A stretch of 64,000 bases of DNA, taken from the NCBI GenBank assembly GCA_964348915.1, contig CAYGEM010000001.1, forward strand, positions 10,360 to 74,359, in the 5' to 3' direction. Made by a program: the position numbers and the translations under genes. This stretch comes from an uncultured Candidatus Saccharibacteria bacterium (GTDB taxonomy: Bacteria > Patescibacteriota > Minisyncoccia > UBA6257 > Colwellbacteraceae). Of this stretch, positions 1-64,000 are shown piece by piece. The notes below the pieces were generated by a model. It was not told the DNA's origin. It did not search any database and saw nothing but the letters and a program-made list of their open reading frames with translations. How positions within the stretch are numbered: the stretch's first letter is position 1; every line of letters begins with the position of its first letter.

Positions 1-191
1 ATACGGCCGACCGACCTTTATAAATCCCTATTTATCGGGCTAATTTGACCTTTGGTATTGACGCCAACTTACCACAATATCTAACCTGATGTCAACAGCA
101 AGAAAAAACCAGACCGCCGTCAATGCATTAGTCGCCTCTGTCGTTTTCTCATCATAAGAGTATAATTATTTTGTAAATCCAACTTTATTTT

Positions 192-749
192 ATGGACATC
201 ATCCAAGAAATAAGAAATTTTGTTGAAGAAGAGTGTAAAAAACCGAGCAGCAAATATGGTTATGAGCCATTTACCTTTCATTTTATTCCGGTGGTGGAAT
301 ATGCCGGCGAACTGGCTGATAAATTGAGGGCCGACAAGGAAGCGGTCGTAATTTCCGCTTGGCTGCATGATATCGGTTCTATGGTTTATGGCCGCGAGGA
401 CCATCATATTACCGGAGCAAAGATTGCGGAACAAAAACTTGAACAATTGGGTTATCCCCGAGAAAAAATCGAGAAAGTCAAAGATTACATTCTCTCGCAC
501 CGGGGATCGCAGAATGTTAAACCGCAAACAATAGAAGCCCAAATTCTTGTTGAGGCGGATACCTTGAGCGCTTTTAACGATATAATCGGATTATTTCAAT
601 GCGCGTTCGCTTATGAAAATCTTTCGAGAGAGGAAGCCAAAAATTCGGTTAGACAAAAACTGATTAATAAATACAACCAGCTGAAATTCGAGGATTCCAA
701 AAAAATAATCAGGCCCAAATTCGAGGCGGCGATGCTGTTGTTAGAATAA
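192..749 (+). CDS. HD-domain metal-dependent phosphohydrolase
   Basis: Translation contains the HD motif (WLHDIGS) and downstream His/Asp residues typical of HD/HDIG hydrolases; 185 aa. Confidence 0.6.
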   Translation: MDIIQEIRNFVEEECKKPSSKYGYEPFTFHFIPVVEYAGELADKLRADKEAVVISAWLHDIGSMVYGREDHHITGAKIAEQKLEQLGYPREKIEKVKDYILSHRGSQNVKPQTIEAQILVEADTLSAFNDIIGLFQCAFAYENLSREEAKNSVRQKLINKYNQLKFEDSKKIIRPKFEAAMLLLE

Positions 750-754
750 TATAT

Positions 755-1306
755 ATGAATATCTATTTCATTACCGGAAACAAGAACAAGTTCGGGGAGG
801 CCAAGGAAATAATTCCCGAGCTTGAGCAGCTTGATATCGATTTGCCGGAAATTCAGGAAATCGACGGTCGGAAAATCATTGAAGCCAAGCTCGTTGAGGC
901 CCTTAAACGCCACAAAGGCGGATTTATCGTCGAAGATACTTCTTTGTCTCTTGATTGCTTGAACGGCCTACCTGGGCCGCTTATCAAGTGGTTTTTGAAA
1001 ACTATCGGCAATGACGGACTTTGGAAGATAGCCGAAAGGGCCGGCAATCCGAAGGCCGAGGCGAAAACTATCATCGGCTACGCCAAAGACCCCGATAATA
1101 TCCGCTACTTCGAGGGAAAAATAAGAGGAGAAATAACCGCTCCTCACGGAACAGCCAATTTTGGCTGGGACCCGATATTCCAACCCGAAGGATATTCCAA
1201 AACCTTTGCCGAAATGAATCGGGAAGAAAAAAACAAAATCAGCATGCGCCGCCTGGCGTTCGAGGAATTTAGAGAATATTTAGAGACCCGCGACTTTAAT
1301 GCTTAA
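755..1306 (+). CDS. rdgB: Non-canonical purine NTP pyrophosphatase (Ham1/RdgB, dITP/XTP pyrophosphatase)
   Basis: N-terminal IYFITGNKNKFGEAK and FGWDPIF motifs characteristic of the Ham1/ITPase family; 183 aa. Confidence 0.8.
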   Translation: MNIYFITGNKNKFGEAKEIIPELEQLDIDLPEIQEIDGRKIIEAKLVEALKRHKGGFIVEDTSLSLDCLNGLPGPLIKWFLKTIGNDGLWKIAERAGNPKAEAKTIIGYAKDPDNIRYFEGKIRGEITAPHGTANFGWDPIFQPEGYSKTFAEMNREEKNKISMRRLAFEEFREYLETRDFNA

Positions 1307-2030
1307 AAATATCCTCATCACCGGAGGTGTAAAAAGCGGAAAATCCACCCTTTTGCGAAACTTAACCGGAGGTATCCCGCAGAAAACCGGTTTTATCACT
1401 AATGAAATCCTCGATAAAACCGGCCGGGTCGGTTTCGAAATAGAAACCAGTACCGGACACGGGATTTCTTTAGCCCGTCTTAATCCGGAAACTTTGCCTA
1501 AAGTGGGAAGGTTTTTCGTAAATATTCAAAATCTCGAGTCGGCAGTCACGGAAGTTAGCGTCTTCGAAAACAAGGATATTTTGTATCTAGACGAAATCGG
1601 GCAGATGCAGTTGCTTTCCGAGAAATTTAAAGATCTCGTTATAAAATTTCTTGATTTTGAAAATATATGCCTTACTACCCTCTCATCCGTCTATCAAAAT
1701 GATTTTATTGAAAATATTAAAAAACGAGACGATATTATTTTAATCGGAATATCCGCGGAAAATAGAGAAGAAAAAAGGAAGTTTATAAAACAGCTAATGG
1801 CAAAGATTAGGAAAGCGCAAAAATATATCACCGAACCAGAACGATTTACTCTACTAGACGGCGGGATCGAACTGGAATCGAATCATGGCATAAGAAAACT
1901 GGCTTTCCGAGACGGAAAATGGCAATGCGATTGCGATTTCTTTCAGAAATACGAGATTTGCAGCCATTCTATCGCCGCGGAAGAATATCAGAAACAATGG
2001 ATTATTGAACGACCAGGCCTCGTTTTTTGA
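1299..2030 (+). CDS. THEP1-like P-loop NTPase fused to a C-terminal SWIM zinc finger
   Basis: Walker A ITGGVKSGKST at the N-terminus and a Walker-B-like LYLDEIG. The C-terminus has WQCDCDFF...CSHS, i.e. a CxCx(n)CxH SWIM-type zinc finger. Confidence 0.5.
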   Translation: MLKNILITGGVKSGKSTLLRNLTGGIPQKTGFITNEILDKTGRVGFEIETSTGHGISLARLNPETLPKVGRFFVNIQNLESAVTEVSVFENKDILYLDEIGQMQLLSEKFKDLVIKFLDFENICLTTLSSVYQNDFIENIKKRDDIILIGISAENREEKRKFIKQLMAKIRKAQKYITEPERFTLLDGGIELESNHGIRKLAFRDGKWQCDCDFFQKYEICSHSIAAEEYQKQWIIERPGLVF

Positions 2031-2643
2031 CTTCGGCTTCAGCCCATGACCGCGCTGAGGTTTTTTGTAGATCCGCGTCTTTTCGGCAACGCTGGCAGAT
2101 TACGATTACCTGGTCGACCGAAAAGCTCGAGAGCATCAAATCAATCACATCAGAATTTATTTGTTCGATTAGGAAACCCTTTAAACTCGCGAGGAGGTCC
2201 AGAGAGCGGATAAAGTTATAGGCCTCGGCTGACCTCGAAGCGGCTACAAATTCGGAGTATCCAGCCAAATCTAGATGTGGGCAAGCAATATCGATCGCTT
2301 TTTTAATTTTCCCTTTGTCTTTTGCGATAAACTCAACTATTTCGGGTGCACCCAAAAGGCTAATGCCAACATCGCTGATATATCCGTTTTCCGATTCATC
2401 GGCAAGCCGAAGCCCGGTTGCAAACATTTCCCCATACGAAACCGAACCATTTTCAACCGATTTCATTAAACCGGCGATCATTTCATCTATTTTCCCCCAC
2501 ATCTCATCGGCGGTATTGCTTTCATCTTCCGTGGAACATGCTTCTTTTATTCGTTCCTCCTGCTCGGCCACTATCCTGGCACAATCGTCCACCCAGGCGC
2601 GGATATAAGGATTTTCCTGAAAATTTTCCGGTGAATTAACCAT
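2002..2643 (-). CDS. Hypothetical acidic protein
   Basis: Listed ORF 2002..2748. The likely start is the internal Met (MVNSPENF), giving about 213 aa. No recognisable motif; convergent overlap with the NTPase 3' end. Confidence 0.3.
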   Translation of the reverse strand: MVNSPENFQENPYIRAWVDDCARIVAEQEERIKEACSTEDESNTADEMWGKIDEMIAGLMKSVENGSVSYGEMFATGLRLADESENGYISDVGISLLGAPEIVEFIAKDKGKIKKAIDIACPHLDLAGYSEFVAASRSAEAYNFIRSLDLLASLKGFLIEQINSDVIDLMLSSFSVDQVIVICQRCRKDADLQKTSARSWAEAEVKKRGLVVQ

Positions 2644-2807
2644 AATATAAGAATAGAGACAACGGAAATGCCGGTCAATACTTATTGTGAATTTCACTAC
2701 AATGGACTGCATCCGAACGCGGTTGGCCACGAAAAAATATTTATTCAAGTCAGAGATTTTCTCACGGAGAAAAGGTGGATTTAATCGGCCGTGTTATAAT
2801 TAAAGCT

Positions 2808-3398
2808 ATGAAAAAGAAAATTATAATCGGCGCGATAATCATAGTATCGGTCGGCTTGGCCATCGTCATTGGAATTTATTTTAAGAGGACTAACGCCCCT
2901 CTTTCTCCTTTAGGTTCGAGCGAGCAAATGCCGGAAGAAAAAACTTTGGTTAAAGATGATTTTTCCATTCTCTCTCCGCAGGGATGGGAAGAAGCGCCTG
3001 CCCCGGCCGGGGTCTCTCTCATGATGATTAAACCCGGGGAGAAGATGACCGATCCCGCGGCAGAAAAGCTGAATTTCAAAAGTTATTTTTCCGTAAGCCA
3101 TGATTCTCCCCAGTCCAAAACTAAGGAAGAATATCTTCAAGATGTCCGAAACGGCTTGAAGCAGGCCTTTCCGGATATCGTTTACGATAAAGACGAATCG
3201 ATTACGCTCGGAGCCGGCGAAGCCCAAGCAATGGAATTCGCGATAACCCAGCAAGGGGCCGATTTCAAGGTTTTGCTGGATCTGGCTTGGGGAAAAAATA
3301 ATGATGCTTGGGTGGTCTCATTTAATACCACCAAGGACAAATGGGATGAATACAAAAATCTATTTTACCGGATCGCCGACAGTTTCAAAATAAGATAA
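2808..3398 (+). CDS. Hypothetical membrane-anchored/secreted protein
   Basis: N-terminal MKKKIIIGAIIIVSVGLAIVIGIYF is a signal anchor followed by a soluble domain with no obvious motif. The listed ORF starts at 2775. Confidence 0.4.
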   Translation: MKKKIIIGAIIIVSVGLAIVIGIYFKRTNAPLSPLGSSEQMPEEKTLVKDDFSILSPQGWEEAPAPAGVSLMMIKPGEKMTDPAAEKLNFKSYFSVSHDSPQSKTKEEYLQDVRNGLKQAFPDIVYDKDESITLGAGEAQAMEFAITQQGADFKVLLDLAWGKNNDAWVVSFNTTKDKWDEYKNLFYRIADSFKIR

Positions 3399-3573
3399 AT
3401 AGCGATTCTTTTTTCGGTTAATTCCACCCCCCCTTGACACTTAATGGGAAAAAGGCCATATTTATATCGCGTCAGGAGTTTTCTGAATAGTTTTCTTGTT
3501 TTGGGAAACAGCGAGTGTTAATCGTGTAAGTTCAGGAAGCGGAACCGAATAGTCGAAAATTACTTAGATATAT

Positions 3574-3834
3574 ATGGCAAAGAGACTTTATATTGGCGGT
3601 TTGTCCTACAACACCACCAACGATTCCCTGCGCGACGCGTTCGCGCAGGCCGGAGCCGTCGAGTCGGCTAACGTCATCTTCGATAAGATGACCAGCCGCT
3701 CTCGCGGATTCGGATTCGTGGAGATGTCCAACGACGATGAGGCCCAAAAAGCTATCGACATGTGGAATGAGAAGGAGCTTGACGGCCGCAAGATTACCGT
3801 CAATGAAGCGCGCCCGATGAGGGACGCTCGATAA
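3574..3834 (+). CDS. RRM (RNP-1/RNP-2) RNA-binding protein
   Basis: RNP-2-like LYIGGLSY and RNP-1 RGFGFVEM motifs; 86 aa; followed by an intrinsic terminator. Confidence 0.8.
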   Translation: MAKRLYIGGLSYNTTNDSLRDAFAQAGAVESANVIFDKMTSRSRGFGFVEMSNDDEAQKAIDMWNEKELDGRKITVNEARPMRDAR

Positions 3835-3860
3835 ATCGCGTTAAAACAGACGCGTAAAAA

Positions 3861-3888
3861 CAGGGGGTTCGCCCCCTGTTTTTTTTTG
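3861..3888 (+). terminator. Rho-independent terminator
   Basis: Perfect hairpin CAGGGGG-TTCG-CCCCCTG followed by a run of 9 T. Confidence 0.75.
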
Positions 3889-3920
3889 TTAGAACTAAAA
3901 ATAAGTATTATAATTGCTTT

Positions 3921-4736
3921 ATGCCCGCAATCATCAAAGGCACGCTTATTATTATCGGTTTGGCGCTTGTCGGCCTGGTAATTCTTCCCTTAGCCGGCCC
4001 GTTTTTTGAGAAATTATTGAGTGTCGGCGTTCAGCCGAGTAAAATTTTCGTGGTTTCGGTCACGGAATACGAAGACGAGGGAGAGCCTCCTGTCGAAACA
4101 ATAACAACGCCTCCGCCAGGAAATGATAGCATTACCCCGGTATTTATCTCATCGCTTCAGGCCGGAGCGCAGCGTCTTATTGATTTATCCCCTCTTCTTG
4201 AAAGCGGTTCTATCTCTTGTTTTAGAGAAGATCCCGAATCGGCGCCGAAGGCGGGCGCGCTTGAAAATATACGCGACGTAGCTAACGGACTTTTACCATA
4301 TATCTGCAGTCCCGATTGCACCTGCAAACGCGGTGGAAGTAATAATCAGATTACTTTAAGCGAGTGGCTGGTCAGCGCGATGATTTCTCTTACCGAACAT
4401 TACGGCAATCAGATTTCTTTCACGAGTTTGACCGGCGGTAAACATGGCGCCAATTCCGGACATTATGCCGGCTTGTCGCTTGACGTGATATACAAAAACG
4501 GCGGCCCCGCTGAATGGAATAAATTAAAGTCTATGGTCAGTTCTGCCGGAGCAGTCAGCGTAATTTGCGAGGCATTGCTTGATAAAATTACCCCGCTGTA
4601 TCTGAAAAACTGCGACTTTATCGAGGACGGCTGTTATAGCAATAAAGGCCAAGATGTTTGTGTCGACAAAGAAAGAATCACCAATATTCATATCCACGCG
4701 ACTTTTCCCTCGACTCGGCCGCCGCCCCAGCCATAA
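3921..4736 (+). CDS. Membrane-anchored Cys-rich protein with an M15-family (VanY/LD-carboxypeptidase-like) zinc peptidase signature
   Basis: N-terminal TM helix; SGHYAGLSLDV fits the SxHxxGxAxD zinc-binding motif of M15 peptidases, and a downstream HIH may be the second zinc ligand; 271 aa. Confidence 0.45.
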   Translation: MPAIIKGTLIIIGLALVGLVILPLAGPFFEKLLSVGVQPSKIFVVSVTEYEDEGEPPVETITTPPPGNDSITPVFISSLQAGAQRLIDLSPLLESGSISCFREDPESAPKAGALENIRDVANGLLPYICSPDCTCKRGGSNNQITLSEWLVSAMISLTEHYGNQISFTSLTGGKHGANSGHYAGLSLDVIYKNGGPAEWNKLKSMVSSAGAVSVICEALLDKITPLYLKNCDFIEDGCYSNKGQDVCVDKERITNIHIHATFPSTRPPPQP

Positions 4737-4741
4737 TCGCC

Positions 4742-5509
4742 ATGCAAAACCAAACTAATTATTACGGAAAACGCAATCTTTTTAATCCGTCATCAGACGA
4801 CCCATTTCGGTTAAGCCGGAGCAAAATCGATTTATTCCTGAACTGCCCCCGTTGTTTTTACCTGGACCAGAAACTGGGTGTCAGCCGGCCGGCCGGCTAT
4901 CCCTTTTCGCTTAATGCCGCGGTGGACACCTTATTGAAAAAAGAATTTGACTATTACCGCAAACGGCAAGAGCCGCACCCGCTTATGATTTCTCACGAAA
5001 TCGACGCCGTTCCTTTCGCCCATGAAGATTTGGAAAAATGGCGGGATTCCTTAAGGCGCGGCATAGATTACATTCATCCGAAAACGAACTTTCGAATAAC
5101 CGGCGGCATTGACGATGTCTGGATAAATCCGGCAAAGGAACTTTTCATCGTCGATTACAAAGCCACGGCCAAGAATTCAGAAGTAAATTTGGATGCCGAA
5201 TGGCAGAAGGGCTATAAGAGACAGATGGAAATTTACCAATGGCTGTTCCGCCGGAACGGATTCGCGGTTTCGCCGATTGGTTATTTTGTTTACGCCAACG
5301 GACGGCTGGACCTCGATCGGTTCGATGCCAAATTGGAATTTATTTTGAAAATTTTGCCCTATGAAGGCAATGATTCCTGGGTAGAGAAAAAATTAACAGA
5401 GGCCAGAGAATGCTTGTCGGCCGGAACTCCGCCCGAGGCCGCGCCGGAATGCGAATACTGTTGTTACGCGGAAAAATATCCGCGCAATAGGAATTGCGCA
5501 ACCCTGTAA
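4742..5509 (+). CDS. Stand-alone Cas4/RecB-like PD-(D/E)XK nuclease with a putative 4Fe-4S Cys cluster
   Basis: RecB nuclease motifs GGIDDVW (II), IVDYKAT (III) and QMEIYQWL (QhxxY); N-terminal CPRC and C-terminal CEYCCY...C cysteines as in Cas4/DUF83. Start moved to Met 4742 (ORF listed from 4658). Confidence 0.6.
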   Translation: MQNQTNYYGKRNLFNPSSDDPFRLSRSKIDLFLNCPRCFYLDQKLGVSRPAGYPFSLNAAVDTLLKKEFDYYRKRQEPHPLMISHEIDAVPFAHEDLEKWRDSLRRGIDYIHPKTNFRITGGIDDVWINPAKELFIVDYKATAKNSEVNLDAEWQKGYKRQMEIYQWLFRRNGFAVSPIGYFVYANGRLDLDRFDAKLEFILKILPYEGNDSWVEKKLTEARECLSAGTPPEAAPECEYCCYAEKYPRNRNCATL

Positions 5510-5890
5510 GCCGGATTCTGTCTGGTTCCGACCTAAGTCGGAACGAGGCGATAATTTATCTAAGGCCCTCGATTTCTCTCGGGCTCGTGCGGCACTTCCT
5601 TCGACTTTGCTCGGGACTAATCCGGAGCTTGTCGAAAGACGCGGCCTTGCACCCAGCAAGGATTTAACCGTTTCACCTCCGAAGTCGCCTTCGGAGCTCG
5701 CCCCGACCGAAGTCGGGGCGCCTCAACCCTTTCGGGTTTCGGCGTCTCTGTTCGCACCTCTACTCCGACCTGGGGTCGGAGCGGCGGTAATTAGCCGATG
5801 CTGTTATCCCTCGATCCGCCAGCTGGCGGACTCGGGACGGGTGTCCGGACTTTCCTCTCCGATTTTAATCGGAGCTATCGCCCAGGTTGC
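5498..5890 (-). ncRNA. rnpB: RNase P RNA, bacterial type A
   Basis: The minus-strand transcript has the P4 motifs GAGGAAAGUCCGG (about 5835-5850) and ACAGAAUCCGGCUUAC (about 5506-5521). GCAACCUG at the 5' end pairs with CAGGGUUGC at the 3' end (P1). It also has an E. coli-like GCAAGGCC element. ORFs 5393..5659 (-) and 5607..5900 (+) overlap it and are judged spurious. Confidence 0.8.
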
Positions 5891-5908
5891 AAAAAGATAA
5901 TGTCACTA

Positions 5909-6304
5909 TCAAAGTAAAGAGTCAAGGGCACGATTGGCAAGAGAGTCGGCGCGGCGGTTCTTTTCCCGCGGAATTCGCGTAAACTTCACGGCTTTAAAAT
6001 CCTGTTTCAAATTCCAAATATCCACGAAAAGAGGAATCAAATTTTTGTCCTTCAGCTTGTATTCCCCGATAAGCTGACGATGCAGAAGTTCGCTGTCCAT
6101 TTTTATTTCGACTTCGGTTTCTTTGGCTTTCTTTTTTCCGAGCAGTTGTTTGGCTTTTTTCAAGCCGAAAATGGCCGCCCGGTATTCGGCTACATTATTG
6201 GTCAGAACGCCGATGGCTTGGGAATATTCCCTGTCGCCTACCAGAACGCCGATTCCGGCCGGGCCGGGATTTCCGCGACTCGCGCCATCACAATAGATTG
6301 TTAA
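5909..6304 (-). CDS. rnhA: Ribonuclease HI (start codon unresolved)
   Basis: The listed 84-aa ORF (TTG start) is only the C-terminal half (REKNRRADSLANRALD). The same frame continues upstream to 6304 and encodes the RNase H N-terminal motifs (TIYCDGASRGNPGPAG, NNVAEYRAA). No ATG/GTG/TTG lies before the upstream in-frame stop at 6347-6349. Confidence 0.65.
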   Translation of the reverse strand, partial: LTIYCDGASRGNPGPAGIGVLVGDREYSQAIGVLTNNVAEYRAAIFGLKKAKQLLGKKKAKETEVEIKMDSELLHRQLIGEYKLKDKNLIPLFVDIWNLKQDFKAVKFTRIPREKNRRADSLANRALDSLL

Positions 6305-7146
6305 TTTATTTTTTTCCAGGGGAAATTTATTTTGCCATCTTTGATTTTAACAATGAAACCGGAAGCCGCCTTGTGTCCTCCCCCGCCGCGCTTGGCGGCG
6401 ATTTCAGCCACGTCAGTTTCGCCGGCGGAACGGAGAGAAACTTCAAGCCGGCTGTTGCGGTAGCGCCAGATTATGCCGAAATCACGGCACCTTGTCGCGA
6501 GAATATGGCCGATTTCTGAAACGAGGAGAGGCGAATTAACCGCAAGAACCCGATGGCCGGCGAATTCCACCGATTCGGCGGAAGCGGATATTTTTTCCAT
6601 CGCTTTCAATTTATAGGATTCGATGGCCCGGCCGATTTCGCCGTATTTTTTTCTTTTTTCGGCCGACTCAAAATCTTTGGCAAGCTTGCTCCAGAGGCGG
6701 AAATCAAAGCCAAAAGTGTCGAGCGCCGAAAGCAATTCGCGACTCTTCGCGAGCTTGAAACGCCAGAGGTCGCCGTCCTCGACATATTTAAGAAGTTTGG
6801 GAACCGATTTCCTCGGATGAAAATATTTCCATGCCGAAACGGCGCCGGAATGATTGAGGTCAAAAAACGCCTCATCGGCATACCGAAGGTATTCCTGCTG
6901 GCTGATGTGATGGTCGATGGCGACAAGCCGGTGGTTCTTTTTCTTGAATTCAATCAATTGATTTTTGACAGAGGGGAAAAAATCCAGAAAATAGACGTCT
7001 TTTCCGTCGCCGATGTCCGGCAAGGGGGCTTGATGTTCTACGGCCAGATAAGCGGCTTTTTTACCGAATTTCTTCCAAGCGGCCCAAGCGGCGCCGAAAC
7101 CATCGGCGCAATTGCGATGATAGATGACCACGATTTTTTTAGTCAT
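6301..7146 (-). CDS. DHH/DHHA1 phosphoesterase (NrnA-like nanoRNase / pAp phosphatase)
   Basis: DHH motif (LVAIDHH) and C-terminal DHHA1 GGGH motif (KRGGGGHKAASGF); 281 aa. Confidence 0.75.
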   Translation of the reverse strand: MTKKIVVIYHRNCADGFGAAWAAWKKFGKKAAYLAVEHQAPLPDIGDGKDVYFLDFFPSVKNQLIEFKKKNHRLVAIDHHISQQEYLRYADEAFFDLNHSGAVSAWKYFHPRKSVPKLLKYVEDGDLWRFKLAKSRELLSALDTFGFDFRLWSKLAKDFESAEKRKKYGEIGRAIESYKLKAMEKISASAESVEFAGHRVLAVNSPLLVSEIGHILATRCRDFGIIWRYRNSRLEVSLRSAGETDVAEIAAKRGGGGHKAASGFIVKIKDGKINFPWKKIN

Positions 7147-8221
7147 ATTTTTTATTTTTTGCGTTCTTGACCAAAGCTTCTATTCCGGGCATTTTTTCTC
7201 CGCTAAGATACGCTAACATGGCTCCCCCGCCGGGAGAAAGATGGTCTATCTTTCCGGAAACGCCGGCTTCTTCAATCGCCCGCAGAGTGTCTCCTCCGCC
7301 GACGATTGAAAAAGCTTTGGAGTCGGCGACGGCTTTCGCGATAGAAAATGTTCCGGCAGAGAATTTTTTAATTTCAAAAACGCCCAAAGGTCCAACCCAA
7401 ATTATCGCTTTAGCTTCTTTAATTATTTTGGAGTACGCAACGACAGTTTTGGAACCGATATCGAATATATCATCTTTTCGAACGGCATAATCAAACGGCA
7501 TCATTATTTTGCGGGGGTATTTTTTTAGTAAAAACCTGACCAAGGAGACGACCTTTTTACCGCCTAAAGGTTTGGTCCGGCAGCCGGCTTCTCTCAAAAA
7601 CAAATTGCCGGGTATTCCGCCAAGGAGAACGCGATCTACCCGGGGGATGATTTTTTTTAATCGCTTGATTTTATCTTCGGCTTTGGCGCCGCCGACAATC
7701 AATATTCGCGGCCGGTGACGGGAAGATAGAGCTGAATTCAGGGCTTTCAGCTCGGCGAGAAGATTCGGCCCGGGAAAGCTGGCTAAAAAAGAAGCTATTC
7801 CGCAAGTCGAAGCATGCTCGCGATGAGAACTGGAAAAATCATCATTGACGTAAATATCGCCAAGAGAAGCAAGGGCGCGACTGACTGTTTTGGAGTTGCT
7901 CGTCTCGCCGGAAAGAAAACGAACATTTTCAAGGAGAAAAATCGAATCAGCCGGAGATCCCTTAATTTTTTCCGCCATCTCGCCAAAATTGAAACCGGGC
8001 AGAAAAATTATCCGCCGATTTATTTTTTGGCTAAGCAATCGGCCGGACGGCCGGAGGGTCAAACGACCGTCGCTCTTTTTCGGATTGCCGCGATGGCTTA
8101 ACAGCACTATTTTGCCGCCGAATTTTCGGAACCATTTGATCGCGGACGCGGCCTGGCTAATCCGGATTAAAGAAGGATGACGAGGGTCAAAATCCAGATT
8201 GACACGCAAAAGGCAGGTCAT
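7139..8221 (-). CDS. pgk: Phosphoglycerate kinase
   Basis: PGK signatures VNDDFSSSHREHAS, IVGGAKAEDKI and SIVGGGDT; 360 aa. Confidence 0.85.
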   Translation of the reverse strand: MTCLLRVNLDFDPRHPSLIRISQAASAIKWFRKFGGKIVLLSHRGNPKKSDGRLTLRPSGRLLSQKINRRIIFLPGFNFGEMAEKIKGSPADSIFLLENVRFLSGETSNSKTVSRALASLGDIYVNDDFSSSHREHASTCGIASFLASFPGPNLLAELKALNSALSSRHRPRILIVGGAKAEDKIKRLKKIIPRVDRVLLGGIPGNLFLREAGCRTKPLGGKKVVSLVRFLLKKYPRKIMMPFDYAVRKDDIFDIGSKTVVAYSKIIKEAKAIIWVGPLGVFEIKKFSAGTFSIAKAVADSKAFSIVGGGDTLRAIEEAGVSGKIDHLSPGGGAMLAYLSGEKMPGIEALVKNAKNKKYD

Positions 8222-8311
8222 TTAAAAACTCATCGAGGCGATGGTCACCAAAGCGACGATGATAATCACCACGCGCACCAATATTTGTTTTCTACTTTTC
8301 CGCTTGCTCAT
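8222..8311 (-). CDS. Candidate 29-aa single-TM micro-protein
   Basis: ATG at 8311 to TAA at 8222 encodes MSKRKSRKQILVRVVIIIVALVTIASMSF. It sits in the tpiA-pgk gap where secG often lies in bacteria, and overlaps the tpiA 3' end by 20 nt. It is below the 60-aa cutoff of the ORF track. Confidence 0.2.
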   Translation of the reverse strand: MSKRKSRKQILVRVVIIIVALVTIASMSF

Positions 8312-9008
8312 GAATTAAAGATATCTTTCTTACTTCCGACCTGTCCATGCTGGCGCCGCCGACCAAAAGTCCCGCTATTTTCGGCGAAGAAAGAAAGGAC
8401 GAAGCGTTTTTCGAATTTACAGAACCGCCGTAGAGCACGAGCGGATTCTGACCGGAACGTTTAATGACATAATCGCTTATCTGTTTCGCGAGTGATTGGA
8501 CTTTAGAAGGGCTGTCCGCTTTGCCGCCGCCGATCGCGCCGGAAGGTTCGTAGACATAAATTATTTTCGCCAATTGTTCCGGGGAAAGCAAGCCAGTGGC
8601 CGCTTTCAGCTGACGGACGACGATACTCCCGGCCGCGGCAATGCCGACCAACCGGCCAAGTTCTCCCAAGCAAAGAATCGGCGTGATACCGAGCTTCAAA
8701 CAAGAGACCAGCTTGCGACTGATTATCGCCGGAGTTTCTTTTAAATGCATCCTTCTTTCGCTATGGCCGATTATGGAAAATTCGACGCCAGCTTCGGCAA
8801 GTTCATCCACGGAAACCTCGCCAGTATAAGCGCCGGGAGACCAAAAAGCATCCTGGCTGCCCAGCCGGGCTTTTTGAAGAACAGCGCGGACCGCGGGAAT
8901 AAACAGAAAAGGCGGACAGATGATAAAATTTTCGCAATCGGAATCGCGAGCGAGAGAAGCCGCTTCGTTTTCATTATTGGGATTGCATTTCCAGTTAAGA
9001 ACAATCAT
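8292..9008 (-). CDS. tpiA: Triosephosphate isomerase
   Basis: NWKCN, IIGHSERR and YEPSGAIGGGK motifs; 238 aa. Confidence 0.85.
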   Translation of the reverse strand: MIVLNWKCNPNNENEAASLARDSDCENFIICPPFLFIPAVRAVLQKARLGSQDAFWSPGAYTGEVSVDELAEAGVEFSIIGHSERRMHLKETPAIISRKLVSCLKLGITPILCLGELGRLVGIAAAGSIVVRQLKAATGLLSPEQLAKIIYVYEPSGAIGGGKADSPSKVQSLAKQISDYVIKRSGQNPLVLYGGSVNSKNASSFLSSPKIAGLLVGGASMDRSEVRKISLIHEQAEK

Positions 9009-9028
9009 TTTCGCGATTCGTTCGTTTT

Positions 9029-10831
9029 TTACTTCAATCTGTTTTCAGCATACCACTTAAAAACCTGGTAAGCCACCGGCAAAGTGTTGGAACTGCCTTC
9101 TTTGGCGTCTTCCACCAAAACTAAAAGGCATATCCGGGGCGGAGACGCGGACTCCATCGGCGCACAACCGACGAAAAGAGCGTTTATCCGGGCATTGTTC
9201 TCGATTTGCGCCGTTCCTGTCTTCGCGGCGATTTTCAGAGGCAAATCATGCAAAGAGTAAGCCGTACCGTAGGATTCATATACGCCATCTTCCATACCTT
9301 TTACCACCTCTTTCATCTCCGGAGCGAATTCGCTAAGGTCCGCGAGAAGCTCCGGTTCGTTCCGCGGAGTGAGCGTAATTCGGCGCAGAAATCCGCCGTT
9401 GGCGATGGAAGCGATGGCGTTCAAGAGTTCAAGCGGAGTGACGAGAATATCCCCTTGGCCAATGGAAATATGATAAGTATCGCCAATCGTCCAAGATTTT
9501 CCGGACCCCAGCGAATCCGCGTTCCCCTTTTTTTCACCCGGCAAATCGATTTCGGTAACGTTATTCAAACCGAAAATGCCGAAATATTTTTTAAGATTTT
9601 TGACGCCTAATCCGGCTATTTCTCCATAACCGCCTCCGACTGTGTAAAAATAAACATTGCAGGATCGCGCCAGAGCGGAATAAATATTGACCCATCCTTG
9701 CGGTTTCCAATCGACGAAACGACTCGGCTGGTCCGGATAATAAGGATTGGGGATTTCGATATATCCCGTGGAGAGAATCAGGTCTTCCGGACGAATTATT
9801 TTTTCAACTAAAGCCGCGACGGCGATCATCGGTTTAATTGTCGAACCAGGGCTGTACAAGCCGGCAATCGCCCGGTTAAACAGCGAGTTATCGGGAGAAG
9901 CGAGGGCTTCGCTTATTTTGTCGGGAGAGAAGCTCGGCACGCTGATTAACGCCAATAATTCGCCGTTTCGCGGGTCGATGGCGATGCCGACGCCGCGCGA
10001 ACGGCCCAATTGACGCATTCTTTCGGTCAGAGCTTCGTAAAAATATTTTTGAAGCTTGGCGTCAATGGTCGTAACCAAGTCCTGTCCGGGAATCGCTTTG
10101 TTCACCTCTTGCTCACCTACCGGGACACCCTGGACGTTCCGGTAGGTGATAAGCCGGCCATTTTCCCCCCGAAGAAGATTGTCGTATTCGGCCTCCACGC
10201 CGGAACGACCAATAATATCCACGTTAGACAATCCTCCTTTTACCTCCTCTCGATTGGTAAGTCCGGAATAACCGACGATATGACTGAAAGCCGGGTCGAA
10301 AAATCTTGTCGAGTCGACATTGACGAACAATGATTTCAAACCGGAGCTTTCTATTTTTATCGCCTGTTCTTTGGTCAGCCCGCTTTTAAACGGGATAAAG
10401 TTGCCGAGCTGAAGATTTTTTTCGGTCAAAATCGTTTTGAATTCGTTTTCGTCGCCGCCGAAAACAGCCGTGTACAGCGCTTCAGCGGCTTCCATTTCGT
10501 TGTCTCTCGCCAGCTCCGAGGAACGCACATAAAGATTGATGGAATCGCGATTTTCCGCCAAAATTTCGCCATACCGGTCGTAAATTATTCCGCGGGGCGC
10601 CCGTTCAACAAAAATCTGGCTGACATTGGCTTCCGCCCGCGCCCGATAAAAATCGCCATCAGCGACGCCGAGCGAAAACAGTCGCGCGAATACGATGACG
10701 CAGAAAATGCCGAAGGCAACGACTAAATTCCGGAAAACCTTCGCGCCGATAGGTTTTTCTTTAATTTCCGATTCTCCGGAAAAAACATCCGGCGTAATTT
10801 CTTCAAAATTTATTCGCGGATAATTTTTCAT
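9029..10831 (-). CDS. mrdA: Penicillin-binding protein 2 (peptidoglycan D,D-transpeptidase)
   Basis: N-terminal TM, transpeptidase motifs STIKP (SxxK) and KTGTAQ; located directly after mreBCD; 600 aa. Confidence 0.8.
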   Translation of the reverse strand: MKNYPRINFEEITPDVFSGESEIKEKPIGAKVFRNLVVAFGIFCVIVFARLFSLGVADGDFYRARAEANVSQIFVERAPRGIIYDRYGEILAENRDSINLYVRSSELARDNEMEAAEALYTAVFGGDENEFKTILTEKNLQLGNFIPFKSGLTKEQAIKIESSGLKSLFVNVDSTRFFDPAFSHIVGYSGLTNREEVKGGLSNVDIIGRSGVEAEYDNLLRGENGRLITYRNVQGVPVGEQEVNKAIPGQDLVTTIDAKLQKYFYEALTERMRQLGRSRGVGIAIDPRNGELLALISVPSFSPDKISEALASPDNSLFNRAIAGLYSPGSTIKPMIAVAALVEKIIRPEDLILSTGYIEIPNPYYPDQPSRFVDWKPQGWVNIYSALARSCNVYFYTVGGGYGEIAGLGVKNLKKYFGIFGLNNVTEIDLPGEKKGNADSLGSGKSWTIGDTYHISIGQGDILVTPLELLNAIASIANGGFLRRITLTPRNEPELLADLSEFAPEMKEVVKGMEDGVYESYGTAYSLHDLPLKIAAKTGTAQIENNARINALFVGCAPMESASPPRICLLVLVEDAKEGSSNTLPVAYQVFKWYAENRLK

Positions 10832-10834
10832 AGA

Positions 10835-11119
10835 TCACAACAAGTTGATGGCCAAATTGAACAAAGTCAAAAAAACAACGGAGACCGCAAATAAGCCGAG
10901 CAACGGATGAAGAGGCAGTTTTTTTAAGAGTATGGCCCCGGCGATGGCAGTCAAAGCAAACAGCGCCTCCTCGGCGATAATCATCGGGCTAAATTTTAAG
11001 ATAACCAAAACCGCCAGCAATAAAAAGGCGATGGCCGATTTTTCACTGATAAGCAAGGAAGCGGCAAAAAACAAAAAAAGCGAAATATTGGCCGGATTAA
11101 TCAAGCAGGACAAAAACAT
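10835..11119 (-). CDS. mreD: Small polytopic membrane protein, MreD-like by position
   Basis: 94 aa, about 3 TM helices, between mreC and PBP2 as in canonical mreBCD-mrdA operons; assignment is positional. Confidence 0.35.
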   Translation of the reverse strand: MFLSCLINPANISLFLFFAASLLISEKSAIAFLLLAVLVILKFSPMIIAEEALFALTAIAGAILLKKLPLHPLLGLFAVSVVFLTLFNLAINLL

Positions 11120-11771
11120 TTCTCAAGTTTTTTAGTTCAAAATCCGGAACGACAAGAACTTCGCCGCCAGGATTGTCTTCCCCGACTTTACCAACGACTA
11201 ACCCGTAAGGGAATCCGTCGGAAGAAGAAACTACGGCGTCTCCGGCGAAGACCTTCCCGTCAATAAGGGTGAGCTTTGGCGACAAACCGCCGGAGAAGAG
11301 AGCGTCGACTTCTCCGGCACCGACGCGAACGGGAATCTGGAAGTCGGGGTCGAAAACCGTTTGCGCGACCGCCGTCTTCCCGTAGACCCGCTTTATTTTC
11401 CCGACCAGAATTTTCTTACCCAAAGTAACCGGCATTCCCGAAACAAGGCCGTCGCTATTGCCTACATTAATGATTATCTCCGAACGGTTGGAAAACGGGT
11501 AACGGGAATAGACCTTCGCTTCTTTCTGTTCCCGCGAACCGCCTTCTCCGGCAATCTTTAAGTTCAAAATTTCAGCTTCCAGTTCCTGATTTTTCTGCCG
11601 CAACAATCGCAACAATTGTTCCTGGGGCTGTTCTTTGACGAGTCCGTCTCTTAAGTCGGCCAAAAAAATCTTCGCCGAAACGATTTTATTCCCGGCAAAG
11701 ACAAAAAAAACATACCCGGCAATCACCGCCGTCAAACCCAAATATTTTTTGAAACGGCTAACGGTTAACAT
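11097..11771 (-). CDS. mreC: Rod shape-determining protein MreC
   Basis: N-terminal TM, coiled-coil segment (LRQKNQELEAEILNLK), beta-rich C-terminal domain; follows mreB; 224 aa. Confidence 0.7.
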   Translation of the reverse strand: MLTVSRFKKYLGLTAVIAGYVFFVFAGNKIVSAKIFLADLRDGLVKEQPQEQLLRLLRQKNQELEAEILNLKIAGEGGSREQKEAKVYSRYPFSNRSEIIINVGNSDGLVSGMPVTLGKKILVGKIKRVYGKTAVAQTVFDPDFQIPVRVGAGEVDALFSGGLSPKLTLIDGKVFAGDAVVSSSDGFPYGLVVGKVGEDNPGGEVLVVPDFELKNLRNVFVLLD

Positions 11772-11779
11772 CTTTGAAT

Positions 11780-12823
11780 TTATATTTTTATCTCTTTGGG
11801 ACGCAATTGGCTATTCAACAGTTTTTCATAACGGCCGAATTCTTCCGCGACCATGCCCAAACCGCGGATAACGCAGGTCAGCGGATCGTCAATTAAGGCG
11901 ACCTTGGCGGAAATTTCGCGCTCGAAATAACGGTCGATTCCCTTGAGGAGGCTTCCGCCGCCAGAAACATAAATCCCTCTTTCCAATATGTCTCCGACCA
12001 ATTCCGGCGGAGCGGATTCGATCAGGTCGCGGGCCGCTTCCGCCAGCATCCGGACAGATTTGGCTATCGCCGCCCGGATATGAGGATTACGGAGAATGAT
12101 TTCTTTGGGAAGTCCACTGTTCAAATCGCGTCCGCGCACCGCAAGTTCCGCTTTTTCATCTATCGGCAGAGCCGAACCGATGACTACCTTCAACTTTTCC
12201 GCGGTCGGTCCGCCGATAGCCAGCTTGAATTCATCTTTGACGAATTTAATAATATCTTCATTGAGTCGGTCTCCGGCGATTTTTAAACTCCGGGAGACCA
12301 CGGTCCCGCCAACGGAAATTATGGCCATTTCCGTGGTTCCTCCGCCGATATCGATGATCATGTTGGCCGTCGGTTCTTCCACCGGCAATCGGGCGCCCAA
12401 AGCCGCGGCAATGGGCTCCTCGACGAGATAAACCCGGGATGCGCCGACGCCGGTTACGGCGTCTTCGACGGATTTTCTTTCCACTTCAGTCAAATTCGTC
12501 GGTACGGCCACCACGACCAATCCGTAACGATGGAGAAAGCCCGCGCCGAGACGAGAAAAATAATGCCGCAATATCTCTTCGGTCATTTCGAAATCGGAAA
12601 TCACCCCGTTCACCAACGGCCGGATAACACTGATGTGCTGGGGAGTGCGGTCAAGCATTTGGCGAGCTTCCTCGCCGAAAGCCAAAATCTGCCCGGTTTT
12701 GTTGTTCAGGGCGACAATAGTCGGTTCATTGACGACGATGCCGCGGTTTCCTTCGTAAATCAAGGTATTCGCCGTCCCCAAATCAATGGCTATTTTTTTG
12801 CTAAATCCTCCGAATATCTTCAT
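11780..12823 (-). CDS. mreB: Rod shape-determining protein MreB (actin-like ATPase)
   Basis: IAIDLGTANTLIY phosphate-1 motif and IDIGGGTTE; 347 aa. Confidence 0.9.
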   Translation of the reverse strand: MKIFGGFSKKIAIDLGTANTLIYEGNRGIVVNEPTIVALNNKTGQILAFGEEARQMLDRTPQHISVIRPLVNGVISDFEMTEEILRHYFSRLGAGFLHRYGLVVVAVPTNLTEVERKSVEDAVTGVGASRVYLVEEPIAAALGARLPVEEPTANMIIDIGGGTTEMAIISVGGTVVSRSLKIAGDRLNEDIIKFVKDEFKLAIGGPTAEKLKVVIGSALPIDEKAELAVRGRDLNSGLPKEIILRNPHIRAAIAKSVRMLAEAARDLIESAPPELVGDILERGIYVSGGGSLLKGIDRYFEREISAKVALIDDPLTCVIRGLGMVAEEFGRYEKLLNSQLRPKEIKI

Positions 12824-14015
12824 ATTTCATCATTTTTTTCGTTTCCGAGGCGCGTCTTTTCAATTCAATCCGGGAACCGGTTTTTTCGCTCACCACCAAC
12901 CGATACGGCAAGCCGATTAAATCGGCATCGGCAAACTTCTCACCGGCCGAAACTCCGCGGTCATCATACAAAACCTCGATTCCATCGGCAAGCAGGCGTT
13001 GATATATTTTTTTGCCCAACCCCTTTTTTAATTCAAGCAAATGAAAACGGTAAGGAGCGACGTTTTCCGGCCATATCATTCCCTTCTCATCATTATTAAC
13101 TTCAACTATCGTTCCCATCAAACGACTAAGGCCGAGGCCGTAACAGCCCATCTCCACGTTATGTTCCGCCCCTTTTTTATCCTTGAATTTTAATCCAAAT
13201 GGCTCGGAAAACTTCGTTCTCAATTTAAAAATATTGCCGACTTCAACCGCTTTTTCTTCGCGAAGAGTTTTGTTTCCGCATTTCGGACAGGCGGATTGGT
13301 CGTCGATGATTTCCTTATTGATGGCAAGCCGGCATTGGTCGCAAACGTAAATTGTATCTTCGCCGGCCGGAGTCAGGGTCTGAAATTCGTGGGAATACTT
13401 GGAAAATGTGCCGCCTGACGCGTAAGTCAAATAGGTCTTTTCGCCGATGCCAGCTTTCTTGAAAATCCGGAGGTAGGCCTTCGTTGTCCGGTCATAAAAC
13501 CGGTTCAGGTCTTTTTCGTCAACATGAAAAGAATAAAGGTCTTTCATCAGGAATTCCCGACCTCGTAACAAACCGGCCTTGGGACGTTTTTCGTCCCGGA
13601 ATTTGCTTTGAATCTGAAAAACCGCCAAAGGCAGGTGTTTGTAAGAAGAAACATATTTTTGGATGATAGGCGTCAGTATTTCTTCATGCGTGGGACCGAG
13701 AGCATAATCGTTCTTGGAATAAAAGCTGGTAAATTTAAAAAGCACATCAAACGTATTCCATCGGCCGGTCTGCTCCCAAACGGAACGCGGCTGAAGAGAG
13801 CTGAGAAAAATTTCCTGACCGCCGAGAGAGAGAATCTCTTCGCGGATAATATTTTCTATCTTTTTGATGACGCGTAATCCGAGAGGCAAAAAAGCGTAAA
13901 CTCCGGCCATTACTTTTTCAATAAAACCGGCGCGGATAAGCAGCTCCGCGTTGCGGGATTCTTCGTCTTTAGGCGCCTGCCGCAAAGTTGTCGTGAATAA
14001 TTCGGATTGTTTCAT
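12801..14015 (-). CDS. proS: Proline--tRNA ligase (short form without editing insertion)
   Basis: N-terminus MKQSELFTTTLRQAPKDEESRNAELLIRAGFI matches bacterial ProRS; class II motifs; Cys cluster CDQC...CPKC; 404 aa. Confidence 0.8.
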   Translation of the reverse strand: MKQSELFTTTLRQAPKDEESRNAELLIRAGFIEKVMAGVYAFLPLGLRVIKKIENIIREEILSLGGQEIFLSSLQPRSVWEQTGRWNTFDVLFKFTSFYSKNDYALGPTHEEILTPIIQKYVSSYKHLPLAVFQIQSKFRDEKRPKAGLLRGREFLMKDLYSFHVDEKDLNRFYDRTTKAYLRIFKKAGIGEKTYLTYASGGTFSKYSHEFQTLTPAGEDTIYVCDQCRLAINKEIIDDQSACPKCGNKTLREEKAVEVGNIFKLRTKFSEPFGLKFKDKKGAEHNVEMGCYGLGLSRLMGTIVEVNNDEKGMIWPENVAPYRFHLLELKKGLGKKIYQRLLADGIEVLYDDRGVSAGEKFADADLIGLPYRLVVSEKTGSRIELKRRASETKKMMKYEDIRRI

Positions 14016-14030
14016 CGGAAAAAAATCACA

Positions 14031-15044
14031 TTAAAATAACCTGCTTACGTCTTTTATCGTAACAATAATCATCAGAAATAACAAAATGGCGAAGAAAAAT
14101 GAATGCACGGCCGCTTCCGTTCGATAATCAACCGGCCGCCGCATTATTTTCCCGATTGCCAGAAAAAGAAATCGTCCGCCGTCAAGGGCGGGTAACGGCA
14201 AAATATTAATAAAAACCAAGTTAAGGGAAATGAAGCCGAATAGTTGCAGCAAATACCCGAATCCCAATTTATCGCCGATACGCACGGCATTCCAGATTCC
14301 GACGGGACCCGATAAATCGCCGAAATTTCCATGTCTCAACAGATAACCGAAAGAAGAGGCGATGGAGCCGAGCATCTCCCAGCTTTTGGAAAAACCGAGA
14401 ACCAAACCTTGCCGCAATCCGACTTTCGGAATGCCGGTTTCGACCAATTCCAAACCCAGTCGTCCGTTTTTATTCTTCTCCTCGGGGACGGAAATTTTCG
14501 CGGGGATGATTTGATTATCGCGTTCAATACTTAATTCGATTTCTTTCCCGGCATGTTCGTCAATATACTTGATGAAATCATTTCCCGAAGTAAATCCGGA
14601 TATTTTATCCCCGTTTTTAATGCCGACGACTTCGGCGGCAGAACCGGAAAACACCGTGGTTATATAGATAGACTGCGGCACACCGAAAGAATAAACAACG
14701 AAAAGGGCGAACCAGGCCATTAAAAAATTCATAAAAACGCCGGCAAGCAGAATCAAGGATTTCCGGGCAAAGGACTGCCGGCGGAAACCATTTTCAGGCG
14801 CCTGTTCGCTGTTTTTATCGATATCCAGCCCCTCGATGCTGACGAATCCGCCGAAAGGAATCGCATTGAAACTGTAAAGCGTTCCTCGGTATCTTTTCCC
14901 GGCGAGCCGGGGCGGATAGCCAACGCCAAACTCTTTGATTTTTACGCCAAGCGATTTGGCGGCCGCGAAGTGCCCCAATTCATGCCCTATTATCAGAATG
15001 GAAAGAAAAACAACCGTAAGGATTATCGTGACAAAAACCGACAT
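14031..15044 (-). CDS. rseP: RseP-like M50 site-2 zinc metalloprotease
   Basis: HELGHF zinc motif in TM1, internal PDZ-like region, polytopic membrane protein; 337 aa. Confidence 0.8.
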   Translation of the reverse strand: MSVFVTIILTVVFLSILIIGHELGHFAAAKSLGVKIKEFGVGYPPRLAGKRYRGTLYSFNAIPFGGFVSIEGLDIDKNSEQAPENGFRRQSFARKSLILLAGVFMNFLMAWFALFVVYSFGVPQSIYITTVFSGSAAEVVGIKNGDKISGFTSGNDFIKYIDEHAGKEIELSIERDNQIIPAKISVPEEKNKNGRLGLELVETGIPKVGLRQGLVLGFSKSWEMLGSIASSFGYLLRHGNFGDLSGPVGIWNAVRIGDKLGFGYLLQLFGFISLNLVFINILPLPALDGGRFLFLAIGKIMRRPVDYRTEAAVHSFFFAILLFLMIIVTIKDVSRLF

Positions 15045-15049
15045 TGAAA

Positions 15050-15580
15050 TTATTTCGTTATTTCGGAGATTTTCATCTCGACCGCCTCGTCAATATTTTT
15101 ATTAAAAGAATCAACTATTTTCTGCAAGTTTTCTTTGGCTTTGTATTTTTCGTCTTCGGGCAATTCGTTCACTTTTTTTACCACCTTATCCCGCAATGAA
15201 CGCATTTTTATGCGGCCGCCTTCGGCAGTCGATTTGACTAACCGACTCAACTCTTTGGCCCTTTCTTCGGACAACGGCGGCAAGAAAATCCGGATTATCA
15301 TTCCTTCCGGAGAAGCGCTCAATCCCAAATTGGCCGCCTCGATCGCTTTCGCGATGGCTGGAACAATTTTTGGGTCCCAAGGAGACACGGTTATTTCCCG
15401 CGGCGGAACGATTCCAATCGTGGCCAGCTGGTTAAGCGGCAATCTTTCTCCGAAATACTCCACCTTGACGCCATCCACCAGTTTCGACGTCGGCCGGCCC
15501 GAACGAATATGACTCAATTCCTCTTTAAACCAGGAACTAAGCTCGGCGATTTGTTTTTCGAAATTATTTATTTCTTCCAT
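15050..15580 (-). CDS. frr: Ribosome recycling factor
   Basis: 176 aa with the SHIRSGRP...VEYFG signature. Confidence 0.85.
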   Translation of the reverse strand: MEEINNFEKQIAELSSWFKEELSHIRSGRPTSKLVDGVKVEYFGERLPLNQLATIGIVPPREITVSPWDPKIVPAIAKAIEAANLGLSASPEGMIIRIFLPPLSEERAKELSRLVKSTAEGGRIKMRSLRDKVVKKVNELPEDEKYKAKENLQKIVDSFNKNIDEAVEMKISEITK

Positions 15581-16317
15581 TGCGCGGCTTGAAATTGAAG
15601 TTTCTTATTGGTGTTAAAACTCTCCATCAAAGAAATCCTTTTCAAGAATTCTTTTATTTTTTCGACGTTTTTAATTTTATTTTTATAAAGCGACATAATC
15701 TCGACTCTCGCGGCTTGGGCGTAATCATCGTCCGCGTTTTCCGAGACGACTCTCTCTGACCGGGAAAGCAATTCCTTGGCCAGAGCCGGCTTCCCGAAAC
15801 ATTCACGGCTTATTTCCCTGGCGCGAACCGGATCGGCCCCTTCTTCTCCAATCAGCCACCGCTCGATTTCTTCAGAAGAAATTCTTTCGAAATAAATCTT
15901 CTTGAGCCGGGAAACGAGCGTCGAAGGCAAAACTTGGGGGTTGGCGGCGATAATAATGATAATCGCGTAAATCGGCGGCTCTTCGCTTATTTTCAAAAGA
16001 GCATTCTCGGCTTGGTTAGTGAGGCGGTCGGCCCGGTCGATAATCACGGTGCGGTAATCCGCCGCGACCGGTTTGCGCCAGAGAAAAGATTGCAGCTTTC
16101 TCGCCTCTTCGATGCCGATAGAACCGGATTCCGCCGGAGATATCACGAGCGTATCGATAAGAGTCCCTTTTCCCTTTTCTAAAGACCGGGCAATTTCTTT
16201 GGCGAAAGAAAATTTGCCGACGCCCTCTTCGCCAAAAAATATATAACCGCCCGCCAACCGCTTATTCTCCAGTAAATTCGCGAACAGCTTTTTCTGTTTT
16301 TCGTGGCCGATAAGCAT
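15568..16317 (-). CDS. holB: DNA polymerase III delta-prime-like clamp-loader AAA+ subunit
   Basis: Degenerate P-loop GEEGVGKFSFAKEIA, clamp-loader architecture; 249 aa. Confidence 0.6.
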   Translation of the reverse strand: MLIGHEKQKKLFANLLENKRLAGGYIFFGEEGVGKFSFAKEIARSLEKGKGTLIDTLVISPAESGSIGIEEARKLQSFLWRKPVAADYRTVIIDRADRLTNQAENALLKISEEPPIYAIIIIIAANPQVLPSTLVSRLKKIYFERISSEEIERWLIGEEGADPVRAREISRECFGKPALAKELLSRSERVVSENADDDYAQAARVEIMSLYKNKIKNVEKIKEFLKRISLMESFNTNKKLQFQAAQWKK

Positions 16318-17330
16318 TAAGCGGTTTTATTGAGCAGATTCTTTTTATAAGTATTGAGATGATTCAATATTATGCCCGAGCCCTTGGCGACGCAAAGCAA
16401 GGCGTCTTCGGCCACGTAGGCCTCCACGCCGAGCAGACGGGCGAAAAAATTATCGATATTCTTCAGGTTCGCGCCGCCGCCGGAGACAATAATCCCTTTG
16501 TCCATTATGTCCGCTACCAATTCCGGCGGCGTTTCATTAAAAACATTTTGGATCGCGGAAACGATTTCTAAGAGAAACGGGTTGAGAGCGTCGGCGATTT
16601 CGTTGGAATTAACGATGATATCCTTAGGCAAACCGCTTACGAGGTCGCGGCCCCGGATTTCCTGCTCGAAGCGTCCGGTTTTCACAGGAAGAGCGGAACC
16701 GACGGCTATCTTCGCCGCTTCGGCGGTTTGCTCTCCTATCGCCAGAGAATGCTTTTTCTTGATGTAATCGATTATCGCCTGGTCGAAGCGATTGCCGGCA
16801 ATACGCAAGCTGGCCCAACACACGATGCTGCCTAACGAAATCACGGCGACTTCGCTTGTTCCGCCGCCCATATTCACAATCATGTTCCCTTGGGAAGAGT
16901 TGATCGGAATGCCCGCGCCCAAAGCCGCCAAAAGCGGCTCCTTGACGATATATGCGTTTTTGGCGCCTGCTTCCACCGCGGCATTGATGACAGCTCTCCT
17001 TTCAGTCGGTGTTATTCCGGCGGGGACGGAAATGACCACGTCCGGTTTCCATAGATTAAAGTTGCCCGTGGCTCGGCCGATAAAATACTTCAGCATCGCT
17101 TTGGTAATGTAATAATCGGCGATGACGCCGTCTTTAAGCGGACGATAAGCGACAATATCGCCGGGTGTGCGTCCGATCATTTCTTTGGCTTCCCGACCGA
17201 CGGCCAAAACCTTATTCTCCGGAACGCTCAACGCCACGATTGTCGGCTCGTTTATTACAAAACCGCGGCCCGGCGCATACACCACCGTGTTCGTCGTACC
17301 CAAATCGATTCCAATCTGGCGGATAAACAT
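16317..17330 (-). CDS. MreB/Mbl paralog (second actin-like protein)
   Basis: [21 protein letters not shown]; 337 aa; second MreB-family gene in this window. Confidence 0.85.
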   Translation of the reverse strand: MFIRQIGIDLGTTNTVVYAPGRGFVINEPTIVALSVPENKVLAVGREAKEMIGRTPGDIVAYRPLKDGVIADYYITKAMLKYFIGRATGNFNLWKPDVVISVPAGITPTERRAVINAAVEAGAKNAYIVKEPLLAALGAGIPINSSQGNMIVNMGGGTSEVAVISLGSIVCWASLRIAGNRFDQAIIDYIKKKHSLAIGEQTAEAAKIAVGSALPVKTGRFEQEIRGRDLVSGLPKDIIVNSNEIADALNPFLLEIVSAIQNVFNETPPELVADIMDKGIIVSGGGANLKNIDNFFARLLGVEAYVAEDALLCVAKGSGIILNHLNTYKKNLLNKTA

Positions 17331-17378
17331 TATTGAAATATAATATCACAATTCCTTCAAATGTCTAAATCTTCGATT

Positions 17379-18137
17379 TTAATCGGTCAAAATTTTCGGA
17401 CCCCGTTTGGTTATCGCGATCGTGTGTTCGAAGTGGGCGGTTAAACTGCGGTCAGCGGTCGCGAAACTGCCATCGGGACGTTCGATAACCCGCGAATCCC
17501 CCAAAGAAAACATCGGTTCCAAAGCGATTACCATTCCTTCCCGAAGAGGCGTTCCTACTCCACGTTTGCCGTAATTATAAATCATCGGGTCCTCATGCGG
17601 CCGGAAACCGACACCGTGTCCTCCCAAACCGCGGATTACCGCGAGTTTGTTTTTTCTCGCGACACGATTGATGGCGAAACCGATATCTCCGACTGTCCGA
17701 CCGAGGCGCGCCGCCTTTATCCCGGCGTAAAGCGCTTCCCGAGTGGCTCTCACGAGCCGGCGGACCGCCGGAGAATTTATTTTTACCGCGACCGTCAATG
17801 CGGCATCGCTTATCATGCCTTTCCAGTCCACGCCGAGGTCGATTTTAACGAGATCGCCGTTTTTAATGACATACGGCGAAGGAATCCCGTGAACGACGAC
17901 GTCATTTATGGAAGTACAGATGTTGGCCGGATACGGCCGGCGGCTGCCTTCCGGACAGTAATTAAGAAAAGCTGATTTAGCTCCGCGAAGATAAAGCTCT
18001 TTGGCGGCCAAAGAATCGAGTTCTCGCAATGAAACTCCGGCTTTGGTTTTTTTCTCCAGTATTTTCAACACGGCCGCGAGAATTTTGCCCGATTCGCGAA
18101 TCATGGCGATTTCTTCCGGCTTCTTAAGAAAAACCAT
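17379..18137 (-). CDS. map: Methionine aminopeptidase type I
   Basis: VVHGIPS and metal-ligand pattern of MetAP; 252 aa; downstream of secY-adk as in the conserved operon. Confidence 0.85.
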   Translation of the reverse strand: MVFLKKPEEIAMIRESGKILAAVLKILEKKTKAGVSLRELDSLAAKELYLRGAKSAFLNYCPEGSRRPYPANICTSINDVVVHGIPSPYVIKNGDLVKIDLGVDWKGMISDAALTVAVKINSPAVRRLVRATREALYAGIKAARLGRTVGDIGFAINRVARKNKLAVIRGLGGHGVGFRPHEDPMIYNYGKRGVGTPLREGMVIALEPMFSLGDSRVIERPDGSFATADRSLTAHFEHTIAITKRGPKILTD

Positions 18138-18145
18138 CCGCGTTT

Positions 18146-18763
18146 TTACCTCTTTAGGAAACCGGCCTTTTTAATTTCCCTGACGAGAGAACGATGCACG
18201 GTTAAGGGAGTTTTTTCTCCATCGATTTTCAATAAATGATAACCGCGTTTTCTAAGGGCGGTAAAAACAGGATAAGTCCGTTCTTTGTAGGCCCGGTAAC
18301 GAACCTTGATAATCTCCGGTTTATCGTCTTTTCTTCCTCTTTTGCTATTCCTCCTTATGGATTCTTTTTCCCCGATGTTCAACCAGACAAAAACAAGGTT
18401 CTCGTCTCCTCCGAAAATCCTTTCCAAAAAATAAACGTATCCCTTATCTTCCCCTTTCCCAAAGGCCTCGTAAACCGTCCGGGGAGAACCGGTCAAAACC
18501 ATTCGGGGATGAGAACGCGCGGAGGAGCGAACTATTCGTTTCATAATTTTATTGACCCAATCCGAGTCCATTAGTTTGCCGGCCAGATAAAGGACCCTTT
18601 GTCTTTTAACGTCCGGCTTGCGAATTTCTTTCGGGTTTTCAAACATACGCACAAAAGTGTTCCCGTTATCAATATGAAACAGGCCGTATCTTTTAACTAA
18701 AAGTTCGGCCTGCGTTCCCTTTCCCGCTCCCGGGGGTCCCATAATTATCAACGCGAAAGGCAT
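18146..18763 (-). CDS. adk: Adenylate kinase-like NMP kinase
   Basis: P-loop IIMGPPGAGKGTQA; position secY-adk-map. Probable start at MPFALII (ORF listed to 18784). Confidence 0.7.
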   Translation of the reverse strand: MPFALIIMGPPGAGKGTQAELLVKRYGLFHIDNGNTFVRMFENPKEIRKPDVKRQRVLYLAGKLMDSDWVNKIMKRIVRSSARSHPRMVLTGSPRTVYEAFGKGEDKGYVYFLERIFGGDENLVFVWLNIGEKESIRRNSKRGRKDDKPEIIKVRYRAYKERTYPVFTALRKRGYHLLKIDGEKTPLTVHRSLVREIKKAGFLKR

Positions 18764-18780
18764 ATAACGATTATACACAA

Positions 18781-20055
18781 TCAAACTTCGTATTCGCGAA
18801 TTTTCAGTTCAGAATCGATTTTTTGAGCGGTTTCCAGGGCGACGGAAACGACAATCAGGAGAGCGGTGCCGCCAACAGTCAGATTGGGCTGATTAGTGAT
18901 GGCTTGGGTGATAATCGGAAGAACGGCGATCAGTCCGAGAAACAACGCGCCGAACAAAGTAATGCGATTTATCACGTGAGAAAGATATTGGGCGGTTGGC
19001 TGTCCCGGCCGGATGCCGGCGACGAATCCGCCGGCGCGCTGAAGGTTTTTGGAAATCTCTTCGGGATTAAACACAATCGAGGTGTAAAAATAAGTAAAAA
19101 TGAAAACTAAAATAAAATAGGCCGCGCCGTAAGCCAGGTGATTCGCCTGGAACGACTGGGCAAAATTGTTAATGCTCTGGCTAAGCGGCAAGGAAAAAGC
19201 GCTGACAATCTGACTCAATAGTTGCGGAAAAATCAGAAGAGAAATGGCGAAAATTATCGGGATAACACCGGCCTGGTTGAGACGGATAGGCAGATAAGTC
19301 GAAACACCGCCATACATCCGATTTCCCCGCACTCGCTTGGCGTAAGAAACCGGTATTTTCCTCTCGGCAGCATTGATGACGGCGACGCCGGCGATAACAG
19401 CCAGAGCAAGCAGGGCGAAAATCAAAAGAGTGTCAATTCTCATTTCCCCTTGGCTCAATTTGTCCAAAACGCCGAACGCCGATACCGGCAAGCTGCTCAC
19501 GATTCCGGCAAAAATTATAAATGACACGCCGTTGCCGAGCTTTTGTTCGCCAATCAGTTCGCCGAGCCACAAAACAAGCATGGAACCGGCGGTGATGACC
19601 AAAACATTGATTAAAATTCCGGAAATAGTCATACCCGGCATCACGCCGCGGGAAGCGAGAAAACGCAGGAAACCGAAGCCCGACAAAACAGCCAGAGGCA
19701 CGGTAAGAGTGCGCCCCAGACGTTCGAATTTCGCCCGGCCTTCGGCGCCTTCCTCGTAATAATATTCTTTCAACCGGGGAAAAATCATGGTCAGAAGCTG
19801 AAGAATAATGGTGGCGGTAATATACGGCCCGACACCCAGCATGGCTATTGAAAGTTTTTCCAGGGCGCCGCCGGAAACGATATTCATATAACCAAGGCCG
19901 GGAGTGTTTGCGATAAGATTGGCCAGTTGAGTATGGTCGATGCCCGGAATCGGAATCGCGGCGAACAGCCGAAAAACCACCAAAAGCCCGGCAATAATGA
20001 ATATCCTTTTCCGCAAACCGGGCGTTTTGAGGATTTTGAAGAAATTAGCGAACAT
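18781..20055 (-). CDS. secY: Preprotein translocase subunit SecY
   Basis: 424 aa, 10-TM protein with the conserved N-terminal LRKRIFIIAGLLVVFRLFAAIPIPG. Confidence 0.95.
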   Translation of the reverse strand: MFANFFKILKTPGLRKRIFIIAGLLVVFRLFAAIPIPGIDHTQLANLIANTPGLGYMNIVSGGALEKLSIAMLGVGPYITATIILQLLTMIFPRLKEYYYEEGAEGRAKFERLGRTLTVPLAVLSGFGFLRFLASRGVMPGMTISGILINVLVITAGSMLVLWLGELIGEQKLGNGVSFIIFAGIVSSLPVSAFGVLDKLSQGEMRIDTLLIFALLALAVIAGVAVINAAERKIPVSYAKRVRGNRMYGGVSTYLPIRLNQAGVIPIIFAISLLIFPQLLSQIVSAFSLPLSQSINNFAQSFQANHLAYGAAYFILVFIFTYFYTSIVFNPEEISKNLQRAGGFVAGIRPGQPTAQYLSHVINRITLFGALFLGLIAVLPIITQAITNQPNLTVGGTALLIVVSVALETAQKIDSELKIREYEV

Positions 20056-20248
20056 GGTGGCGGGATTTATTGCCGCGCAATTTAGGTAAGCGCAGAATTA
20101 TGTCGCGTTCCGCCGGCCGGATTTTCCTGCCCGCGCGCGATTTTTGACCTTTTTGACCGCGTCCGGAATAGCCCCCCCTCTTTCCTCCTCGGCCGATTCT
20201 TTTTTTGTCGCGGGTTTTGTGTTCCGGTTGTAGTTCGTGAATAAGCAT
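20045..20248 (-). CDS. rplO: Ribosomal protein uL15, truncated (N-terminal extension only)
   Basis: 67 aa; RIGRGGKRGG..GRGQKGQKSRAG...RLPKLRG matches the Gly/Arg-rich N-terminal part of L15 up to the RLPKRGF motif; no C-terminal globular domain; 10-nt overlap with secY. Confidence 0.7.
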   Translation of the reverse strand: MLIHELQPEHKTRDKKRIGRGGKRGGYSGRGQKGQKSRAGRKIRPAERDIILRLPKLRGNKSRHHVR

Positions 20249-20258
20249 TGATTCGAAT

Positions 20259-20741
20259 TTATTTTGCCGGTTTTATTTTTTTCAACGCCTCGATAGTCGC
20301 CAACGCATTGGTCAATTTATTTTTGGTCGTACCCAAGCATTTGGCGGTAATATCACTCACTCCGGCCAAAGCCAAGACGGTTCTCACCGCGCCGCCGGCG
20401 AGCAAGCCGTTTCCTTTGCGCGCGGGACGCAACAGCACCCGGGCGGCGCTGAATTTAGCCGTAACCTCGTGAGGAATGGTACCGTTTTTAATCGGAACGC
20501 GAATCATCTCTTTTTTCGCCGCGATTTTCGCCTTATCCACGGCTTGAGCGACATCGCTGCCCTTAGCCACGCCGACTCCAACCCGGCCCTTGCCGTCGCC
20601 GACAGCCACGGTGACGCGGAAGCGAAATCTCTTGCCGCCGGCGACCACCCTGGTTACGCGCCGCAAGTCCAAAACCTGCTCCTGAAATTCATCTTTTTGA
20701 GCTCTAAATGGTTTTCTTCGATTATCCATGTTGAATGCCAT
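20259..20741 (-). CDS. rpsE: Ribosomal protein uS5
   Basis: RVTRVVAGGKRFRFRVTVAVGDGKGRVGVGVAKG; 160 aa. Confidence 0.9.
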   Translation of the reverse strand: MAFNMDNRRKPFRAQKDEFQEQVLDLRRVTRVVAGGKRFRFRVTVAVGDGKGRVGVGVAKGSDVAQAVDKAKIAAKKEMIRVPIKNGTIPHEVTAKFSAARVLLRPARKGNGLLAGGAVRTVLALAGVSDITAKCLGTTKNKLTNALATIEALKKIKPAK

Positions 20742-20742
20742 T

Positions 20743-21105
20743 TTAAATTTTTACGCCTTTCTCCCTTAGGGCCTCGACGACTCTCCGAACGCGGCCGTGA
20801 TATTTGTAATGCCGCCGGTCAAAGACCATGGCAACGATTCCCTTTTTCTCGGCTTTTTCCGCGAGAACGATTCCGGCCAAGTAAGCCATTTCCGTCTTGG
20901 TCATCTTTTTTTCCGCGGTTTTGATTTCTTCAGTCGAAGAAGCGACGAGAGTACGACCGCGCTCGTCGTCGATGGCCTGAAGATAAAGGTGCTGATTGCT
21001 GCGATTCACTGTCAGGCGAGGTCGATTCGCAGTGCCGGAAATAACCGCCCGCACCCGCGCCTGCCTCCTTTTCTTCCGTAAATTTTCAAGCCTGGTTTTT
21101 TGCAT
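20743..21105 (-). CDS. rplR: Ribosomal protein uL18
   Basis: 120 aa, L18 family signature (RLTVNRSNQHLYLQAIDD). Confidence 0.85.
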   Translation of the reverse strand: MQKTRLENLRKKRRQARVRAVISGTANRPRLTVNRSNQHLYLQAIDDERGRTLVASSTEEIKTAEKKMTKTEMAYLAGIVLAEKAEKKGIVAMVFDRRHYKYHGRVRRVVEALREKGVKI

Positions 21106-21117
21106 TTTTTTATTTCA

Positions 21118-21666
21118 TCAGCTCGCTGTTGAACTGGCGGCTTTCTTGCCGGCTTTACGACGTATCTTTTCATTCAAATACATTATCCCTTTGCCGAGAT
21201 AAGGTTCGGGTTTTTTTACGCGCCGGATGTTAGCGGCCGTTTCACCGACCAAAAACTTATCCGGACCGGATATTTTTATGATATTTTTTTCCACGCTCAC
21301 TTTGATGCCCGAGGGCAGAGCGAGTTTGACCGGATGTGAAAACCCGACATTCAACACGATAACACTTCCCTCCACGGTGGCGCGGAAACCGATTCCTTCG
21401 ATTTTCAGTTCTTTCAAAAAATCCTTTTCAGAACCCAATAAGGCGTTGTTCGCCAAAGCGCGCATCGTTCCCCAATTCGCTTCGGCCTGATTAGTGTCTT
21501 CTTCGCGAGAAAAAATAACTTTGCCGCCTTCAATTTTGACCCCGACTCCTTTCAAAATAGGCACCTTCAGTTCGCCGTTTTTTCCGGAAAAGACGAGCTG
21601 TTTGTCTTCAAACGCCACTTTAACGCCTTCCGGAACTTCTATGGGTTTTTTTCCAACTCGAGACAT
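21118..21666 (-). CDS. rplF: Ribosomal protein uL6
   Basis: MSRVGKKPIEVPEGVKV start; 182 aa. Confidence 0.9.
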   Translation of the reverse strand: MSRVGKKPIEVPEGVKVAFEDKQLVFSGKNGELKVPILKGVGVKIEGGKVIFSREEDTNQAEANWGTMRALANNALLGSEKDFLKELKIEGIGFRATVEGSVIVLNVGFSHPVKLALPSGIKVSVEKNIIKISGPDKFLVGETAANIRRVKKPEPYLGKGIMYLNEKIRRKAGKKAASSTAS

Positions 21667-21675
21667 GATTGTTAT

Positions 21676-22047
21676 TTACCAGATTTCAAATAAAACTTCT
21701 CCGCCGATTTTCGAACGGCGGGCTTCGACGTCAGTAACGATGCCATTAGGCGTAGAAATGAAATAATTGCCATATCCTTGCTTGGAACGGCGAATACCCA
21801 AATAACCGCGATAAATTCTCCGAGATGGCTTACTGATGAGCTTTATTTCGTTGATGACTTTTTTGTCGGAACGAAATTCCATCACGATAACGCGGCGAAG
21901 ACCGCGCCCTTTCTTTTGTATCGATTTAAGATAACCGGCTTTAACCAGCGCCTCGGCGACAGCCAGGTTAAGCTTGGAATAAGGAACTTTCGCCTCCGGC
22001 TTCCCGACCATCATCGCATTTTTGATTTGGGTTAAGATATTATGCAT
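21676..22047 (-). CDS. rpsH: Ribosomal protein uS8
   Basis: 123 aa; S8 family (DPIADMLTQIKNA-like N-terminus, C-terminal GGEVL). Confidence 0.85.
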   Translation of the reverse strand: MHNILTQIKNAMMVGKPEAKVPYSKLNLAVAEALVKAGYLKSIQKKGRGLRRVIVMEFRSDKKVINEIKLISKPSRRIYRGYLGIRRSKQGYGNYFISTPNGIVTDVEARRSKIGGEVLFEIW

Positions 22048-22048
22048 T

Positions 22049-22234
22049 TTACCAAGAAGATTTAGTTATCCCGGGTATCTGACCTCGGGAAGCCAACTCG
22101 CGAAAACAGATTCGGCATAAATTAAATTCGCGCAAATAACCGCGCTTGCGGCCGCAACGAAAACAACGGCTCACTTGGCGCGTTGAAAATTTGGGTTTTT
22201 TGATTGCTCGCGCAATTACCGAAGCTTTGGCCAT
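22049..22234 (-). CDS. rpsN: Ribosomal protein uS14, zinc-binding type Z
   Basis: 61 aa with [23 protein letters not shown] (CxxC...CxxC). Confidence 0.9.
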
Positions 22235-22235
22235 A

Positions 22236-22754
22236 TTATCGTTTCTTTTCCGTAATTTCTAATGGTACCCCCTTTTGACGGTAAAAATCAATCGCTTCCT
22301 CCCGATTTTTATGCTTCGGGACAAGAGTAATCTGCAAACCAAAGGAAGTTTTGGAAACTTCCGGGTCTATTTCCGGAAACACGAACTGGTCTCTGATGCC
22401 AATATTCAAATTGCCTTTCCGGTCAATATTCGAGAGCTTTATTCCGCGGAAATCTCTCACCCGGGGCAAGACCGCATTGACAAGCCGGCTCAAAAAATCC
22501 CGCATCCGCCGCCGGCGCAAAGTTACCCGCAAGCCAACGATGTCGCCTTGACGCAATTTGAATCCGGCGATGGATTTTCGCGCCCGGGTTACCCGGGGCT
22601 GTTGTCCGGCAATGAGGCCGATTTCCGAAGATATTTCAGGAAGAATTTTTTCGTCGAACTGCGCGTTGTTTTGCCGCAACCGGCCGATGCCGGAAGAAAC
22701 GACTATTTTCTCCAAGTCCTGTTTTTTATGTTTGTTGATTTCGATTTTTTTCAT
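22236..22754 (-). CDS. rplE: Ribosomal protein uL5
   Basis: 172 aa, L5 family, conserved position. Confidence 0.85.
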
Positions 22755-22769
22755 GAATAATCGTGGATA

Positions 22770-23078
22770 TTAAACCATCGCTTGGCATTTCTTGCAATAT
22801 TTTTTCTTGGTTTTCCCGTCTATTTTCATACCCAGACGAGTCGGTTTCCGGCAATGAGTGCAGATAAAAGCGATGTTGGAAGCGGGAACCGGATGGGAAA
22901 CGGTGATAATCTGTCCCTTTTCCCCTTCTCGTTTAGGCCGGATATTTTTCTTCAACTGATTGATTCCTTCCACGAGAACCTTTCCTTTTTCGGTTAAAAC
23001 TTTCAAAATTTTGCCGCTTTTGCCGCGATCTTTACCTTTCAGAATATGAACAATATCCCCTTTCTTAAATTTGATCAT
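22770..23078 (-). CDS. rplX: Ribosomal protein uL24 with C-terminal CxxC...CxxC extension
   Basis: KOW domain MIKFKKGDIVHILKGKDRGKSGKI; C-terminal CTHCRKP...(17)...CKKC zinc-ribbon-like tail; 102 aa. Confidence 0.85.
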   Translation of the reverse strand: MIKFKKGDIVHILKGKDRGKSGKILKVLTEKGKVLVEGINQLKKNIRPKREGEKGQIITVSHPVPASNIAFICTHCRKPTRLGMKIDGKTKKKYCKKCQAMV

Positions 23079-23083
23079 GAAAT

Positions 23084-23452
23084 CTAAATTATGTATTCCG
23101 ACAGGGAAACGATTTTTTCGAAACCTTTTTCTTTAAGCTCGCGGGGCACGGGGCCGAAAATACGGGTGCCGAGAGGTTCTTTCTTGGGATTGATGAGAAC
23201 TACGGCATTGTCGTCGAAACGAACATACAATCCTCCGCGGCGGCGCAGATTAGTTCTCGCTCTCACCACCACCGCCTTGACTATGTCTTTTTTCTTTACT
23301 GCTTTGCGGGGTTCGGCTGATTGAACCGAAGCGATAATGATGTCGCCGATTTTAGCGTACCTCTTCCGGCTTCCGCCGAGAATGCGAAAACAACGCACCT
23401 TTTTCGCTCCGGAATTGTCAGCCACGGTCACTATTGTTCTTTCTTGAATCAT
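23084..23452 (-). CDS. rplN: Ribosomal protein uL14
   Basis: MIQERTIVTVADNSGAKKVRCFRILGG; 122 aa. Confidence 0.9.
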   Translation of the reverse strand: MIQERTIVTVADNSGAKKVRCFRILGGSRKRYAKIGDIIIASVQSAEPRKAVKKKDIVKAVVVRARTNLRRRGGLYVRFDDNAVVLINPKKEPLGTRIFGPVPRELKEKGFEKIVSLSEYII

Positions 23453-23706
23453 GCCTTTGTTATTTTACCCGCGACGACCCACTTCTTTTCTTTGGAAATC
23501 GGCTTGGTTTCTTCTATTTTCACGCGGTCGCCGACGCGATAATCGTTTTTCTCCGCATGAGCTTTGTAACGCTTGGTCACAACGAAATATTTCTGGTATT
23601 TCTTGTTCATTTTCTTCCGCGTCACGGCCACCACGACGGTTTTGGCCATACGGTCGGAAACAACCACTCCTTCCAGCGCTCTTTTGATTTTTGAAGATGA
23701 TGTCAT
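23449..23706 (-). CDS. rpsQ: Ribosomal protein uS17
   Basis: 85 aa, S17 family (GVVVSDRMAKTVVVAV). Confidence 0.85.
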   Translation of the reverse strand: MTSSSKIKRALEGVVVSDRMAKTVVVAVTRKKMNKKYQKYFVVTKRYKAHAEKNDYRVGDRVKIEETKPISKEKKWVVAGKITKA

Positions 23707-23715
23707 TATAAATAT

Positions 23716-24132
23716 TTAATCTTCTTTTTCGACGAATTTCACTTTAATCGGCAATTTCGAAGCGGCGAGAACAAAAGCTCTTTTGGCTGTTACCCGGCTT
23801 ACGCCATCCATTTCGAAAAGAATGCGGCCGGGACGAACCGGAAAGACATAATGATCCACCGCTCCTTTGCCTCCGCCCATAGTAACTTCCGGCGGACGCC
23901 TGGTAATCGGCTTATCCGGAAAAACCCTTATCCAAATTTTGCCCTCCCGTTTAATAAAATTGGTCAGGGTTCGGCGGGCCGCTTCGATCTGGTTGGAAGT
24001 GAGCCAAACCGATTCCTGCGCCTGCAAACCATATTGCCCGTAAGCCAGCTTAAGCCCGCGCGTTTCCGTCGTCCTCTTGCGCGAACGTCCTTTTTGCCAT
24101 TTCCTGTGTTTTACTTTTTTAGGTATGAGCAT
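23716..24132 (-). CDS. rplP: Ribosomal protein uL16
   Basis: MLIPKKVKHRKWQKGR; 138 aa. Only 10 nt separate it from rpsQ, so there is no room for rpmC (uL29). Confidence 0.9.
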   Translation of the reverse strand: MLIPKKVKHRKWQKGRSRKRTTETRGLKLAYGQYGLQAQESVWLTSNQIEAARRTLTNFIKREGKIWIRVFPDKPITRRPPEVTMGGGKGAVDHYVFPVRPGRILFEMDGVSRVTAKRAFVLAASKLPIKVKFVEKED

Positions 24133-24140
24133 GATAAAAA

Positions 24141-24821
24141 TTATCTCTTTTCCTCTTTGGCGAACACTTCGCCTTTATTTACCCAAACTTTTATGCCGAT
24201 GGTGCCGTAGGTCGTAAAAGCCGTGGCTTCGCCGTAGTCGATATCTGCCCGGATCTTAGCCAAAGGAAGGGTTCCTTTCTTCAACCATTCGGTCCGGGCG
24301 ATTTCAGCGCCGTTCAGCCGGCCGCCGACCCTTATCTTCGCGCCCTTCACTTCCCGATGGCTCATTATTTCATCCAAGTGCTTTTTCATGGTTTTCCGGA
24401 ATTTATATCTCCGCTCAAGATCGCCGGCGATATTCCGGGCGACCACCTGCGCCGAAACTTCGTTACGGGAAAGTTCGATTACGTTCAGGTTAAGGGGCGA
24501 TTTGTCCGCGATTTTTTCCCTCTTTCGCAAATCAAACACCGCTTTGTTAATAAGGCGCGTCAAATCTTCTATCCCTTTGCCGCCGCGGCCGATAACCAAG
24601 CCGGGCTTGGCCGCCTTGATGTTAATCCGGCAAACATTTCGCAATCTTTCTATTTCCACCGAAGCAATACCGGCGTCTTTGAGTTTCTTATCGACGATTT
24701 TACGGATAGTTTCGTCTTCCTGCAAAAAATAGCGGCGCGCTTTGGTGTCCGCAAACCAGCGCGACTGCCAATTGCGCAGATTGCCCAAGCGAAAAGAAAT
24801 AGGATTTATTTTTTGAGCCAT
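24141..24821 (-). CDS. rpsC: Ribosomal protein uS3
   Basis: 226 aa, KH domain GRGGKGIEDL, S3 family. Confidence 0.9.
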   Translation of the reverse strand: MAQKINPISFRLGNLRNWQSRWFADTKARRYFLQEDETIRKIVDKKLKDAGIASVEIERLRNVCRINIKAAKPGLVIGRGGKGIEDLTRLINKAVFDLRKREKIADKSPLNLNVIELSRNEVSAQVVARNIAGDLERRYKFRKTMKKHLDEIMSHREVKGAKIRVGGRLNGAEIARTEWLKKGTLPLAKIRADIDYGEATAFTTYGTIGIKVWVNKGEVFAKEEKR

Positions 24822-24823
24822 GA

Positions 24824-25342
24824 TTAGTTAGAAATGGTTTTGCGGCGGAAAGTCCGTTTGAAGAAACCCGGCTTTTCGGTTTTCTCCGGTTTTATTTCCA
24901 CGGTCCTGTTTTTCTTGCTTTCCGACCGTTCGCTTTTTTTAATTTTTGAAACTTTTTTCTTGCTCTTTTTAACAACGATGCCGCTGTAAGAAAATTTCGA
25001 TTTCTTCTTCGGACCGGTCGAGAGCTCCATAAAAAGATGGGAGCGCTGTTTATGGAGGGGGGTGGCGCGTCCCTGAGCGCGCGGCAGCCACCTTTTAAGC
25101 CGCATGCCTTTATCAGCGCGGATATTGCTTACGAAAAGATTATCCGCCGTTTGTCCGGCGTTTTTCGCGTTGGCCACGGCGCTGCGGAGAAGCTTCAAAA
25201 TCGGTTGAGCCGCTCTTTCCCGATGCACCAGAAGTTCGGCTTCCGCATCCGCCACGGTCATACCGACAAGGACGCTGGCGGCAAGACGCACTTTGCGCGG
25301 AGTAATATCAAGATTGGAAATTTTTACCACGAATTTTTCCAT
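24824..25342 (-). CDS. rplV: Ribosomal protein uL22 with Lys-rich C-terminal extension
   Basis: L22 core (RKVRLAASVLVGMTVADAEAEL) plus a roughly 60-aa basic tail; 172 aa. Confidence 0.85.
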   Translation of the reverse strand: MEKFVVKISNLDITPRKVRLAASVLVGMTVADAEAELLVHRERAAQPILKLLRSAVANAKNAGQTADNLFVSNIRADKGMRLKRWLPRAQGRATPLHKQRSHLFMELSTGPKKKSKFSYSGIVVKKSKKKVSKIKKSERSESKKNRTVEIKPEKTEKPGFFKRTFRRKTISN

Positions 25343-25360
25343 AATAATCAGCCGGCTGTT

Positions 25361-25672
25361 TTATTTGGTTTTCACCGGAGCGGCCGGCGCGGCTTGCGAC
25401 TTTTGCTCCAATTCTTTCTGCATTTTGCCGCCATGGCGGACGAACTTGCGCGTCGGCGAAAATTCACCCAAACGGTGGCCAATCATTTCTTCCGTTACCC
25501 TGACGGTAATGAAATCCTTCCCGTTATGCACGGCGAAAGAGAACCCTACCATTTCGGGCGAAATTTCACTATTTCTCGCCCAGGTTTTTATCATTGTTCC
25601 CGGAGCGGCCAGTCCTATTTTTTTCTGTAATTTTGGATCCAGATACGGACCTTTTCGAGAGCTTCTGGTCAT
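25361..25672 (-). CDS. rpsS: Ribosomal protein uS19
   Basis: GHRLGEFSPTRKFVRHGG; 103 aa. Confidence 0.9.
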   Translation of the reverse strand: MTRSSRKGPYLDPKLQKKIGLAAPGTMIKTWARNSEISPEMVGFSFAVHNGKDFITVRVTEEMIGHRLGEFSPTRKFVRHGGKMQKELEQKSQAAPAAPVKTK

Positions 25673-25673
25673 A

Positions 25674-26504
25674 TTATTTTTTCCCTCTTCGTTTAACGAT
25701 CAAAGCGTTCGACCATTTTTTCTTGGGCCGCGTCTTGCGTCCGCCGGTTATCTTTCCCCAAATGGTTTTGGGCTTGCGGGTTCCGCGCGGCTGACGACCC
25801 TCTCCTCCGCCGTACGGATGGTCAACCGGATTCATCGCCGAGCCGCGCACAGTCGGGCGAATGCCCATTCTCCGCGCACGACCCGCGTTGCCGATATTCA
25901 CCAAACCCCAGTCCTCATTGGAAACTTTACCGATAGTCGCAAAATTATTCCATAAAATTTTACGCACTTCACCGGAAGACATCTTCACGTGAGTATAGCC
26001 ATTCTCATGCGCCAGCACCTCGCCGTAAGAGCCGGCGGAACGGGCGATTCGTCCTCCGGCACCGGGATTAAGTTCGACATTATAAACGCTGTAACCAACG
26101 AGAATGTTTTTCAACATCATGCGATTTCCCGGCTGAAACGGAGCGACTTCGGCGACGACCACTTCGGCGCCGACCCCGATATTCTGCGGGGCTAAAACGT
26201 ATCGTCTCTCTCCGTCGCGATAAACCAGCTTCATAATGAAAGCGGTGCGATAAGGGTCATATTCCAAGGTTTCCACCCGGGCGGGAACGTTAATCTTATC
26301 GGCCTGATTGAAATCAACGGATCGATAAGTTTTCTTCACTCCCCCGCCCTGATGCCGCATCGTGATGCGGCCCTGATTGTTCCGGCCGCTATGCGCTTTA
26401 AGTTTTCGCGTCAGGCGCTTCTCCGGCGCGACTTTGGATAAAATACCGTAATCCGGCATAGTCATCTTTCTTCTTGATGGAGTTGTGGGTTTGTAGGTTT
26501 TCAT
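25674..26504 (-). CDS. rplB: Ribosomal protein uL2
   Basis: 276 aa; L2 signatures (GRNNQGRITMRHQGGG, VDHPYGGGEG). Confidence 0.95.
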   Translation of the reverse strand: MKTYKPTTPSRRKMTMPDYGILSKVAPEKRLTRKLKAHSGRNNQGRITMRHQGGGVKKTYRSVDFNQADKINVPARVETLEYDPYRTAFIMKLVYRDGERRYVLAPQNIGVGAEVVVAEVAPFQPGNRMMLKNILVGYSVYNVELNPGAGGRIARSAGSYGEVLAHENGYTHVKMSSGEVRKILWNNFATIGKVSNEDWGLVNIGNAGRARRMGIRPTVRGSAMNPVDHPYGGGEGRQPRGTRKPKTIWGKITGGRKTRPKKKWSNALIVKRRGKK

Positions 26505-26752
26505 TTTTTCTTTTCCTCCGGTTTCGCGATTTCAATCGCCTGCCCGGATTTAAGAGTAAAAATCGCTTTTTTGATTTTTTCTCCCAAAATAATATTTATA
26601 TGCAGGGCGTCAACCTTGTAATCTCTTTTCAATTCTTTTTTCAATTCGCTTTTGTTGGCGTTTCTATCAACAATGGCGACGTATTTGCCGAGAGGCGCCA
26701 TCAATTGCGCCTTTTCGCTTATGTATATGCTTTTAATCAATTTATTTGGCAT
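26501..26752 (-). CDS. rplW: Ribosomal protein uL23
   Basis: 83 aa, L23 family, conserved position. Confidence 0.85.
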   Translation of the reverse strand: MPNKLIKSIYISEKAQLMAPLGKYVAIVDRNANKSELKKELKRDYKVDALHINIILGEKIKKAIFTLKSGQAIEIAKPEEKKK

Positions 26753-27377
26753 GGCGATAAGTGGTTTCGAATAACGGAATCGCCTCTTTTTCGATAAGGA
26801 TTTGTTTATACAACAGGATGTCCCGGATATTCAACGTTCGCGGGTCCAAGGCGCTTACCTTGGGCAGATTATTCGTAGCGCGATAAATATTCTTATTAGT
26901 TATCGCCGGAATAATGAGTATGTCGGGAGCGCGACCCGAAAAACGCTTTAACATTTCGAAAACAGATTTTGTCTTGGGTTCTTTAATCTCAAAACTATCC
27001 ACGAATCTAATTTCTCCTTCTTTCAAGCGGCGGGATAAAGCGGAAAAGGTAGCCGCTTGCTTCATCTTCTTGTTGATTTTCACGGAATAATCCCTTTCCT
27101 TGGTCGGACCATGCGCCACGCCGCCGCCAACCCAGATGGGCGAACGGATGGAACCTTGGCGCGAGCGGCCGGTATGTTTTTGCTTCCACGGCTTTCTTCC
27201 GCCGCCGCTTACTTCGGCGCGGTTTTTAACGTGAGCTAAATTTTTACGGGAATTTTTTTCTTGGGCAACCAAGGCCTGGTGGACCAAATCGGGATTCCAT
27301 TTACGGCCGAAAATACGCTCGGGCACTTCCACCTTACCAATCACTTCGGCTAAATTATTGAATAAATCGACAACCAT
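26742..27377 (-). CDS. rplD: Ribosomal protein uL4
   Basis: GGGRKPWKQKHTGRSRQGSIRSPIWVGGGVAHGP; 211 aa. Confidence 0.9.
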   Translation of the reverse strand: MVVDLFNNLAEVIGKVEVPERIFGRKWNPDLVHQALVAQEKNSRKNLAHVKNRAEVSGGGRKPWKQKHTGRSRQGSIRSPIWVGGGVAHGPTKERDYSVKINKKMKQAATFSALSRRLKEGEIRFVDSFEIKEPKTKSVFEMLKRFSGRAPDILIIPAITNKNIYRATNNLPKVSALDPRTLNIRDILLYKQILIEKEAIPLFETTYRHAK

Positions 27378-27397
27378 TTTTTCGGTTCAATCCAATA

Positions 27398-27847
27398 TTA
27401 CGAGTAAAAAATCCTTACTTGACTGCCTCGCGTACCCGGCAAAGGACCTTTTAACGACAATAATCCCCGTTCTTTATCCCAATTGACGATCGGGATATTT
27501 TTGATTGTTTTCCGGTCATTGCCCATGCGTCCGGCCATCCGGCGTCCGGGTATCACCCTTTGAGGAGCAGTCGGACCGATGGAACCGGGAGCGCGGAGAC
27601 AATTCTTCTGTCCGTGCGTTTTCGGACCGCCGTGAAAACCATGCCTTTTCACGACGCCCTGAAATCCCCGACCCTTGGTTTTTCCGACAATTTTAACTTC
27701 TTTTCCGGCCTCGAAATCGATATTGCTTTCTTTAATCTTCACTAAAGTCACCGGTATCGCGTCATCGCCGGAGAAAAAATGGCTCATAGCCAATTTCTTG
27801 CCTAAGATAATTTTTGCTTCTTTTGTTTCCATTTCTTCTGACTCCAA
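27398..27847 (-). CDS. rplC: Ribosomal protein uL3 (short form)
   Basis: ILGKKLAMSHFF start region, GKTKGRGFQGVVKRHGF; 149 aa, shorter than typical bacterial L3. The real start may be the internal METKEAK. Confidence 0.8.
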   Translation of the reverse strand: MESEEMETKEAKIILGKKLAMSHFFSGDDAIPVTLVKIKESNIDFEAGKEVKIVGKTKGRGFQGVVKRHGFHGGPKTHGQKNCLRAPGSIGPTAPQRVIPGRRMAGRMGNDRKTIKNIPIVNWDKERGLLSLKGPLPGTRGSQVRIFYS

Positions 27848-27917
27848 TCATAAAAAATAACCGGGATAATCGCGGTTATTTCTTATCTTTCATACAAACT
27901 ATCCGCGTGGGTCTATA

Positions 27918-28223
27918 TTAAACCATTTTTATTTCGATGTCCACCCCTGCGGGAAGATTGATGTCGCTTAAGGAATCAATCAGTTTCTGGTCGGGATTCA
28001 TTATGTCAATCAGCCGTTTATGGATGCGCATTTCGAACTGTTCCCGCGAATTTTTATGGACAAAGGTCGAACGATTAACCGTATATTTCTTGATTTCGGT
28101 CGGCAGGGGTATCGGACCGACAAACTGCGAATCCATACGGCCCAATACCTCCAAAATCTGCCGGCACGAATTATCGGCAAGTTTCTGATCGTACGATTTA
28201 ATTCTCAACCTTAACTTGTCCAA
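27918..28223 (-). CDS. rpsJ: Ribosomal protein uS10
   Basis: 101 aa; S10 family (LRIKSYDQKLADNSCRQILEV). Confidence 0.9.
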   Translation of the reverse strand: MDKLRLRIKSYDQKLADNSCRQILEVLGRMDSQFVGPIPLPTEIKKYTVNRSTFVHKNSREQFEMRIHKRLIDIMNPDQKLIDSLSDINLPAGVDIEIKMV

Positions 28224-28230
28224 CTTGGGT

Positions 28231-29430
28231 TTACTTTATGATTTTGGTAACGACGCCGGCGCCAACCGTTTTTCCTCCTTCACGAATGGCAAATCTTTGC
28301 TGTTCTTCCATCGCTACCGGCGAAATAAGCTTGACTACCACTTTAACCGTGTCACCGGGCATAGCCATTTCCGTCCCGGCCGGAAGGATAATCTCGCCAG
28401 TCACGTCCGTGGTGCGGAAATAAAACTGGGGTTTGTATCCGGCGAATACCGGCGTGTGCCGTCCGCCCTCTTCTTTGTTAAGAAGAAGTATTTCGGCGTC
28501 AAATTCCGTATGCGGCGTAACGCTGCCGGGCTTGGAAACGACCTGTCCGCGCTCAACATCCTCTTTCTTGGTGCCGCGGAGAAGAATACCGACATTATCT
28601 CCGGCTTGGCCTTCATCAAGCAATTTATTGAACATTTCGATTCCGGTAACTACGGTCTTCTGGGTGGGCCTCAAACCGACAATTTCAACTTCTTCATTGA
28701 TCTTGACCTTTCCGCGTTCGATGCGTCCGGTAATTACGGTTCCCCGACCCTCGATGGAGAAAATATCTTCAATCGGCATCAGGAAAGGTTTTTCCACGTC
28801 GCGAACCGGAGTCGGAATGTATTCGTCAAGATATTTAATCAGTTCTTTAATCGGTCCCGCAGCCGGGTCGTCGGCGGAAGTCACCTCGAGCGCCTTCAGG
28901 GCCGAACCGCGAATCACCGGGGTTTCGTTTCCGGGGAAATTGTATTTGGAAAGAAGTTCTCTCACTTCCGCTTCCACCAGATTGACCAATTCGGGGTCAT
29001 CCACCATGTCCACTTTATTCAAGAAAACGACGATGGAGGGGACACCCACCTGACGAGCCAAAAGGATGTGTTCGCGGGTCTGCGGCATGGGGCCGTCGGT
29101 GGCGGCAACAACCAAAATAGCGCCGTCCATCTGAGCCGCGCCGGTAATCATGTTTTTGATGTAATCGGCGTGTCCCGGCGCGTCAATGTGGGCGTAATGC
29201 CTTTTCTCCGATTCATATTCGGAATGATGCAGGGAGATCGTAATTCCGCGCGCCTTTTCTTCCGGCGCGTTATCGATCTGTTCAACCGTTTCTTCCTTCT
29301 TCGTCAAACCCATAAGATGCAATACATGGGTGATGGCGGCGGTCAGAGTCGTCTTGCCGTGGTCGACGTGGCCGATCGTGCCGACATTCACGTGAGGCTT
29401 TGACCTTTCAAATTTTTCTTTCTCTGCCAT
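28231..29430 (-). CDS. tuf: Elongation factor Tu
   Basis: [26 protein letters not shown] motifs; 399 aa. The long antisense ORF 28216..29403 (+) is rejected. Confidence 0.97.
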
Positions 29431-29501
29431 TATTGTGTGTTTTTTTATTTTTGCGACCTTAAGATTTTAAGATGCGAAGCTGTTACTGTCAACTTTTTAT
29501 C

Positions 29502-31604
29502 CTATTTTCTGCCTTCGATAATGGCGGCTTCCAAACTTTTCGGCGCGTATTCGTAATGGCTGAATTCCATAGTGAACGCTCCCCGACCCTGCGTGATCGA
29601 ACGAAGATTCGTCACGTAGCCGAACATCTCCGAGAGCGGGATGGTCGAGTCAATCACTTTGATGCCGGCGCGGTCGTTCATCGCTTCGATTTTTCCTCGT
29701 TTCGAAGAAAGGTCGCCGGTGACGTCGCCCAAAAAGTCGGCCGGGATGATTACTTGAACCTTCATTATCGGCTCGAGAATAACCGGCTTGGCGCGCTTCG
29801 TCGCTTCTTGCAAAGCCATCGAGGCGGCAATTTTAAAAGCCGCTTCCGAGGAATCAACCTCGTGGAAAGAACCGTCGTACAAAGCGACTTCCATGTCGGT
29901 CAACGGATAACCGGCGACGGCTCCTTTCGTCATCGCTTCCCGGACGCCTTTTTCCACCGCCGAAATATATTCCCGCGGAATGACGCCTCCCTTAATCGCG
30001 TCGACGAATAAAAACCCCTTGCCCCTTTCCTGCGGAGTTACCCTTAGCCAAACGTGGCCGTACTGGCCGCGGCCGCCGGATTGACGGATATATTTTCCTT
30101 CGGCCTCGGATGAAGATTGGATGGTTTCTTTGTAAGCCACCTGCGGCCGGCCGACTCCAGCTTCGACGGAAAATTCCCGGCGCATGCGCTCCACCAACAC
30201 TTCCAAATGCAACTCGCCCATGCCGGCGATTATCGTATCCCCGGTTTCCGGGTCACCGGAAACGCGAAAGGTCGGGTCTTCTTCCGACAACCGGTGCAAA
30301 GCCATTCCCATTTTCTCCTGGTCGGCTTTGGTCTTCGGAGAAATTCTCTGGGAAATAACCGGCTCCGGAAAAGTGATTTTTTCAAGGACAATCGGATTAT
30401 CGATGTCGCAAAGAGTGTTTCCGGTGGTCGTATTCTTCATCCCCACCAACGCGCCGATGTCTCCGGTGTACATTTCTTCCACTTCTTCGCGCTCGTTGGC
30501 GTGCATGCGCAAAATCCGGCCGGCTCTCTCTTGGTTTTCCTTGGAAGAGTTCAAAACGTAGCTTCCCTTGACGAGCTTCCCGCTGTAAACCCGGAAATAA
30601 GTGAGGGTACCTACGAACGGGTCGGCGGCAATTTTAAATGCCAGAGCGCAAAATGATTCCTCATCGGACGGCTCACGCGAAAGCTCTCCTCCTGTTTTCA
30701 AATCGATTCCCTTGACCGGAGGAAGGTCGCTCGGCGAAGGCAGATAATCGACGACCGCGTCGAGAACCAGCTGAACGCCTTTATTTTTCAGCGCGGAACC
30801 GCAGAAAACCGGCACGATATCATTGGCAAGAACCGCCCGGCGCAAAGTTTTTTTCAAATCGCCGACCGGGATCTCCTGGCCGTTTAAATAATTAGAAAGA
30901 AGCATTTCGTCATTTTCGACGATTTTTTCCACCATTTTCGCCCGCGCTGTTTTCGCGGCTTCTTTCATGTCTTCCGGAATCTCTTCCTCGATTACCCGCT
31001 CGCCGTGCTCGCCATCGAAACGATAGGCCTTCATCAACATCAAATCGATTACTCCCCGAAAAGCCGCCTCGCTACCGATGGGCAGCTGGACGGGTATCGC
31101 GTTGGGCGTAAGACGCTCGCGGATGGACTGCAGACTATTCTCGAAACTCGCGCCCATCCTATCCATCTTATTGATAAAGCAAATACGCGGCACTTTATAC
31201 TCATCGGCGTATCGCCAGTTGGTTTCAGATTGGGGTTCCACGCCGGAAACGCCGTCAAACACGACTACGGCGCCGTCCAGAACGCGCAAAGACCGCTTCA
31301 CCTCCACGGTGAAATCAATATGTCCCGGCGTATCGATCAAATTTATCCGATGTTCTCCGGATTTTTCTCCCTTCAAATAAGTCGGCACCCAAAAACAAGT
31401 GGTCGCCGCCGAAGTGATGGTAATTCCCCGTTCGCGCTCCTGTTCCATCCAATCCATAACCGCCAAACCCTCGTGAACCTCGCCGATTTTGTGGGAAATA
31501 CCGGTATAAAAAAGGACGCGCTCGGAGACGGTGGTCTTGCCCGCGTCGATGTGAGCGATAATCCCTATGTCTCTTACTTTTTCAATCGGGTATTTTCTGG
31601 GCAT
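29502..31604 (-). CDS. fusA: Elongation factor G
   Basis: [21 protein letters not shown]; 700 aa. Confidence 0.97.
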
Positions 31605-31619
31605 ATCAAAAGAACCGGA

Positions 31620-32084
31620 TTACCAGGAAAAATGAGCAAAGGCGCGATTGGCTTCGGCCATGCGGTGAATATCCTGCTTTTTCTTTATCGCTGAACCCTC
31701 GTTTTTCGATGCCACCAGAAATTCTTCAGCTAATTTTTTGGCCATCCCTTGGCCTTTCTTGCTATTCGCGGCCGCGATAAGCCAGCGACAAGCCAGCATG
31801 AATTTTCTTTCCGGCCGGACTTCCCGCGGCACCTGATAGTTCGCTCCACCCACGCGGCGAGAAACCACCTCAATCATCGGCGAGGCGTTTTCGACGGCTT
31901 TTTCGAAAATTTCAACCGGATCGTTTCCCTTTTCTTTCAAAATATCGAGAGCGCCGTAAAGACATTTTTCCGCGGCATTCTTTTTCCCGTCAGCGGTCAA
32001 ATAATTGATAAAACGACCAATGGCGATGCGGCCGTATTTTACGTCAGGCGAATGTTCTCTTTTATAGCTTCTTTTTCTTCTCAT
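31620..32084 (-). CDS. rpsG: Ribosomal protein uS7
   Basis: 154 aa; S7 family; str-operon position. Confidence 0.9.
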   Translation of the reverse strand: MRRKRSYKREHSPDVKYGRIAIGRFINYLTADGKKNAAEKCLYGALDILKEKGNDPVEIFEKAVENASPMIEVVSRRVGGANYQVPREVRPERKFMLACRWLIAAANSKKGQGMAKKLAEEFLVASKNEGSAIKKKQDIHRMAEANRAFAHFSW

Positions 32085-32095
32085 GGTTGGTTTGA

Positions 32096-32518
32096 TTAGG
32101 CCGTGGCCGCCTTTGCTCTTTTCGCGCCGTATTTGCTCCGCTGTTGCTTGCGGTTAGAAACTCCAGCCGTATCAAGACGGCCGCGGACAATATGATATCG
32201 CACCCCGGGCAAATCTTTAACGCGGCCTCCCCGAAGCATGACTACGGAGTGTTCCTGCAAATTATGGCCTTCGCCGGGAATGTAAGCGGTTACTTCCATA
32301 CCATTGGTCAAACGGACGCGGGCCACCTTCCGCAAAGCGGAATTCGGTTTTTTAGGCGTAGTGGTGAAAACCCTAAGGCAGACCCCCCTCTTGAAAGGCG
32401 AACCGGAAAAAACCGGACGATTTTGGAGAACGTTAAAATAACGCCCCAGCGCCGGCGTTTTTTCTTTCTTTCGGATAACTTTCCTGCCTTTTTTAAGCAG
32501 TTGGTTTATCGTCGGCAT
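32096..32518 (-). CDS. rpsL: Ribosomal protein uS12
   Basis: [19 protein letters not shown]...[19 protein letters not shown]; 140 aa. Confidence 0.95.
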
Positions 32519-32576
32519 AAAAGTTAATATACCAGCAAAGTTTTCACGATGTCAATATATTTTAGATGGAAAATCA

Positions 32577-33209
<633 letters not shown>

Positions 33210-33288
33210 ATGATATTAAGAGTAAAGCAAAACAGGTTTTTTACAATTCTCCTTTACTTTTTCTTCCGATTTTCATAATATTATCTTT

Positions 33289-33480
33289 ATGCGAAAATGT
33301 GAAATCTGCGGCAAAGGATCGATTCTGCGCGCCGGCCGAAAAAAACTGCGCGGGAAATACAATCCCACGCCGATGACAAGAAAATATCCCAACCTCCAGG
33401 GCTTTAAAACGGCCGCGGGTAAAAAAGTTTCAGCTTGTACCAAGTGCATCCGGCTTTCCGCGAAGAAAGCGACGGCTTAG
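33289..33480 (+). CDS. rpmB: Ribosomal protein bL28
   Basis: 63 aa; MRKCEICGKG...PNLQ...KKVSACTKCIR matches the L28 zinc-ribbon pattern. Confidence 0.7.
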   Translation: MRKCEICGKGSILRAGRKKLRGKYNPTPMTRKYPNLQGFKTAAGKKVSACTKCIRLSAKKATA

Positions 33481-33498
33481 CGAACCACAGTTCTTTCC

Positions 33499-33569
33499 CG
33501 GGCTGTAGTATAACGGCAGTATTTACCCTTGGGGTGGGTAAGACCCGGGTTCAATTCCCGGCAGCCCGA
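33499..33569 (+). tRNA. tRNA-Pro (anticodon GGG)
   Basis: Hand-folded cloverleaf: acceptor CGGGCUG/CAGCCCG; U8 A9; D-arm GUAU-AACGGCA-GUAU; anticodon arm UACCC-UUGGGGU-GGGUA (anticodon GGG); T-arm CCGGG-UUCAAUU-CCCGG; discriminator A; CCA not encoded. Confidence 0.75.
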
Positions 33570-33699
33570 TAAATATGAAAAAACTAACTTCCTCAAAATT
33601 ATGATCCATACTCATCAAATCAAAACTTGGTCCAGTTTTATTTCTACATTTTTCATCTTCCTGACCTAGGAGGCAGGCTTTGATGTCCAAAGCCTCGAA

Positions 33700-33726
33700 A
33701 CCTGCCCTACTGGGGCAGGTTTTTAT
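33700..33726 (+). terminator. Rho-independent terminator after rpmB-tRNA-Pro
   Basis: CCTGCCC-TACT-GGGGCAGG hairpin followed by TTTTTAT; preceded by a second hairpin at about 33671-33697. Confidence 0.6.
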
Positions 33727-33760
33727 AGTTCTTTCACAATCCGCTAAGGAGGGATAGAAG

Positions 33761-34372
33761 ATGGAATATCGAGCTGTCAGAAACCGTTGCGCGATTATCC
33801 TTGATTCCCTGCATTTGCCGATCTCACGAGAAAAAGCCTTAACCATACTGAGTCATAAAGGTTTTTCCGTAGTAAACGTGGACATGGTGACGCTCGCTCG
33901 ACAATGCATTGGGACGGTAAAATATCACCGCGGTGCGCGTTCTTCTGAAGCTCCAGCGATTGTCGATTGCTCCAGCTTCATAAAGTGGCTGTATGCAAAG
34001 CGCGGTATCTGGCTGCCGAGAAGGTCAGTCCAGCAACGCGAACTGGGAGAACCAGTTTGTCGCGACGAAATTATCGCGGACGACGTTGTATTCGTTTCGG
34101 GTCGGATTAACTACTACCATGACGACCCTGCGAATGGCGTCGGGCATGTCGGTCTCGCCACCGACGAGGAAACTGTAATACATGCCGCCAGCGAGAGAAC
34201 CGGCGTAATAGAAAGTCCACTCGACAAGTTCATCGGTATGACCAAGTTTCGAGGCGCGAGACGCTACCTCCCGAAAGGAATAGAGGTTCTCACGCTCGAA
34301 ACGACTGGTCAAGATGTAGAAACTGCGGACGATCTCAGGTGGATCGTTCTGCAGTCGCTCTCCAAAGGGTAA
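33761..34372 (+). CDS. NlpC/P60 (C40) family peptidoglycan peptidase
   Basis: Catalytic Cys context DCSSFIKWLY and His context GHVGLAT; strong SD AAGGAGG 8 nt upstream of the ATG. Visibly higher G+C and different codon usage than neighbouring genes; immediately downstream of a tRNA. Confidence 0.6.
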   Translation: MEYRAVRNRCAIILDSLHLPISREKALTILSHKGFSVVNVDMVTLARQCIGTVKYHRGARSSEAPAIVDCSSFIKWLYAKRGIWLPRRSVQQRELGEPVCRDEIIADDVVFVSGRINYYHDDPANGVGHVGLATDEETVIHAASERTGVIESPLDKFIGMTKFRGARRYLPKGIEVLTLETTGQDVETADDLRWIVLQSLSKG

Positions 34373-34375
34373 TGC

Positions 34376-34413
34376 GAGGGCAACCAAACGGTTGCCCTCT
34401 TTCTTTTATTTTT
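34376..34413 (+). terminator. Rho-independent terminator
   Basis: GAGGGCAACC-AAAC-GGTTGCCCTC hairpin followed by a T-rich tract. Confidence 0.7.
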
Positions 34414-34448
34414 TGCATTTCCTAGTTCAGGATATTAGAATAATAAGA

Positions 34449-35114
34449 ATGGAGATTTTCACTGTTAAATCGCAGGAGTTCGAAGGATTAAGAAGGGATT
34501 TCACCCCTTTCGAATCTTTCACTGATTTATTGTCATTCTTTCGAAAAATTTTCCGAGCTGACCCTGCCTTTGAGAACAGAGAATACAGCGAGAAAAATCC
34601 GAACCGGCGTCAAATTATCCTATATGCGACTCTTGCAACTCCCGATGGAATTTTAACCTATAGAAGACAAGGGGCGGAGAAAAAACTGACAGGCAAGATA
34701 TCTATAGGAATCGGGGGGCATATCGAACCCGAAGATTTAACCAAAAACACCTTCGGCCTCAAGTCATCTTTATTGCGTGAGATGACGGAAGAATTAGAGA
34801 TTAGTGACGAAAAAACGGGAGATAAAATATTATTTTATGACGAAAAGGGAAATATAGATCAGAAAAGAATCAGAGAATATTTCAAGATAATACCGCTAGG
34901 CGTCATTAAAGATGACTCCAATGAAGTCGGAAAAGTTCATCTGGGAATTTCATGTCTCCTTATTTTTAAAAAACCCGCCAAAGTTCGACTGCAAGAAGAA
35001 GGAACCGATCTGAAAATTGAAACAATTGGAAATCTTAAAAAATCGGCGAGAGATCCAGAATCAGAACTTGAAGGATGGGCAAAAATAGTTATACCTCATA
35101 TTCCGTCTGATTAA
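34449..35114 (+). CDS. Hypothetical protein, Nudix-like fold suspected
   Basis: GIGGHIEPED ... LLREMTEELEI resembles a Nudix box (Gx5E ... REUxEE) but the spacing is non-canonical; 221 aa from the Met at 34449. Confidence 0.35.
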   Translation: MEIFTVKSQEFEGLRRDFTPFESFTDLLSFFRKIFRADPAFENREYSEKNPNRRQIILYATLATPDGILTYRRQGAEKKLTGKISIGIGGHIEPEDLTKNTFGLKSSLLREMTEELEISDEKTGDKILFYDEKGNIDQKRIREYFKIIPLGVIKDDSNEVGKVHLGISCLLIFKKPAKVRLQEEGTDLKIETIGNLKKSARDPESELEGWAKIVIPHIPSD

Positions 35115-35208
35115 TTTACTGATTCAAAAATAACCTTGGGACAATCCGCCATAAAATGTTCATAGATCCTCTTGTATAATAATACGATCGTTGAATTATA
35201 CAAGATTC

Positions 35209-35955
35209 TTAATAGAAAATACGGAGAGTCCGGTAGCGGCCGTATTGGTCGCGAAGAAATTCGTATTTTTTCCAATTATTCTTTTTAAGCAAGGACTCGA
35301 TAACTTTTTTCTGGCCGTAGCCAAACTCCATCCATATCTCGCCGCAAGGGTTAAGCCGCGGCCGTGCGTCTTTTAGAAACCGGCGGATTATCGCCAACCC
35401 GTTACCTGCGGAAAAAACCGCGCTTCTTGGTTCGAATTTTTTCACCTCTTCCGTGATAAAATCCGTCCGACCGACATAAGGTGGATTAGCCAGAATAAAG
35501 TCGTATTTGTGTTTTGCTCTTTCGAAAATATCCGAACAAACGACGCGATATCTCTTTGGGTTAATTCGGTTCTTGCGGAGGTTTATTTTTATCTGTTTTA
35601 TAAATTTGGGATTTTTCTCGATAAAATCAACTTTGGTATTTTTCGCGTTCTTCAAAACCGCGAGGCCGATACAGCCGGAACCGCTGAATATATCGGCAAC
35701 CGCAACTTTCTTTTTGCGTTTTTTGATTTCGGAAATCGCCTTTTCCGCCCAGTATTCGGTTTCCGGCCGGGGAATAAACGGATGCCGGCTTAAATCTATC
35801 CGGCAATTCAAAAATGGTTTCCAACCGATAATATAATCAATTGGCTCGCCTTTTTTCAGCCGGATAATATCCTTGCCTAATTTATCGTTAATTGTACCGG
35901 AATATTTGTCACGAATCAGCCAACCAATCTGTTTTTTCAATTCTTTTTCTCTCAT
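35209..35955 (-). CDS. prmC: Release-factor glutamine N5-methyltransferase (PrmC/HemK)
   Basis: NPPY motif (ILANPPYVG), AdoMet motif DIFSGSGCIG; start taken at MREKELKK (ORF listed to 36045). Confidence 0.8.
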   Translation of the reverse strand: MREKELKKQIGWLIRDKYSGTINDKLGKDIIRLKKGEPIDYIIGWKPFLNCRIDLSRHPFIPRPETEYWAEKAISEIKKRKKKVAVADIFSGSGCIGLAVLKNAKNTKVDFIEKNPKFIKQIKINLRKNRINPKRYRVVCSDIFERAKHKYDFILANPPYVGRTDFITEEVKKFEPRSAVFSAGNGLAIIRRFLKDARPRLNPCGEIWMEFGYGQKKVIESLLKKNNWKKYEFLRDQYGRYRTLRIFY

Positions 35956-36193
35956 AAACAGAGATGACTTTTCGACTACGCTCAAGGTCTGCCTTTGAAG
36001 CAAAGACAGACAAAAAAATCCCGCCCCTTGTAAGATTCCCGGCAATTAAGCACAGTGGGCAACCCCAGCTTTAATCCGCAGATCGAAGCAATATCGGCCG
36101 CCCTATGGAATCAAAAGATCCGGAATCTTCTCGGGACGGGACATATTTATTATAAAGCAAGGGAAAATAAATAAAAAGGAAGGGGGAGGCGAA

Positions 36194-36251
36194 GAAAATG
36201 AGAAAAACGAGGCGGTGAGCCGGACAAGGATCAGCCCGGCTCACCGCCTCG
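36194..36251 (-). terminator. Strong rho-independent terminator (minus strand)
   Basis: Perfect 16-bp GC-rich stem CGAGGCGGTGAGCCGG / CCGGCTCACCGCCTCG (plus 36208-36251), followed on the minus strand by TTTTTCTCATTTT. Confidence 0.75.
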
Positions 36252-36267
36252 CGAAATGCCTACTCTC

Positions 36268-36363
36268 CTAGGAAGGAGATAGGCATGGAGGAGAAGTCTC
36301 TGGACACTTCTCGAAGCCCGGACACTCCCCTCCCTCGCAAGGAAGCTTCTTTTCTTCCTCCAT
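36268..36363 (-). CDS. Candidate 31-aa Cys-rich small protein
   Basis: Minus-strand AAGGAGGTGA SD 6 nt upstream of an ATG; encodes MEEEKKLPCEGGECPGFEKCPETSPPCLSPS with a TAG stop. An imperfect hairpin and the strong terminator follow about 10-70 nt downstream. Below the ORF-track size cutoff. Confidence 0.25.
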   Translation of the reverse strand: MEEEKKLPCEGGECPGFEKCPETSPPCLSPS

Positions 36364-36559
36364 CTCTATTCACCTCCTTCTTGGAAAGACCTTATTTAGG
36401 GCAAAGACGCCCTAACCAAAACCCGCCTCCATATTCGAAGGCGGGTTTTGGTTAAAGCGTCGGATAAGTCAACTATCGCCGATGCGCAAAACCGCCTTCT
36501 CTCCGAAAGGTTAAAACTGATGAGATAAGAATATTTTTACGCTTGTTAATCATAGGAAG

Positions 36560-37156
36560 TTAAAACATCGCGTCTTCCTCGGCTCGGCGATAGGAATTAA
36601 TTTCTTTTTTAGAAAACCAGATTTTCATTTCATTTTTTGCCTCGCCCGAATTGCCGGAAGCGTGAACTAGATTGTGAATCGCCCGTTTGCCCAAATTTCC
36701 CAAAATTGCCGAATCCACCGAATAATCCCCTCTTATCGTGCCCATTTCCGCTTTGGACGGCAAGGTATTACCGACAATTTTCCGCACCATATCAATGGAA
36801 TGAATGCCTTCGATAACCATAGCCACGACCGGGCCCGAGGTCCAGTAGTCAAAAAGCCAGTTTCTTACCATCCGGCCGACTTTCTCCGGATTATCAGTGC
36901 CGATGAATTTCTTGGCGTCCAAATTGTAATTGGCGTAATCCGACAAACTTTTCTGCCCGATAAGCCGGAGCCATTCCACACTCTTCGGCAGATGCTCTTC
37001 AATAAGTTTTTTATTGGCCTGAATCATTTTCAAAGCAATAACCTTCAAACCCCGCTGCTCCACGCGCTTGATAATTTCGCCGACTAATCCCCTTTTCACT
37101 CCATCCGGCTTAACAATCAAAACAGTCCTTTCGCCTTTCGTTTTAATCATGGTCAT
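36560..37156 (-). CDS. ndk: Nucleoside diphosphate kinase (long form with insertion)
   Basis: VLIVKPDGV..., active-site context NLVHASGNSGEAKNE; 198 aa versus the usual 140 or so. Confidence 0.75.
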   Translation of the reverse strand: MTMIKTKGERTVLIVKPDGVKRGLVGEIIKRVEQRGLKVIALKMIQANKKLIEEHLPKSVEWLRLIGQKSLSDYANYNLDAKKFIGTDNPEKVGRMVRNWLFDYWTSGPVVAMVIEGIHSIDMVRKIVGNTLPSKAEMGTIRGDYSVDSAILGNLGKRAIHNLVHASGNSGEAKNEMKIWFSKKEINSYRRAEEDAMF

Positions 37157-38556
37157 TTAATTATTTTTATTTTCAACTCTTTAAGCTGTCCCTCTCTGGC
37201 TTCGGCCGGAGCACCGGTCATCAGATCCCGGCCATCGCCGGTTTTTGGAAACGCGATGACCTCGCGGATATTGGGTTCATTTTGCATCAGCATCACGAAT
37301 CTATCAATACCCGGAGCCATGCCGCCGTGCGGCGGCACCCCGTATCTGAATGCCTCAAGCATGTGGCCGAATTTGGCCTGAATATCCTCCGGCGAATTAC
37401 CCATCGCCTCAAAAACCGCGGAAAGCAATTCCGGATCATGGATGCGGATAGAGCCGCCGCCGATCTCGCAACCGTTCAACACGAAATCATATTGTTTGGC
37501 TCGCATCTCGGCCGGATTTTTTTTGAATATTCCCCAGAATTCCTCGGGATTTTCCACCCGCGGTTGGGTGAAAGGATGATGCACCGCGTCCCATCTCTTT
37601 TCCTCCTTTTTCCATTCAAACATAGGAAAATCAACCACGAAAAGAAAAGCCAGCTCGTCCGGGTCGTTTTTATCCTCCCGGATATCAGGTTTGTCGCTTC
37701 CATATTTTTCCATCGCTTCCTCATACGTCATCCGGGGAATCCGGCCGTCCAGACCGAGTTTTATCTTTTTCCGGGGATAAAGTTCACGCACCAGACCGAG
37801 GTAAAGATTTTCCACCAAGCCAATAATTTCATCCTCATCGACAAAACTCATTTCGAAATCAAGCTGGGTGAATTCCGGCTGGCGGTCGCCGCGCGGGTCT
37901 TCATCACGGAGACAACGGGCAATTTGGAAATAACGCTCGAAGCCGGCCACCATCAAAAGCTGTTTGTACTGCTGGGGCGATTGCGGCAAAGCGTAAAAAT
38001 TTCCCGGATGCAGACGACTCGGCACCAGATAATCGCGCGCTCCTTCCGGCGTGGAACGGCCGAGCAGAGGCGTTTCGATTTCAATAAATCCTTGTTCGAC
38101 TAAAAAGTCCCTCATATATTTAATAATTTTGTGTCGTTGTCGAAGATTATCCGTTAATCTTTCCCGCCGCAAATCAAGATAACGGTAACGCATCCGGACG
38201 TCTTCGCTTATCTCCCGGCCGTCGGTATCAACGGCGATAGGCGGCGTTTCCGCCTCGGAGATCGCGTTTAACTCGTCAACCAACACCTCGATTTTGCCTG
38301 TCGGGATTTTTTCGTTGACCATGGCGGTTGGCCGTTCGTTAACCTTGCCTTTTACGGCGATAACCCATTCGGCCCGCAAGCGGGAAGCGGTTTCATAAGC
38401 CGCGGATGATGGAATAAAAACAAGTTGGATCAGGCCGGAACGGTCGCGTAAATCGATAAAAATTATTTTACCGTGGTCGCGGCGGCCGCGGACCCAGCCA
38501 TTTAATTCGACTTCTTCCCCTATTTTGCCAATTGCCTCTTCAACCAAAATACGCAT
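37153..38556 (-). CDS. aspS: Aspartate--tRNA ligase (compact archaeal/eukaryal-like form)
   Basis: N-terminal OB anticodon-binding domain, class II motifs (FYALPQSPQQYKQLLM, GGGSIRIH, GMAPGIDR); 467 aa. Confidence 0.8.
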   Translation of the reverse strand: MRILVEEAIGKIGEEVELNGWVRGRRDHGKIIFIDLRDRSGLIQLVFIPSSAAYETASRLRAEWVIAVKGKVNERPTAMVNEKIPTGKIEVLVDELNAISEAETPPIAVDTDGREISEDVRMRYRYLDLRRERLTDNLRQRHKIIKYMRDFLVEQGFIEIETPLLGRSTPEGARDYLVPSRLHPGNFYALPQSPQQYKQLLMVAGFERYFQIARCLRDEDPRGDRQPEFTQLDFEMSFVDEDEIIGLVENLYLGLVRELYPRKKIKLGLDGRIPRMTYEEAMEKYGSDKPDIREDKNDPDELAFLFVVDFPMFEWKKEEKRWDAVHHPFTQPRVENPEEFWGIFKKNPAEMRAKQYDFVLNGCEIGGGSIRIHDPELLSAVFEAMGNSPEDIQAKFGHMLEAFRYGVPPHGGMAPGIDRFVMLMQNEPNIREVIAFPKTGDGRDLMTGAPAEAREGQLKELKIKIIK

Positions 38557-38568
38557 TGAAAAAGTATA

Positions 38569-39399
38569 TCATTTTATTTTAACCGCTGTCATCCTGTCTC
38601 CGGATAAAGAAACTTTTATCGTTCCGTCGCGGTCGGTGCGAAAATATCTGACACCGTTTCTTTCAAGCGCGCCTACGACCGCCTCCGCCGGATGCCCATA
38701 ACTATTATCGCCGACTTCGATTATCGCCAAAGAAGGAGACATTGTTTTAAGCAACGATTCGTTCAATCCGAATTTCGAGCCATGATGGGGAATTTTCAAT
38801 ATGTCCACGTCTAAATTGATTCCTTTTGCCAATTCAGACAACGTCGCGATTTGACAGTCGGCGGCAAAAAGAACCTTTGCTCCGGATGACTCAAAAATCA
38901 TAATCAGAGAATCGTCTCCCTTACCGGGGGCTTCCGCGGCGTCCAGAGAATGGATGAATTCTATTTTCGCCAGGCCGACGCTCACGCGGTCTCCCGCGGA
39001 AACCATTCGGGAACTTATCCTGAATTCTTCAAGCTTGTTCTCCAATTCCTCAAAAGCGGCGGACTCGTTGACTGCCGCGCCGCGCAAAAAAACGCCAAAT
39101 TCATAATAATCCAGAATATTAATCAGTCCGGCATAATGGTCGTAATCCGGATGTGTAAGCACGACAAGGTCGATATATCTCCTGTTCGAAGGCAAAATTT
39201 TCTCCAGTTCATAAATAACTTCTTTCGACGGACCTCCATCAACGAGAATAGTGACGCCATTTTTCAGAAAGATAAGCTCGCTGTCCCCCTGGCCGACATT
39301 CAAAAAATAAACAGCGTCGTTTTTATCCCATCCGATTATTCCGGACCAGACGACGATGTTAAAAAACGCGAGCAAAAAAATTAACGATATTGATTTCAT
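38569..39399 (-). CDS. Metallo-beta-lactamase-fold protein, ComEC C-terminal domain-like, with its own signal peptide
   Basis: HPDYDHYAGL (HxHxDH) MBL motif; N-terminal MKSISLIFLLAFFNIVVW signal/TM; 276 aa; 40-nt overlap with the upstream ComEC membrane ORF in a different frame. Confidence 0.65.
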   Translation of the reverse strand: MKSISLIFLLAFFNIVVWSGIIGWDKNDAVYFLNVGQGDSELIFLKNGVTILVDGGPSKEVIYELEKILPSNRRYIDLVVLTHPDYDHYAGLINILDYYEFGVFLRGAAVNESAAFEELENKLEEFRISSRMVSAGDRVSVGLAKIEFIHSLDAAEAPGKGDDSLIMIFESSGAKVLFAADCQIATLSELAKGINLDVDILKIPHHGSKFGLNESLLKTMSPSLAIIEVGDNSYGHPAEAVVGALERNGVRYFRTDRDGTIKVSLSGDRMTAVKIK

Positions 39400-40642
39400 A
39401 TTTTAAGAGCAAATCGAGCGGCAAACCGACCAGCCGGCCGAGTCCCGCTCCGATAAAACCGGATACCGAAGTAAGAAAGGACAGAGACATCGTCACCGGC
39501 ACCATTTCCAGAATCATGACATTGGGCAAAATTGAAAACCAGCTCATCCGGCCGAAACGTAGGAACAACAGAGGCAAAACCGCGAGTTGGGCCGAAGCGG
39601 TGGTCAAAGCATTGTCACGCCAACTGCCCAATTTCGGCTGTCCGCCGATTTTAGATTGGAGAAAGGGCTTAAGATAAAGAATGCCGAGAAAAGCCAGAAA
39701 AGACAGTTGAAATCCGGTGTCGAACACCAACAACCGCGGATTGATGAAGATCATGACCGCGGCGGTAATACTGACGGAATTGCGCGGACTATAAATCCGA
39801 CTCAAGCGACGCGACAGCCCCATGAGTCCGGCCATTATCGCGGCGCGAACCGCCGACGGATTCACGCCGGTCATAACGACAAAAACGATGACACTGAATA
39901 TGGCCAAGAAAAAACTTTTCCGTTTTTCTCCAATGCGCGAAAACAACATTTCCAAAGCGGAAAAAATTATCAAAATGTTGTAACCGGATAAACTGACTAA
40001 ATGAATCGTCCCGGTTTCGATAAGAGCGTCGCTGAATTTTTTACTAAATTCCCGCTCGCCGAAAATAAGGCCGGCGGCGAGATTGGCCGAAGAAGGAGGC
40101 AATGCCCGGTTAAGATTCCCCACCATTTTGTCTTTTAGTCGGGAGAGGAAAACGCGCCAGTCCCGCGCTTCGGCGATAATAGAAATTTCCGGAAAATAAA
40201 TTGTCGCCGAGCCGTTTTTTATCCGTATTTCTCCGCAAAAATTAATTTTCTCGCCGTAGTCGTAAACCGGATGCGACCGCGTATAAACTTTCACCTCACC
40301 GGAATAAGGCCGGCTAAGAGCGACTAAGAAGACCTGCCGGCCGGACTTCTCCATGGACTCGGAGGCGATTCTTCCTTCGCGACACTGATTGCTTTTATCC
40401 GGAAAATTATTTCCCCATCCGGCCATAAAATGAAAATGAAAAGAGCCGAAGAAAACAAAAAAGATGAGTCCGGCAAGAATAAAAAACTTTCCCTTTTTTC
40501 TTAAGATTGCCGATAAAATTAACACAGAAGAAACCAAAACAACACCGAAGAGAACTACTCTCCCCGAAACGCCCGCGCTCGATAACGCGACGCCTGAAAG
40601 AAAAGCGATTGCCGCGACGAAAGCGGCATCAGCCGGTTTCAC
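39359..40642 (-). CDS. comEC: ComEC/Rec2 competence channel, membrane (DUF4131 + Competence) part
   Basis: 427 aa, many TM helices, ComEC-like topology; the MBL domain is encoded by the adjacent separate ORF. Confidence 0.6.
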   Translation of the reverse strand: MKPADAAFVAAIAFLSGVALSSAGVSGRVVLFGVVLVSSVLILSAILRKKGKFFILAGLIFFVFFGSFHFHFMAGWGNNFPDKSNQCREGRIASESMEKSGRQVFLVALSRPYSGEVKVYTRSHPVYDYGEKINFCGEIRIKNGSATIYFPEISIIAEARDWRVFLSRLKDKMVGNLNRALPPSSANLAAGLIFGEREFSKKFSDALIETGTIHLVSLSGYNILIIFSALEMLFSRIGEKRKSFFLAIFSVIVFVVMTGVNPSAVRAAIMAGLMGLSRRLSRIYSPRNSVSITAAVMIFINPRLLVFDTGFQLSFLAFLGILYLKPFLQSKIGGQPKLGSWRDNALTTASAQLAVLPLLFLRFGRMSWFSILPNVMILEMVPVTMSLSFLTSVSGFIGAGLGRLVGLPLDLLLKYEINIVNFFARVF

Positions 40643-40662
40643 TCTTTAAATTTTACCAGAAA

Positions 40663-41787
40663 TCAGCCAGCGATGACTCCGCCTCCCAATAATTCTCCCC
40701 AGCGACTGTAAAAAACCGCGGATTGTCCTTCGGCGACAAATCTCTGAGGTTTTCGCAGATGGAGCTTTCCCTCGCTTTTCTCCCCTAATTCCAGCTTGGC
40801 GCGAAAAAGCGGCTGGCGATAACGCACGCGGCAAAAAACATCAAGGCCGGCCGGATTCGACCCGATTGGCCGGGTAAAATTTATTTCACGGAGCTTAATT
40901 TCTTTCCGAAAAAGAGCCGGATCATCCCCTCCTTCGGCGACAATCAAAACATTATTCCCGACATCTTTAGCCGCGACATAATACGGTCCTTTTTCTTCGC
41001 GTCCGGAGCCGGTGTTTTTTTTGGGGGAAAAATCAAAATGCCGTTGGCCGATAGTATAAAACCAAACTCCGTGATGTTCGCCGACTTTTTCGCCGTCTAC
41101 CGTAACGACCGATCCGGTTTTTTCCGGAATATATTTTTTCAAGAAATCGAAAAGTTTGATCTTCCCCAGAAAACAAATACCTTGGGAATCTTTCTTCTCG
41201 GCATTGGCCAAACCGACTTTTCGAGCGATGGCCCGCACGGTTTTTTTACGCAAGTTACCGACCGGAAAAAGACATCGGGACAATTCTTTCTGGTTAAGCT
41301 TCCACAAAAAATATGTCTGGTCCTTATTCCGGTCGCGTCCTTGAAAAATCCTTGTCTCTCCGTCCGCGCGTTTTTTCAGGCGCGCGTAATGACCGGTGGC
41401 GATAAAATCCGCTCCGGCAGCAAGCGCTTTTTCCAGAAAAATGCCGAATTTTATTTCTTTATTGCACATTACGTCCGGATTCGGCGTAAGTCCGGCACGA
41501 TAGCCGGAGACCATGTAATCCACGACCCTTCTCTTATATTCGCCGCTGAAATCCCAGACGTAAAAAGGCCGGCCGATTTTTTCCGCGGCCCGCCGGGCAT
41601 CTTCGGCATCTTGCTCAGAACATCCGTCAAGGTTGTAACACCGCATAAAAACACCGACTACATCGTAGTTCTGTTTTTTCAGCAAATAGGCGGAAACACT
41701 CGAGTCCACCCCCCCAGACATTCCGGCGAAGACCTTTTTCCTTCCCCGTAGCAAACTGGTGTGGGGTTGTTTTGATTCGGTTTGCAT
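40663..41787 (-). CDS. mnmA: tRNA-specific 2-thiouridylase MnmA
   Basis: PP-loop SGGVDSSV, catalytic Cys region; 374 aa. Confidence 0.8.
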   Translation of the reverse strand: MQTESKQPHTSLLRGRKKVFAGMSGGVDSSVSAYLLKKQNYDVVGVFMRCYNLDGCSEQDAEDARRAAEKIGRPFYVWDFSGEYKRRVVDYMVSGYRAGLTPNPDVMCNKEIKFGIFLEKALAAGADFIATGHYARLKKRADGETRIFQGRDRNKDQTYFLWKLNQKELSRCLFPVGNLRKKTVRAIARKVGLANAEKKDSQGICFLGKIKLFDFLKKYIPEKTGSVVTVDGEKVGEHHGVWFYTIGQRHFDFSPKKNTGSGREEKGPYYVAAKDVGNNVLIVAEGGDDPALFRKEIKLREINFTRPIGSNPAGLDVFCRVRYRQPLFRAKLELGEKSEGKLHLRKPQRFVAEGQSAVFYSRWGELLGGGVIAG

Positions 41788-41864
41788 ATATTTACCTGCT
41801 TGTGGACAACTTTCCTTGCCTTATGCTACAATGTAATTGATCGTAAGATCACTAATTTTAATGC

Positions 41865-42656
41865 TTAGGGGCTCCGCAAGGAGTCCCTTTGGCTTTTTAT
41901 GGGGTCAATCTTATCTTTAATAGATTGCGGTATTTCTTTGGGAAAACAAACAAACTCCTTAATCTTTTTAACATCAAATATAAAAACCTCTGTTTCATCA
42001 AGTTCTGGCGCAACTTTACCAGAAACCGAAAAAAGAATGGCTTTCTTGCCAGCATTTTTTATTCGCGTAACCGGACTAGCAAAATCACTATCTCCACTCC
42101 ACAATACAAAAGAATCTGTGTTATTTCTCTCGCAATCTAAAAGCATATCGACTCCCATTTCAACATCAAAATTGCATTTAGGTTCTTCTATATAAGTAAC
42201 CCCTTGTTTATTAAGTAAAGATAATTTTTTATTTAATATTTTAACAGTATCAATGTCTAATTTTGAAAGAAATTTTTTCTTCATAAAATTTTTTAGAATA
42301 GCAGGAGAATCATCCGGAATACTAGAAACATCAATCGACATCTTCATGAGTTTTACTGGCTTTGTGGATAAAATATACCCACAATTTTCTATTTCTTTTA
42401 TTTGTTCTTCAGAACGCTGATCTCCCACTAGAGTACCCGTATAGATAGTTACGGATTGTATTGTGTCAAAAGAATCAAAAAGTTGTTTCATCCTTTTTAA
42501 ATTAAAATGCCAGCCTAGTTTTTCCTGCCAATGAAGTACATTTTGCCAATCAACGTAAATTCTTGCTGGTTGCTCAAAAATAACACTAAGTTCCTTAATA
42601 GCTTTGGGAAATAATTCTGATAACTTTTTTATTCTGTCTGTTTTTGGTGTGAACAT
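41865..42656 (-). CDS. NYN/LabA-like (PIN-like) nuclease domain protein
   Basis: RIYVDWQNV, DVEMGVDML and VLWSGDSDFASPV fit the NYN/LabA acidic-residue pattern; 263 aa; AT-rich. Confidence 0.5.
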   Translation of the reverse strand: MFTPKTDRIKKLSELFPKAIKELSVIFEQPARIYVDWQNVLHWQEKLGWHFNLKRMKQLFDSFDTIQSVTIYTGTLVGDQRSEEQIKEIENCGYILSTKPVKLMKMSIDVSSIPDDSPAILKNFMKKKFLSKLDIDTVKILNKKLSLLNKQGVTYIEEPKCNFDVEMGVDMLLDCERNNTDSFVLWSGDSDFASPVTRIKNAGKKAILFSVSGKVAPELDETEVFIFDVKKIKEFVCFPKEIPQSIKDKIDPIKSQRDSLRSP

Positions 42657-42661
42657 AAAAG

Positions 42662-42874
42662 TTATCTTACCTTTTGATATCTGTAATTGTAGCGAATATT
42701 GTCGTTAAGGAATTGCCCATGTGATGAAGCGTGCAAAAATTGCTGAAACAAATGTTCCGGTACATTAAAATACTGATACACATCACCAGATGTAAATTCC
42801 ACTTCCAAAATAGCCGACTGCGGATCGTAACCAATTGAACTAATATTTGTTGATGTAACCGGCGTTCTTTGCAT
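42662..42874 (-). CDS. KTSC-domain small protein
   Basis: 70 aa; IGYDPQSAILEVEFTSGDVYQYFNVPEHLFQQFLHASSHGQFLNDNIRYNYRYQKV matches the KTSC consensus. Confidence 0.6.
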   Translation of the reverse strand: MQRTPVTSTNISSIGYDPQSAILEVEFTSGDVYQYFNVPEHLFQQFLHASSHGQFLNDNIRYNYRYQKVR

Positions 42875-42883
42875 AAATATATT

Positions 42884-44035
42884 TTATGATTTTGTATGCC
42901 TAGGGTCCATTGACTCCGCCAAAGCCGAATCAAACAATTCTTTGAGCTTCGTTTTTTGCCCAAGAAGCTGTTTTTTGTAATCCTGCACCGCGGAAAGTTT
43001 GGCGACGATTTGCCTTTGCTCTTTAAGTGATGGAAAAGCTATCTTTTGATTATAAATATCTGTGTCGCTGACGGCTGGATATGATGCTCCTCTTTGGAAT
43101 GGGAGTATCTTATTTACAAAATAGTCTGAATTAACCACATAACTTATAAAACATGGATCGGCTATATTTGTTTTGGGTCGAATAACACAAAATCCAGTCG
43201 AAGCAATCGAGCCGTTTAACGTTGCCGGTATAAAAGCGATGTGTTTCAGATACGGCCTTACTGTTGAAAAAATTGTATCATTAGTCCGAACTAATTTTCT
43301 TGCCCGCGACGGCGCATTTTTGACCAAAATAATTTGTGCTTTTACAACGTGCTCTTTATCTATGGAGGCGATATCGATATAAAAAAAAGAATCTTTAAAA
43401 ATTGCTCTTGGATTTATTTGTTCAATCTTTTCACAAACTTCTTCTAATTTTATATTTTCCCATTTATCATTTTTACTCTGAAATTCTTGGTGAAAGATGG
43501 AATCAAAAAGCTCGTCGGATTTTTGGATAAGCCCGTCGTTCAATTTTTGCGCCTCGGCGATTTTATCCAACCGCTCAACGATTTGTTTTTGAGTTACAAG
43601 GGGAGGGAGAGGGATTATTAAATTATTTACAAACGCCTTGCTTAAATGCGGAATAGCCGCACCTTGAGCTGCAGCACGAATTTTTTCTTGAAAAAGTTTT
43701 AATAAATAGAATAAAAACTTATTTTCTAAAGAATTTTCGTGTAAAACTTTCACAATTGTTGAGCCAACAAAACCACTTAAACCAGTTCCCACCGTTCCAG
43801 CATGTGCCCCATCCCAAACAAGCAAAACATCGTCCGGTTTACAACGAACTCCTTTTGTCTCTCGCGTATAAACCGCATACTGATTTGTTCTTAGGCCATC
43901 TATGCCAATATACGGCTCGCCATCATCATCAATGGCCATTTTCTTGCCCTTCTCAAAAGAAATCAGCTCTCCTAATTTTCTTGCCCCGTAATGAACGCTT
44001 TGCGTTCTACTACTGGGGTTTGTTGGCCAAGTCAT
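42884..44035 (-). CDS. hsdS: Type I restriction-modification specificity subunit
   Basis: Two target-recognition domains separated by coiled-coil spacers (LVTQKQIVERLDKIAEAQKLND; LKEQRQIVAKLSAVQDYKKQL); 383 aa. Confidence 0.8.
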   Translation of the reverse strand: MTWPTNPSSRTQSVHYGARKLGELISFEKGKKMAIDDDGEPYIGIDGLRTNQYAVYTRETKGVRCKPDDVLLVWDGAHAGTVGTGLSGFVGSTIVKVLHENSLENKFLFYLLKLFQEKIRAAAQGAAIPHLSKAFVNNLIIPLPPLVTQKQIVERLDKIAEAQKLNDGLIQKSDELFDSIFHQEFQSKNDKWENIKLEEVCEKIEQINPRAIFKDSFFYIDIASIDKEHVVKAQIILVKNAPSRARKLVRTNDTIFSTVRPYLKHIAFIPATLNGSIASTGFCVIRPKTNIADPCFISYVVNSDYFVNKILPFQRGASYPAVSDTDIYNQKIAFPSLKEQRQIVAKLSAVQDYKKQLLGQKTKLKELFDSALAESMDPRHTKS

Positions 44036-44036
44036 A

Positions 44037-44450
44037 TTATTTAAATCCCAAATCCTCTCGCATTAAATCTTCAATTTTATCCGCATCGTTCCATAGTTTA
44101 TCAAACATAGGTCCAGAATTATTTTCATCATAATTTAGTGAAGAACATTTTTTATAAACTTCGCTAACATATACAAGAAATGTTTTTAATTCTTTATTTA
44201 AGATTGGATTTGAGACAAGAAGACATTGTGCGCTTACCTCGGCTATGGTCGCGATATCTAAATTTTTCCCTTCTTTGGTAAGTGAAGTGAATCTGCTTAC
44301 TAAATGTGCGGCAAATTCTCTATACGCTTCTAGTTTCGCATTAAAAATTCTCTGTTCTTTTTCGTTTCGTTTCTGCATAAGAGCGGAAACGAGGGCGGCT
44401 ACAACACCGCTTGAAAGTATGGCTATAATAATTGTGGTTGTTGAATTCAT
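44037..44450 (-). CDS. Hypothetical single-pass membrane protein embedded in the R-M locus
   Basis: N-terminal TM (TIIIAILSSGVVAALVSALM) plus roughly 110-aa cytoplasmic helical domain; no known motif. Confidence 0.4.
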   Translation of the reverse strand: MNSTTTIIIAILSSGVVAALVSALMQKRNEKEQRIFNAKLEAYREFAAHLVSRFTSLTKEGKNLDIATIAEVSAQCLLVSNPILNKELKTFLVYVSEVYKKCSSLNYDENNSGPMFDKLWNDADKIEDLMREDLGFK

Positions 44451-44486
44451 GTTTTTCCTAGTTTTTTGTTGGCCAAGTCATATTAT

Positions 44487-46892
44487 TTATGCGTCAATTC
44501 CGAGTATTTTTTTAGTCCACTTATAATCTAGAGAATTAAGTGCAGATAATGCGTTTTCTTTTTCCTCTTGGTCTTCGAGATTATCATCAAGGCTAAGAAG
44601 CTCCTCAACAACTTTGTAATCAAAGAAATAACTATAACGATGATAATTTCTTGCAAGAATTTTTTCACGATTCGCAGACTCTTGAATGTATGTGAAATCC
44701 TCTGGAACGCCAAATTCAACGAGTGTATTTATTGCCCAGAGATACGTAATCTCGGATACAAACCAGTCATCATTTTCCTTGGTCATTCCTCTTGAGGCTT
44801 TTGTGTTATCTCGAGCTTCAATTAAGATCTTAAGCGTTACTACACGAAGCATCGGAGCGTCGCTTGCATCCAAGCGAAAACGAGCTCCAATGGCCTTAAG
44901 TTTGATAAGAGGATTGGGGTTATCCCTTATCAACGTCAGTAAAGCGTCGCTCAATTTTTTTATATCACCACTATCTTCACTGATGCTGTCATAGATACTT
45001 TCGTAAGGCCTACCGATACTATTCAACAGAATTGCATTTATATCAGGAGTTTTGTTCTTAAAGATATGTGCAAAATATTCCTTCTCGATAATACTGAAAT
45101 TTTCGATGTCTTCGCTTAAGGTATTAAATACATCATCTTCCTTACCCTCTACATTATACCGACTACCTTTTTTTCTTTGTCTATTTAACCTATAGAACAT
45201 TCTGTTTTCACCCAAAAATTTTTCTAGGTCATTTTTTGCTAACGCTTTTACATCTTCAGGATGTTCTACAGATGCGATTGCGCTTAGTCGTGCCGTCAAA
45301 TCTTCTCTGAACGTTTGAACCAATGGAGCTATATCCGTTACGGCTTGCTCTGGTGTAATCACTCCGTACAGCTTTCTCAAAAACAGAAAGGCCTGCTTAC
45401 TTTTTTGAGGTGTCACAAATGACAGTAGCTGTTTTTTATCAAAAACACTTTTTCTTTCTTCTAACTCCAACTCTGATGTTACCTCCGCCCATCGCTCAAA
45501 TTTTTTCAAACGTGTTTCCACTTTGAGCAGAGGAGCAACTAGGGGGTTATTCTCCTGTTTTTCAAGTACCCGAAAGTGTCTCCAGCTCATTATATTTCCA
45601 TGCCTAGTATCTGGAGAATAATTATCCAGAATGTATTGAACAAGTGATTCGTATGTATCTTTGTCCAAAAGACTGCTTATAGCTTCTTGAATTTCCTCCT
45701 CTAGTTTTCGCTCATTAATACCATCCTTCCAAAATTTATTTGTCACCTTGCTAATGTCTCCAAGCCATTCAAGAAGTTTAGGAAAAATCGCTTTATATTT
45801 TACGCTCACCAAAGCTCCTAAGTGTGCAATGAATGTTTCTTCCCAGCGCGTATCTAAAAGCTCTTTTTCGATATAATCAGCTTTATTTGTTTTTCCGATA
45901 CGCTTAATACAAGTAAGCACTAAATTGGTTATATTTGTATAACTAGCTTGCGTAAGTATATTTTCGAGAAAGGGTAAATCAGATTCTTCTGCACTTAAAC
46001 TAAGTATTGTGAGTGCCTTGAGTTTCTCGCTTTGCCATCCGCTTTCAATTACGCTATGCAAGAAACGTCTTTCCGCAGCGCCCAGGTCTATTTTTATCTT
46101 TTCAATTTTTTTCTTGCCTTTCTCTGTGAGTATGGGTATGATTTTACGTGTCAAAGCATTGGCAATTATTATTTGGGCGCTGTCAGTATCTTCTTTCTCT
46201 AAAAACCTTGATACCGCATATCCTAATATCTCTAGATTAGCTTCGCCTTGCATCAATGTGATAATTTCGTCTGCAGTATCTGTGAAATCATTTAATGAGC
46301 TTACTACTCCTCGGCGTATCTTTTGAGAAGAATGTTTGAAAACTTCTTGCAAAAGAGGAACTACACTTTCAAATCTCTCTCTATGGTTAAACAACCAAAA
46401 CCATACAGGAAAATCATTTTCTAAGGACGATTGAGTTAGAAAAACTAGTTCCTTTTTAGAAAAAGAAATTTCTTCTCGACTTTTATAGATAAGAAGTAAG
46501 GCGCCCCTTCCTAAAAGAAGACTCTTGTCTTCCAAATATTCCTCGTGCTGCTTTTGAAAAAAATCTTCAACTGGTGAGCTCTCTGCGCTTGCTGGCAGTT
46601 CTAAATCATCATCTGCTTCAGGTGATGGTGACGGCGAGGTTGAAGCTTCTTCAATTAAATCATTTCCTCCGCCCAAAACTGCCTTTACAAATTTGGCTTG
46701 ATCGCTTTGCGGTAACCCTTCGGGTAAATTAACTACGATTTGTTGTCCAATTAGAGTACTAATAACTTCGGTTTTTTTAAGTTCGAGATTTAAAATTTTC
46801 TCATTGTGTTCCTCCTTATGAAAAATACGCTCAATGAATGAGCCGACTTTGAGTTTAATACTTTCAAATTTTATACCTGTAAAATCAAACAT
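44487..46892 (-). CDS. Large uncharacterised all-alpha (HEAT/ARM-like) protein embedded between hsdM and hsdS
   Basis: 801 aa, AT-rich, acidic linker (SPSPSPEADDDLELP) after an N-terminal domain of about 80 aa, then about 700 aa of repetitive helical sequence; no catalytic motif recognised. Confidence 0.45.
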   Translation of the reverse strand: MFDFTGIKFESIKLKVGSFIERIFHKEEHNEKILNLELKKTEVISTLIGQQIVVNLPEGLPQSDQAKFVKAVLGGGNDLIEEASTSPSPSPEADDDLELPASAESSPVEDFFQKQHEEYLEDKSLLLGRGALLLIYKSREEISFSKKELVFLTQSSLENDFPVWFWLFNHRERFESVVPLLQEVFKHSSQKIRRGVVSSLNDFTDTADEIITLMQGEANLEILGYAVSRFLEKEDTDSAQIIIANALTRKIIPILTEKGKKKIEKIKIDLGAAERRFLHSVIESGWQSEKLKALTILSLSAEESDLPFLENILTQASYTNITNLVLTCIKRIGKTNKADYIEKELLDTRWEETFIAHLGALVSVKYKAIFPKLLEWLGDISKVTNKFWKDGINERKLEEEIQEAISSLLDKDTYESLVQYILDNYSPDTRHGNIMSWRHFRVLEKQENNPLVAPLLKVETRLKKFERWAEVTSELELEERKSVFDKKQLLSFVTPQKSKQAFLFLRKLYGVITPEQAVTDIAPLVQTFREDLTARLSAIASVEHPEDVKALAKNDLEKFLGENRMFYRLNRQRKKGSRYNVEGKEDDVFNTLSEDIENFSIIEKEYFAHIFKNKTPDINAILLNSIGRPYESIYDSISEDSGDIKKLSDALLTLIRDNPNPLIKLKAIGARFRLDASDAPMLRVVTLKILIEARDNTKASRGMTKENDDWFVSEITYLWAINTLVEFGVPEDFTYIQESANREKILARNYHRYSYFFDYKVVEELLSLDDNLEDQEEKENALSALNSLDYKWTKKILGIDA

Positions 46893-46894
46893 GT

Positions 46895-48436
46895 TTATAT
46901 TTTGTCTCGGATATTCTCTAAAATTTTATTCGTCTCTTTTTCCATACCCTCAATCTCCCCCAAAATCTCCTTCGGATCGCGATGATTTGTTTCTTCTTCG
47001 CCGTTGTACGGACTGTAAGTATTGGCCGAGAGAATATAGTCGTTCTCGGCAATTTCTTTCACGGTGGTAAACCATGAGTAAGGTTTGGCGACCGCCTGAT
47101 CTTTGCCCCAAAGCTCTAAGAGTTTTTGGATATCATTTTTATACTGCGGCCCAAACTTTTTGGCGGCGGAAAGTGACGAACCATCACCTTTCATATCGAA
47201 AAACCAAATCTTCTCTTTTTCATCGAGTTTCGGCGCGGATTTCTTTTTGAAAATTAAAAAGCTTGTTTTGACTCCAGCATAGGGCTGAAATACACCGGCC
47301 GGCATTGAGACAACCGCTTCCAATTTTGTATTCTCAAGCAAAAATCGGCGGATATCTTTATCGTCCTTGTTAGTCCCAAAAAGCGAACCCTCCGGCAAGA
47401 TTATGCCGGCCCGGCCACCCGGTTTAAGAGAGTTAATAACATAACCCAAGAAAAGTACCTGCGTCTTTTTTGATTTTACGGGCAAAGTTGGTTTTATTCG
47501 TCCTGCGTCAACCAAACCGGCAAAAGGAGGATTCGTTAAAATAACTTCGTATCTTTTAAGGTCGTTTTCGTCTTCGCTTCCTGCCACTGTATCCTTTCGT
47601 AAAATGCGCGCGCCCTCAAGCCCGTGAAGCAAAAGATTCATCAACGCCAGCCGCGAAACTTCCGGCGCGACATCATAACCGGTAAAAGTTTTTTGTGTGA
47701 GAAACTGCCACTGTTCTTTATTTAGTTTGTCGCCGTAGCCGACTTTACGGCCGTTTTTCTCTTCAATATTTTTAGCGTCGCTATTTTTAAATTTGATATA
47801 ATCGTACGCTGTTATTAAAAATCCGCCCGTGCCGCAAGCCGGGTCAAGAATTGTTTCGCCTATTTTTGGATTTACCATTTCTACAATCGCGCGGATAATA
47901 TGTCGCGGCGTGAGAAACGCGCCTAATTTGCCGGCCGAACTAATCTGACTCAAAAGATATTCATAGAGATCGCCCTTTACATCTGTGTCTAAACTGGAAA
48001 ATTCTATGGTGTCTATAATTTCAACTACCCTCTTCAATGTGGCCTCGTCGGGAATAAGCAATTTCGCGCCGTGAAATATCTGGCTAATGTTTGAGTGGCC
48101 ATTGTGCAACTCTTCAATAAACGGGAAAATCTCATCGCGGACAAACTTAAATAAATTACTACCCATTTTTACTCGCCATCGCGACCAGCGGAATCGGTCA
48201 TTTTTGCCGGAAAAAATTGACTTGTGTTTATGGCCGGTGATTTTTTCTTCTCTTTCCATTGCAATATCCTGTTCTTCAAGCATCTTAAGAAAGAAAAAGA
48301 AACTCAACTGCTGGATGCGAGTCATTGGGTCGCTCAACCCCTGAGCAAACAGATAGTTATTCAAAATATCTATCTTCTGCTTGAATTCCTCTCTTAATTG
48401 TTGGATATTATTTTGCATATTGTTGGGAAAAAACAC
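46895..48436 (-). CDS. hsdM: Type I restriction-modification DNA methyltransferase subunit
   Basis: N6-adenine MTase motif IV LTNPPFAG, AdoMet motif DPACGTGGFL, HsdM N-terminal domain; 513 aa. Confidence 0.9.
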   Translation of the reverse strand: MFFPNNMQNNIQQLREEFKQKIDILNNYLFAQGLSDPMTRIQQLSFFFFLKMLEEQDIAMEREEKITGHKHKSIFSGKNDRFRWSRWRVKMGSNLFKFVRDEIFPFIEELHNGHSNISQIFHGAKLLIPDEATLKRVVEIIDTIEFSSLDTDVKGDLYEYLLSQISSAGKLGAFLTPRHIIRAIVEMVNPKIGETILDPACGTGGFLITAYDYIKFKNSDAKNIEEKNGRKVGYGDKLNKEQWQFLTQKTFTGYDVAPEVSRLALMNLLLHGLEGARILRKDTVAGSEDENDLKRYEVILTNPPFAGLVDAGRIKPTLPVKSKKTQVLFLGYVINSLKPGGRAGIILPEGSLFGTNKDDKDIRRFLLENTKLEAVVSMPAGVFQPYAGVKTSFLIFKKKSAPKLDEKEKIWFFDMKGDGSSLSAAKKFGPQYKNDIQKLLELWGKDQAVAKPYSWFTTVKEIAENDYILSANTYSPYNGEEETNHRDPKEILGEIEGMEKETNKILENIRDKI

Positions 48437-50696
48437 TTTCGTTTAGTTCTTTGATAGTGGTTTTTAATGTTCCCTCATCAAAGACTCGTAAAACATAATT
48501 AAGTCCGCCGATATGCTGGAAAATCGGTTCGTTAAAAATAGAAACCTCAATCGGCGCGCGGCGAGCGATATACTGGCTTTTAACCAAACGCAAAATCTTG
48601 GCCTGCTCCGGCTCAAACTGCTTATCGATCATCCACGCTTCAAATAGTTCACCGATCCGGTCTTCGTATAATTGTTCTTCGGTGGGGAGATTTTGAATGC
48701 CAAGGGCTGTTTTTATAAAGTCATTCAATGTCCCGATTGGATAACGATACGCTTCGCGCAGATTCACTTCATTGAAATAAAACTTTGGCGAATTGAGGCG
48801 GTCCGCTAAAATTTGAGATTCGTCATTTGAAAGTTCCTGACCTTCTTTTACTTTTTTCACCAATGGCTCGGCTTGCGCAAGCTCCTGAACCTGTCGCTCC
48901 CAGGCAGTTTGATAATCATCGGAATCTATTCTTTCTCCTTCGGCTCCAATTTCAACATAGGCGCGTTTTATGACGACATCAATATTTTCTTGAGCGGTCT
49001 CTGCAACCTGAATGAAACCGGCCGGTACTTCAATATCTTCTTCAATAAAGTCCTTAGCTTCCGTTCCCCACGGGATACCAGCTTTGGCTTTGGCGATTTC
49101 TGAATATGGATTATAGCTTTCGTCATTAAAATACTTAGTAACGCCGGCAAAATCATAAATCCTAAATGATTTTTTATTAATCCGAGAATCAAGACGACTG
49201 CCACGGCCACGCATTTGCTGATATAAGATCGGCGATTGTGTCGGACGAACCATTATTATATTTTCAACCATTGGCGCATCAATGCCGGTATCCATCATAC
49301 CCACAGAAACAGCAATCGTTGGCATTTCTTCCAGCTTAAAGCGGCGAATAGCCCCACGAGGGTCTTCGGTGTCGGAAGTAATAACCTCCGCAAATCTGCC
49401 TTTATATTCCGGCTTAGCTTGATTGAAATAATACGCAAGCTGAGCGGCATGGCGTTTGGTCACCGCATAAACAATGGCTTTGCGCAATTTCTTCGGCTCG
49501 CCTGTGGTGAGCGAAGTCGAACCACGTTTTTCTTCTTCAGTAAAATAAGCTTGGACAACCTGCTCGTTTCTGGCCGGTATGTTTATCTTTCTTTCCAAGT
49601 CTTCCGGACTGTAATCTTCGCCTTCAAAATTTACACCTTCAAGCGATACTTTCGTATCAATCTGCACAATGTCATAGCCAGCCAGAAAGCCGTCTTTGAC
49701 TCCTCGGCGGATACTGTAAACAAAAGTCGGCTTTCCTTTCTGTTCCGTCTCGTCCCAACAGCCGAAAAGTTTATAAGTATTGCGATCAACATATCCGCTG
49801 GGCGTTGCCGTCATCCCAATGCGAATGGCATCAAAGTGTGAGAGGACGCCGTTATAAATACCGAAAATTGAGCGATGAGCTTCATCAGAAATGATCACAT
49901 CAAAATAACCGCTGGTGAATAATGAAAGCTGGGAATAGAGAGTCGGGAGAGTTGAAATGATTATTGACGATTCGTCGCGCTGTTTGCCGCCATAGAGCAG
50001 TTTGGATGGGTAGTCTTTAAGGATTTCGTCAAAGACTTCCTTTGTTTGAACTCCCAGATCAATGCGATCCACCAAAAAGAGAGCGCGATTGGCAAGTCCG
50101 GCTTCAAATAACCGTTTGAGATAGAGAGCTATTGTATCGGTCTTGCCAGTACCTGTTGCCATAACCAAAAGCATTTTGCGTTTGCCACCTTCAATAGCCT
50201 TGTCCATAATCTGCATCGCTTCTTTCTGGTATGGTCGAGGCGAGCGCCATTCACCGCCCTTGTAATACTTTTCCGGAATGGGAATAATCGACAATGGTTT
50301 CTGCTCAAGCCGGAGGGTTTGGATTTTCTCAAGATCGCGTTGCGAGAAAAAAGTAGCGACTTTTTGTTCCGGCCGATATTTATAGTCCCAAAAATAAATC
50401 TCTTCGCCGTTTGATAAAAAAATGAAACCGGCATTGATGGATTCCGCATATGAAAGAGCCTGTTGCTTGGCGGAAGCTGGATCAACAGCGAAACGCTTTG
50501 CCTCAATAACGGCTATGGCGCAACCCCTTGAATCTTTGAGAATATAATCAGCTCGGCCGTTCTGCGAAGTCTCTTCCGTAGAAACCTGATTTTTATTTTC
50601 AATATCCCACTCAGCTTCGCGAAGTCTGCGGTCAATGAGAATCCGCGCGTCGGTCTCACGCATAAACTTTTTTCCGGTTGTATCTTGAGTAGTCAT
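48408..50696 (-). CDS. hsdR: Type I restriction enzyme endonuclease/helicase subunit
   Basis: N-terminal PD-(D/E)XK nuclease (ADYIL...IEAKRF), SF2 helicase motifs MATGTGKT and IISDEAHRS; 762 aa; overlaps hsdM by 29 nt. Confidence 0.85.
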   Translation of the reverse strand: MTTQDTTGKKFMRETDARILIDRRLREAEWDIENKNQVSTEETSQNGRADYILKDSRGCAIAVIEAKRFAVDPASAKQQALSYAESINAGFIFLSNGEEIYFWDYKYRPEQKVATFFSQRDLEKIQTLRLEQKPLSIIPIPEKYYKGGEWRSPRPYQKEAMQIMDKAIEGGKRKMLLVMATGTGKTDTIALYLKRLFEAGLANRALFLVDRIDLGVQTKEVFDEILKDYPSKLLYGGKQRDESSIIISTLPTLYSQLSLFTSGYFDVIISDEAHRSIFGIYNGVLSHFDAIRIGMTATPSGYVDRNTYKLFGCWDETEQKGKPTFVYSIRRGVKDGFLAGYDIVQIDTKVSLEGVNFEGEDYSPEDLERKINIPARNEQVVQAYFTEEEKRGSTSLTTGEPKKLRKAIVYAVTKRHAAQLAYYFNQAKPEYKGRFAEVITSDTEDPRGAIRRFKLEEMPTIAVSVGMMDTGIDAPMVENIIMVRPTQSPILYQQMRGRGSRLDSRINKKSFRIYDFAGVTKYFNDESYNPYSEIAKAKAGIPWGTEAKDFIEEDIEVPAGFIQVAETAQENIDVVIKRAYVEIGAEGERIDSDDYQTAWERQVQELAQAEPLVKKVKEGQELSNDESQILADRLNSPKFYFNEVNLREAYRYPIGTLNDFIKTALGIQNLPTEEQLYEDRIGELFEAWMIDKQFEPEQAKILRLVKSQYIARRAPIEVSIFNEPIFQHIGGLNYVLRVFDEGTLKTTIKELNESVFSQQYAK

Positions 50697-50701
50697 AATA
50701 T

Positions 50702-51379
50702 TTAAATCAATTTGTGCTCTTTGAAGCTGAAATAATTCGCCTTACTGACGATCACGTGATCGTTTACATCAATTCCGAGAAGCTTGCCGGCATCTACCAA
50801 TTGCTTGGTTATGTCCGAGTCTTCCTGTGATGGCGATGGATCTCCGGCTGGATGATTATGAGCAATAATTACTTGCGCGGCTAAATGCCTGACTGCCGGC
50901 TCAAATACTTCCCGAGGGTGGACAAGATTGGTGTTAAGGGAGCCGACTGAAACGATTTCCCTCTTAATTTCTTGATTTCTGGAATCCAAAAAGAAAATTA
51001 CGAAATGCTCTTTTTTATGATCACGAATATCCTTGAGTTCATCCCAAACGTCTTTTGGCGATAAAAGCAAAACTGATTGTTTGTTTTGCAGGTGCCGGCG
51101 ACCGAGTTCGTAACAAGCAACGATTTCACACACTTTCGCACTTCCAAGACCGAATGTGTTTTTTAATTCTTTAACCGAAGCCTTAGCTAAACCAACGCCG
51201 CTGAATTTCCTTAAAATCTTGCTTGATAATTCCACGACATTAATACCTTCGCTTCCGGTCCGCAAGAGAATTGCCAAAAGTTCCGAATCTGAAAGCCGCT
51301 CTGGACCGTATTTCTCCAGTTTCTCTCGCGGCCTATCAATTTTTGGCAGATCTTTTATTTTCATATTCCGATCTTCCAA
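50702..51379 (-). CDS. radC: RadC-like JAB/MPN domain protein
   Basis: JAMM motif HNHPAGDPSPSQED, N-terminal helix-hairpin-helix-like region; 225 aa. Confidence 0.8.
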   Translation of the reverse strand: MEDRNMKIKDLPKIDRPREKLEKYGPERLSDSELLAILLRTGSEGINVVELSSKILRKFSGVGLAKASVKELKNTFGLGSAKVCEIVACYELGRRHLQNKQSVLLLSPKDVWDELKDIRDHKKEHFVIFFLDSRNQEIKREIVSVGSLNTNLVHPREVFEPAVRHLAAQVIIAHNHPAGDPSPSQEDSDITKQLVDAGKLLGIDVNDHVIVSKANYFSFKEHKLI

Positions 51380-52242
51380 TCGCCCTTTTCGATAAATGCC
51401 TCAATGGTCTGACGCTTGGCTTTATTAAGGGCGTTTGAATGAGAAAGACGGCTCTGTTTGGAATATTCAGAAAGCGTCACGATTTTTTTGTGTTCCAAAT
51501 ACGCCAATCGCTTGTGATAACTGTTAGTGAGTGCGCGACCGACAATTTCCTCCATGACCGCGGTTTTACTGTTTGTTTGAAATTCTTTGAAAGCATCATA
51601 GTATCTGGCACGATCGATAAACTTAATATTGATGGGCACGTATCCTTCGCGGATAAGCAGGTAATTATTGATCGCTCGGCCGATTCTGCCATTGCCGTCG
51701 ATAAACGGGTGCGCGTATTCGAAAGCAAGATGTAGCCGGGCGATCCTTCGCACGATATGTTCATGGCTTGAGGCGTTGTATTCCGCGAGCATCATTTTCA
51801 TGAGTTCGGGAATTTCTGATGCGTGCGGCGCGATATGAGTACCTACGCGTACACGCTCCTCGCCAATGCGGAATCTTCCGGCGATGTCATCGCGGATATT
51901 GGAAATGAGCATTTTATGCAAAAACAAAATAACCTCTTCAGATAGTTCCTGTTCTTTCGCTCGCTTGTCGATGTATTCCACCACCCGCGCGAGATTTTTC
52001 GCTTCGAAAAGCTCGCGCTCTGAGACGTATCGATCAAGATCGATCTGGAGAAGAATCTTTTCCGTCTCTTCGAGAGTAAGCGTACTGTTCTCGATGGCGT
52101 TGGAGTTGTACACCTGCTCCGGAATTTCCGCTTCCGCGATCATCTTGAGCAATGACTCTTTTCCGGGTGAGACGCGGTAATAGCGCTCGCGAAGTTCGAT
52201 TATTTTTTTGTATATATTTAGCGTTCTAGCCATATAAGGCAA
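51361..52242 (-). CDS. Fic/Doc family protein (probable AMPylator)
   Basis: Fic motif HPFIDGNGRIGRA; 293 aa; overlaps the radC-like gene by 19 nt. Confidence 0.85.
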   Translation of the reverse strand: MPYMARTLNIYKKIIELRERYYRVSPGKESLLKMIAEAEIPEQVYNSNAIENSTLTLEETEKILLQIDLDRYVSERELFEAKNLARVVEYIDKRAKEQELSEEVILFLHKMLISNIRDDIAGRFRIGEERVRVGTHIAPHASEIPELMKMMLAEYNASSHEHIVRRIARLHLAFEYAHPFIDGNGRIGRAINNYLLIREGYVPINIKFIDRARYYDAFKEFQTNSKTAVMEEIVGRALTNSYHKRLAYLEHKKIVTLSEYSKQSRLSHSNALNKAKRQTIEAFIEKGDWKIGI

Positions 52243-52365
52243 GTATAGTAAAGTTAACCATTATTGTCAAATAATCGTGAATTATACTAAAAAATCTACT
52301 TATTTCACGGTATTGATTCATCAAAACGCTATTTTGTGCAGTTAGATCACTGTAGTGGACAAAAT

Positions 52366-52460
52366 CGGTACTTTTTGTCCAGTGTACTTATACTATGCTA
52401 AAAATCCCTTTTTTGCATAGTACAGCGTGGAAACTATGCAAATAGTACAAAAGCGTACTA
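52366..52460. promoter_or_regulatory. Cluster of palindromic repeats (putative operators) upstream of the Fic gene
   Basis: TGGACAAAA-N8-TTTTGTCCA perfect inverted repeat, then TACTATGC...GCATAGTA and GCATAGT...ACTATGC inverted pairs and duplicated ATAGTACA; a TATAAT on the minus strand at about 52281-52286 upstream of the Fic ATG. Confidence 0.4.
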
Positions 52461-52821
52461 ATCGCGAAATGTCCATTTAATTTGCTTAAGTTAAGCAAAT
52501 CGCGCCAAGCTCTCAAATTTCGTCTTACGGCTTGGACCGGGTGCAGAAGGTGGGCAAAACTCTTACCCTCGGCACAAAGCCCGCCACAAGGGCAACCAAG
52601 TGGTGAAAACGGCATCCAAAAACCGCCTTCTTGTCCGGCCGTAGTTTTAACGAAGGCGGATCGGGCGGTCATGGTTTAAATCGTGGCAACCGGCACTTTC
52701 GATTGTCGTCCTCTCTTGTGCGGTTCGAATTTCAGCGGACCGAGATGTATTTGAAACGAAAGCCCTTCATTCGTGTATGTGGCTACGAATACTTTTTTCT
52801 TCTTTGTCCGCTTCATTTTTC

Positions 52822-53394
52822 TTATTTTGTCTTCTCCACCCTCTCCGCGTATGTTCCGGTTTCGGTATTAACGCGTATAATATCGTCCTGATTGATGAAA
52901 AGCGGGACATTAATTTTGACTCCCCCTTCAATAATGACCGCTTTGGTTCCGCCCTGAGCGGTGTTGCCCTTAATCCCCGGAGGAGATTCAATAACCTTAA
53001 AATCCATCTTTATCGGGATTTGAATTTTAATCGGCCTGCCATCTATCACAAAAGCGGTAACGGGAGTTTGAGGTTTTAAAAATTGCTTATTGTCTCCCAG
53101 AATTTCTTCGGAGATCATAAAACGGTTTTTGGGATTGCCGACTTCCTGAAACCAATATTCTTTCCTGTGCCCATAAAGAAAAATCGACTCCATTCTCTTC
53201 AGGTCTGTTTCTTCGATTTCATCGCTCGCTTGCCAAGTACGGTCAACAACTTTGCCGCTTACCAAACTCTTCAGCTTAGTCGTCACCACCGCTTTTCTTT
53301 GCTGCATGCGCATAAACGATACGTCCAGAACTTCAAAAATGTCGCCAGCAAATTTAATAACTACTCCTTTTTTGAGATCGTTGTATGAAAGCAT
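52822..53394 (-). CDS. efp: Elongation factor P
   Basis: 190 aa; EF-P N-terminal KOW-like and two OB domains (GDIFEVLDVSFMRMQQRKAVVTTKLKSLVSGK). Confidence 0.85.
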   Translation of the reverse strand: MLSYNDLKKGVVIKFAGDIFEVLDVSFMRMQQRKAVVTTKLKSLVSGKVVDRTWQASDEIEETDLKRMESIFLYGHRKEYWFQEVGNPKNRFMISEEILGDNKQFLKPQTPVTAFVIDGRPIKIQIPIKMDFKVIESPPGIKGNTAQGGTKAVIIEGGVKINVPLFINQDDIIRVNTETGTYAERVEKTK

Positions 53395-53430
53395 TTTTGC
53401 TCCTGCCCTTTTCTCTCACGACCGGATCGC

Positions 53431-54903
53431 TTATTCGGAAGGATTGACCTCTTTCGATTCCTCGACGGGAGATTTTTCCTCCGGCAGTTTCACCTCCATC
53501 GCCTCGGAAAGAGCCCGGCGCAAATCGTCAATGATTATAGGCCTTTTTTCCTTCGGCTTCAAAATTTTATCGAGCGACTGCTCCTCGCGCCGTTCTTTTT
53601 TTTCTCCCGCCCCTTCTCCACCCAGCCATTCAGAAGCAATCATTTTTTCGATGGCGACGCGCGGCACGCCGTACTGCCGACGGCTTTGTTCGATAATCAA
53701 ATCGGCAAAAGATTCTTTAGGCGGTTCGGTCAAGGTTATGGCCGGCAACACCTCGGCGGAAAAAGGATTGGAAACGGCGCCGTCGATGAGAAGTTTGACG
53801 TAAACGCTCGCCCGATCGAGATTGATAAGGTCGTTCGCGGTAAAATCAGGAGCGAATTCTTTTTCCAAAAATTCGGCGTCTTCGGCGCCGACCCGGAAAC
53901 AAACTATCGTGCCGACGTTGCCGAAAATCGCCGGCCGGACTTTCTCCTCGTCCAGTTGTTCAATGTACTGATGAGCCAGAGTGAGGCAAAGCCGGTATTT
54001 GCGCGCTTCGGAGAGAATGGCGGCGAACGATTCGGTGGAAAAATTCTGGAATTCGTCAATATACAGATAGAAATCGCGCCGTTCCTCCTCCGGCGTGTCT
54101 ATCCGGCTCATCGCGGCCTGCTGGATCTTGGTAACGAACATCGCTCCCAAGAGCGCGGAATTGTCTTCTCCTATCCGGCCGCGCGACAAATTGGCAATCA
54201 GGATTTTCCCCTCGTCGATTGCTTTCCGGATATTAATGGTGGATTTCGGCTGGGCGATAATATTCCGGACAAGAGGATTGGAGATGAACTGGCCGACTTT
54301 GTTCTGGATTGCCGCTACGGCTTCGATGGCGTAACGGTCGGTATATCTGGCGAATTCATTCTCCCAGAAGCTTTTGATAACCGGGTCGGCGACATTTTCG
54401 ACAATCTTGCGGCGATAATCTTTTTCGGAAAGCATCCGGATTATCCCGACGATGCTCGAACCGGGAAATTCAAGCAGAGCCAACAGAGTGTTGTTCAAAA
54501 TGTATTCCATGCGAGCAGACCAGACATCCGGCCATATTTTTTTGAAAACGCCCATCAATCCGGAAGCGATCAGATGCCGGTATTCGCCGGAGACGGCCTC
54601 CAAAGGGTTGAATCCCACGGGATATTCGGTGTCCGTCGGATTGAAATAAATCACGTCGTCAATCCGGTCGGCCGGAATATAACGCAGGATTTGTTCGGCG
54701 AATTCGCCGTGCGGGTCGACCAAAGCCATGCCTTCGCCATTACGGATATCGTGGATGAACATGTTCTCCATCAATTTGGTCTTTCCGCTGCCGGTTTTGC
54801 CGACGATATACAAATGCTGGCGCCGATCGCGACGCTTGATTCCGAAAGGCGTGTTTTTACCTCGAAAATTAGTTTGTCCGAAAAAATTGATTTCGTTCAT
54901 CAA
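53431..54903 (-). CDS. VirD4/TraD/TraG-family (T4SS coupling-protein-like) P-loop ATPase lacking an N-terminal membrane domain
   Basis: Walker A YIVGKTGSGKT, adjacent VDPHGE motif typical of T4CPs, Walker B LYIDEFQNF; 490 aa soluble. Confidence 0.5.
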   Translation of the reverse strand: MMNEINFFGQTNFRGKNTPFGIKRRDRRQHLYIVGKTGSGKTKLMENMFIHDIRNGEGMALVDPHGEFAEQILRYIPADRIDDVIYFNPTDTEYPVGFNPLEAVSGEYRHLIASGLMGVFKKIWPDVWSARMEYILNNTLLALLEFPGSSIVGIIRMLSEKDYRRKIVENVADPVIKSFWENEFARYTDRYAIEAVAAIQNKVGQFISNPLVRNIIAQPKSTINIRKAIDEGKILIANLSRGRIGEDNSALLGAMFVTKIQQAAMSRIDTPEEERRDFYLYIDEFQNFSTESFAAILSEARKYRLCLTLAHQYIEQLDEEKVRPAIFGNVGTIVCFRVGAEDAEFLEKEFAPDFTANDLINLDRASVYVKLLIDGAVSNPFSAEVLPAITLTEPPKESFADLIIEQSRRQYGVPRVAIEKMIASEWLGGEGAGEKKERREEQSLDKILKPKEKRPIIIDDLRRALSEAMEVKLPEEKSPVEESKEVNPSE

Positions 54904-54905
54904 AT

Positions 54906-56228
54906 TTATCCTATAGGCAGATTCGGCGGCGGCGCGCCTTTAACGGCCTTGACCGGACGAAGACCTGTCCCCTCAACAATCGTGGAAACCGGCAGATGGT
55001 AAATGCTTGCCAGTTCCTCAAGATTCAAAACCGGAAGATGGTACAAGTCCCGATGGATAAAATATCTGGTTTCCGGGAAAGAACGGTTCAAATAATTTTT
55101 GTAAATATTCTTTTTCCTCATCTGCAGAAGATATTTTCGGAAGAAAAAGCGGGGTTTCATAGTCCAAGTCGCCTTTGCCGGACCGAGCCAGTTCAAGTTG
55201 TTATCGGCGTAAAGCCGGGATGCGCCCATTAAAGCGGTAGTAATGCCGGAATTGTATGCGTCCATCTTGGCAATATAAACTTGCCGGATGGTTGTAGTGT
55301 AGCCCTGTTTGGAAATTTTATTCCCTACCGCTTTCATTCTGTCGGTCTCAACCGGAGAATATAAACGGAATGTCTTCTGCTCTTCTTTTTTATCTTCCGG
55401 CCAATCCGGCAATTCGAACGGCGCCTTGATTAAATTGCGAAGAAAATGAAATGTTTCTTCCACCATGGCGCCGATGAAATTCTTTTGGGTTTTGGCTTTT
55501 TGCCCGGTGGCCATTGCCTCAATCGCCTTTTTTCCTTCCTCTTTCCACTTTTCCGAGCTGGGCCGGATAAGAATTTGCATCCAGATGTGTTCTCCTTCTT
55601 TCAAATTCGACATAAGCTCGACAATGACGGAAATCGGGTCGACGCGCGCCTCTTCTTCTTTCCGGGCGGTTTCCTCAAAAAAATAAGTATAAGTCCGGAT
55701 GGGGAAATAATCCGGTTTTTTCAGAATAAACTCGACGCCCCACAAGTTATATTCGTCGTTCGGCAGATCCGGCGGCAGTTCCTTGGTATAATCCTCTGTC
55801 TCGACAATCTCGGCGTTCGGGTACTGCGAGAAAAAAGAGGACTCAATGATGTTGCGGAGTTTCTCGGGCGCCCGGACGTAAAATCTGACTCCGCCATCTG
55901 ACGAGCCGGCAATCTCGAGCGACATCCGATTATTCAATTTACCCGTAGTAATCCAAGTTTCTTCCCAGTGTATGGAAATATCCATCGAATACAAGCTGGC
56001 GAAAACATGCTCCATGGCTTTCGGCGTCCGGATATTTTCCTTGGGTATTTTTATCTCGTAAACCCGCCAATTCAGATTGCGAAGATATTTTTTCTGCAGA
56101 CGGATGCCGCGGCTGTAAAACAGATAATAAACAACCAAAACGATGGCAACGATAGGTGCCGCCTTGAAAGAATACGAAAACGCGTTGGTTATGAACGATA
56201 ATGCAAGTTGGATTGCATCAGCCATCAA
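54906..56228 (-). CDS. Hypothetical membrane-anchored protein partnered with the T4CP-like ATPase
   Basis: N-terminal TM (AAPIVAIVLVVYYLFYS) then roughly 400-aa soluble domain; its stop is 3 nt from the ATPase start and its start overlaps the upstream regulator by 4 nt. Confidence 0.4.
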   Translation of the reverse strand: MMADAIQLALSFITNAFSYSFKAAPIVAIVLVVYYLFYSRGIRLQKKYLRNLNWRVYEIKIPKENIRTPKAMEHVFASLYSMDISIHWEETWITTGKLNNRMSLEIAGSSDGGVRFYVRAPEKLRNIIESSFFSQYPNAEIVETEDYTKELPPDLPNDEYNLWGVEFILKKPDYFPIRTYTYFFEETARKEEEARVDPISVIVELMSNLKEGEHIWMQILIRPSSEKWKEEGKKAIEAMATGQKAKTQKNFIGAMVEETFHFLRNLIKAPFELPDWPEDKKEEQKTFRLYSPVETDRMKAVGNKISKQGYTTTIRQVYIAKMDAYNSGITTALMGASRLYADNNLNWLGPAKATWTMKPRFFFRKYLLQMRKKNIYKNYLNRSFPETRYFIHRDLYHLPVLNLEELASIYHLPVSTIVEGTGLRPVKAVKGAPPPNLPIG

Positions 56229-57043
56229 AGTGTATAAGTTCCCCGGCTGACCAGCTTGAATCTTCTGTCTTTTATCAATTCGTTATGCACGGTCGGCGGG
56301 TGACAGCCGGTCGTTTCCGCAATTTCGCGGAAATGCATAGGCACCGGATGTTTCTTGAGAATGAGGTAAATTTTGGCGCGTACAGTCCGCGGATTTATCT
56401 CCTCCCAATGGCTCAAGCCCAGGTCGCCGTACGGACCGATGCCAATTTTTTTGGAAACAGAAAGATAATTCATCGCCACTACCTCGGTTACGCCGTGCGG
56501 TTTTATCGCCTGACGCAGTATTTCCTCGAAATGCTCGACGCATTTCAACTTTTTGATAAGGTCGGTATGGATGGAATGCAGACGGCGATAAACATCTTCG
56601 CCCAGATACCAGAAATCGTGATAGGTGTCGTTCTCTCGGAAATGCTTGGGATATTCCGCGATCCGATAAATGAACTTGATTTGGTTTCCGAAAATATCCG
56701 GCTCCGTTCCGCTTTTAAACAATGAACGCAATTCATTCTTGGCCTGCTCGTGTCTTTTTATTCCGCCAGAAGAACCAAGATATTCCTTGGTAAAATCAAG
56801 CAGGTCATCCGCCTCCGACAACTTTTTCAATTCGATTTTGACGCGATTCACGGCATAAACCTCGACCTGTCTTATCCTTTCGCGAGTAATGCCGTAAACA
56901 TCTCCCAACTCCTGAAGAGTGGAAGGGTCGGGCGAAGATAAGCCAAATCTGTTTTCCAGCACGGTTTGGCTCCGACTATCTAAATCGGCCTTACGAATCA
57001 TTCTCTCCACAAGGCCGGCTATATCAAATTTGGTTTCGTTCAT
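56225..57043 (-). CDS. Sigma-70 region-4 domain DNA-binding regulator
   Basis: LQELGDVYGITRERIRQVEVYAVNRVK closely matches the sigma-70 region 4.2 HTH; no region 2; 272 aa. Confidence 0.5.
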   Translation of the reverse strand: MNETKFDIAGLVERMIRKADLDSRSQTVLENRFGLSSPDPSTLQELGDVYGITRERIRQVEVYAVNRVKIELKKLSEADDLLDFTKEYLGSSGGIKRHEQAKNELRSLFKSGTEPDIFGNQIKFIYRIAEYPKHFRENDTYHDFWYLGEDVYRRLHSIHTDLIKKLKCVEHFEEILRQAIKPHGVTEVVAMNYLSVSKKIGIGPYGDLGLSHWEEINPRTVRAKIYLILKKHPVPMHFREIAETTGCHPPTVHNELIKDRRFKLVSRGTYTL

Positions 57044-57070
57044 GGCAATTAATTCTTAATGAAGATGATA

Positions 57071-57964
57071 CTATTTTTTACGCTTCGCGTCAAGGTGATA
57101 CCACGCGGAAAGAATCGGGCTGGCCAGGAAGATCGAGGAATAAGTGCCGACGGTGGTGCCGACAAGAATAGTGAGGGCGAAATAACGTATAGAAGCCGGC
57201 CCCCAGAAATAAACGGCGAGCAAAACGAGAATCAAGGTAAGAGAGGTGTTGACGGAACGCCGGAAAGTTTCATTTATGCTCCGGTTTATCGTTTTGTCCA
57301 CATCGTCATTCCGGCGAAGGAAATTCTCCCGGATACGGTCGAAAACGACGATGGTGTTATGCGCGGAAAAACCGACAATCGTAAGTAAAGCGACAATGAG
57401 ATTGGTGTCGGCGACAAACCCCTTGAAATGGCTTAAAATCGCGTAAAAACCGGCGGCAATGACCGCATCGTGGACCAAAGCGATAAGCGCGGCAATGCCG
57501 TATTTATAAGAGCTTATCGGCCGTGAAACGCTCGAAAAGGCCAAGGTGATATAAAGGGAAATGACGAGAAGAACCAGAGCGATGGCGAGAAAGGCCTTGT
57601 TCTTCAGCTCGGAAGACACCGAAGGCGAAGTGCTCCAAAAATCCAGCTCCTCTGCTCCGGGAAAACGCGCTTTCAGCGCTTCAAAATCAGCCGCCTTTCG
57701 TTCCGGGGACATTTCCGGAAGAAGAAGGGAGTAGGAATCGGCAGAAGCGTCATAAGAAATTATCGGCTCGGAAACCTTCAGAGAATCCCGCAGAAAAACC
57801 CTGACCTCTTTTTCTTCGGCGCCGGGCAAGCGCATCTGCCAAAGGGAACCGCTTTTGAAATCGACTCCCGGAGTAAACCAGTAAAAGACGAGGGCCGCTG
57901 TCGCCACGGCGACCATGAGAAACGAGAATGACAGAAATATTTTTTTGTGCTTGATGATATCCAT
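57071..57964 (-). CDS. secF: Protein-export membrane protein SecF
   Basis: 297 aa, 6 TM, SecDF family, adjacent to secD. Confidence 0.85.
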   Translation of the reverse strand: MDIIKHKKIFLSFSFLMVAVATAALVFYWFTPGVDFKSGSLWQMRLPGAEEKEVRVFLRDSLKVSEPIISYDASADSYSLLLPEMSPERKAADFEALKARFPGAEELDFWSTSPSVSSELKNKAFLAIALVLLVISLYITLAFSSVSRPISSYKYGIAALIALVHDAVIAAGFYAILSHFKGFVADTNLIVALLTIVGFSAHNTIVVFDRIRENFLRRNDDVDKTINRSINETFRRSVNTSLTLILVLLAVYFWGPASIRYFALTILVGTTVGTYSSIFLASPILSAWYHLDAKRKK

Positions 57965-57997
57965 TTTATTATGCTTGTTTGTCTTCTTTATTATTGT

Positions 57998-59293
57998 TTA
58001 TTTCCCGCGCATGAATACCCTCAGCATAGTCCGCGTGACGGTAATGGCCGAGAATAAACTGACAATCACGCCGAAAAGTAAAGTCAGGGCGAAACCGCGG
58101 ACAAAACTGGAAGTCAGATAGTAAAGGATAAGGGAGCTCAATATCGTGGAAGCATTGGAGTCGCGAATGGAAGTCCAGGCGCGCAAAAATCCGGACTCAA
58201 TTGCCTCTTTCATCGCGATGCCGGCTTTGCGTTCTTCTCTCGTTCTTTCAAAAATAAGGATGTTCGCGTCCACGGCCATGCCGACGGAAAGGATGAATCC
58301 GGTAATGCCCGCCAGACTCATTGTGAAGTGCGGAATAAGTTTGAAAACCGCCAAAGAGAAAAAGATATAAAAAATCAAGGCGACGGAAGAAATCAAACCG
58401 AAGGAGCGATAAAAAACCATCATGAAAATTATCACCAAGACGACGCCTATCGCGCCGGCCAGAATCATTTTATCCAAGGAATCGGCCGCGGCCGTGGCGT
58501 TCACCGTACGTTGATTAATCAGTTTTATCGGCGCAGAAATCGCGCCGGCATTAAACCTCTCGGCGAACTTTCTCGCCACGTCCGGCGTTATTCCCTCGCC
58601 GGAAATAGAAGCCACGCCACCGATAATTTTTTCATTCACCCGGGGACAACTACCTGACGGATTATCCGGAAAAATAAAATTATTATCGACGAAAATACAA
58701 AGGGGCTTATCGACATTGCGTTCGGTTACGATTTCGAACGTTTTAGTTCCTTCAGCATCCAAAGTCAGGGAAACAAAACTTTGCCCTAATTCGTCGTACT
58801 CAACCGACGCTTTCTTAATATTCCGGCCAGCTAATTCAGTCCGGTCGCAAACCACCGCGTTATTCTCCGCCCGACAATTCTCCCGAAAATCCAAAACCGG
58901 CGTTTCGCCTATCATCTCGGCCGCCTTGCCCAAATCTTTCACCCCGGCAATTTCCACCAACAGCTGATAATGGTCTCCTTTTTTCGCCAGAACCAATTTC
59001 GGCTCGGAAACGCCGTAAAAATTGATCCTTCTTTCGATGACGTCCTTCAGACCGTTGACGATTTTCTGATGGTCGGCCTGATCAATGCCGGTTAAATCGA
59101 TATCGTAAACGAGCGTCGCTCCGCCAACCAAATCAAGACCGAGCCGCCACGGCATATAACGATTGAAGTACAAATCGGGAACAACGATGCCGGCAATTTT
59201 CGCGCCGGGCTGGGGCAAAACGAAAAAAGCGGCGATAACGGCAAGAAGCACGATCGCAAATAAAGCCATTATATATTTACCGGATTTTTTCAT
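57998..59293 (-). CDS. secD: Protein-export membrane protein SecD
   Basis: 431 aa; N-terminal TM, periplasmic domain, C-terminal TM bundle with the GLDLVGG motif. Confidence 0.85.
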   Translation of the reverse strand: MKKSGKYIMALFAIVLLAVIAAFFVLPQPGAKIAGIVVPDLYFNRYMPWRLGLDLVGGATLVYDIDLTGIDQADHQKIVNGLKDVIERRINFYGVSEPKLVLAKKGDHYQLLVEIAGVKDLGKAAEMIGETPVLDFRENCRAENNAVVCDRTELAGRNIKKASVEYDELGQSFVSLTLDAEGTKTFEIVTERNVDKPLCIFVDNNFIFPDNPSGSCPRVNEKIIGGVASISGEGITPDVARKFAERFNAGAISAPIKLINQRTVNATAAADSLDKMILAGAIGVVLVIIFMMVFYRSFGLISSVALIFYIFFSLAVFKLIPHFTMSLAGITGFILSVGMAVDANILIFERTREERKAGIAMKEAIESGFLRAWTSIRDSNASTILSSLILYYLTSSFVRGFALTLLFGVIVSLFSAITVTRTMLRVFMRGK

Positions 59294-59349
59294 GCTTGTT
59301 TTATTTTCGTTTCGGGACTTTTTATATTTTCATCCTTTTGGACAATCTG

Positions 59350-59421
59350 TCCCCCCGGAAGGACTCGAACCTTCAACTTTTTGCTTAAAAGGCAACTACT
59401 CTACCATTGAGTTACGGGGGG
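59350..59421 (-). tRNA. tRNA-Lys (anticodon UUU)
   Basis: Minus-strand cloverleaf: acceptor CCCCCCG/CGGGGGG; UA; D-arm ACUC-AAUGGUA-GAGU; anticodon loop CUUUUAA (UUU); T-arm GAAGG-UUCGAGU-CCUUC; discriminator A; 72 nt; no CCA. Confidence 0.75.
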
Positions 59422-59440
59422 CTATCACCAAAAAAGCATA

Positions 59441-60508
59441 TCACTCCCCCTCTTCCTCTTCAAGCATCTTTTTCAGTTTCGAATCAATTTTTTTGGGCGT
59501 TATCAGATTGAAACGAACAATCAAATCTCCCCGCGGCGTGATTCCTTTTCCGTGAACGACAAAATCGTTGCGTAAATTGAATCCGGCCGGGATTTTGACT
59601 TCAATTGTTTTCCCGTCCAGCATTTCCAGCCGGATGCTTTTCTGCAAAAAAATATCCCTAAGATTAATGTCTTTATAAAGAACGAGGTTGTCCCCTTCGC
59701 GGGAGAAAAGAGGGTGCGGTTTGATTCTGACACGGATATAAAGGTCTCCGGCCGGAAGCCCCCGTTCTCCCGCCTCTCCCTTGCCTTTAATTTTTATTAT
59801 CTGGCCGTCGACAACACCCGGCCGGATTTCAACAGTCACGTCCTCCCGAAGTCCGGCTAACCGGCCGGCGCCCTTGCATTTTTCGCACAATTCATTCGGA
59901 ACTCTTCCGGTTCCGTTACAGGCATGGCAAGGGCTGACTTGAGAAAAATTGCCGAGAAAAGTTTTTTTCTGCTCCCTGATTTCGCCGCGGCCGCCGCAGA
60001 TGCCGCAGACGGAAAAACCGCGGCTTTCGTTATGCCCTTTCCCTTTGCAGAGTCCGCATTCAACCGAAGTTTTCAAATTAAAACGAATCTCTTTACCCCT
60101 CATCGCTTCCTTCAGAGAAATCTCTTCCGCTACTTCGATGTCCGAACCGCGGCGATAAACCGGACGTCCGGCTCCGCGGCCCTGAAAAAAGATATCGAAA
60201 ATATCCTCCAGTCCTCCGAAACCGCCGAAACCGGATTTCTCCCAATCAAATCCGGCGAAGGGCCCTCCGGAAAAACCGCCGAAACCCGAAGCGCCGTTGT
60301 TTTCGAAAGTACTGCCGAAACGGTCGTATTGCGCCCGCTTATCCTTATTGGACAAAACCTGATAGGCCTCGTTTATTTCCTTAAATTTCGCTTCGTCTCC
60401 TCCGGGCTTGTCCGGATGACACTCGTGCGCCAAACGGCGATAAGCTTTTTTAATTTCTTCTCCGGAAGCGCTTTTCTCAACGCCTAAAATTTTGTAGTAA
60501 TCTTTCAT
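59441..60508 (-). CDS. dnaJ: Chaperone DnaJ
   Basis: J-domain with HPD ([12 protein letters not shown]), Gly-rich linker, four CxxCxGxG zinc repeats; 355 aa. Confidence 0.9.
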
Positions 60509-60561
60509 CTCAAATTCGCCGAAAATATAAACTAAACGGAAATAAAAGGCAACAAAAAAAA

Positions 60562-61557
60562 TTAATTCAAGAGGACAATCTCCCGGCTTCTCGCCTCCAA
60601 ACTCACTCGAGCAAAATTGACGATAATCAGCAGTTCATAAAGGAGAAAGCCAAGAAAAGCCGTCGGCCAGAGAAAGAGAAAAGAAACCGACTTAAGCAAA
60701 ACAAACATAACGACGCCCGCGACTAAAGAGACACGAGCGGGAGGAAAGGAAGAAAGCAAGCTGGAAATTTTCTGGTCGATGAAAGCATATAGATTTTCTC
60801 CGGTGGTCTTCTCCGGGTCGATCGGCCCCAAAGACGTTTCCAATTGTTTTTCAAAGTCCGCGGAAATTTTATCGATTGCCTCAACTCTGGTCCGGTCGGG
60901 AATCTTTTCAAATTCACCCGGCTCTAACTGTTTCCGCAAGAGATCTTCGGCTGTTTTCTCCAAAAAATCTTTTGTTTTCATTTCGAAAGAAAAACCCGGA
61001 GAATAAGAATTCAAAATAGGATTGAGCGGCCGGAGCATGGAGGAAAAAGCATCAAGCGAAAACGCCTTGGCCGGATTAAACGTCACGCCGTAAATTACAG
61101 AGATAAAAACAATCATGCCGATTATGACTTTCGGCAAAACAACGTAGGCGGTTTTTAAAAAATCGAGTTTCAAACAATTCTCCGCGTATCTCCGTCCGGC
61201 CCGCTCACCCAAAAGAACGAAGATGAAAAGAAACGCTCCGGCGGCCAGAAAAACCAGCGCCGGTATCTCTCCGGCCTTGACGAGTCCGCTCGCGGAAACG
61301 AGCGCGATGGACTGAAGAAGGACGGCGAAAGATATTTTGCCGAGCCCCTTGATCAAAAACGCCTGCAGACAAAAGAAAGCAAAAAGGAAAATTATGGAAA
61401 TCGTTGAAAGTAAAAGATTATTTTCCGCGATAAAATAACCCGACCCGATTGCCGAAAAAACGCCCAGGGAGACAATCAGGGCGATTTTCCACAATGAATA
61501 ATCGACATCAGCCTCGCTGGTTGTCTTCGTCGGTTCCGGATTCGGGTTGTTTACCAT
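60562..61557 (-). CDS. Hypothetical polytopic membrane protein inserted between dnaK and dnaJ
   Basis: About 6 TM helices plus a soluble C-terminal segment; the start is uncertain (the ORF overlaps the dnaK 3' end by 49-118 nt depending on start). Confidence 0.4.
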
Positions 61558-63439
61558 TCTCTTTATTATACATCGCTTCGCCGATTCGCTGAATAACGGC
61601 GGACAATTCGGCGATAGCCGATTCAATCGTTTCTTTTTCTTTACCTTCGATGGTTTTCTTTAACGCGTCGATTTTTTCCTGAATCTCGCTTTTTAGCTCG
61701 ACGGGAATTTTTTCTCCCGCGTCGGCTAACGCTTTTCCGGCGGTATAAACAAGGGTCTCGCCGCGATTTACCGCCTCAACCAAATCTTTTTTGTTCTTAT
61801 CTTCGTCGGCATGTTCAGCCGCCTCTCTTTTCAATTTTTCTATTTCTTCTTTGCTTAGGGCGGTCTGCGCTTCGATACGGACCGTCTGACTTTTCCCGGT
61901 GGCTTTATCCGCCGCCTTCACGCTTAAAATGCCATTGGCGTCGATATCAAAAGAGACCTCCACTTGCGGTATGCCGCGCGGCGCCGGCGGAAGCCCGTCC
62001 AGAATAAACCGAGCCAAAGTTTTGTTGTCCGCGGACATGGGCCGTTCTCCCTGGGTAACGTGGATTTCCACCGAGGTCTGGCTGTCGGCGGCAGTAGAAA
62101 AAATCTGGGTTTTGGCGGTCGGAACCGTGGTGTTCTTGAGAATCATCGGTGTGGCCACTCCACCCATGGTTTCAATACTCAAGGTAAGCGGGTTGACATC
62201 AAGAAGCAGAATGTCTTTCACGTCGCCCTGAAAAATTCCAGCCTGGATAGCCGCGCCCAAAGCCACCACTTCATCCGGATTTATGGTCCGGTTCGGTTCT
62301 TTGCCAAAAAGTTTTTTCACCGCTTCCTGTATCGCCGGCATCCGGGTCTGTCCTCCGACCAAAACAATCTGGTCAAGGTCGGAAGTTTTAAATCCGGCTT
62401 CTTCCACGGTTTTCTTTGTCAGCTCAATGGAACGGTCGATATATTCTTTGACCAATTCTTCCAGTTTGGCCCGGGTAATCTTCATCAGGAAATGCTTCGG
62501 TCCGGCCGCGTCCGAACTGATATAAGGCAGATTGATTTCGGTCTCAAAAGACGAAGAGAGTTCATGCTTGGCGCGCTCCGCCGCTTCTTTCAAACGCTGA
62601 AGCGCCAGAGGGTCTTTGGAAATATCAACACCTTCTTGTTTCTTGTATTCCTTAACCAGATATTCGTTGATTTTTTTGTCAAAATCGTCGCCGCCCAAAT
62701 GAGTGTCGCCGCCGGTCGATTTTACTTCAACCGTGTCGTCACCGACTTCAAGCACGGAAACGTCAAAAGTCCCTCCGCCGAAATCGTAAACAATGATTTT
62801 CTCGTTTCCTTTCTTATTCAAACCGTAAGCCAAAGCCGCGGCCGTCGGCTCGTTTAAAATCCGGCGTACTTTGAAACCGGCAACCTCTCCGGCGTTCTTG
62901 GTCGCCTGACGCTGGGAGTCGTCGAAATAAGCCGGAACGGTAATAACCGCTTCTTCTATTTTCTCGCCAAGACGCATTTCCGCGTCGGCCTTTATTTTCG
63001 CGAGCACCATGGCGGAAATTTCCTCGGGCTTGTACCACTTACCTTGCCCCGAGGACTTCGAGTGAGCCTCAGTCGAACTCCCCGTCGAAGGAGCTTGCCC
63101 TGAGCTTGCCGAAGGGTCTCCCATTTTTATTTCCACTCCGCCGTTTTCCGACTCGCGCAATTCGTAAGGAAGCCATTCACGGTCGCGTTTCACTTCCGGG
63201 TCGGTCCATTTCCGGCCAATAAGCCGCTTCACCGAAAAAATGGTGTTTTTCGGGTTAGTAATGGCCTGGCGCTTGGCCACCAGTCCGACCAGCCGTTCGT
63301 TCGCCTTGCTTAAAGCCGTAACCGACGGGGTGGTACGATTGCCTTCGCTGTTCTCGATAATCGCCGGCTCGCCATCGGCGCCGACATAAGCCACCGCCGA
63401 GTTAGTCGTTCCTAAATCTATTCCGATTATTTTTGCCAT
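61508..63439 (-). CDS. dnaK: Chaperone DnaK (Hsp70)
   Basis: [28 protein letters not shown]; 643 aa. The long antisense ORF 61964..62857 (+) is rejected. Confidence 0.97.
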
Positions 63440-63484
63440 GATGAAATGTTTTAATTGCTATAACTGTTCTAACTGTTGTAAATG

Positions 63485-63988
63485 TTATTTGGCTATTTTC
63501 ACTCTGGCCGGCCGGATGATTTTGCCGTTCAAAGTATATCCCCTTTCCACTTCTTCGACGACTGTTCCGGAAGGATTTTCCGATTCGACTTCGACGATGG
63601 CTTCCTGAAGATTGGGGTCGAAAGGCGAACCGACGGAAATAATCACCCTTTCCAAACCTCTTTTCTTGAGCACGTCTTCCAGCTGGGTCCGGATCATATA
63701 AAATCCTTTGGACTCGATGCCCTTACCCTCAAGAGTAACAAGGCCAAGGTCGAAACTGTCGAGAACGACAATAAGGTCGCGAATCATATCTTCGTTGGCA
63801 AATCTCGCCATTTCAGCCAACCGACCGAGCTCGTCTTTTTTATAATTGATAAAATCCGCTTTGGCGCGCTTCCAGCCATCCAGATATTCCTCGCATTTTT
63901 TTTGGAATTTTTCCAGCTCGGTTTCTTCCGCTTTCTCTCCCGGCGCGGCTTTCGCCCCGTTGTCTTGAACCGAATCGCTGTTATTCAA
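63485..63988 (-). CDS. grpE: Nucleotide exchange factor GrpE
   Basis: 167 aa; GrpE coiled-coil plus C-terminal beta domain; upstream of dnaK. Confidence 0.8.
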   Translation of the reverse strand: MNNSDSVQDNGAKAAPGEKAEETELEKFQKKCEEYLDGWKRAKADFINYKKDELGRLAEMARFANEDMIRDLIVVLDSFDLGLVTLEGKGIESKGFYMIRTQLEDVLKKRGLERVIISVGSPFDPNLQEAIVEVESENPSGTVVEEVERGYTLNGKIIRPARVKIAK

Positions 63989-64000
63989 ATCTTGGTTGTT

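Follow-up and report, generated by a model that had tools for sequence, protein, structure and literature searches.

The window, a 64,000-nt stretch of DNA from an uncultured member of the Patescibacteria, carries on its minus strand a gene for a putative DHH/DHHA1 phosphoesterase, a reading frame for an RNase H (rnhA) and the gene for the RNase P RNA (rnpB), in this order (Table 1). The DHH product matches Pfam DHH and DHHA1 with 20.9 and 20.1 bits, respectively, both under the gathering scores, and NCBIfam NrnA with 20 bits over the C-terminal part only. The motifs AIDHH and GGGGH are readable in it, close homologues carry both Pfam domains, and JGI labels some homologues oligoribonuclease NrnB/DHH superfamily. 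A search yielded more than 3800 homologues, of which the best 120 are all stand-alone proteins of 265-314 aa. The DHH gene shares its first 8 nt with the PGK gene and its last 19 nt with rnhA, and it closes with CCC-TGG-AAA-AAA-ATA-AAT-TAA. On the same strand, rnpB lies 16 nt after the rnhA stop. It follows rnhA directly in 3 of 20 relatives at the Rfam gathering threshold; such RNAs score near this threshold, and absence is uninformative.

Table 1. Features of the DHH-rnhA-rnpB locus, in positions of the window.
Feature	Position	Strand	Basis or remark
putative DHH/DHHA1 phosphoesterase gene (NrnB-like), 281 aa	6301..7146	-	ORF; weak Pfam DHH and DHHA1 matches
rnhA (RNase HI ORF)	5909..6319	-	136 codons from the CTG at 6319-6317; stop TGA at 5911-5909
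CTG, putative near-cognate rnhA start	6317..6319	-	aligned with the ATG of the closest other species (L002-L006)
A7 run of the mRNA, T7 in plus-strand letters; possible slippage site	6309..6315	-	inside the 19-nt DHH/rnhA overlap
DHH stop TAA	6301..6303	-	starts 16 nt beyond the rnhA CTG
rnpB, bacterial type A RNase P RNA	5491..5893	-	full-length match to Rfam RF00010 at 101.7 bits (gathering score 100)

By its profile matches and its DEDD residues, the rnhA product is a predicted type 1 RNase H, or RNase HI (Pfam PF00075 / PF13456). It matches Pfam RVT_3 with 58.2 bits (cut-off 21.6; 1e-15; profile positions 2-123 of 123) and RNase_H with 44.2 bits (cut-off 25.8; 2.8e-11; profile positions 2-139 of 141), and the DEDD residues, numbered from the CTG, are D11 (YCDG), E45 (NNVAEY), D75 (KMDSEL) and D125 (RRADSL). 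The closest PDB entries are 3u3g and 4h8k (RNase H chains of 140 aa; E 4e-30, residues 4-135 aligned), which we take to be the metagenome-derived LC11-RNase H1. All four acidic catalytic positions of 3u3g are identical to those of rnhA, whereas 4h8k has Asn for Asp at the D75 position. These entries and the N-terminal RNase H domain of M. tuberculosis Rv2228c (3hst) share with rnhA the same compact RNase HI subtype, with its RVT_3-type signature; unlike them, rnhA is otherwise diverged in sequence and has an unusual start codon. The nearest homologue of known structure is an RNase H of 140 aa that begins MNKIIIYTDG and stands alone, so an N-terminal partner is unnecessary for such an enzyme.

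The RNase H frame is open from 6346 down to 5909, with an in-frame upstream TAA at 6349-6347, and its translation begins NQRWQNKFPLEKNKLTIYCDGASRGNPG. The first ATG, GTG or TTG in it is an internal TTG at 6163, beyond D11 and E45, two of the four catalytic residues. The initial annotation had described a complete RNase HI that lacks all three of these codons before its catalytic Asp, lies directly upstream of rnpB and is placed at -1 to the DHH frame across a run of seven A residues. All of this holds: a sequence check confirmed the missing start, the full-length Pfam matches agree with a complete enzyme, the Rfam match bears out rnpB, and the A run at the junction counts exactly 7. When 10 other long-leader ORFs of the window were translated from stop to stop and compared with Pfam, no second missing-start case appeared, a test informative only for ORFs with recognisable domains; two of the ten had domain matches (DnaJ and Ham1). 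Both domains begin just past the first canonical start, and a genome-wide relaxation of start usage was rejected within the window on this ground. The absence of a canonical start is a special feature of rnhA; statistically, the A7 run is unremarkable. A/T runs of at least 7 number 60 in the window, 41 of them being sense-strand A runs within ORFs. The N-AAA-AAA-A phase is shared by 24 of these, including a run inside DHH, at codons 3-4.

In the closest other species (L002-L006; DHH 69% and RNase H 82% identical), which have the order PBP2-TIM-PGK-DHH-rnhA as in the window, rnhA stands as a gene of its own (136 aa) with a 19-nt overlap with DHH, and its ATG lies within the Pro-Trp codons of DHH, in the context ...TTTTTCC-ATG-GAAAAAAATAAG.... 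The window equivalent is ...TTTCCC-CTG-GAAAAAAATAAA..., by which MEKNKL becomes LEKNKL. In this alignment the CTG occupies the orthologous position of the relatives' ATG, 10 codons ahead of the catalytic Asp; it takes its C from the third position of the DHH Pro codon (CCC) and its TG from the beginning of the Trp codon (TGG). The change from ATG to CTG is one A-to-C transversion and is synonymous in DHH (CCA to CCC). CCA is used less than any other Pro codon in the window (75, versus 191 for CCC), so drift away from it is plausible. The initial annotation had not singled out this in-frame CTG. The CC-NTG-G arrangement was found in 32 distinct loci, with ATG in 27, GTG in 1 and CTG in 4; the fourth CTG locus (L152) has gained a new ATG four codons downstream. 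Among 133 distinct related loci, a canonical start is missing from the window, L001 and L007 only; in the others, the distance from start to Asp is 5-16 codons (23 in two loci), usually 7-11. Upstream of the Asp, the window has just two in-frame near-cognate codons, the CTG and an ATC at 6298-6296.

The initial annotation had listed four candidates, namely programmed -1 frameshifting, transcriptional slippage, non-canonical initiation and a 1-nt assembly error. Of these, the comparisons favour non-canonical initiation, with CTG exactly at the position of the relatives' ATG. The most likely account, to which we attach moderate confidence, is that rnhA is initiated at the near-cognate CTG on the ancestral start site and not by a frameshift fusion. 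The ancestral ATG within the DHH Pro-Trp codons (CCA-TGG) would have changed to CTG, and rnhA would be an ordinary stand-alone gene that is still functional. The initiator tRNA would pair with the CUG and give low-level translation, and the product would be the same 136-residue protein as in the relatives, with fMet in place of the coded Leu. Since the DHH TAA begins 16 nt past the CTG, DHH-terminating ribosomes stop right at the rnhA initiation region; initiation is probably aided by these ribosomes, which translate DHH through this region and terminate there, and the A-rich initiation region probably helps as well. We infer that most of the protein comes from CUG initiation and not from slippage on A7, that the gene is weakly expressed and that coupling to DHH translation plays a part. 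It counts against this reading that no Shine-Dalgarno-like element precedes the CTG, but such an element is likewise absent before the ATG of the orthologues; at the ORF starts of the window, taken at approximate positions, such elements occur in 8 of 72 cases against a background of 13%, with no enrichment.

Start codons of this kind have precedents. In E. coli, CUG initiation reaches about 1-2% of that at AUG (range 0.02-3%) (10.1101/063800), and hda and yfjD have verified CTG starts (EcoGene 3.0, PMC3531124). That CUG is a weak initiator in the sole organism measured counts against the CUG reading. Discrimination against CUG is influenced by the three G-C pairs in the anticodon stem of the initiator tRNA (PMC11497404). 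Like rnhA, hda and yfjD are functional genes without ATG, GTG or TTG, have CTG at the position indicated by conservation and are presumably expressed at low level. Unlike them, rnhA has a start placed by orthology and selection alone and not by mutagenesis; its CTG is embedded in the coding part of the gene before it (a 19-nt overlap), arose recently from ATG and is confined to a narrow clade, and its host is an uncultured member of the Patescibacteria without evident use of Shine-Dalgarno sequences. The gene does not reveal a new kind of system. With overlapping gene pairs coupled by termination-reinitiation (PMC6728339, PMC10666635), the DHH/rnhA pair shares co-directional genes, a stop and a start a few nt apart and a downstream start without a Shine-Dalgarno element, but the overlap typical of such pairs is 4 or 1 nt, against 19 nt here and 16-22 nt in many relatives.

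The chief alternative is that the A7 run provides the main route, and this we regard as doubtful. A -1 shift of tRNA-Lys on G-AAA-AAA-A, or one A added by RNA polymerase, would yield a 412-residue DHH-RNase HI fusion (...INFPWKK-NKLTIYCDG...) with a 4-residue linker, KKNK, which would supply RNase H activity after the loss of the ATG; the predicted junction peptide in an Asp-N digest is DGKINFPWKKNKLTIYC. The run encodes Lys-Lys in the DHH frame and Glu-Lys-Asn in the rnhA frame, which lies at -1. On the zero-frame AAA-AAA, the A-site tRNA would re-pair perfectly and the P-site tRNA at two positions, this imperfect re-pairing (GAA) being as in C-AAA-AAA. A C-AAA-AAA site gave 25-60% -1 frameshifting in E. 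coli pDEST17 overexpression constructs without a proven stimulator (PMC1851650), a single tRNA-Lys slip at A-AAA occurs at 0.3-1% in IS1 and PVM, the same order as CUG initiation, and the window contains a tRNA-Lys(UUU) gene. Moreover, the purifying selection on rnhA reported below shows a translated frame and not a mechanism. A right-phase slippery N-AAA-AAA only 1 nt downstream of the CTG, with the same rnhA-frame outcome, also counts against the CUG reading.

Nevertheless, several lines of evidence stand against slippage as the main route. First, an identical A7 is present in the ATG-bearing sister species (L002-L006), whose genome is represented by contig Ga0393987_02906 of JGI 3300035551, so that the run is older than the loss of the start and was not selected for slippage. 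Second, neither the slippery site nor the frame arrangement is conserved among homologues, where rnhA has its own ATG: in relatives of the same arrangement the A run of the overlap is anywhere from 3 to 7 long, the spacing of DHH and rnhA ranges from a 111-nt gap to a 44-nt overlap, and the relative frames 0, +1 and +2 all occur. Third, none of 79 loci with a DHH-rnhA pair has the two genes fused, the longest open leader being 79 codons, and when the hypothetical A8 fusion (412 aa) was compared with 5.8 billion proteins, the best 120 matches, of 265-314 aa, covered the DHH part only. Fourth, no stimulatory RNA structure was found near A7 in a fold of 6345-6200 (146 nt; z = -0.41, with 64 of 200 shuffles as stable), the nearest GC helix lies more than 20 nt downstream, and no GGAGG-like stimulator is visible upstream of the run. 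Fifth, some of the 24 same-phase runs in the ORFs of the window lie early in long genes, where efficient shifting would be costly, so its rate is probably low. Finally, as for transcriptional slippage, 7 A residues fall short of the 8-9 at which it becomes evident in bacterial genomes; A/T runs are selected against, or put to use for slippage, at a length of 9 and in some genomes of 8 (PMC1088944).

A fusion of the two genes as an architecture was rejected for want of a fused gene in these 79 loci and among the best 120 matches. The DHH-RNase H frameshift fusion proposed in the initial annotation is thus unsupported; by that annotation's own account, orthologues with a normal ATG-initiated rnhA would speak against it, and normal, separate genes of this kind are what the comparison with orthologous loci found. 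It is unlikely that the RNase HI is made mainly or even partly as a DHH-RNase HI fusion through unassisted slippage of tRNA-Lys or RNA polymerase on A7 after loss of the ATG, and such slippage may be a minor or alternative route to the protein. Known frameshift sites show the same divide. The dnaX A-AAA-AAG, IS1 insA-insB A-AAA and pDEST17 C-AAA-AAA sites (PMC1851650; review PMC5009743) share with the window an A run in Lys codons that ends an upstream ORF and a downstream ORF at -1, and the N-AAA-AAA phase of the pDEST17 site matches that of A7. Unlike these sites, A7 has no hairpin or Shine-Dalgarno-like stimulator, is not conserved and has a motif that is common in the ORFs of the window, and the downstream gene starts on its own in relatives. 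Transcriptional slippage at A9/T9 (Thermus dnaX, Shigella mxiE, IS elements; PMC1088944) resembles the locus in having a homopolymer where two ORFs meet and an additional A would join their frames; the run here, however, has 7 A residues in all four of the CTG-bearing strains compared below, and runs of 7 are abundant in the window.

A start at the ATC codon, the Ile of TIYCDG, three residues before the catalytic Asp, would resemble CUG initiation in kind, since AUC belongs to the same 1-2% near-cognate class in E. coli, and this codon lies just beyond the DHH stop. However, most of the first beta strand would be lost, the shortest start-to-Asp distance in the 133 related loci is 5 codons, and CTG, not ATC, sits exactly at the orthologous start. 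We consider this start very improbable.

The combination of CTG, A7 and an intact rnhA ORF is found in four independent assemblies, namely the window, ENA ERZ841155, JGI Ga0315273 and Logan ERR13950607. Three of these contigs, the window and two near-identical ones, belong to the 133-locus set, and the fourth contig of the clade was found separately. Pairwise, they differ at 7-29 of 405 compared rnhA bases, and the NG86 dN/dS of rnhA among the four strains is 0.047-0.148, with dS of 0.07-0.29. For codons 2-52, upstream of the first internal TTG, dN/dS does not exceed 0.10. Variable codon columns are synonymous only in 28 cases and involve an amino-acid change in 9. Between the window and L001, 6 non-synonymous and 22 synonymous differences were counted (binomial P = 4e-9 against 75% non-synonymous), and the neighbouring genes give dN/dS of 0.077 (DHH), 0.16 (PGK) and 0.18 (TIM) for the same pair. 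Neither stops nor indels occur in rnhA of the four strains, and all four catalytic residues are retained. A dN/dS of 0.05-0.15, the N-terminal third included, indicates that rnhA is translated: as judged from substitution patterns, purifying selection shows a translated frame and does not reveal the route. The four strains do not differ anywhere in the 30 nt that run from the CTG to the Asp codon, and the comparative data therefore cannot separate CUG initiation from slippage.

These four strains also decide the two remaining explanations. That rnhA is a recent start-loss pseudogene that is yet to decay would agree with the missing canonical start and with its treatment by gene callers, which skip it in L001, where a spurious 74-aa antisense ORF is called instead, and shorten it in L159 to 98 aa from an internal TTG. 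However, the CTG strains have diverged to the dS and dN/dS given above with ORF and catalytic residues intact, and the constraint on rnhA is as strong as that on DHH, PGK and TIM; the explanation was rejected on the dN/dS across the four strains and is to be regarded as highly unlikely. An assembly or sequencing error in the homopolymer length or at the ATG, the former having been raised in the initial annotation as a 1-nt error, would be conceivable in that homopolymers are error-prone on some sequencing platforms, but A7 and CTG recur in four assemblies of different projects and samples whose 7-29 other rnhA differences mark them as not being copies, and it is excluded, with hardly any probability left to it.

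Because rnhA is missed or shortened by gene callers, the lineage would be scored as being without RNase HI. The gene is a clear case, from nature, of a start codon lying within another gene, and the locus offers a simple test bed, in a Shine-Dalgarno-poor organism, for near-cognate initiation versus slippage on a Lys run as the rescue of a lost start. If the fusion through A7 slippage were true, it would be a natural 'saviour' frameshift turned into the expression route of a conserved housekeeping gene. Each of the three single-base changes possible at the first base of the CTG would bring back ATG, GTG or TTG, a canonical start in every case, without altering the DHH protein. The CTG has persisted while synonymous sites diverged up to about 0.3, which argues that very low initiation is sufficient for RNase HI, or is even preferred.

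The window holds an RNase HI frame (NQRWQNKFPLEKNKLTIYCDGASRGNPG...RADSLANRALDSLL) that contains no ATG, GTG or TTG ahead of a TTG at 6163, which is downstream of two of the catalytic residues of the rnhA product. The upstream DHH/DHHA1 phosphoesterase gene ends on the minus strand in CCC-TGG-AAA-AAA-ATA-AAT-TAA, and the A run on the mRNA (6315-6309) is exactly seven A's long. The initial annotation was thus accurate in describing a frame without a canonical start, placed -1 to the DHH gene over this A7 run and directly upstream of rnpB. Pfam RNase_H and RVT_3 match the frame across the full model length, and the closest solved structures, 3u3g and 4h8k (RNase H chains, 140 aa, E 4e-30), match it in the acidic catalytic residues, 3u3g at 4/4 positions and 4h8k with Asn in place of D75; within the compact RNase HI subtype the protein is unremarkable. 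The whole TIM-PGK-DHH-rnhA-rnpB string (5491-9008, minus strand) is tightly overlapping, with an 8-nt overlap between PGK and DHH.

Features of the window discussed in the text
Feature	Coordinates	Strand	Remarks
DHH/DHHA1 gene	7146-6301	minus	281 codons
RNase H frame	6346 to TGA 5911-5909	minus	open, -1 to DHH frame
rnpB	5491-5893	minus	Rfam; begins 16 nt past rnhA stop
S5-like ORF	20259-20741		flanks 67-aa ORF
67-aa ORF	20045-20248	minus	Gly/Arg/Lys-rich
SecY	18781-20055		flanks 67-aa ORF

A 99%-identical copy of the DHH protein lies on an ENA contig of the same clade (L001), and an orthologue with 69% identity is encoded on five contigs of a sister species (L002-L006, one of 103 kb), which keep the order MreC-PBP2-TIM-PGK-DHH-RNase H. 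RNase H is there a separate 136-aa gene overlapping the DHH end by 19 nt, and across the junction the DHH frame is GTT-TTT-CCA-TGG-AAA-AAA-ATA-AGC-TGA and the RNase H frame ATG-GAA-AAA-AAT-AAG-CTG-ATC-ATT-TAT-TGC-GAC-GGC. The corresponding stretches of the window are CCC-TGG and CTG-GAA-AAA-AAT-AAA-TTA-ACA-ATC-TAT-TGT-GAT-GGC, respectively. Judged by this alignment, CTG 6319-6317, located 16 nt upstream of the DHH stop, is the orthologue of the sister-species ATG, from which it differs by a single A-to-C change, silent in DHH (Pro CCA to CCC).

With the RNase H protein as query, contigs of metagenomes and GTDB genomes yielded 152 further loci, from Paceibacteria/Parcubacteria-type Patescibacteria (e.g. 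Colwell-, Jorgensen-, Wolfe-, Lipton- and Niyogibacteria). All 133 distinct loci except the window and two contigs of its clade, L001 and L007, have a canonical rnhA start, nearly always ATG, 5-16 codons ahead of the catalytic Asp (23 in two loci). DHH is directly upstream on the same strand in 79 of the 133, in all three relative frames and with spacings anywhere between a 111-nt gap and a 44-nt overlap; none of these 79 pairs is fused. Since the orthologues have a normal, separate and ATG-initiated rnhA, the relatives speak against the DHH-RNase H fusion that the initial annotation put forward as possible. In 32 distinct loci rnhA starts within the Pro-Trp codons of DHH (CC-NTG-G), N being A in 27, G in one and C in four; the last comprise a Niyogibacteria locus, L152, and three contigs from the clade of the window. 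In L152 (Candidatus Niyogibacteria RIFCSPLOWO2_12_FULL_41_13, MHMS01000022.1, ~1455-1500), the ancestral start region reads TTTCC-CTG-GAAACAAAT-ATG-A, and four codons downstream of the CTG there is a new ATG, which overlaps the DHH stop in ATGA. An independent lineage thus seems to have undergone the same start loss and to have compensated for it.

The co-directional pair of DHH (NrnB-like) and RNase HI often shares 16-22 nt, the ATG of rnhA lying within CC-ATG-G; its conservation suggests a functional link, in which RNase H yields oligoribonucleotides and the nanoRNase-like DHH enzyme degrades them. An rnpB adjoining rnhA reached the Rfam gathering score in 3/20 relatives (L089 1956-2352, L103 1940-2274 and L118 1966-2342), and in the sister-species contig L003 the adjacency was seen by sequence similarity, with rnpB below gathering. 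The RNase P RNAs here are judged divergent because even that of the window, at 101.7 bits, barely exceeds the gathering score of 100; absent Rfam matches in relatives are therefore uninformative.

A second protein search found the same CTG and A7 in a fourth clade contig, L159 (Logan ERR13950607). Obtained in different projects, the four contigs show 7-29 differences from one another over the 405 compared rnhA bases, and the 1-nt homopolymer assembly error considered in the initial annotation is rejected on this ground. A dead gene is likewise rejected: rnhA dN/dS among the four is 0.047-0.148 (Nei-Gojobori), with 28 purely synonymous variable codon columns and nine with amino-acid changes. 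Between the window and L001, six codon differences are non-synonymous and 22 synonymous (binomial P = 4e-9 under 75% non-synonymous); the neighbouring DHH, PGK and TIM genes have dN/dS of 0.077, 0.16 and 0.18. Codons 2-52, which hold D11 and E45 and precede any internal canonical start, are constrained equally to the whole ORF (dN/dS <=0.10). Purifying selection on the entire rnhA, these codons included, shows that the full-length frame is translated in this lineage despite the lack of a canonical start.

Between the window and L001, dS varies from gene to gene (0.29 in rnhA, 0.08 in DHH and PGK, 0.13 in TIM), for which recombination between strains inside the operon could account. Automatic gene calls mishandle rnhA of this clade: in L001 it is passed over in favour of a 74-aa antisense ORF (3596-3820, minus; window 6080-6304, plus), and in L159 (1686-1982) the call is cut to 98 aa (protein P0124), starting at an internal TTG that arose by a strain-specific CTG-to-TTG change.

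Ribosomes would initiate at CUG 6319-6317, the ancestral start, and we consider it fairly probable that a normal free RNase HI is made in this way. Such initiation occurs in E. coli at ~1-2% of the AUG level (0.02-3% across constructs; 10.1101/063800), and a CTG start has been verified for hda and yfjD (PMC3531124). No Shine-Dalgarno-like element is present at the window rnhA locus or at the ATG orthologues, and GGAG/GAGG/AGGA is not enriched at -20 to -4 of the window's ORF starts, taken approximately as first canonical starts (8/72 vs 13% background inside genes), which suggests that initiation in this organism is largely Shine-Dalgarno-independent. The rnhA start would presumably be recognized through the A-rich region and by ribosomes arriving through the upstream gene. 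As the termination-reinitiation literature stresses very short overlaps (PMC10666635), coupling across the 19-nt DHH/rnhA overlap is what we ourselves infer. Among the Pro codons of the window CCA is used least (75; CCC 191, CCG 437), so under weak selection on the rnhA start, drift off CCA is to be expected. Any substitution at the first base of the CTG (A, G or T) would restore a canonical start and leave DHH unchanged; persistence of the CTG over dS of up to 0.29 suggests that low expression carries no more than a mild fitness cost.

Alternatively, -1 slippage on G-AAA-AAA-A could be the main route, giving a 412-residue fusion. This is not negligible a priori, since 25-60% frameshifting at C-AAA-AAA in an E. 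coli overexpression vector and 0.3-1% at A-AAA, where a single tRNA-Lys slips, have been reported (PMC1851650), but we regard it as unlikely. The A7 run is older than the ATG loss, being already present in the ATG-bearing sister species, and N-AAA-AAA-A recurs in genes across this genome, in which efficient shifting would do harm. Of the programmed frameshifting suggested in the initial annotation, the slippery run with rnhA at -1 stands, whereas two testable defining features of such sites are lacking: folding at A7 gives z = -0.41, hence no stimulatory structure, and the run is unconserved among relatives. The four-strain comparison does not separate CUG initiation from slippage directly because the 30 nt from the CTG through the Asp codon are invariant in all four, and both may operate; rescue by lysine-run slippage into a DHH-RNase HI fusion is likewise improbable. 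ATC 6298-6296, the only other in-frame near-cognate codon before the catalytic Asp, would leave three residues ahead of it, against a minimum of five in homologues. Transcriptional slippage is disfavoured by length, as seven A's fall short of the 8-9 from which it is apparent in bacterial genomes (PMC1088944).

The A7 run at the junction is no more than expected by chance. A/T runs of at least seven number 60 in the window, and inside its ~72 ORFs there are 41 such sense-strand A runs, 24 of them in the N-AAA-AAA-A phase of the junction, including one at DHH codons 3-4 and several near the start of long genes; Lys is encoded more often by AAA (1147) than by AAG (457). The absent rnhA start is unusual: in 10 other long-leader ORFs of the window, Pfam searches of stop-to-stop translations found no domain upstream of the first canonical start. 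The probably CUG-initiated rnhA belongs to the known, rare class of bacterial genes with a CTG start; what sets it apart is a start that sits inside an overlapping gene and whose origin can be dated against an ATG-bearing sister species.

Long plus-strand ORFs with leaders of 26-99 codons before the first canonical start occur at 23356-24827, 25209-25955 and 53389-55002. The four checked (23701-24210, 24138-24827, 25209-25955 and 53389-55002) had no Pfam match, and these ORFs may be shadow ORFs or unannotated genes. In the ribosomal-protein cluster, the 67-aa ORF (MLIHELQPEHKTRDKKRIGRGGKRGG...), which also had no Pfam match, is found where uL15 normally sits. We take it to resemble the N-terminal extension of uL15 without the globular C-terminal domain, and the space before SecY is too small for the rest of uL15.

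What the first reader, a model, noticed from the sequence alone, without database searches (positions are those of the whole stretch)
44037..46892. Two uncharacterised genes (801-aa helical protein and 137-aa membrane protein) inserted between hsdM and hsdS: candidate novel defence module
The Type I R-M operon reads hsdR-hsdM, then an 801-aa all-alpha protein (44487-46892), then a 137-aa single-TM protein (44037-44450), then hsdS, all co-oriented with gaps of 2-36 nt. Foreign genes between hsdM and hsdS are a classic location for embedded anti-phage or abortive-infection modules; the established precedent is PrrC in the prr locus. Neither protein shows a recognisable catalytic motif. The large one has a short N-terminal domain, an acidic Ser/Pro linker and a long HEAT/ARM-like helical body, as sensor or scaffold proteins do. 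The small one has a membrane-effector-like architecture. The whole 41.8-52.8 kb segment is AT-rich relative to the core genes.
Basis: partly seen in the sequence, partly recalled or inferred. Interest (0 to 1): 0.75.

Follow-up and report, generated by a model that had tools for sequence, protein, structure and literature searches.

The report
Swappable cargo genes inside restriction operon
Two unknown genes really do sit inside a restriction-modification operon of an ultra-small (CPR) bacterium, but they are two independent swappable cargo cassettes rather than a working pair. They lie in a slot where related genomes carry recognisable anti-phage genes, and each cassette is marked off by a repeated copy of the start of the next restriction gene.

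Summary
On the minus strand the order is Fic-RadC-HsdR-HsdM-[801 aa]-[137 aa]-HsdS-KTSC-NYN, with gaps of 2, 36 and 1 nt around the two inserts.

- The 801-aa family (about 35 clusters among 15 billion proteins) was seen in 11 other contexts, never with the 137-aa gene.
- The 137-aa family (85 clusters, all CPR) was seen in seven other contexts, never with the 801-aa gene.
- A near-identical operon (HsdR 95%, HsdM 93%) carries a NYN gene where the 801-aa gene sits here.
- Other loci carry SMODS+TM, trypsin+HEPN or Ymh+AbiV in that slot.

Each cargo gene is followed by a 25-29-nt copy of the hsdS start. The window has two exact 25-nt copies, at 44465-44489 and 44019-44043.

The 801-aa protein is a disordered, conserved N-peptide plus an acidic linker plus a HEAT/ARM solenoid. 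It has no catalytic fold. Its only outside relative is the repeat arm of an HD-CE/nSTAND1 conflict NTPase.

The 137-aa protein is one transmembrane helix plus a four-helix bundle, architecturally like RonA of the Ronin system.

Both genes are under purifying selection. A defence role is plausible by embedding but untested.

The parts
51361..52242 (-). Fic/DOC-family gene, first gene of the co-oriented cluster
   Evidence: PF02661 1.6e-21; PADLOC PDC-S04 1.5e-33 and SoFic 4e-26. The best promoter-like site on this strand is at 52270-52242 (11 of 12 matches).
50702..51379 (-). RadC-like JAB gene
   Evidence: PF04002 1.7e-41. It is 96% identical to the RadC at the head of the same operon in L016/L017.
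48408..50696 (-). hsdR (Type I restriction subunit with EcoEI_R_C tail)
   Evidence: ResIII 2.8e-34, EcoEI_R_C 7.6e-16, HSDR_N; PADLOC REase_I 4.8e-69.
46895..48436 (-). hsdM. Its last ~70-125 nt travel with the 801-aa cassette. The true start is probably the ATG at 48418.
   Evidence: N6_Mtase 2.8e-60. The hsdM 3' end plus the first ~100 nt of the 801-aa gene are 93-95% DNA-identical to L003 and L027, whose 801-aa proteins are only 49-51% identical. The start is inferred from alignment with L016 and L026.
44487..46892 (-). 801-aa orphan HEAT/ARM-like solenoid protein (cargo cassette 1)
44465..44489 (-). Boundary repeat, copy 1. It comprises the stop codon of the 801-aa gene, ATAAT, and a dead copy of the hsdS start. 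The stub ORF MTWPTKN* spans 44458-44481.
   Evidence: Exact 25-nt direct repeat of 44019-44043; 0 copies expected by chance in 100 shuffles.
44037..44450 (-). 137-aa single-TM plus four-helix-bundle protein (cargo cassette 2, the commonest occupant of this slot)
44019..44043 (-). Boundary repeat, copy 2. It comprises the stop codon of the 137-aa gene, ATAAT, and the live hsdS start.
43984..44018 (-). 35-nt palindromic hairpin, part of a 39-nt in-frame insert (43980-44018) in the hsdS leader (codons 6-18)
   Evidence: -19.3 kcal/mol, z = -5.6. It is present at other cassette boundaries in L026, L021 and L016, with a different but still paired inner stem in L016. Single copy in the window. No Rfam family.
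42884..44035 (-). hsdS (two target-recognition domains)
   Evidence: Methylase_S 4.7e-33 in 2 stretches. It is only 32% identical to the HsdS of the otherwise near-identical operon L016, apart from the conserved central (43482-43624) and C-terminal blocks.
42662..42874 (-).
   Evidence: PF13619 6.2e-25. It occupies the same position in L016, L021 and L028.
41865..42656 (-). NYN-domain gene, last gene of the island
   Evidence: PF01936 5.1e-16; PADLOC HEC-09 5e-6. It is 47-48% identical to the NYN at the same position in L016 and L021.

Best explanation
The interval between hsdM and hsdS of this CPR (Patescibacteria) Type I R-M operon is a variable cargo slot. The 801-aa and 137-aa genes are two separate single-gene cassettes stacked in it, not a two-gene system.

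Cassette structure (shown). Every cargo gene in this slot, here and in related loci, ends with a stop codon, an AT-rich spacer (AATAAT) and a 25-29-nt copy of the hsdS start (ATGACTTGGCCAACAAA..., encoding MTWPTK...). The array therefore reads hsdM - cargo - stub - cargo - stub/hsdS.

How cassettes move (inferred). Cassettes are gained, lost and exchanged between genomes by recombination at two conserved sequences: the hsdM 3' end on the left and the hsdS-start repeat on the right or between cassettes. A direct repeat pair also permits looping out and re-entry of a circle carrying one cargo gene.

Why the stubs persist (inferred from sequence). In its full form the stub carries the AGGAG of the hsdS 'KLGE' codons 8-9 nt before the next cargo ATG. 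It therefore supplies a ribosome-binding site and keeps the cargo expressed from the R-M operon.

Function (inferred from position only). Both genes are accessory anti-phage or abortive-infection-type functions co-expressed with the R-M enzyme.
- The 801-aa protein has no enzyme fold. It is most likely a ligand- or protein-binding sensor/adaptor. Its HEAT solenoid is related to the sensor arm of a STAND conflict NTPase. Its conserved, flexibly tethered N-terminal amphipathic peptide would be the output or docking element, acting with a partner supplied in trans.
- The 137-aa protein is a membrane-anchored cytoplasmic four-helix bundle. Its most likely mode is RonA-like: a membrane effector held in check by HsdM/HsdS and released when the R-M complex is attacked.
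For: Independence of the two genes.
- tblastn finds no 137-aa homologue near any 801-aa homologue, and the reverse also holds.
- phmmer at E<=1 finds no conserved partner for the 801-aa gene.

Cargo swap.
- L016/L017 carry RadC 96%, HsdR 95% and HsdM 93% identical to the window. They have NYN-320 plus a 60-aa ORF in place of the 801-aa gene, the 137-aa homologue at 74% and HsdS at 32%.
- Other occupants of the slot are SMODS+TM (L020), Trypsin_2+Zn-ribbon+HEPN (L021, L028-37) and Ymh+AbiV (L024).
- The 801-aa homologues in L026 (90%) and L027 (51%) lie in the same slot without the 137-aa gene.

Boundary repeats.
- The window has an exact 25-nt pair, with 0 copies expected by chance.
- The same element brackets cassettes in L016, L024 (nested 28- and 29-nt pairs) and L028 (27 nt, 100%). 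Single copies follow the 801-aa homologue in L026 and L027.
- L003 keeps a decayed hsdM 3' end and an hsdS-start stub around its 801-aa homologue although it has no hsd genes.

Mosaic ages. dS for the 801-aa gene, window against L026, is 0.27, while the adjoining hsdM pair is saturated at 80% amino-acid identity.

Protein evidence.
- Purifying selection.
- Link to HD-CE/nSTAND1: hmmsearch 6e-10 library-wide and hhalign 96.7%.

Precedents from the literature.
- RonA: a small TM effector suppressed by HsdMS and triggered by anti-restriction proteins (10.1101/2023.04.06.535777).
- TgvAB embedded in a Type I R-M system (PMC11411939).
- 'Guilt by embedding' applied to Type I R-M systems (10.1101/2024.01.29.577857).
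- Repeat-guided excision and reintegration at the tvr hsd locus (PMC6265443).
Against: - No experiment or direct computational test of a defence function exists.
- The 801-aa protein has no effector domain and no constant partner.
- About half of its homologues lie outside R-M loci, including one in an ordinary-looking chromosomal neighbourhood (L001).
- Its STAND link rests on a single protein, and a follow-up search found no more.
- The 801-aa cassette abuts hsdM directly, with no stub on its left. It therefore cannot have entered by the simple circle-at-stub route.
- No recombinase is encoded in the island. The repeat coincides with a conserved coding motif of HsdS (W-P-T-K-K-L-G-E), so part of its conservation is protein-level.
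- The four-helix-bundle matches of the 137-aa protein are generic.
- hsdR is present here, unlike in Ronin.
- The sample of loci is small: 11 contexts for the 801-aa gene and 7 for the 137-aa gene.
Confidence: 0.6

Rival explanations
1. One reading: the 801-aa HEAT protein (sensor) and the 137-aa membrane protein (effector) form one two-gene defence system inserted as a unit between hsdM and hsdS.
For: The genes are adjacent, co-oriented and 36 nt apart in this window. Their architectures are complementary: a large binding solenoid without an effector and a small TM protein without a sensor.
Against: They never co-occur elsewhere: 0 of 11 contexts for the 801-aa gene and 0 of 7 for the 137-aa gene. 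In L026 and L027 the 801-aa gene sits in the same slot followed by unrelated genes. A cassette-boundary stub separates the two genes. Family sizes differ: 17 clusters against 85 at 90% identity.
Confidence: 0.06
2. The 137-aa protein is not an effector. It is a structural accessory of the R-M machine, for example a membrane tether that places the HsdRMS complex at the site of DNA entry. The 801-aa protein is unrelated hitch-hiking cargo.
For: The 137-aa gene is the only constant element of the slot. It lies immediately before hsdS, or one cassette away, even where HsdR and HsdM are only 30-40% identical (L020, L024). The K/R-rich flank predicts a cytoplasmic bundle on a membrane anchor. From my own knowledge, EcoKI has been reported to be membrane-associated.
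Against: Most Type I systems, including L026 and L027 of this same family, lack the gene. It also occurs in loci without intact hsd genes (L012, L018). Stubs flank it like any other cargo gene.
Confidence: 0.15
3. The 801-aa protein is a mobile-element gene that modulates or counters host functions, for example an anti-defence factor or a regulator of restriction. It is not a defence gene, and its presence in hsd operons is incidental capture.
For: Homologues lie next to a Rep protein with a serine recombinase (L007), an overlapping HTH_17 excisionase-like gene (L008) and a Y1 transposase (L010). The protein is acidic overall (net -26) with a highly acidic linker. It has low GC and a patchy distribution.
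Against: No relative was found in 2.9 million viral contigs, in BFVD structures or in PHROGs. It recurs at the same hsdM junction in two clades that are only about 50% identical. Every identifiable alternative occupant of the slot is a defence or Abi-type gene. An anti-restriction gene inside an intact R-M operon would be self-defeating.
Confidence: 0.1
4. Neither gene has a conflict-related role. They are neutral or selfish passengers, and the hsdS-start copies are simply footprints of sloppy recombination among hsdS alleles during specificity swapping.
For: hsdS genes recombine at conserved blocks. Here the central block (43482-43624) and the C-terminal block are conserved while the target-recognition domains differ. 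The repeat lies in a conserved coding motif. One 801-aa homologue sits in an ordinary chromosomal neighbourhood.
Against: Strong purifying selection on both genes across saturated synonymous divergence. Other occupants of the slot are consistently defence-type genes. R-M neighbourhoods are enriched: 5 of 12 independent 801-aa contexts (window included), and hsdM-hsdS slot or stub contexts in 6 of 7 137-aa contexts with enough flank (window included).
Confidence: 0.12

Closest known systems
Ronin (RonA + HsdMS), a decoy-immunity abortive-infection system of E. coli ECOR55 (Silas et al., bioRxiv 10.1101/2023.04.06.535777)
   Same: Both are small proteins with one predicted TM helix, encoded tightly next to hsdS/hsdM. 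In Ronin the protein is the cell-killing effector, is neutralised by HsdMS and is released by the anti-restriction proteins Ocr, ArdA or Aop1. The 137-aa protein shares the architecture class and the tight hsdS linkage.
   Different: RonA is 61 aa, whereas this protein is 137 aa with an added four-helix bundle. Ronin lacks hsdR, whereas this operon has an intact hsdR. The 137-aa gene also occurs away from intact hsd genes.
PrrC anticodon nuclease in the prr (EcoprrI) Type I R-M locus
   Same: Both are a defence gene embedded in a Type I R-M operon and functionally coupled to it. PrrC is found almost exclusively embedded in Type I R-M systems.
   Different: Neither protein here has the ABC-ATPase-like domain or nuclease domain of PrrC, and no PADLOC or Pfam hit was found. 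The similarity is in location and logic only.
'Guilt-by-embedding' candidates (HEC/PDC families; Payne et al., bioRxiv 10.1101/2024.01.29.577857) and TgvAB of Vibrio cholerae VPI-2 (PMC11411939)
   Same: The principle is the same: genes interrupting a Type I R-M, BREX or DISARM operon are enriched for new defence systems. The flanking NYN gene here hits HEC-09 and the Fic gene hits PDC-S04.
   Different: The 801-aa and 137-aa proteins match none of the 5027 PADLOC models. The papers I read do not describe cassettes delimited by duplicated hsdS starts.
Pneumococcal tvr (SpnIV) and ivr phase-variable Type I loci (PMC6265443)
   Same: Short direct repeats inside an hsd operon guide excision and reintegration through circular intermediates, and accessory genes are embedded in the operon.
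   Different: Those loci shuffle hsdS target-recognition halves and encode their own tyrosine recombinase. Here the shuffled units are unrelated cargo genes, only one hsdS is present and no recombinase is encoded in the island.
Sensor repeat arms of STAND (nSTAND1/Avs-like) conflict NTPases
   Same: Residues 105-260 of the 801-aa protein align with the start of the C-terminal HEAT arm of an HD-CE + nSTAND1 protein (96.7% probability). The fold class is HEAT/ARM.

Membership tests
Type I restriction-modification system (host operon) | HsdR (helicase/nuclease), HsdM (N6-adenine methyltransferase) and HsdS (two target-recognition domains) encoded together | tested here: met
   Pfam and PADLOC hits for all three subunits.
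PrrC-type embedded anticodon nuclease | ABC-ATPase-like N-domain plus a C-terminal anticodon-nuclease domain | tested here: not met
   No Pfam, PADLOC or NCBIfam hit for either protein. The 801-aa protein is all-alpha and the 137-aa protein is a helix bundle.
Ronin / RonA | Small protein with one TM helix, tightly linked to hsdS and hsdM | tested here: met
   TM segment at residues 7-25. The gene lies 1 nt from hsdS here and in the hsdM-hsdS interval in 5 independent loci.
Ronin / RonA | Sequence homology to RonA | not tested
   No RonA sequence or model was available in the tools used.
Ronin / RonA | The locus lacks hsdR (a 'master-less' HsdMS) | tested here: not met
   An intact 762-aa hsdR is present in the operon.
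Ronin / RonA | Toxic when expressed alone, suppressed by HsdMS, triggered by anti-restriction proteins | not testable with these tools
   Requires expression experiments.
HEAT/ARM alpha-solenoid repeat proteins | Stacked helix-turn-helix repeats forming a solenoid | tested here: met
STAND NTPase (nSTAND1) conflict proteins | P-loop STAND NTPase domain with an N-terminal effector | tested here: not met
   The 801-aa protein has no NTPase or effector domain. Only the repeat arm is shared, with P0121.
Known or candidate defence systems in PADLOC-DB v2 | Significant match to a PADLOC model | tested here: not met
   The 801-aa protein matches 0 families. The 137-aa protein has only chance-level hits (E 0.018-0.03).
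Integron gene cassettes | attC recombination sites plus an IntI integrase and attI | tested here: not met
   No integrase is encoded in the island. The boundary element is the hsdS start. A hairpin accompanies only some copies.
Phase-variable hsdS shufflons (ivr/tvr type) | Several hsdS or half-hsdS copies with repeats and a dedicated recombinase | tested here: not met
   There is one hsdS. The extra copies are 25-30-nt stubs only, and no recombinase is present.

The most novel reading that the evidence does not exclude
The hsdM-hsdS interval of this family of CPR Type I R-M operons works as a recombinase-independent, integron-like cassette platform. Single promoterless defence genes are captured, stacked and traded between genomes through a 25-30-nt repeat that is at once the hsdS start, a leader mini-ORF and a ribosome-binding site for the next cassette. 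The 801-aa HEAT protein and the 137-aa membrane protein would then be two new anti-phage families. The 137-aa protein would be a RonA-like guard of the R-M complex in organisms that mostly lack CRISPR.
Probability: 0.25. Interest if true: 0.75.

Novelty: new variant of a known kind. Interest (0 to 1): 0.5.

Why it matters
CPR/Patescibacteria make up a large share of bacterial diversity. They mostly lack CRISPR and are thought to rely on R-M systems, and their defence repertoire is almost unexplored.

This locus family shows a Type I R-M operon used as a chassis, with cargo at nearly every gene junction. It also has a simple, recognisable sequence signature (the duplicated hsdS start) that marks cassette boundaries.

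That signature could be used to mine CPR metagenomes for new single-gene defence candidates and to study how cassettes move without a dedicated recombinase.

The 137-aa family is a testable candidate for a second, unrelated example of the Ronin principle, in which a membrane effector is guarded by HsdMS.

The 801-aa family is very rare, so its individual importance is limited unless a function is shown.

Tried and rejected
1. Sequence-family searches for both proteins returned nothing significant. I searched Pfam, PADLOC, NCBIfam, PHROGs and PDB sequence profiles.

2. An exhaustive profile search with the 801-aa family alignment found no larger superfamily: 21 hits, one of them informative (P0121).

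3. A follow-up search with the P0121 repeat arm found no hits, so the STAND link could not be broadened.

4. Foldseek against afdb50 was not available. The BFVD viral structure search gave no match at E <= 0.001. The viral-contig scan gave no relative.

5. I looked for a conserved partner of the 801-aa gene with blastp at 1e-4 and phmmer at E <= 1 among all neighbours. Only one neighbour pair is conserved, the 131/133-aa HAD-like ORFs of L006 and L007.

6. I considered the N-terminal 'HKEEH' of the 801-aa protein as an inverted zincin (HxxEH) motif. I rejected it because the segment is predicted disordered and the motif is absent from divergent family members P0104, P0110 and P0116.

7. I considered 'RIGKT' (residues 331-335) as a P-loop. 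I rejected it because the first glycine is missing and the fold is all-alpha.

8. I tested whether the hsdR|hsdM junction, empty here and occupied by DUF3800 or NYN elsewhere, shows the same start duplication. It does not.

9. The Rfam search of the island gave only sub-threshold chance hits.

10. No tRNA or integrase marks the island edges.

Full report
**1. Observation**

The gene order is:
- Fic, 51361-52242
- RadC, 50702-51379
- HsdR, 48408-50696
- HsdM, 46895-48436
- an 801-aa ORF, 44487-46892
- a 137-aa ORF, 44037-44450
- HsdS, 42884-44035
- a NYN gene, 41865-42656

Pfam and PADLOC identify the three Hsd subunits and the flanking genes with high confidence. They return nothing significant for the two embedded ORFs. 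The only hits are HEAT_2 at 18 bits, below its threshold, for the large ORF and chance-level hits for the small one. NCBIfam, PHROGs and PDB sequence profiles are also empty.

GC content is 0.34-0.38 for 42-47 kb, 0.41-0.45 for hsdM to Fic, and about 0.47 in the flanks. The 'AT-rich island' is therefore really two tiers.

The best promoter-like site on this strand lies just upstream of Fic. No convincing terminator interrupts the cluster. This is consistent with co-transcription but does not prove it.

**2. Both ORFs are real genes from different families**

- The 801-aa protein has 17 clusters of full-length relatives at 46-100% identity.
- An exhaustive profile search of 1.84 billion representatives adds only about 15 more divergent full-length members and no link to a larger family.
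- The 137-aa protein belongs to a separate family of 85 clusters at 56-100% identity. Every named member comes from Patescibacteria: Sungbacteria, Yanofskybacteria or Roizmanbacteria.
- dN/dS against orthologues is 0.08-0.15 for both genes.

**3. They are not a pair**

I examined 11 other independent contexts of the 801-aa family (L001, L003, L005-L010, L026, L027). None contains a relative of the 137-aa gene.

I examined seven other independent contexts of the 137-aa family (L012, L016, L018, L020, L021/L028-37, L023, L024). None contains the 801-aa gene.

A sensitive all-against-all comparison of the neighbours of the 801-aa homologues found no constant partner.

**4. What the slot is**

The most informative comparison is with L016/L017, from a groundwater Patescibacteria bin. 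RadC, HsdR and HsdM there are 96%, 95% and 93% identical to the window. From about HsdM residue 506 onward everything differs:
- a 320-aa NYN gene plus a 60-aa ORF replace the 801-aa gene;
- the 137-aa homologue is 74% identical;
- HsdS is 32% identical;
- a DUF3800 gene sits between hsdR and hsdM.

In other loci the 137-aa gene is again just before hsdS, even where HsdR and HsdM are only 30-40% identical. The remaining occupants of the interval vary:
- SMODS nucleotidyltransferase plus a TM protein (L020);
- trypsin-like protease, Zn-ribbon ORF and HEPN (L021, L028-L037);
- Hypoth_Ymh plus AbiV (L024).

Conversely, the 801-aa homologues of L026 (90% identical) and L027 (51%) lie directly after hsdM and before hsdS. 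They are followed by an unrelated 224-aa ORF and an unrelated 300-aa multi-TM ORF respectively.

The hsdM-hsdS interval is therefore a hot spot for interchangeable cargo that is mostly of a recognisable defence type. The window carries two such cargo genes.

**5. Cassette boundaries**

The window holds an exact 25-nt direct repeat, at 44465-44489 and 44019-44043. No copies are expected by chance.

Read in the gene direction, the repeat is TAA-ATAAT-ATGACTTGGCCAACAAA. That is a stop codon, a spacer and the start of hsdS (M-T-W-P-T-K).
- The copy after the 137-aa gene is the live hsdS start.
- The copy after the 801-aa gene is a dead stub (MTWPTKN*) that ends 7 nt before the ATG of the 137-aa gene.

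The same element follows each cargo gene in L016, L024, L026, L027 and L028, and follows the 137-aa homologue in L012. It gives bracketing direct repeats of 25-29 nt, including nested pairs in L024.

L003 has no hsd genes at all. Its 801-aa homologue nevertheless keeps both a decayed 125-nt hsdM 3' end, with in-frame stops, and an hsdS-start stub.

On the left side, the last ~70-125 nt of hsdM plus the first ~100 nt of the 801-aa gene are 93-95% DNA-identical between the window and L003 or L027. The 801-aa proteins in those loci are only about 50% identical. dS for the 801-aa gene, window against L026, is 0.27, while the adjoining hsdM pair is saturated.

These are signatures of recombination at the conserved hsdM tail and hsdS start.

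In its full form the stub ends in ...AAATTAGGAGAA. Its AGGAG lies 8-9 nt before the ATG of the next cargo gene in L027 and L028. The stub therefore doubles as a ribosome-binding site. This is read directly from the sequence, and the function is inferred.

The mechanism of movement is inferred, not shown. The options are double crossover using the two arms, unequal exchange between stubs, or loop-out and re-entry of circles. No recombinase is encoded in the island. The 801-aa cassette has no stub on its left.

The nearest documented mechanism is repeat-guided excision and reintegration at the pneumococcal tvr Type I locus, which does use its own recombinase (PMC6265443).

**6. The 801-aa protein**

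AlphaFold2 (17-sequence alignment, mean pLDDT 80) gives three regions:
- residues 1-103 are disordered;
- within them, the first ~35 residues are strongly conserved and amphipathic, followed by an acidic Ser/Pro linker with net charge -9;
- residues 104-801 form 40-odd helices in a solenoid.

The protein has no TM segment and a net charge of -26.

The one informative outlier in the exhaustive search is P0121. It consists of an HD-CE domain, an nSTAND1 NTPase and a HEAT arm. Residues 631-776 of P0121 align with residues 105-260 of the 801-aa protein at 96.7% probability (E 4.5e-10), including the WFWLF motif. A follow-up search did not broaden this link.

From this I infer a binding (sensor or adaptor) protein rather than an enzyme. 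Its partner must be supplied in trans, because no neighbour is constant.

Its contexts, counting the window, are enriched for R-M genes in 5 of 12 cases:
- three in the hsdM-hsdS slot;
- one (L003) with hsd remnants next to an N6_N4 methyltransferase and DUF2726;
- one (L005) beside a different Type I system, YgjP and a FokI-cleavage-domain protein.

The remaining contexts are mobile-element-like or ordinary.

**7. The 137-aa protein**

It has one strong TM helix (residues 7-25) with a K/R-rich C-terminal flank. The positive-inside rule then predicts a cytoplasmic soluble domain, which is an inference.

It is the most frequent occupant of the slot. The closest functional precedent is RonA of Ronin. 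RonA is a 61-aa single-TM protein tightly linked to hsdS and hsdM that kills the cell unless restrained by HsdMS, and it is unleashed by anti-restriction proteins.

The resemblance is architectural and positional only. Homology could not be tested. hsdR is present here. The gene also occurs in decayed or non-hsd settings (L012, L018).

**8. Comparison with what is known, and novelty**

Genes embedded in Type I R-M operons are an established hunting ground for defence systems:
- PrrC;
- TgvAB (PMC11411939);
- the 'guilt-by-embedding' survey (10.1101/2024.01.29.577857).

The concept is therefore not new. The new points are:
- two protein families absent from current defence models;
- the demonstration that they are independent cassettes;
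- the stub-delimited cassette architecture in CPR Type I operons, which I did not find described.

I rate this as a new variant of a known kind. Function remains untested.

**9. Verdict**

- Observation: confirmed.
- 'Novel defence module (pair)': partly supported. The location and novelty hold, but the pairing does not.
- Best explanation (confidence about 0.6): two independent, probably defence-related cargo cassettes in a recombination-driven slot.
- Interest: 0.5. This is a useful, testable lead for CPR immunity and for cassette exchange without a recombinase, but it rests on inference from position, and the large protein belongs to a very rare family.

Noticed in passing
window 42662-42874 (-): A 70-aa KTSC-domain gene (PF13619, 6e-25) lies between hsdS and the NYN gene. 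It occupies the same position in L016, L021 and L028 and has relatives in three PHROG families of unknown function.
   Followed up: partly
window 43980-44018 (-); also L026 4948-4990, L021 2112-2154, L016 6527-6566: A 36-39-nt in-frame insert in the hsdS leader forms a stable hairpin (-16 to -22 kcal/mol, z about -5). The outer CCCC/GGGG arms are conserved, and the inner stem differs but remains paired in L016. It appears at different cassette boundaries in different loci. It matches no Rfam family and is single-copy in the window. It could be a small palindromic insertion element, an RNA processing or attenuation signal, or a recombination signal.
   Followed up: partly
window 46768-47030 against L027 462-723 and L003 9877-10099: The hsdM 3' end plus the first ~100 nt of the 801-aa gene are more similar to L027 (94.7% over 150 nt) than to L026 (89%). 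Yet the L026 protein is 90% identical and the L027 protein only 51%. The junction itself is therefore mosaic, which fits gene conversion there.
   Followed up: partly
window 48408-48436: The listed GTG start of hsdM (48436) overlaps hsdR by 29 nt. Alignment with L016 and L026 suggests the real start is the ATG at 48418 (MQNNIQQLREE...). The hsdR|hsdM junction is 'empty' here but holds DUF3800 (L016) or a NYN gene (L026, L028) elsewhere. Those loci also have a ~100-nt conserved non-coding stretch before hsdM that the window lacks.
   Followed up: partly
L028 1-11316 (same architecture in L029-L037 and L021): In this Yanofskybacteria-type locus, cargo sits at almost every junction of the R-M skeleton: RadC-GmrSD-HsdR-NYN-HsdM-Trypsin_2-60aa-137aa-HEPN-HsdS-KTSC-NYN. 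The whole operon acts as a defence-island chassis.
   Followed up: partly
P0121 (925 aa, from the representative library): This protein combines an HD-CE effector, an nSTAND1 NTPase and a HEAT arm. The first repeats of the arm are homologous to residues 105-260 of the 801-aa protein. It is the only link between this orphan family and any annotated protein.
   Followed up: partly
window 42884-44035 against L016 7202-8425: HsdS is only 32% identical between two operons whose HsdR and HsdM are 93-95% identical. The central block (43482-43624) and the C-terminal block (42921-43018) stay about 80-90% identical at the DNA level. This is the classic pattern of target-recognition-domain swapping.
   Followed up: no
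L026 4931-5605 and L024 6231-6773: Two cargo ORFs, a 224-aa unknown and a 180-aa AbiV, use the duplicated hsdS start as their own start codon and N-terminus (MTWPT...). In L026 the ORF even carries the 25-residue leader with the hairpin insert. Cargo genes can therefore be translationally grafted onto the stub.
   Followed up: no
L006 6463-6858 and L007 2777-3178: A 131/133-aa ORF (84% identical; weak HAD-IA hydrolase similarity, E 1.6e-5) lies immediately upstream of the 801-aa homologue in two loci of one subclade. It is the only conserved neighbour found, and the window lacks it.
   Followed up: partly
window 44487-46892, protein residues 25-31: A nearly invariant 'HKEEHNE' motif sits in the conserved N-terminal peptide of the close family. 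It resembles an HxxEH metal-binding motif but is not conserved in the divergent members P0104, P0110 and P0116.
   Followed up: yes

Follow-up and report, generated by a model that had tools for sequence, protein, structure and literature searches.

What does an ATPase of coupling-protein type do when it lacks its own membrane anchor and lies away from any relaxase or T4SS gene? This question is raised by three minus-strand ORFs in the window, the 64-kb stretch of DNA analysed here. The initial annotation described them as three tightly linked genes encoding a sigma-70 region-4 HTH protein (g3), a 440-aa protein with one N-terminal TM segment and a large soluble domain (g2) and an ATPase with the hallmarks of T4SS coupling proteins (T4CPs) (g1), and interpreted them as a split coupling-protein-like machine. 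Our analysis supports this interpretation overall; with regard to function, we infer, with a probability of about 0.6, that the cassette is a domesticated split coupling motor that is tethered by g2 and most likely serves the T4SS of the phylum.

Layout of the cassette and its surroundings

The coordinates of the three genes and their tight junctions were confirmed, with the gene order g3, g2 and g1 (Table 1). The stop codon of g3 overlaps the start codon of g2 (TGATG), and the ATG of g1 lies 5 nt past the g2 stop. This translational coupling counts in support of a partnership between g2 and g1. The lengths from the ATG starts agree with those of the database proteins P0001 and P0381, whose sequences are the same or nearly the same. 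A promoter-like site in the 3' end of secF gives only a hint of a cassette promoter, being the top match in the region (10/12) where the number of such sites equals the chance expectation.

The GC content of the cassette resembles that of the flanking core genes and differs from that of the low-GC island. A defence island containing type I R-M, RadC and Fic genes is located 1 kb downstream of the cassette, and comEC is present at 39359-40642, 13 kb away. Consistent with the initial annotation, the scanned ORFs of the window include no VirB4, VirB6 or relaxase. The ORFs of at least 500 aa encode PBP, HsdM, HsdR and an 801-aa product with no family match, and the remaining ones were assigned as EF-G and DnaK from size and position, without a family scan.

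Table 1. Features of the three-gene cassette, with positions in the window
Feature	Position	Strand	Description or evidence
g3	56225-57043	-	272 aa; DNA-binding, sigma-70 region 4 HTH and HARE-HTH-like winged helix
g2	54906-56225	-	439 aa from ATG at 56225; 440 aa from TTG (54906-56228)
g1	53431-54900	-	489 aa from ATG at 54900; 490 aa from TTG (53431-54903)
Promoter-like site TTGACG-17-TATCAT	57065-57093	-	3' end of secF, ~20 nt upstream of g3 ATG
g3 sigma-70 region 4 HTH, residues 20-69	56837-56986	-	Pfam Sigma70_r4, E 7e-11
g3 HARE-HTH-like C-terminal HTH, residues 220-256	56276-56386	-	weak HARE-HTH/IclR-type match, E 0.01
g2 TM helix, residues ~24-46	56091-56159	-	sole hydrophobic helix, Kyte-Doolittle scan
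g2 basic stretch RGIRLQKKYLRNL after TM helix	56073-56111	-	sequence
g2 C-terminal motif and tail, LEELASIYHLP ... PPPNLPIG	54909-55022	-	conserved in homologues
g1 Walker A GKTGSGKT, residues 35-42	54778-54801	-	G35, G38, G40 and K41 invariant in 40 homologues
g1 VDPHGE, residues 62-67			sequence
g1 all-alpha domain, residues ~103-232, inserted in nucleotide-binding domain	54208-54597	-	AF2 helices 106-230
g1 Walker B YIDEFQNF, residues 281-288	54040-54063	-	D283, E284, F285, Q286 and N287 invariant

The ATPase and its two partners

The T4CP hallmarks ascribed to g1 (GKTGSGKT, VDPHGE and Walker B) are all present, the catalytic residues are all invariant in the 40 homologues, and the enzyme appears to be catalytically intact. 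As annotated, g1 has no N-terminal TM segment, and its sole hydrophobic window (residue 140) lies within the all-alpha domain. The C-terminal tail is charged and has low model confidence. HMM searches, chosen beforehand as the check on this protein, identified it as T4CP-like and not as HerA or FtsK. Pfam TrwB_AAD_bind (PF10412) covered residues 23-339 with a score of 50 bits (cut-off 20.5), and T4SS-DNA_transf and TraG-D_C also exceeded their cut-offs. TrwB was the top PDB match by sequence, with the all-alpha domain included in the phmmer alignment; hhalign against TrwB residues 118-393 gave a probability of 94.8% over 268 columns, again including this domain; and Foldseek with the g1 model placed TrwB first (TM 0.63-0.66). 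By Pfam, hhalign and predicted fold, g1 is therefore of the TrwB/VirD4 type. The NCBIfam T4CP model conju_CD1115 scored 55 bits (cut-off 250), and the TraD models scored 28-40 bits (cut-offs 366-647). A profile of the Patescibacteria ATPases scored 83-236 bits when the target was a DUF8128-associated ATPase, compared with 12-26 bits for TrwB/TrsK and no more than 18 bits for VirB4s; by sequence comparison, g1 belongs to a distinct DUF8128-associated ATPase subfamily.

Other assignments of g1 were rejected. FtsK_SpoIIIE reached 13.7 bits (cut-off 24) and covered only the P-loop. HerA yielded a TM score of 0.50, and because only ~20 residues precede the P-loop in g1, a HAS-barrel does not fit; the DUF87 match was marginal (27.6 versus a cut-off of 23.2) and overlapped the T4CP match. 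Regarding a VirB4 motor, the hhalign alignments to TrwK and TrsE spanned 22-47 columns around the P-loop, VirB4_CagE scored 23.9 bits (cut-off 643), and VirB4 was absent from the top 50 Foldseek matches.

The partner g2 is a DUF8128 protein (PF26449); precomputed matches to this model exist for nearly all homologues and for P0001, which is 100% identical to g2. The single N-terminal TM helix was found as annotated, with the ATG start giving 439 aa. An N-terminal TM segment is present in 79 of the 89 DUF8128 family members, and the net charge of the family is -0.7 before and +1.6 after this segment. The predicted topology is an N-out helix followed by a large cytoplasmic alpha/beta domain, which refines the large soluble domain of the initial annotation; in the predicted models, the fold of this domain appears to resemble the N-terminal domain (NTD) of VirB4, a domain that mediates VirB4-VirB4 contacts and contacts with VirB3/VirB8. 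The likeness is one of fold only: hhalign of DUF8128 against TrwK, TrsD and phage G gp155 stayed under 1% probability, and none of the VirB4 N-terminal Pfam families was recurrent among the 89 members. Near the C-terminus, residues E404, E405, A407, H411, P413, P434, L437 and P438 are near-invariant. The homologues from Embleya, phage G and the haloarchaeal plasmid share the motif in this region, as their alignments show, and in fused homologues the motif/tail segment runs on into the ATPase. We propose that g2 is the membrane anchor or docking subunit of g1.

The Pfam match of g3 bears out its annotation as a sigma-70 region-4 HTH protein. Most of its homologues (n=1367) have precomputed PF04545 and PF05066 matches, and the named ones are from Patescibacteria. 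As Pfam detected region 4 alone and not region 2, g3 is not a sigma-70 family sigma factor; the NCBIfam sigma models aligned only over the C-terminal ~50-60 residues and far under their cut-offs. The role of regulator is just one of those possible for g3.

Linkage in Patescibacteria and fused relatives elsewhere

The linkage of the three genes is conserved. The DUF8128 gene lies directly upstream of the ATPase gene in 60 of the 74 Patescibacteria species-representative loci, whereas 13 of the 74 have an ATPase gene without an adjacent DUF8128 gene. The HTH gene is present in 49 of the 63 DUF8128-containing loci and absent from about a fifth. The recurrent chromosomal order is secDF, HTH, DUF8128, ATPase and efp; in Paceibacteria, ABY1-type and Doudnabacteria MAGs, secD, secF, the HTH gene (where present), DUF8128 and the ATPase gene are followed in some loci by efp or mnmA. 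Recurrence of the three-gene set across dozens of divergent genomes places the cassette far beyond chance. No relaxase or VirB4-type mating-pair gene was found in the syntenic Patescibacteria loci examined. Among loci chosen without reference to the ATPase, sequence identity was 57-61% for the ATPase, 48-51% for SecD, 48% for EF-P and 40-52% for MnmA. The ATPase is thus the most conserved gene in its neighbourhood. In Patescibacteria, the cassette is chromosomal and vertically inherited.

The interpretation as a split coupling-protein-like machine gains support from relatives in which the two parts are joined. Bacillus phages G and SPO1, as well as an actinobacterial conjugative plasmid, encode DUF8128 and the ATPase as a single polypeptide; in the fused family phrog_5156, g2 aligns with profile positions 76-312 and g1 with 402-807. 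Matches were obtained to phage G gp156 (hhalign probability 98.6%, E 7e-16), SPO1 gp27.4 (BLASTP E 1e-7) and an 812-aa fused protein of Embleya (probability 89%, E 2e-6). On a haloarchaeal plasmid, the two are encoded by adjacent but separate genes (probability 97.3%, E 2e-11). The gene order on mobile elements is PrgI/VirB3, VirB4-like, fused T4CP, Replic_Relax (MobC) and SLT/NlpC-P60; in phage G, the VirB4-like gp155 adjoins gp156, and gp27.3 of SPO1 is a Replic_Relax protein. This position beside VirB4 and a MobC-type relaxase suggests that the fused protein feeds DNA to a T4SS.

Proposed function and relation to known systems

The cassette may be an ancient chromosomal module with its origin in the coupling ATPase that serves conjugation systems of the monoderm/archaeal type. 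We infer that g1 would be a soluble TrwB-type motor of the FtsK-HerA superfamily, presumably a hexamer, and that g2 would hold it against the membrane on the cytoplasmic side via one N-out TM helix while adding the cytoplasmic DUF8128 domain, whose predicted fold appears to match the VirB4 NTD. Together, they would constitute the split form of a protein composed of an anchor, a VirB4-NTD-like domain and a T4CP motor. Docked at the membrane and driven by NTP, this motor would recruit nucleic acid or nucleoprotein and push it into a membrane channel, most probably the VirB4-type T4SS of the phylum, encoded elsewhere and having no coupling protein of its own; docking might occur through an NTD-NTD contact with VirB4. 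The protein g3 could be a DNA-targeting adaptor in place of a relaxase or merely an operon regulator. The T4SS cluster of Southlakia contains no recognisable coupling protein (PMC10633639). According to PMC12102498, this T4SS is essential, whereas a T4CP homologue of Southlakia, not necessarily orthologous to g1, is non-essential, which counts against a T4SS-coupling role, as does the lack of VirB4, VirB6 and relaxase in the window. The fold-only likeness to VirB4, the 13 loci lacking an adjacent DUF8128 gene and the incomplete presence of the HTH gene also count against the main reading.

The conservation of the ATPase, far above that expected of a conjugative T4CP, hints at a housekeeping role, and a T4SS-independent DNA translocase acting on the cell's own or incoming DNA is a serious, although not a likely, candidate. 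Such a machine might pull in ssDNA via ComEC, as part of the DNA scavenging that nucleotide-auxotrophic Patescibacteria may rely on, or might clear or segregate the chromosome at division as a three-piece FtsK, with g2 as the anchor, g1 as the motor and g3 as a sequence-reading winged helix. The fixed context of secDF, efp and mnmA, the usual presence of a DNA-binding partner with two HTHs and the occurrence of comEC in the same window are consistent with this role. So are data of PMC12102498: T4CP homologues are found in 2,918 of 3,035 Patescibacteria genomes (96%, about two per genome), only 148 of 5,713 lie near virB4, and relaxases are nearly absent from the phylum. The counts of T4CP homologues also speak for the main reading. 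However, ComEC has no direct link to the cassette and was not seen in the other loci examined, some lineages do without the HTH gene, and the relatives outside Patescibacteria all lie in conjugation-type clusters beside VirB4. Papers on the Saccharibacterium TM7x mention FtsK, suggesting that FtsK is not generally missing. A rather improbable variant is that the DUF8128-associated ATPases are a surviving evolutionary VirB4/VirD4 intermediate, with a VirB4-type NTD and a T4CP-type motor, that Patescibacteria domesticated as a near-universal, T4SS-independent housekeeping machine; it might, for instance, be the cytoplasmic motor that brings in nucleic acid from the host or the environment so that nucleotides can be scavenged, and the HTH protein might be its DNA-handling subunit.

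By analogy with effector-translocating T4CPs or with EccC/EccE of T7SS, the g2-g1 pair might feed proteins rather than DNA to a secretion channel, but this is very unlikely: the likeness to EccE is much weaker than that to VirB4, relatives of the g1 subfamily are paired with MobC-type relaxases (PMC5357655), g3 is a DNA-binding protein, and the synteny with secDF may be mere inherited gene order. We give hardly any credence to a remnant or cargo of an ICE, plasmid or prophage, or to an anti-phage defence ATPase of HerA/MADS-like type. Homologues do occur on plasmids and in phages, the defence island is close by, and PADLOC detected a mad8 match (E 8e-15) and weak HerA matches. Nevertheless, mad8 is one of eight MADS genes, the other components of MADS and HerA systems are absent, and g2 and g3 have no relevant PADLOC matches. 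In addition, the GC content is core-like, no integrase, relaxase, att repeats or tRNA was found, purifying selection on the ATPase is very strong, and the recurrence of gene order and flanks in dozens of divergent species largely refutes this origin.

A domesticated split coupling motor would not be a new kind of system, because TM-less T4CPs with partners and orphan T4CPs of Patescibacteria have already been published. The former are a recognised T4CP class (class iii of Llosa & Alkorta, exemplified by TraJ/TraI of pIP501; PMC7431656), in which a separate membrane protein is thought to recruit the TM-less ATPase and thereby recreate a VirD4-type complex. Compared by description, the cassette differs in that g2 is a DUF8128 protein with a putatively VirB4-NTD-like cytoplasmic domain and in that the Patescibacteria pair is chromosomal, phylum-wide and away from T4SS genes. 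The orphan T4CPs of Quinonero-Coronel et al. 2025 (PMC12102498), for which the authors state that exaptation 'cannot be ruled out', are very probably the same ATPases; the DUF8128 and HTH partners, the secDF/efp locus and the putative VirB4-NTD-like fold are not reported in the passages covered here. Much of bacterial diversity belongs to Patescibacteria, nearly all of which carry this ATPase. The present reading turns an orphan annotation into a testable machine, namely the coupling ATPase of conjugation-like modules in monoderms, archaea and phages, split in two, with a membrane partner of apparently VirB4-NTD-like fold. It also suggests a concrete docking mechanism, gives DUF8128 a function-level handle and may connect the lineages of VirB4 and VirD4.

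Similar to TrwB of R388 and VirD4, g1 has a P-loop nucleotide-binding domain that is interrupted by an all-alpha domain; unlike them, it has no N-terminal two-helix TMD, its identity in structural alignments is ~17-18%, and the cassette has no linkage to a relaxase or T4SS. The arrangement of a non-ATPase domain, of putative VirB4-type fold and tethered by a short TM element, ahead of a motor domain recalls VirB4 (TrwK) and VirB3, the latter acting in trans or fused. A free NTD-like protein encoded just upstream is also known from TrsD and TrsE (VirB4) of pGO1/pSK41 and from Patescibacteria T4SS clusters (PMC12102498). However, the motor of g1 is of the T4CP type and aligns with TrwK and TrsE over the P-loop alone, and DUF8128 has no sequence similarity to the TrwK NTD or TrsD. 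Both domains of the pair are found in the phage 'DNA translocation operon' (0305phi8-36 orf200/orf201, SPO1 gp27.3/gp27.4 and phage G gp155/gp156; PMC3357382), where a DUF8128-like domain and a T4CP-like ATPase are fused and encoded beside a DNA-binding protein. The N-terminal domain of the fused protein has no TM helices, and a separate membrane protein may be needed (PMC3357382). In contrast to the core chromosomal cassette, the phage version is thus fused, TM-less and phage-borne, and its partner is a MobC/Replic_Relax relaxase, whereas that of the cassette is a sigma-r4/HARE-HTH protein. The phage region is non-essential for laboratory phage growth.

Layout of the cassette and class of its ATPase

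The cassette comprises g3, encoding a sigma-70 region 4/HARE-HTH protein, g2, encoding a DUF8128 protein with a single transmembrane (TM) helix, and g1, encoding an ATPase. The g3 stop and g2 start codons overlap (TGATG), and 5 nt separate the g2 stop from the g1 ATG; counted from ATG, g2 and g1 have the lengths of identical or near-identical database proteins. The cassette lies 27 nt from secD-secF and 36 nt from efp, with dnaJ and dnaK farther upstream beyond secD-secF, and its GC content resembles that of the flanking core genes. The named homologues of its proteins are from Patescibacteria, the nearest from Liptonbacteria and Colwellbacteria. It is a well-supported real feature. A candidate promoter upstream of g3 was no better than chance level and was rejected. 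Between dnaJ and dnaK, a multi-pass membrane protein without a family match is encoded; its longest ORF overlaps the dnaK 3' end by about 119 nt, and therefore its true start is probably farther downstream.

Positions of the cassette genes and of neighbouring features in the window
Feature	Position	Strand	Remark
mnmA	40663-41787
comEC-like gene	39359-40642	-	427 aa
Defence island	42700-52300		GC 36-43%
hsdS	42884-44035		type I R-M, defence island
25-nt repeat, first copy	44019-44043
25-nt repeat, second copy	44465-44489
801-aa ORF	44487-46892	-
hsdM	46895-48436		type I R-M, defence island
hsdR	48408-50696		type I R-M, defence island
RadC	50702-51379		defence island
Fic protein	51361-52242		defence island; matches PADLOC PDC-S04/SoFic
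Non-coding gap	52243-52821		about 580 nt, Fic gene to efp
efp	52822-53394
g1	53431-54900	-	489 aa from ATG
g2	54906-56225	-	439 aa from ATG
g3	56225-57043	-	272 aa
secD-secF	57071-59293
Membrane protein gene	60562-61626	-	354 aa

The initial annotation had proposed a split machine resembling VirD4/TraD, in which the membrane partner of a type IV coupling protein (T4CP) is a separate protein, and every ATPase motif that it cited was found in g1. In Pfam, g1 matched TrwB_AAD_bind (50 bits, cut-off 20.5, residues 23-339), as well as TraG-D_C, T4SS-DNA_transf and, marginally, DUF87; FtsK_SpoIIIE remained below threshold and covered the P-loop only, and the NCBIfam T4CP and VirB4 equivalogs were all far under their cut-offs. 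TrwB is its closest solved relative by sequence. In hhalign, a 40-sequence g1 profile covered TrwB residues 118-393 in 268 aligned columns, including the all-alpha domain (probability 94.8%), whereas alignment with the VirB4 proteins TrwK and TrsE was confined to the region around the P-loop. In the AF2 model of g1 (pLDDT 83.7), residues 106-230 form a helical insertion in the nucleotide-binding domain; Foldseek ranked TrwB chains at the top (target-normalised TM 0.63-0.66), above HerA (0.50), Cagbeta and DotL. The catalytic residues are invariant in 40 homologues, and no TM segment was found. The Pfam, hhalign and Foldseek results and the lack of a TM segment therefore identify g1 as a TM-less T4CP-type motor, as initially proposed; HerA, FtsK and VirB4 were ruled out by the family scores, the P-loop-only alignment and the fold ranking.

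Scores with the Patescibacteria g1 profile place g1, at the sequence level, in a distinct subfamily that includes a fused actinobacterial homologue from Embleya (236 bits), phage G gp156 (164), a haloarchaeal homologue from Haloterrigena (163) and SPO1 gp27.4 (83), as compared with TrwB (26), the VirB4 protein TrsE (18) and the T4CP-type protein TrsK (12).

The membrane partner and its linkage to the ATPase

Precomputed Pfam matches assign g2 to DUF8128 (PF26449), a family with 1,661 representatives at 50% identity that no paper in the searched literature mentions by this name. The single N-terminal TM helix of g2 is followed by a basic stretch. Such a helix is present in 79 of 89 family members, with a net charge of +1.6 on its C-terminal side and -0.7 on its N-terminal side, which predicts a cytoplasmic location for the large domain of g2. 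The AF2 model of g2 has high confidence scores (pLDDT 89.7, pTM 0.86), and its top 14 Foldseek matches were exclusively chains of TrwK, the VirB4 of R388 (E 4e-5 to 7e-3, probability 0.82-1.00). Because g2 has no P-loop, the matched part is presumably the VirB4 N-terminal domain (NTD, residues 15-400); in R388, VirB4 dimerises through this domain, around which the TM protein VirB3 wraps (PMC9259494). Homology at the sequence level was rejected: hhalign of DUF8128 against the TrwK NTD, TrsD of pSK41 and gp155 of phage G gave probabilities <1%, no VirB4-type family recurred in a permissive Pfam scan of the 89 members, and the DUF8128 profile had no match among PDB sequences. On the predicted structure, DUF8128 would thus be VirB4-NTD-like by fold only. 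The family alignment lacks any conserved stretch of 7-10 residues; in the fused forms, the conserved motif at the C-terminus of g2 (EELAxxxHxP ... PPxxLP) links DUF8128 to the ATPase.

The linkage of g2 and g1 claimed in the initial annotation was borne out by adjacency and by fusions. In a genome scan seeded with the ATPase alignment, 74 of the best 80 of at least 600 matches had enough upstream sequence; among these, DUF8128 is immediately upstream on the same strand in 60 loci, 1.9 kb away in one and not found upstream in 13. DUF8128 and the ATPase are fused in phage G gp156 (825 aa), SPO1 gp27.4 (906 aa) and an Embleya plasmid protein (812 aa), and the 824-position PHROG family phrog_5156 matches g2 in its N-terminal and g1 in its C-terminal part. 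The two genes are separate on a Haloterrigena plasmid, where the gene for a 399-aa DUF8128 protein extends over the beginning of that for the ATPase. Directly downstream of this pair, plasmid pHTS138 encodes an NrS-1 polymerase HBD-domain protein of the primase-polymerase type (8034-9365 of locus L091), which suggests a replication-coupled transfer module on this archaeal plasmid.

In the 13 species-representative loci without an adjacent DUF8128 gene, the ATPase has other housekeeping surroundings and stands beside nrdD-nrdG (upstream; L034, L044, L045, L046 and L058), HIT (L053 and L054) or cytidylyltransferase genes; L070, L071 and L075 also lack an adjacent DUF8128 gene. Some of these loci carry a second T4CP-like paralogue, located just upstream in L070 and L075. 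Their ATPases are equally conserved (55-61% identity) and have longer C-terminal tails.

The g3 protein contains sigma-70 region 4 only and a C-terminal HARE-HTH-type domain; the latter scores weakly in g3 itself, whereas the majority of the 1,367 homologues carry the annotation. The g3 product is a DNA-binding protein that may act as an adaptor or as a regulator. A g3-type gene precedes DUF8128 in 49 of the 63 DUF8128-containing loci among the best 80 of at least 600 matches, and is absent where secF abuts DUF8128, as in Uhrbacteria and Magasanikbacteria MAGs. In most of the loci without it (L018, L028, L043, L050, L060, L068, L078, L080, L082 and L088), DUF8128 directly follows secF. Because the gene is missing there, the HTH protein is an optional component of the module. 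Homology of g3 to SPO1 gp27.3, the phage partner, was rejected; the two show no similarity, and gp27.3 is a Replic_Relax/MobC protein.

Conservation in Patescibacteria and relatives on mobile elements

The order secD-secF-(HTH)-DUF8128-ATPase recurs in MAGs named as Paceibacteria-type, ABY1-type (Uhr-, Magasanik-, Falkow-, Kerfeld- and Buchananbacteria) and Doudnabacteria, and efp and/or mnmA follow the ATPase in several Patescibacteria loci. A conservation ranking from the 80 loci is biased because they were selected by the ATPase; conservation was therefore re-checked on two loci found via DUF8128. In these, the ATPase is 57-61% identical to g1; the corresponding values for the neighbouring proteins are 48-51% for SecD, 48% for EF-P, 40-52% for MnmA, 36-43% for SecF, 30-36% for DUF8128 and 31-40% for the HTH protein. 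The cassette ATPase is a core gene in Patescibacteria.

Several MAG records titled 'Gammaproteobacteria', 'Planctomycetota' or 'Bdellovibrionales' (L015, L029, L039, L044, L048, L054, L057, L058, L068, L073 and L076) hold a Patescibacteria-type ATPase (about 57-65% identity), in several cases with the same cassette upstream. Their taxonomic labels are probably wrong.

A published survey (PMC12102498) reports that 2,918 of 3,035 Patescibacteria genomes encode VirD4-type homologues, with a total of 5,713 copies of which only 148 lie near virB4, and that VirB4 occurs in 80% of genomes; it also describes the Southlakia VirD4-type copy as non-essential, and suggests possible exaptation. The T4SS cluster of Southlakia has no recognisable coupling protein (PMC10633639).

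The relatives on mobile elements have conjugation-like neighbours. The Embleya cluster consists of PrgI (VirB3-like), a VirB4-like ATPase, the fused DUF8128-T4CP, Replic_Relax and an SLT/NlpC-P60 hydrolase; in phage G, the VirB4-like gp155 adjoins gp156; and in SPO1, which also encodes an actin-like segregation protein, the Replic_Relax protein gp27.3 adjoins gp27.4. Replic_Relax (PF13814) belongs to the MobC relaxase superfamily, whose members partner VirD4-type coupling proteins (PMC5357655). In 2012, the phage module was reported as a 'DNA translocation operon' that is non-essential and encodes a translocase without TM helices (PMC3357382). On mobile elements, the DUF8128-associated subfamily therefore serves as coupling ATPase in conjugation-like systems of the monoderm type, and we consider that this context reveals the ancestral job of these ATPases.

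Possible function and the neighbouring defence island

The overall reading of the initial annotation, a TM-less T4CP-type ATPase with a separate membrane partner in conserved linkage, is supported. We propose that g2 is inserted N-out, keeping its VirB4-NTD-like domain on the cytoplasmic side of the membrane, and that it binds g1 through its conserved C-terminal tail; g1 would build a TrwB-like ring. The NTD-like domain would dock this ring onto a membrane platform, most economically the VirB4/VirB3/VirB6 T4SS of the phylum, possibly through an NTD-NTD contact as seen between the VirB4 subunits of R388. ATP hydrolysis could then power the movement of nucleic acid or nucleoprotein into this channel or out of it, and g3 may select DNA or regulate the operon.

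The leading alternative, a T4SS-independent housekeeping DNA translocase serving DNA uptake or chromosome handling, is favoured by the extreme conservation of the ATPase and its fixed housekeeping locus. The frequencies of T4CP (96%) and VirB4 (80%) were not counted as a sign of such independence, because about two copies versus one per genome in roughly 80% complete genomes give the same numbers by sampling alone, by our arithmetic from the survey figures. A comEC-like competence channel gene, which bears on the idea of DNA uptake, lies 13 kb from the cassette in the window, but linkage of the two was not seen in other loci; its product matches only Competence and DUF4131 in Pfam, with no metallo-beta-lactamase domain detected. 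As for replacement of FtsK, papers on TM7x mention FtsK. Translocation of protein by the g2-g1 pair is less likely. So are a mobile-element remnant and a defence system: no tRNA, Rfam match or att-like repeats were found around the cassette or at the edges of the neighbouring island, and the PADLOC mad8 and HerA matches of g1 reflect the shared ATPase fold only.

TM-less T4CPs with a separate membrane partner, such as TraJ/TraI of pIP501 (PMC7431656), are a known class; orphan T4CPs of Patescibacteria and TrsD, a free-standing VirB4-NTD-like protein encoded upstream of an ATPase, already appear in PMC12102498. What appears to be new is the DUF8128-ATPase partnership spanning Archaea, Actinobacteria, Bacillus phages and Patescibacteria, the predicted VirB4-NTD-like fold of DUF8128, its combination with a T4CP-type instead of a VirB4-type motor, and the conserved Patescibacteria locus with a sigma-r4/HARE-HTH gene.

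The low-GC defence island parts efp from mnmA, which are 0-2 kb apart in the related loci L003, L009 and L010. Neither a tRNA nor an Rfam family at the gathering threshold was found in the non-coding gap at its boundary. The 801-aa ORF between hsdS and hsdM had no match in Pfam, NCBIfam or PADLOC and therefore represents an uncharacterised protein within the defence operon. An exact 25-nt direct repeat (TTTGTTGGCCAAGTCATATTATTTA), with copies 446 nt apart, lies across the hsdS start codon and at the end of this ORF, and may represent a duplication of the hsdS 5' end or a site of recombination that switches specificity.
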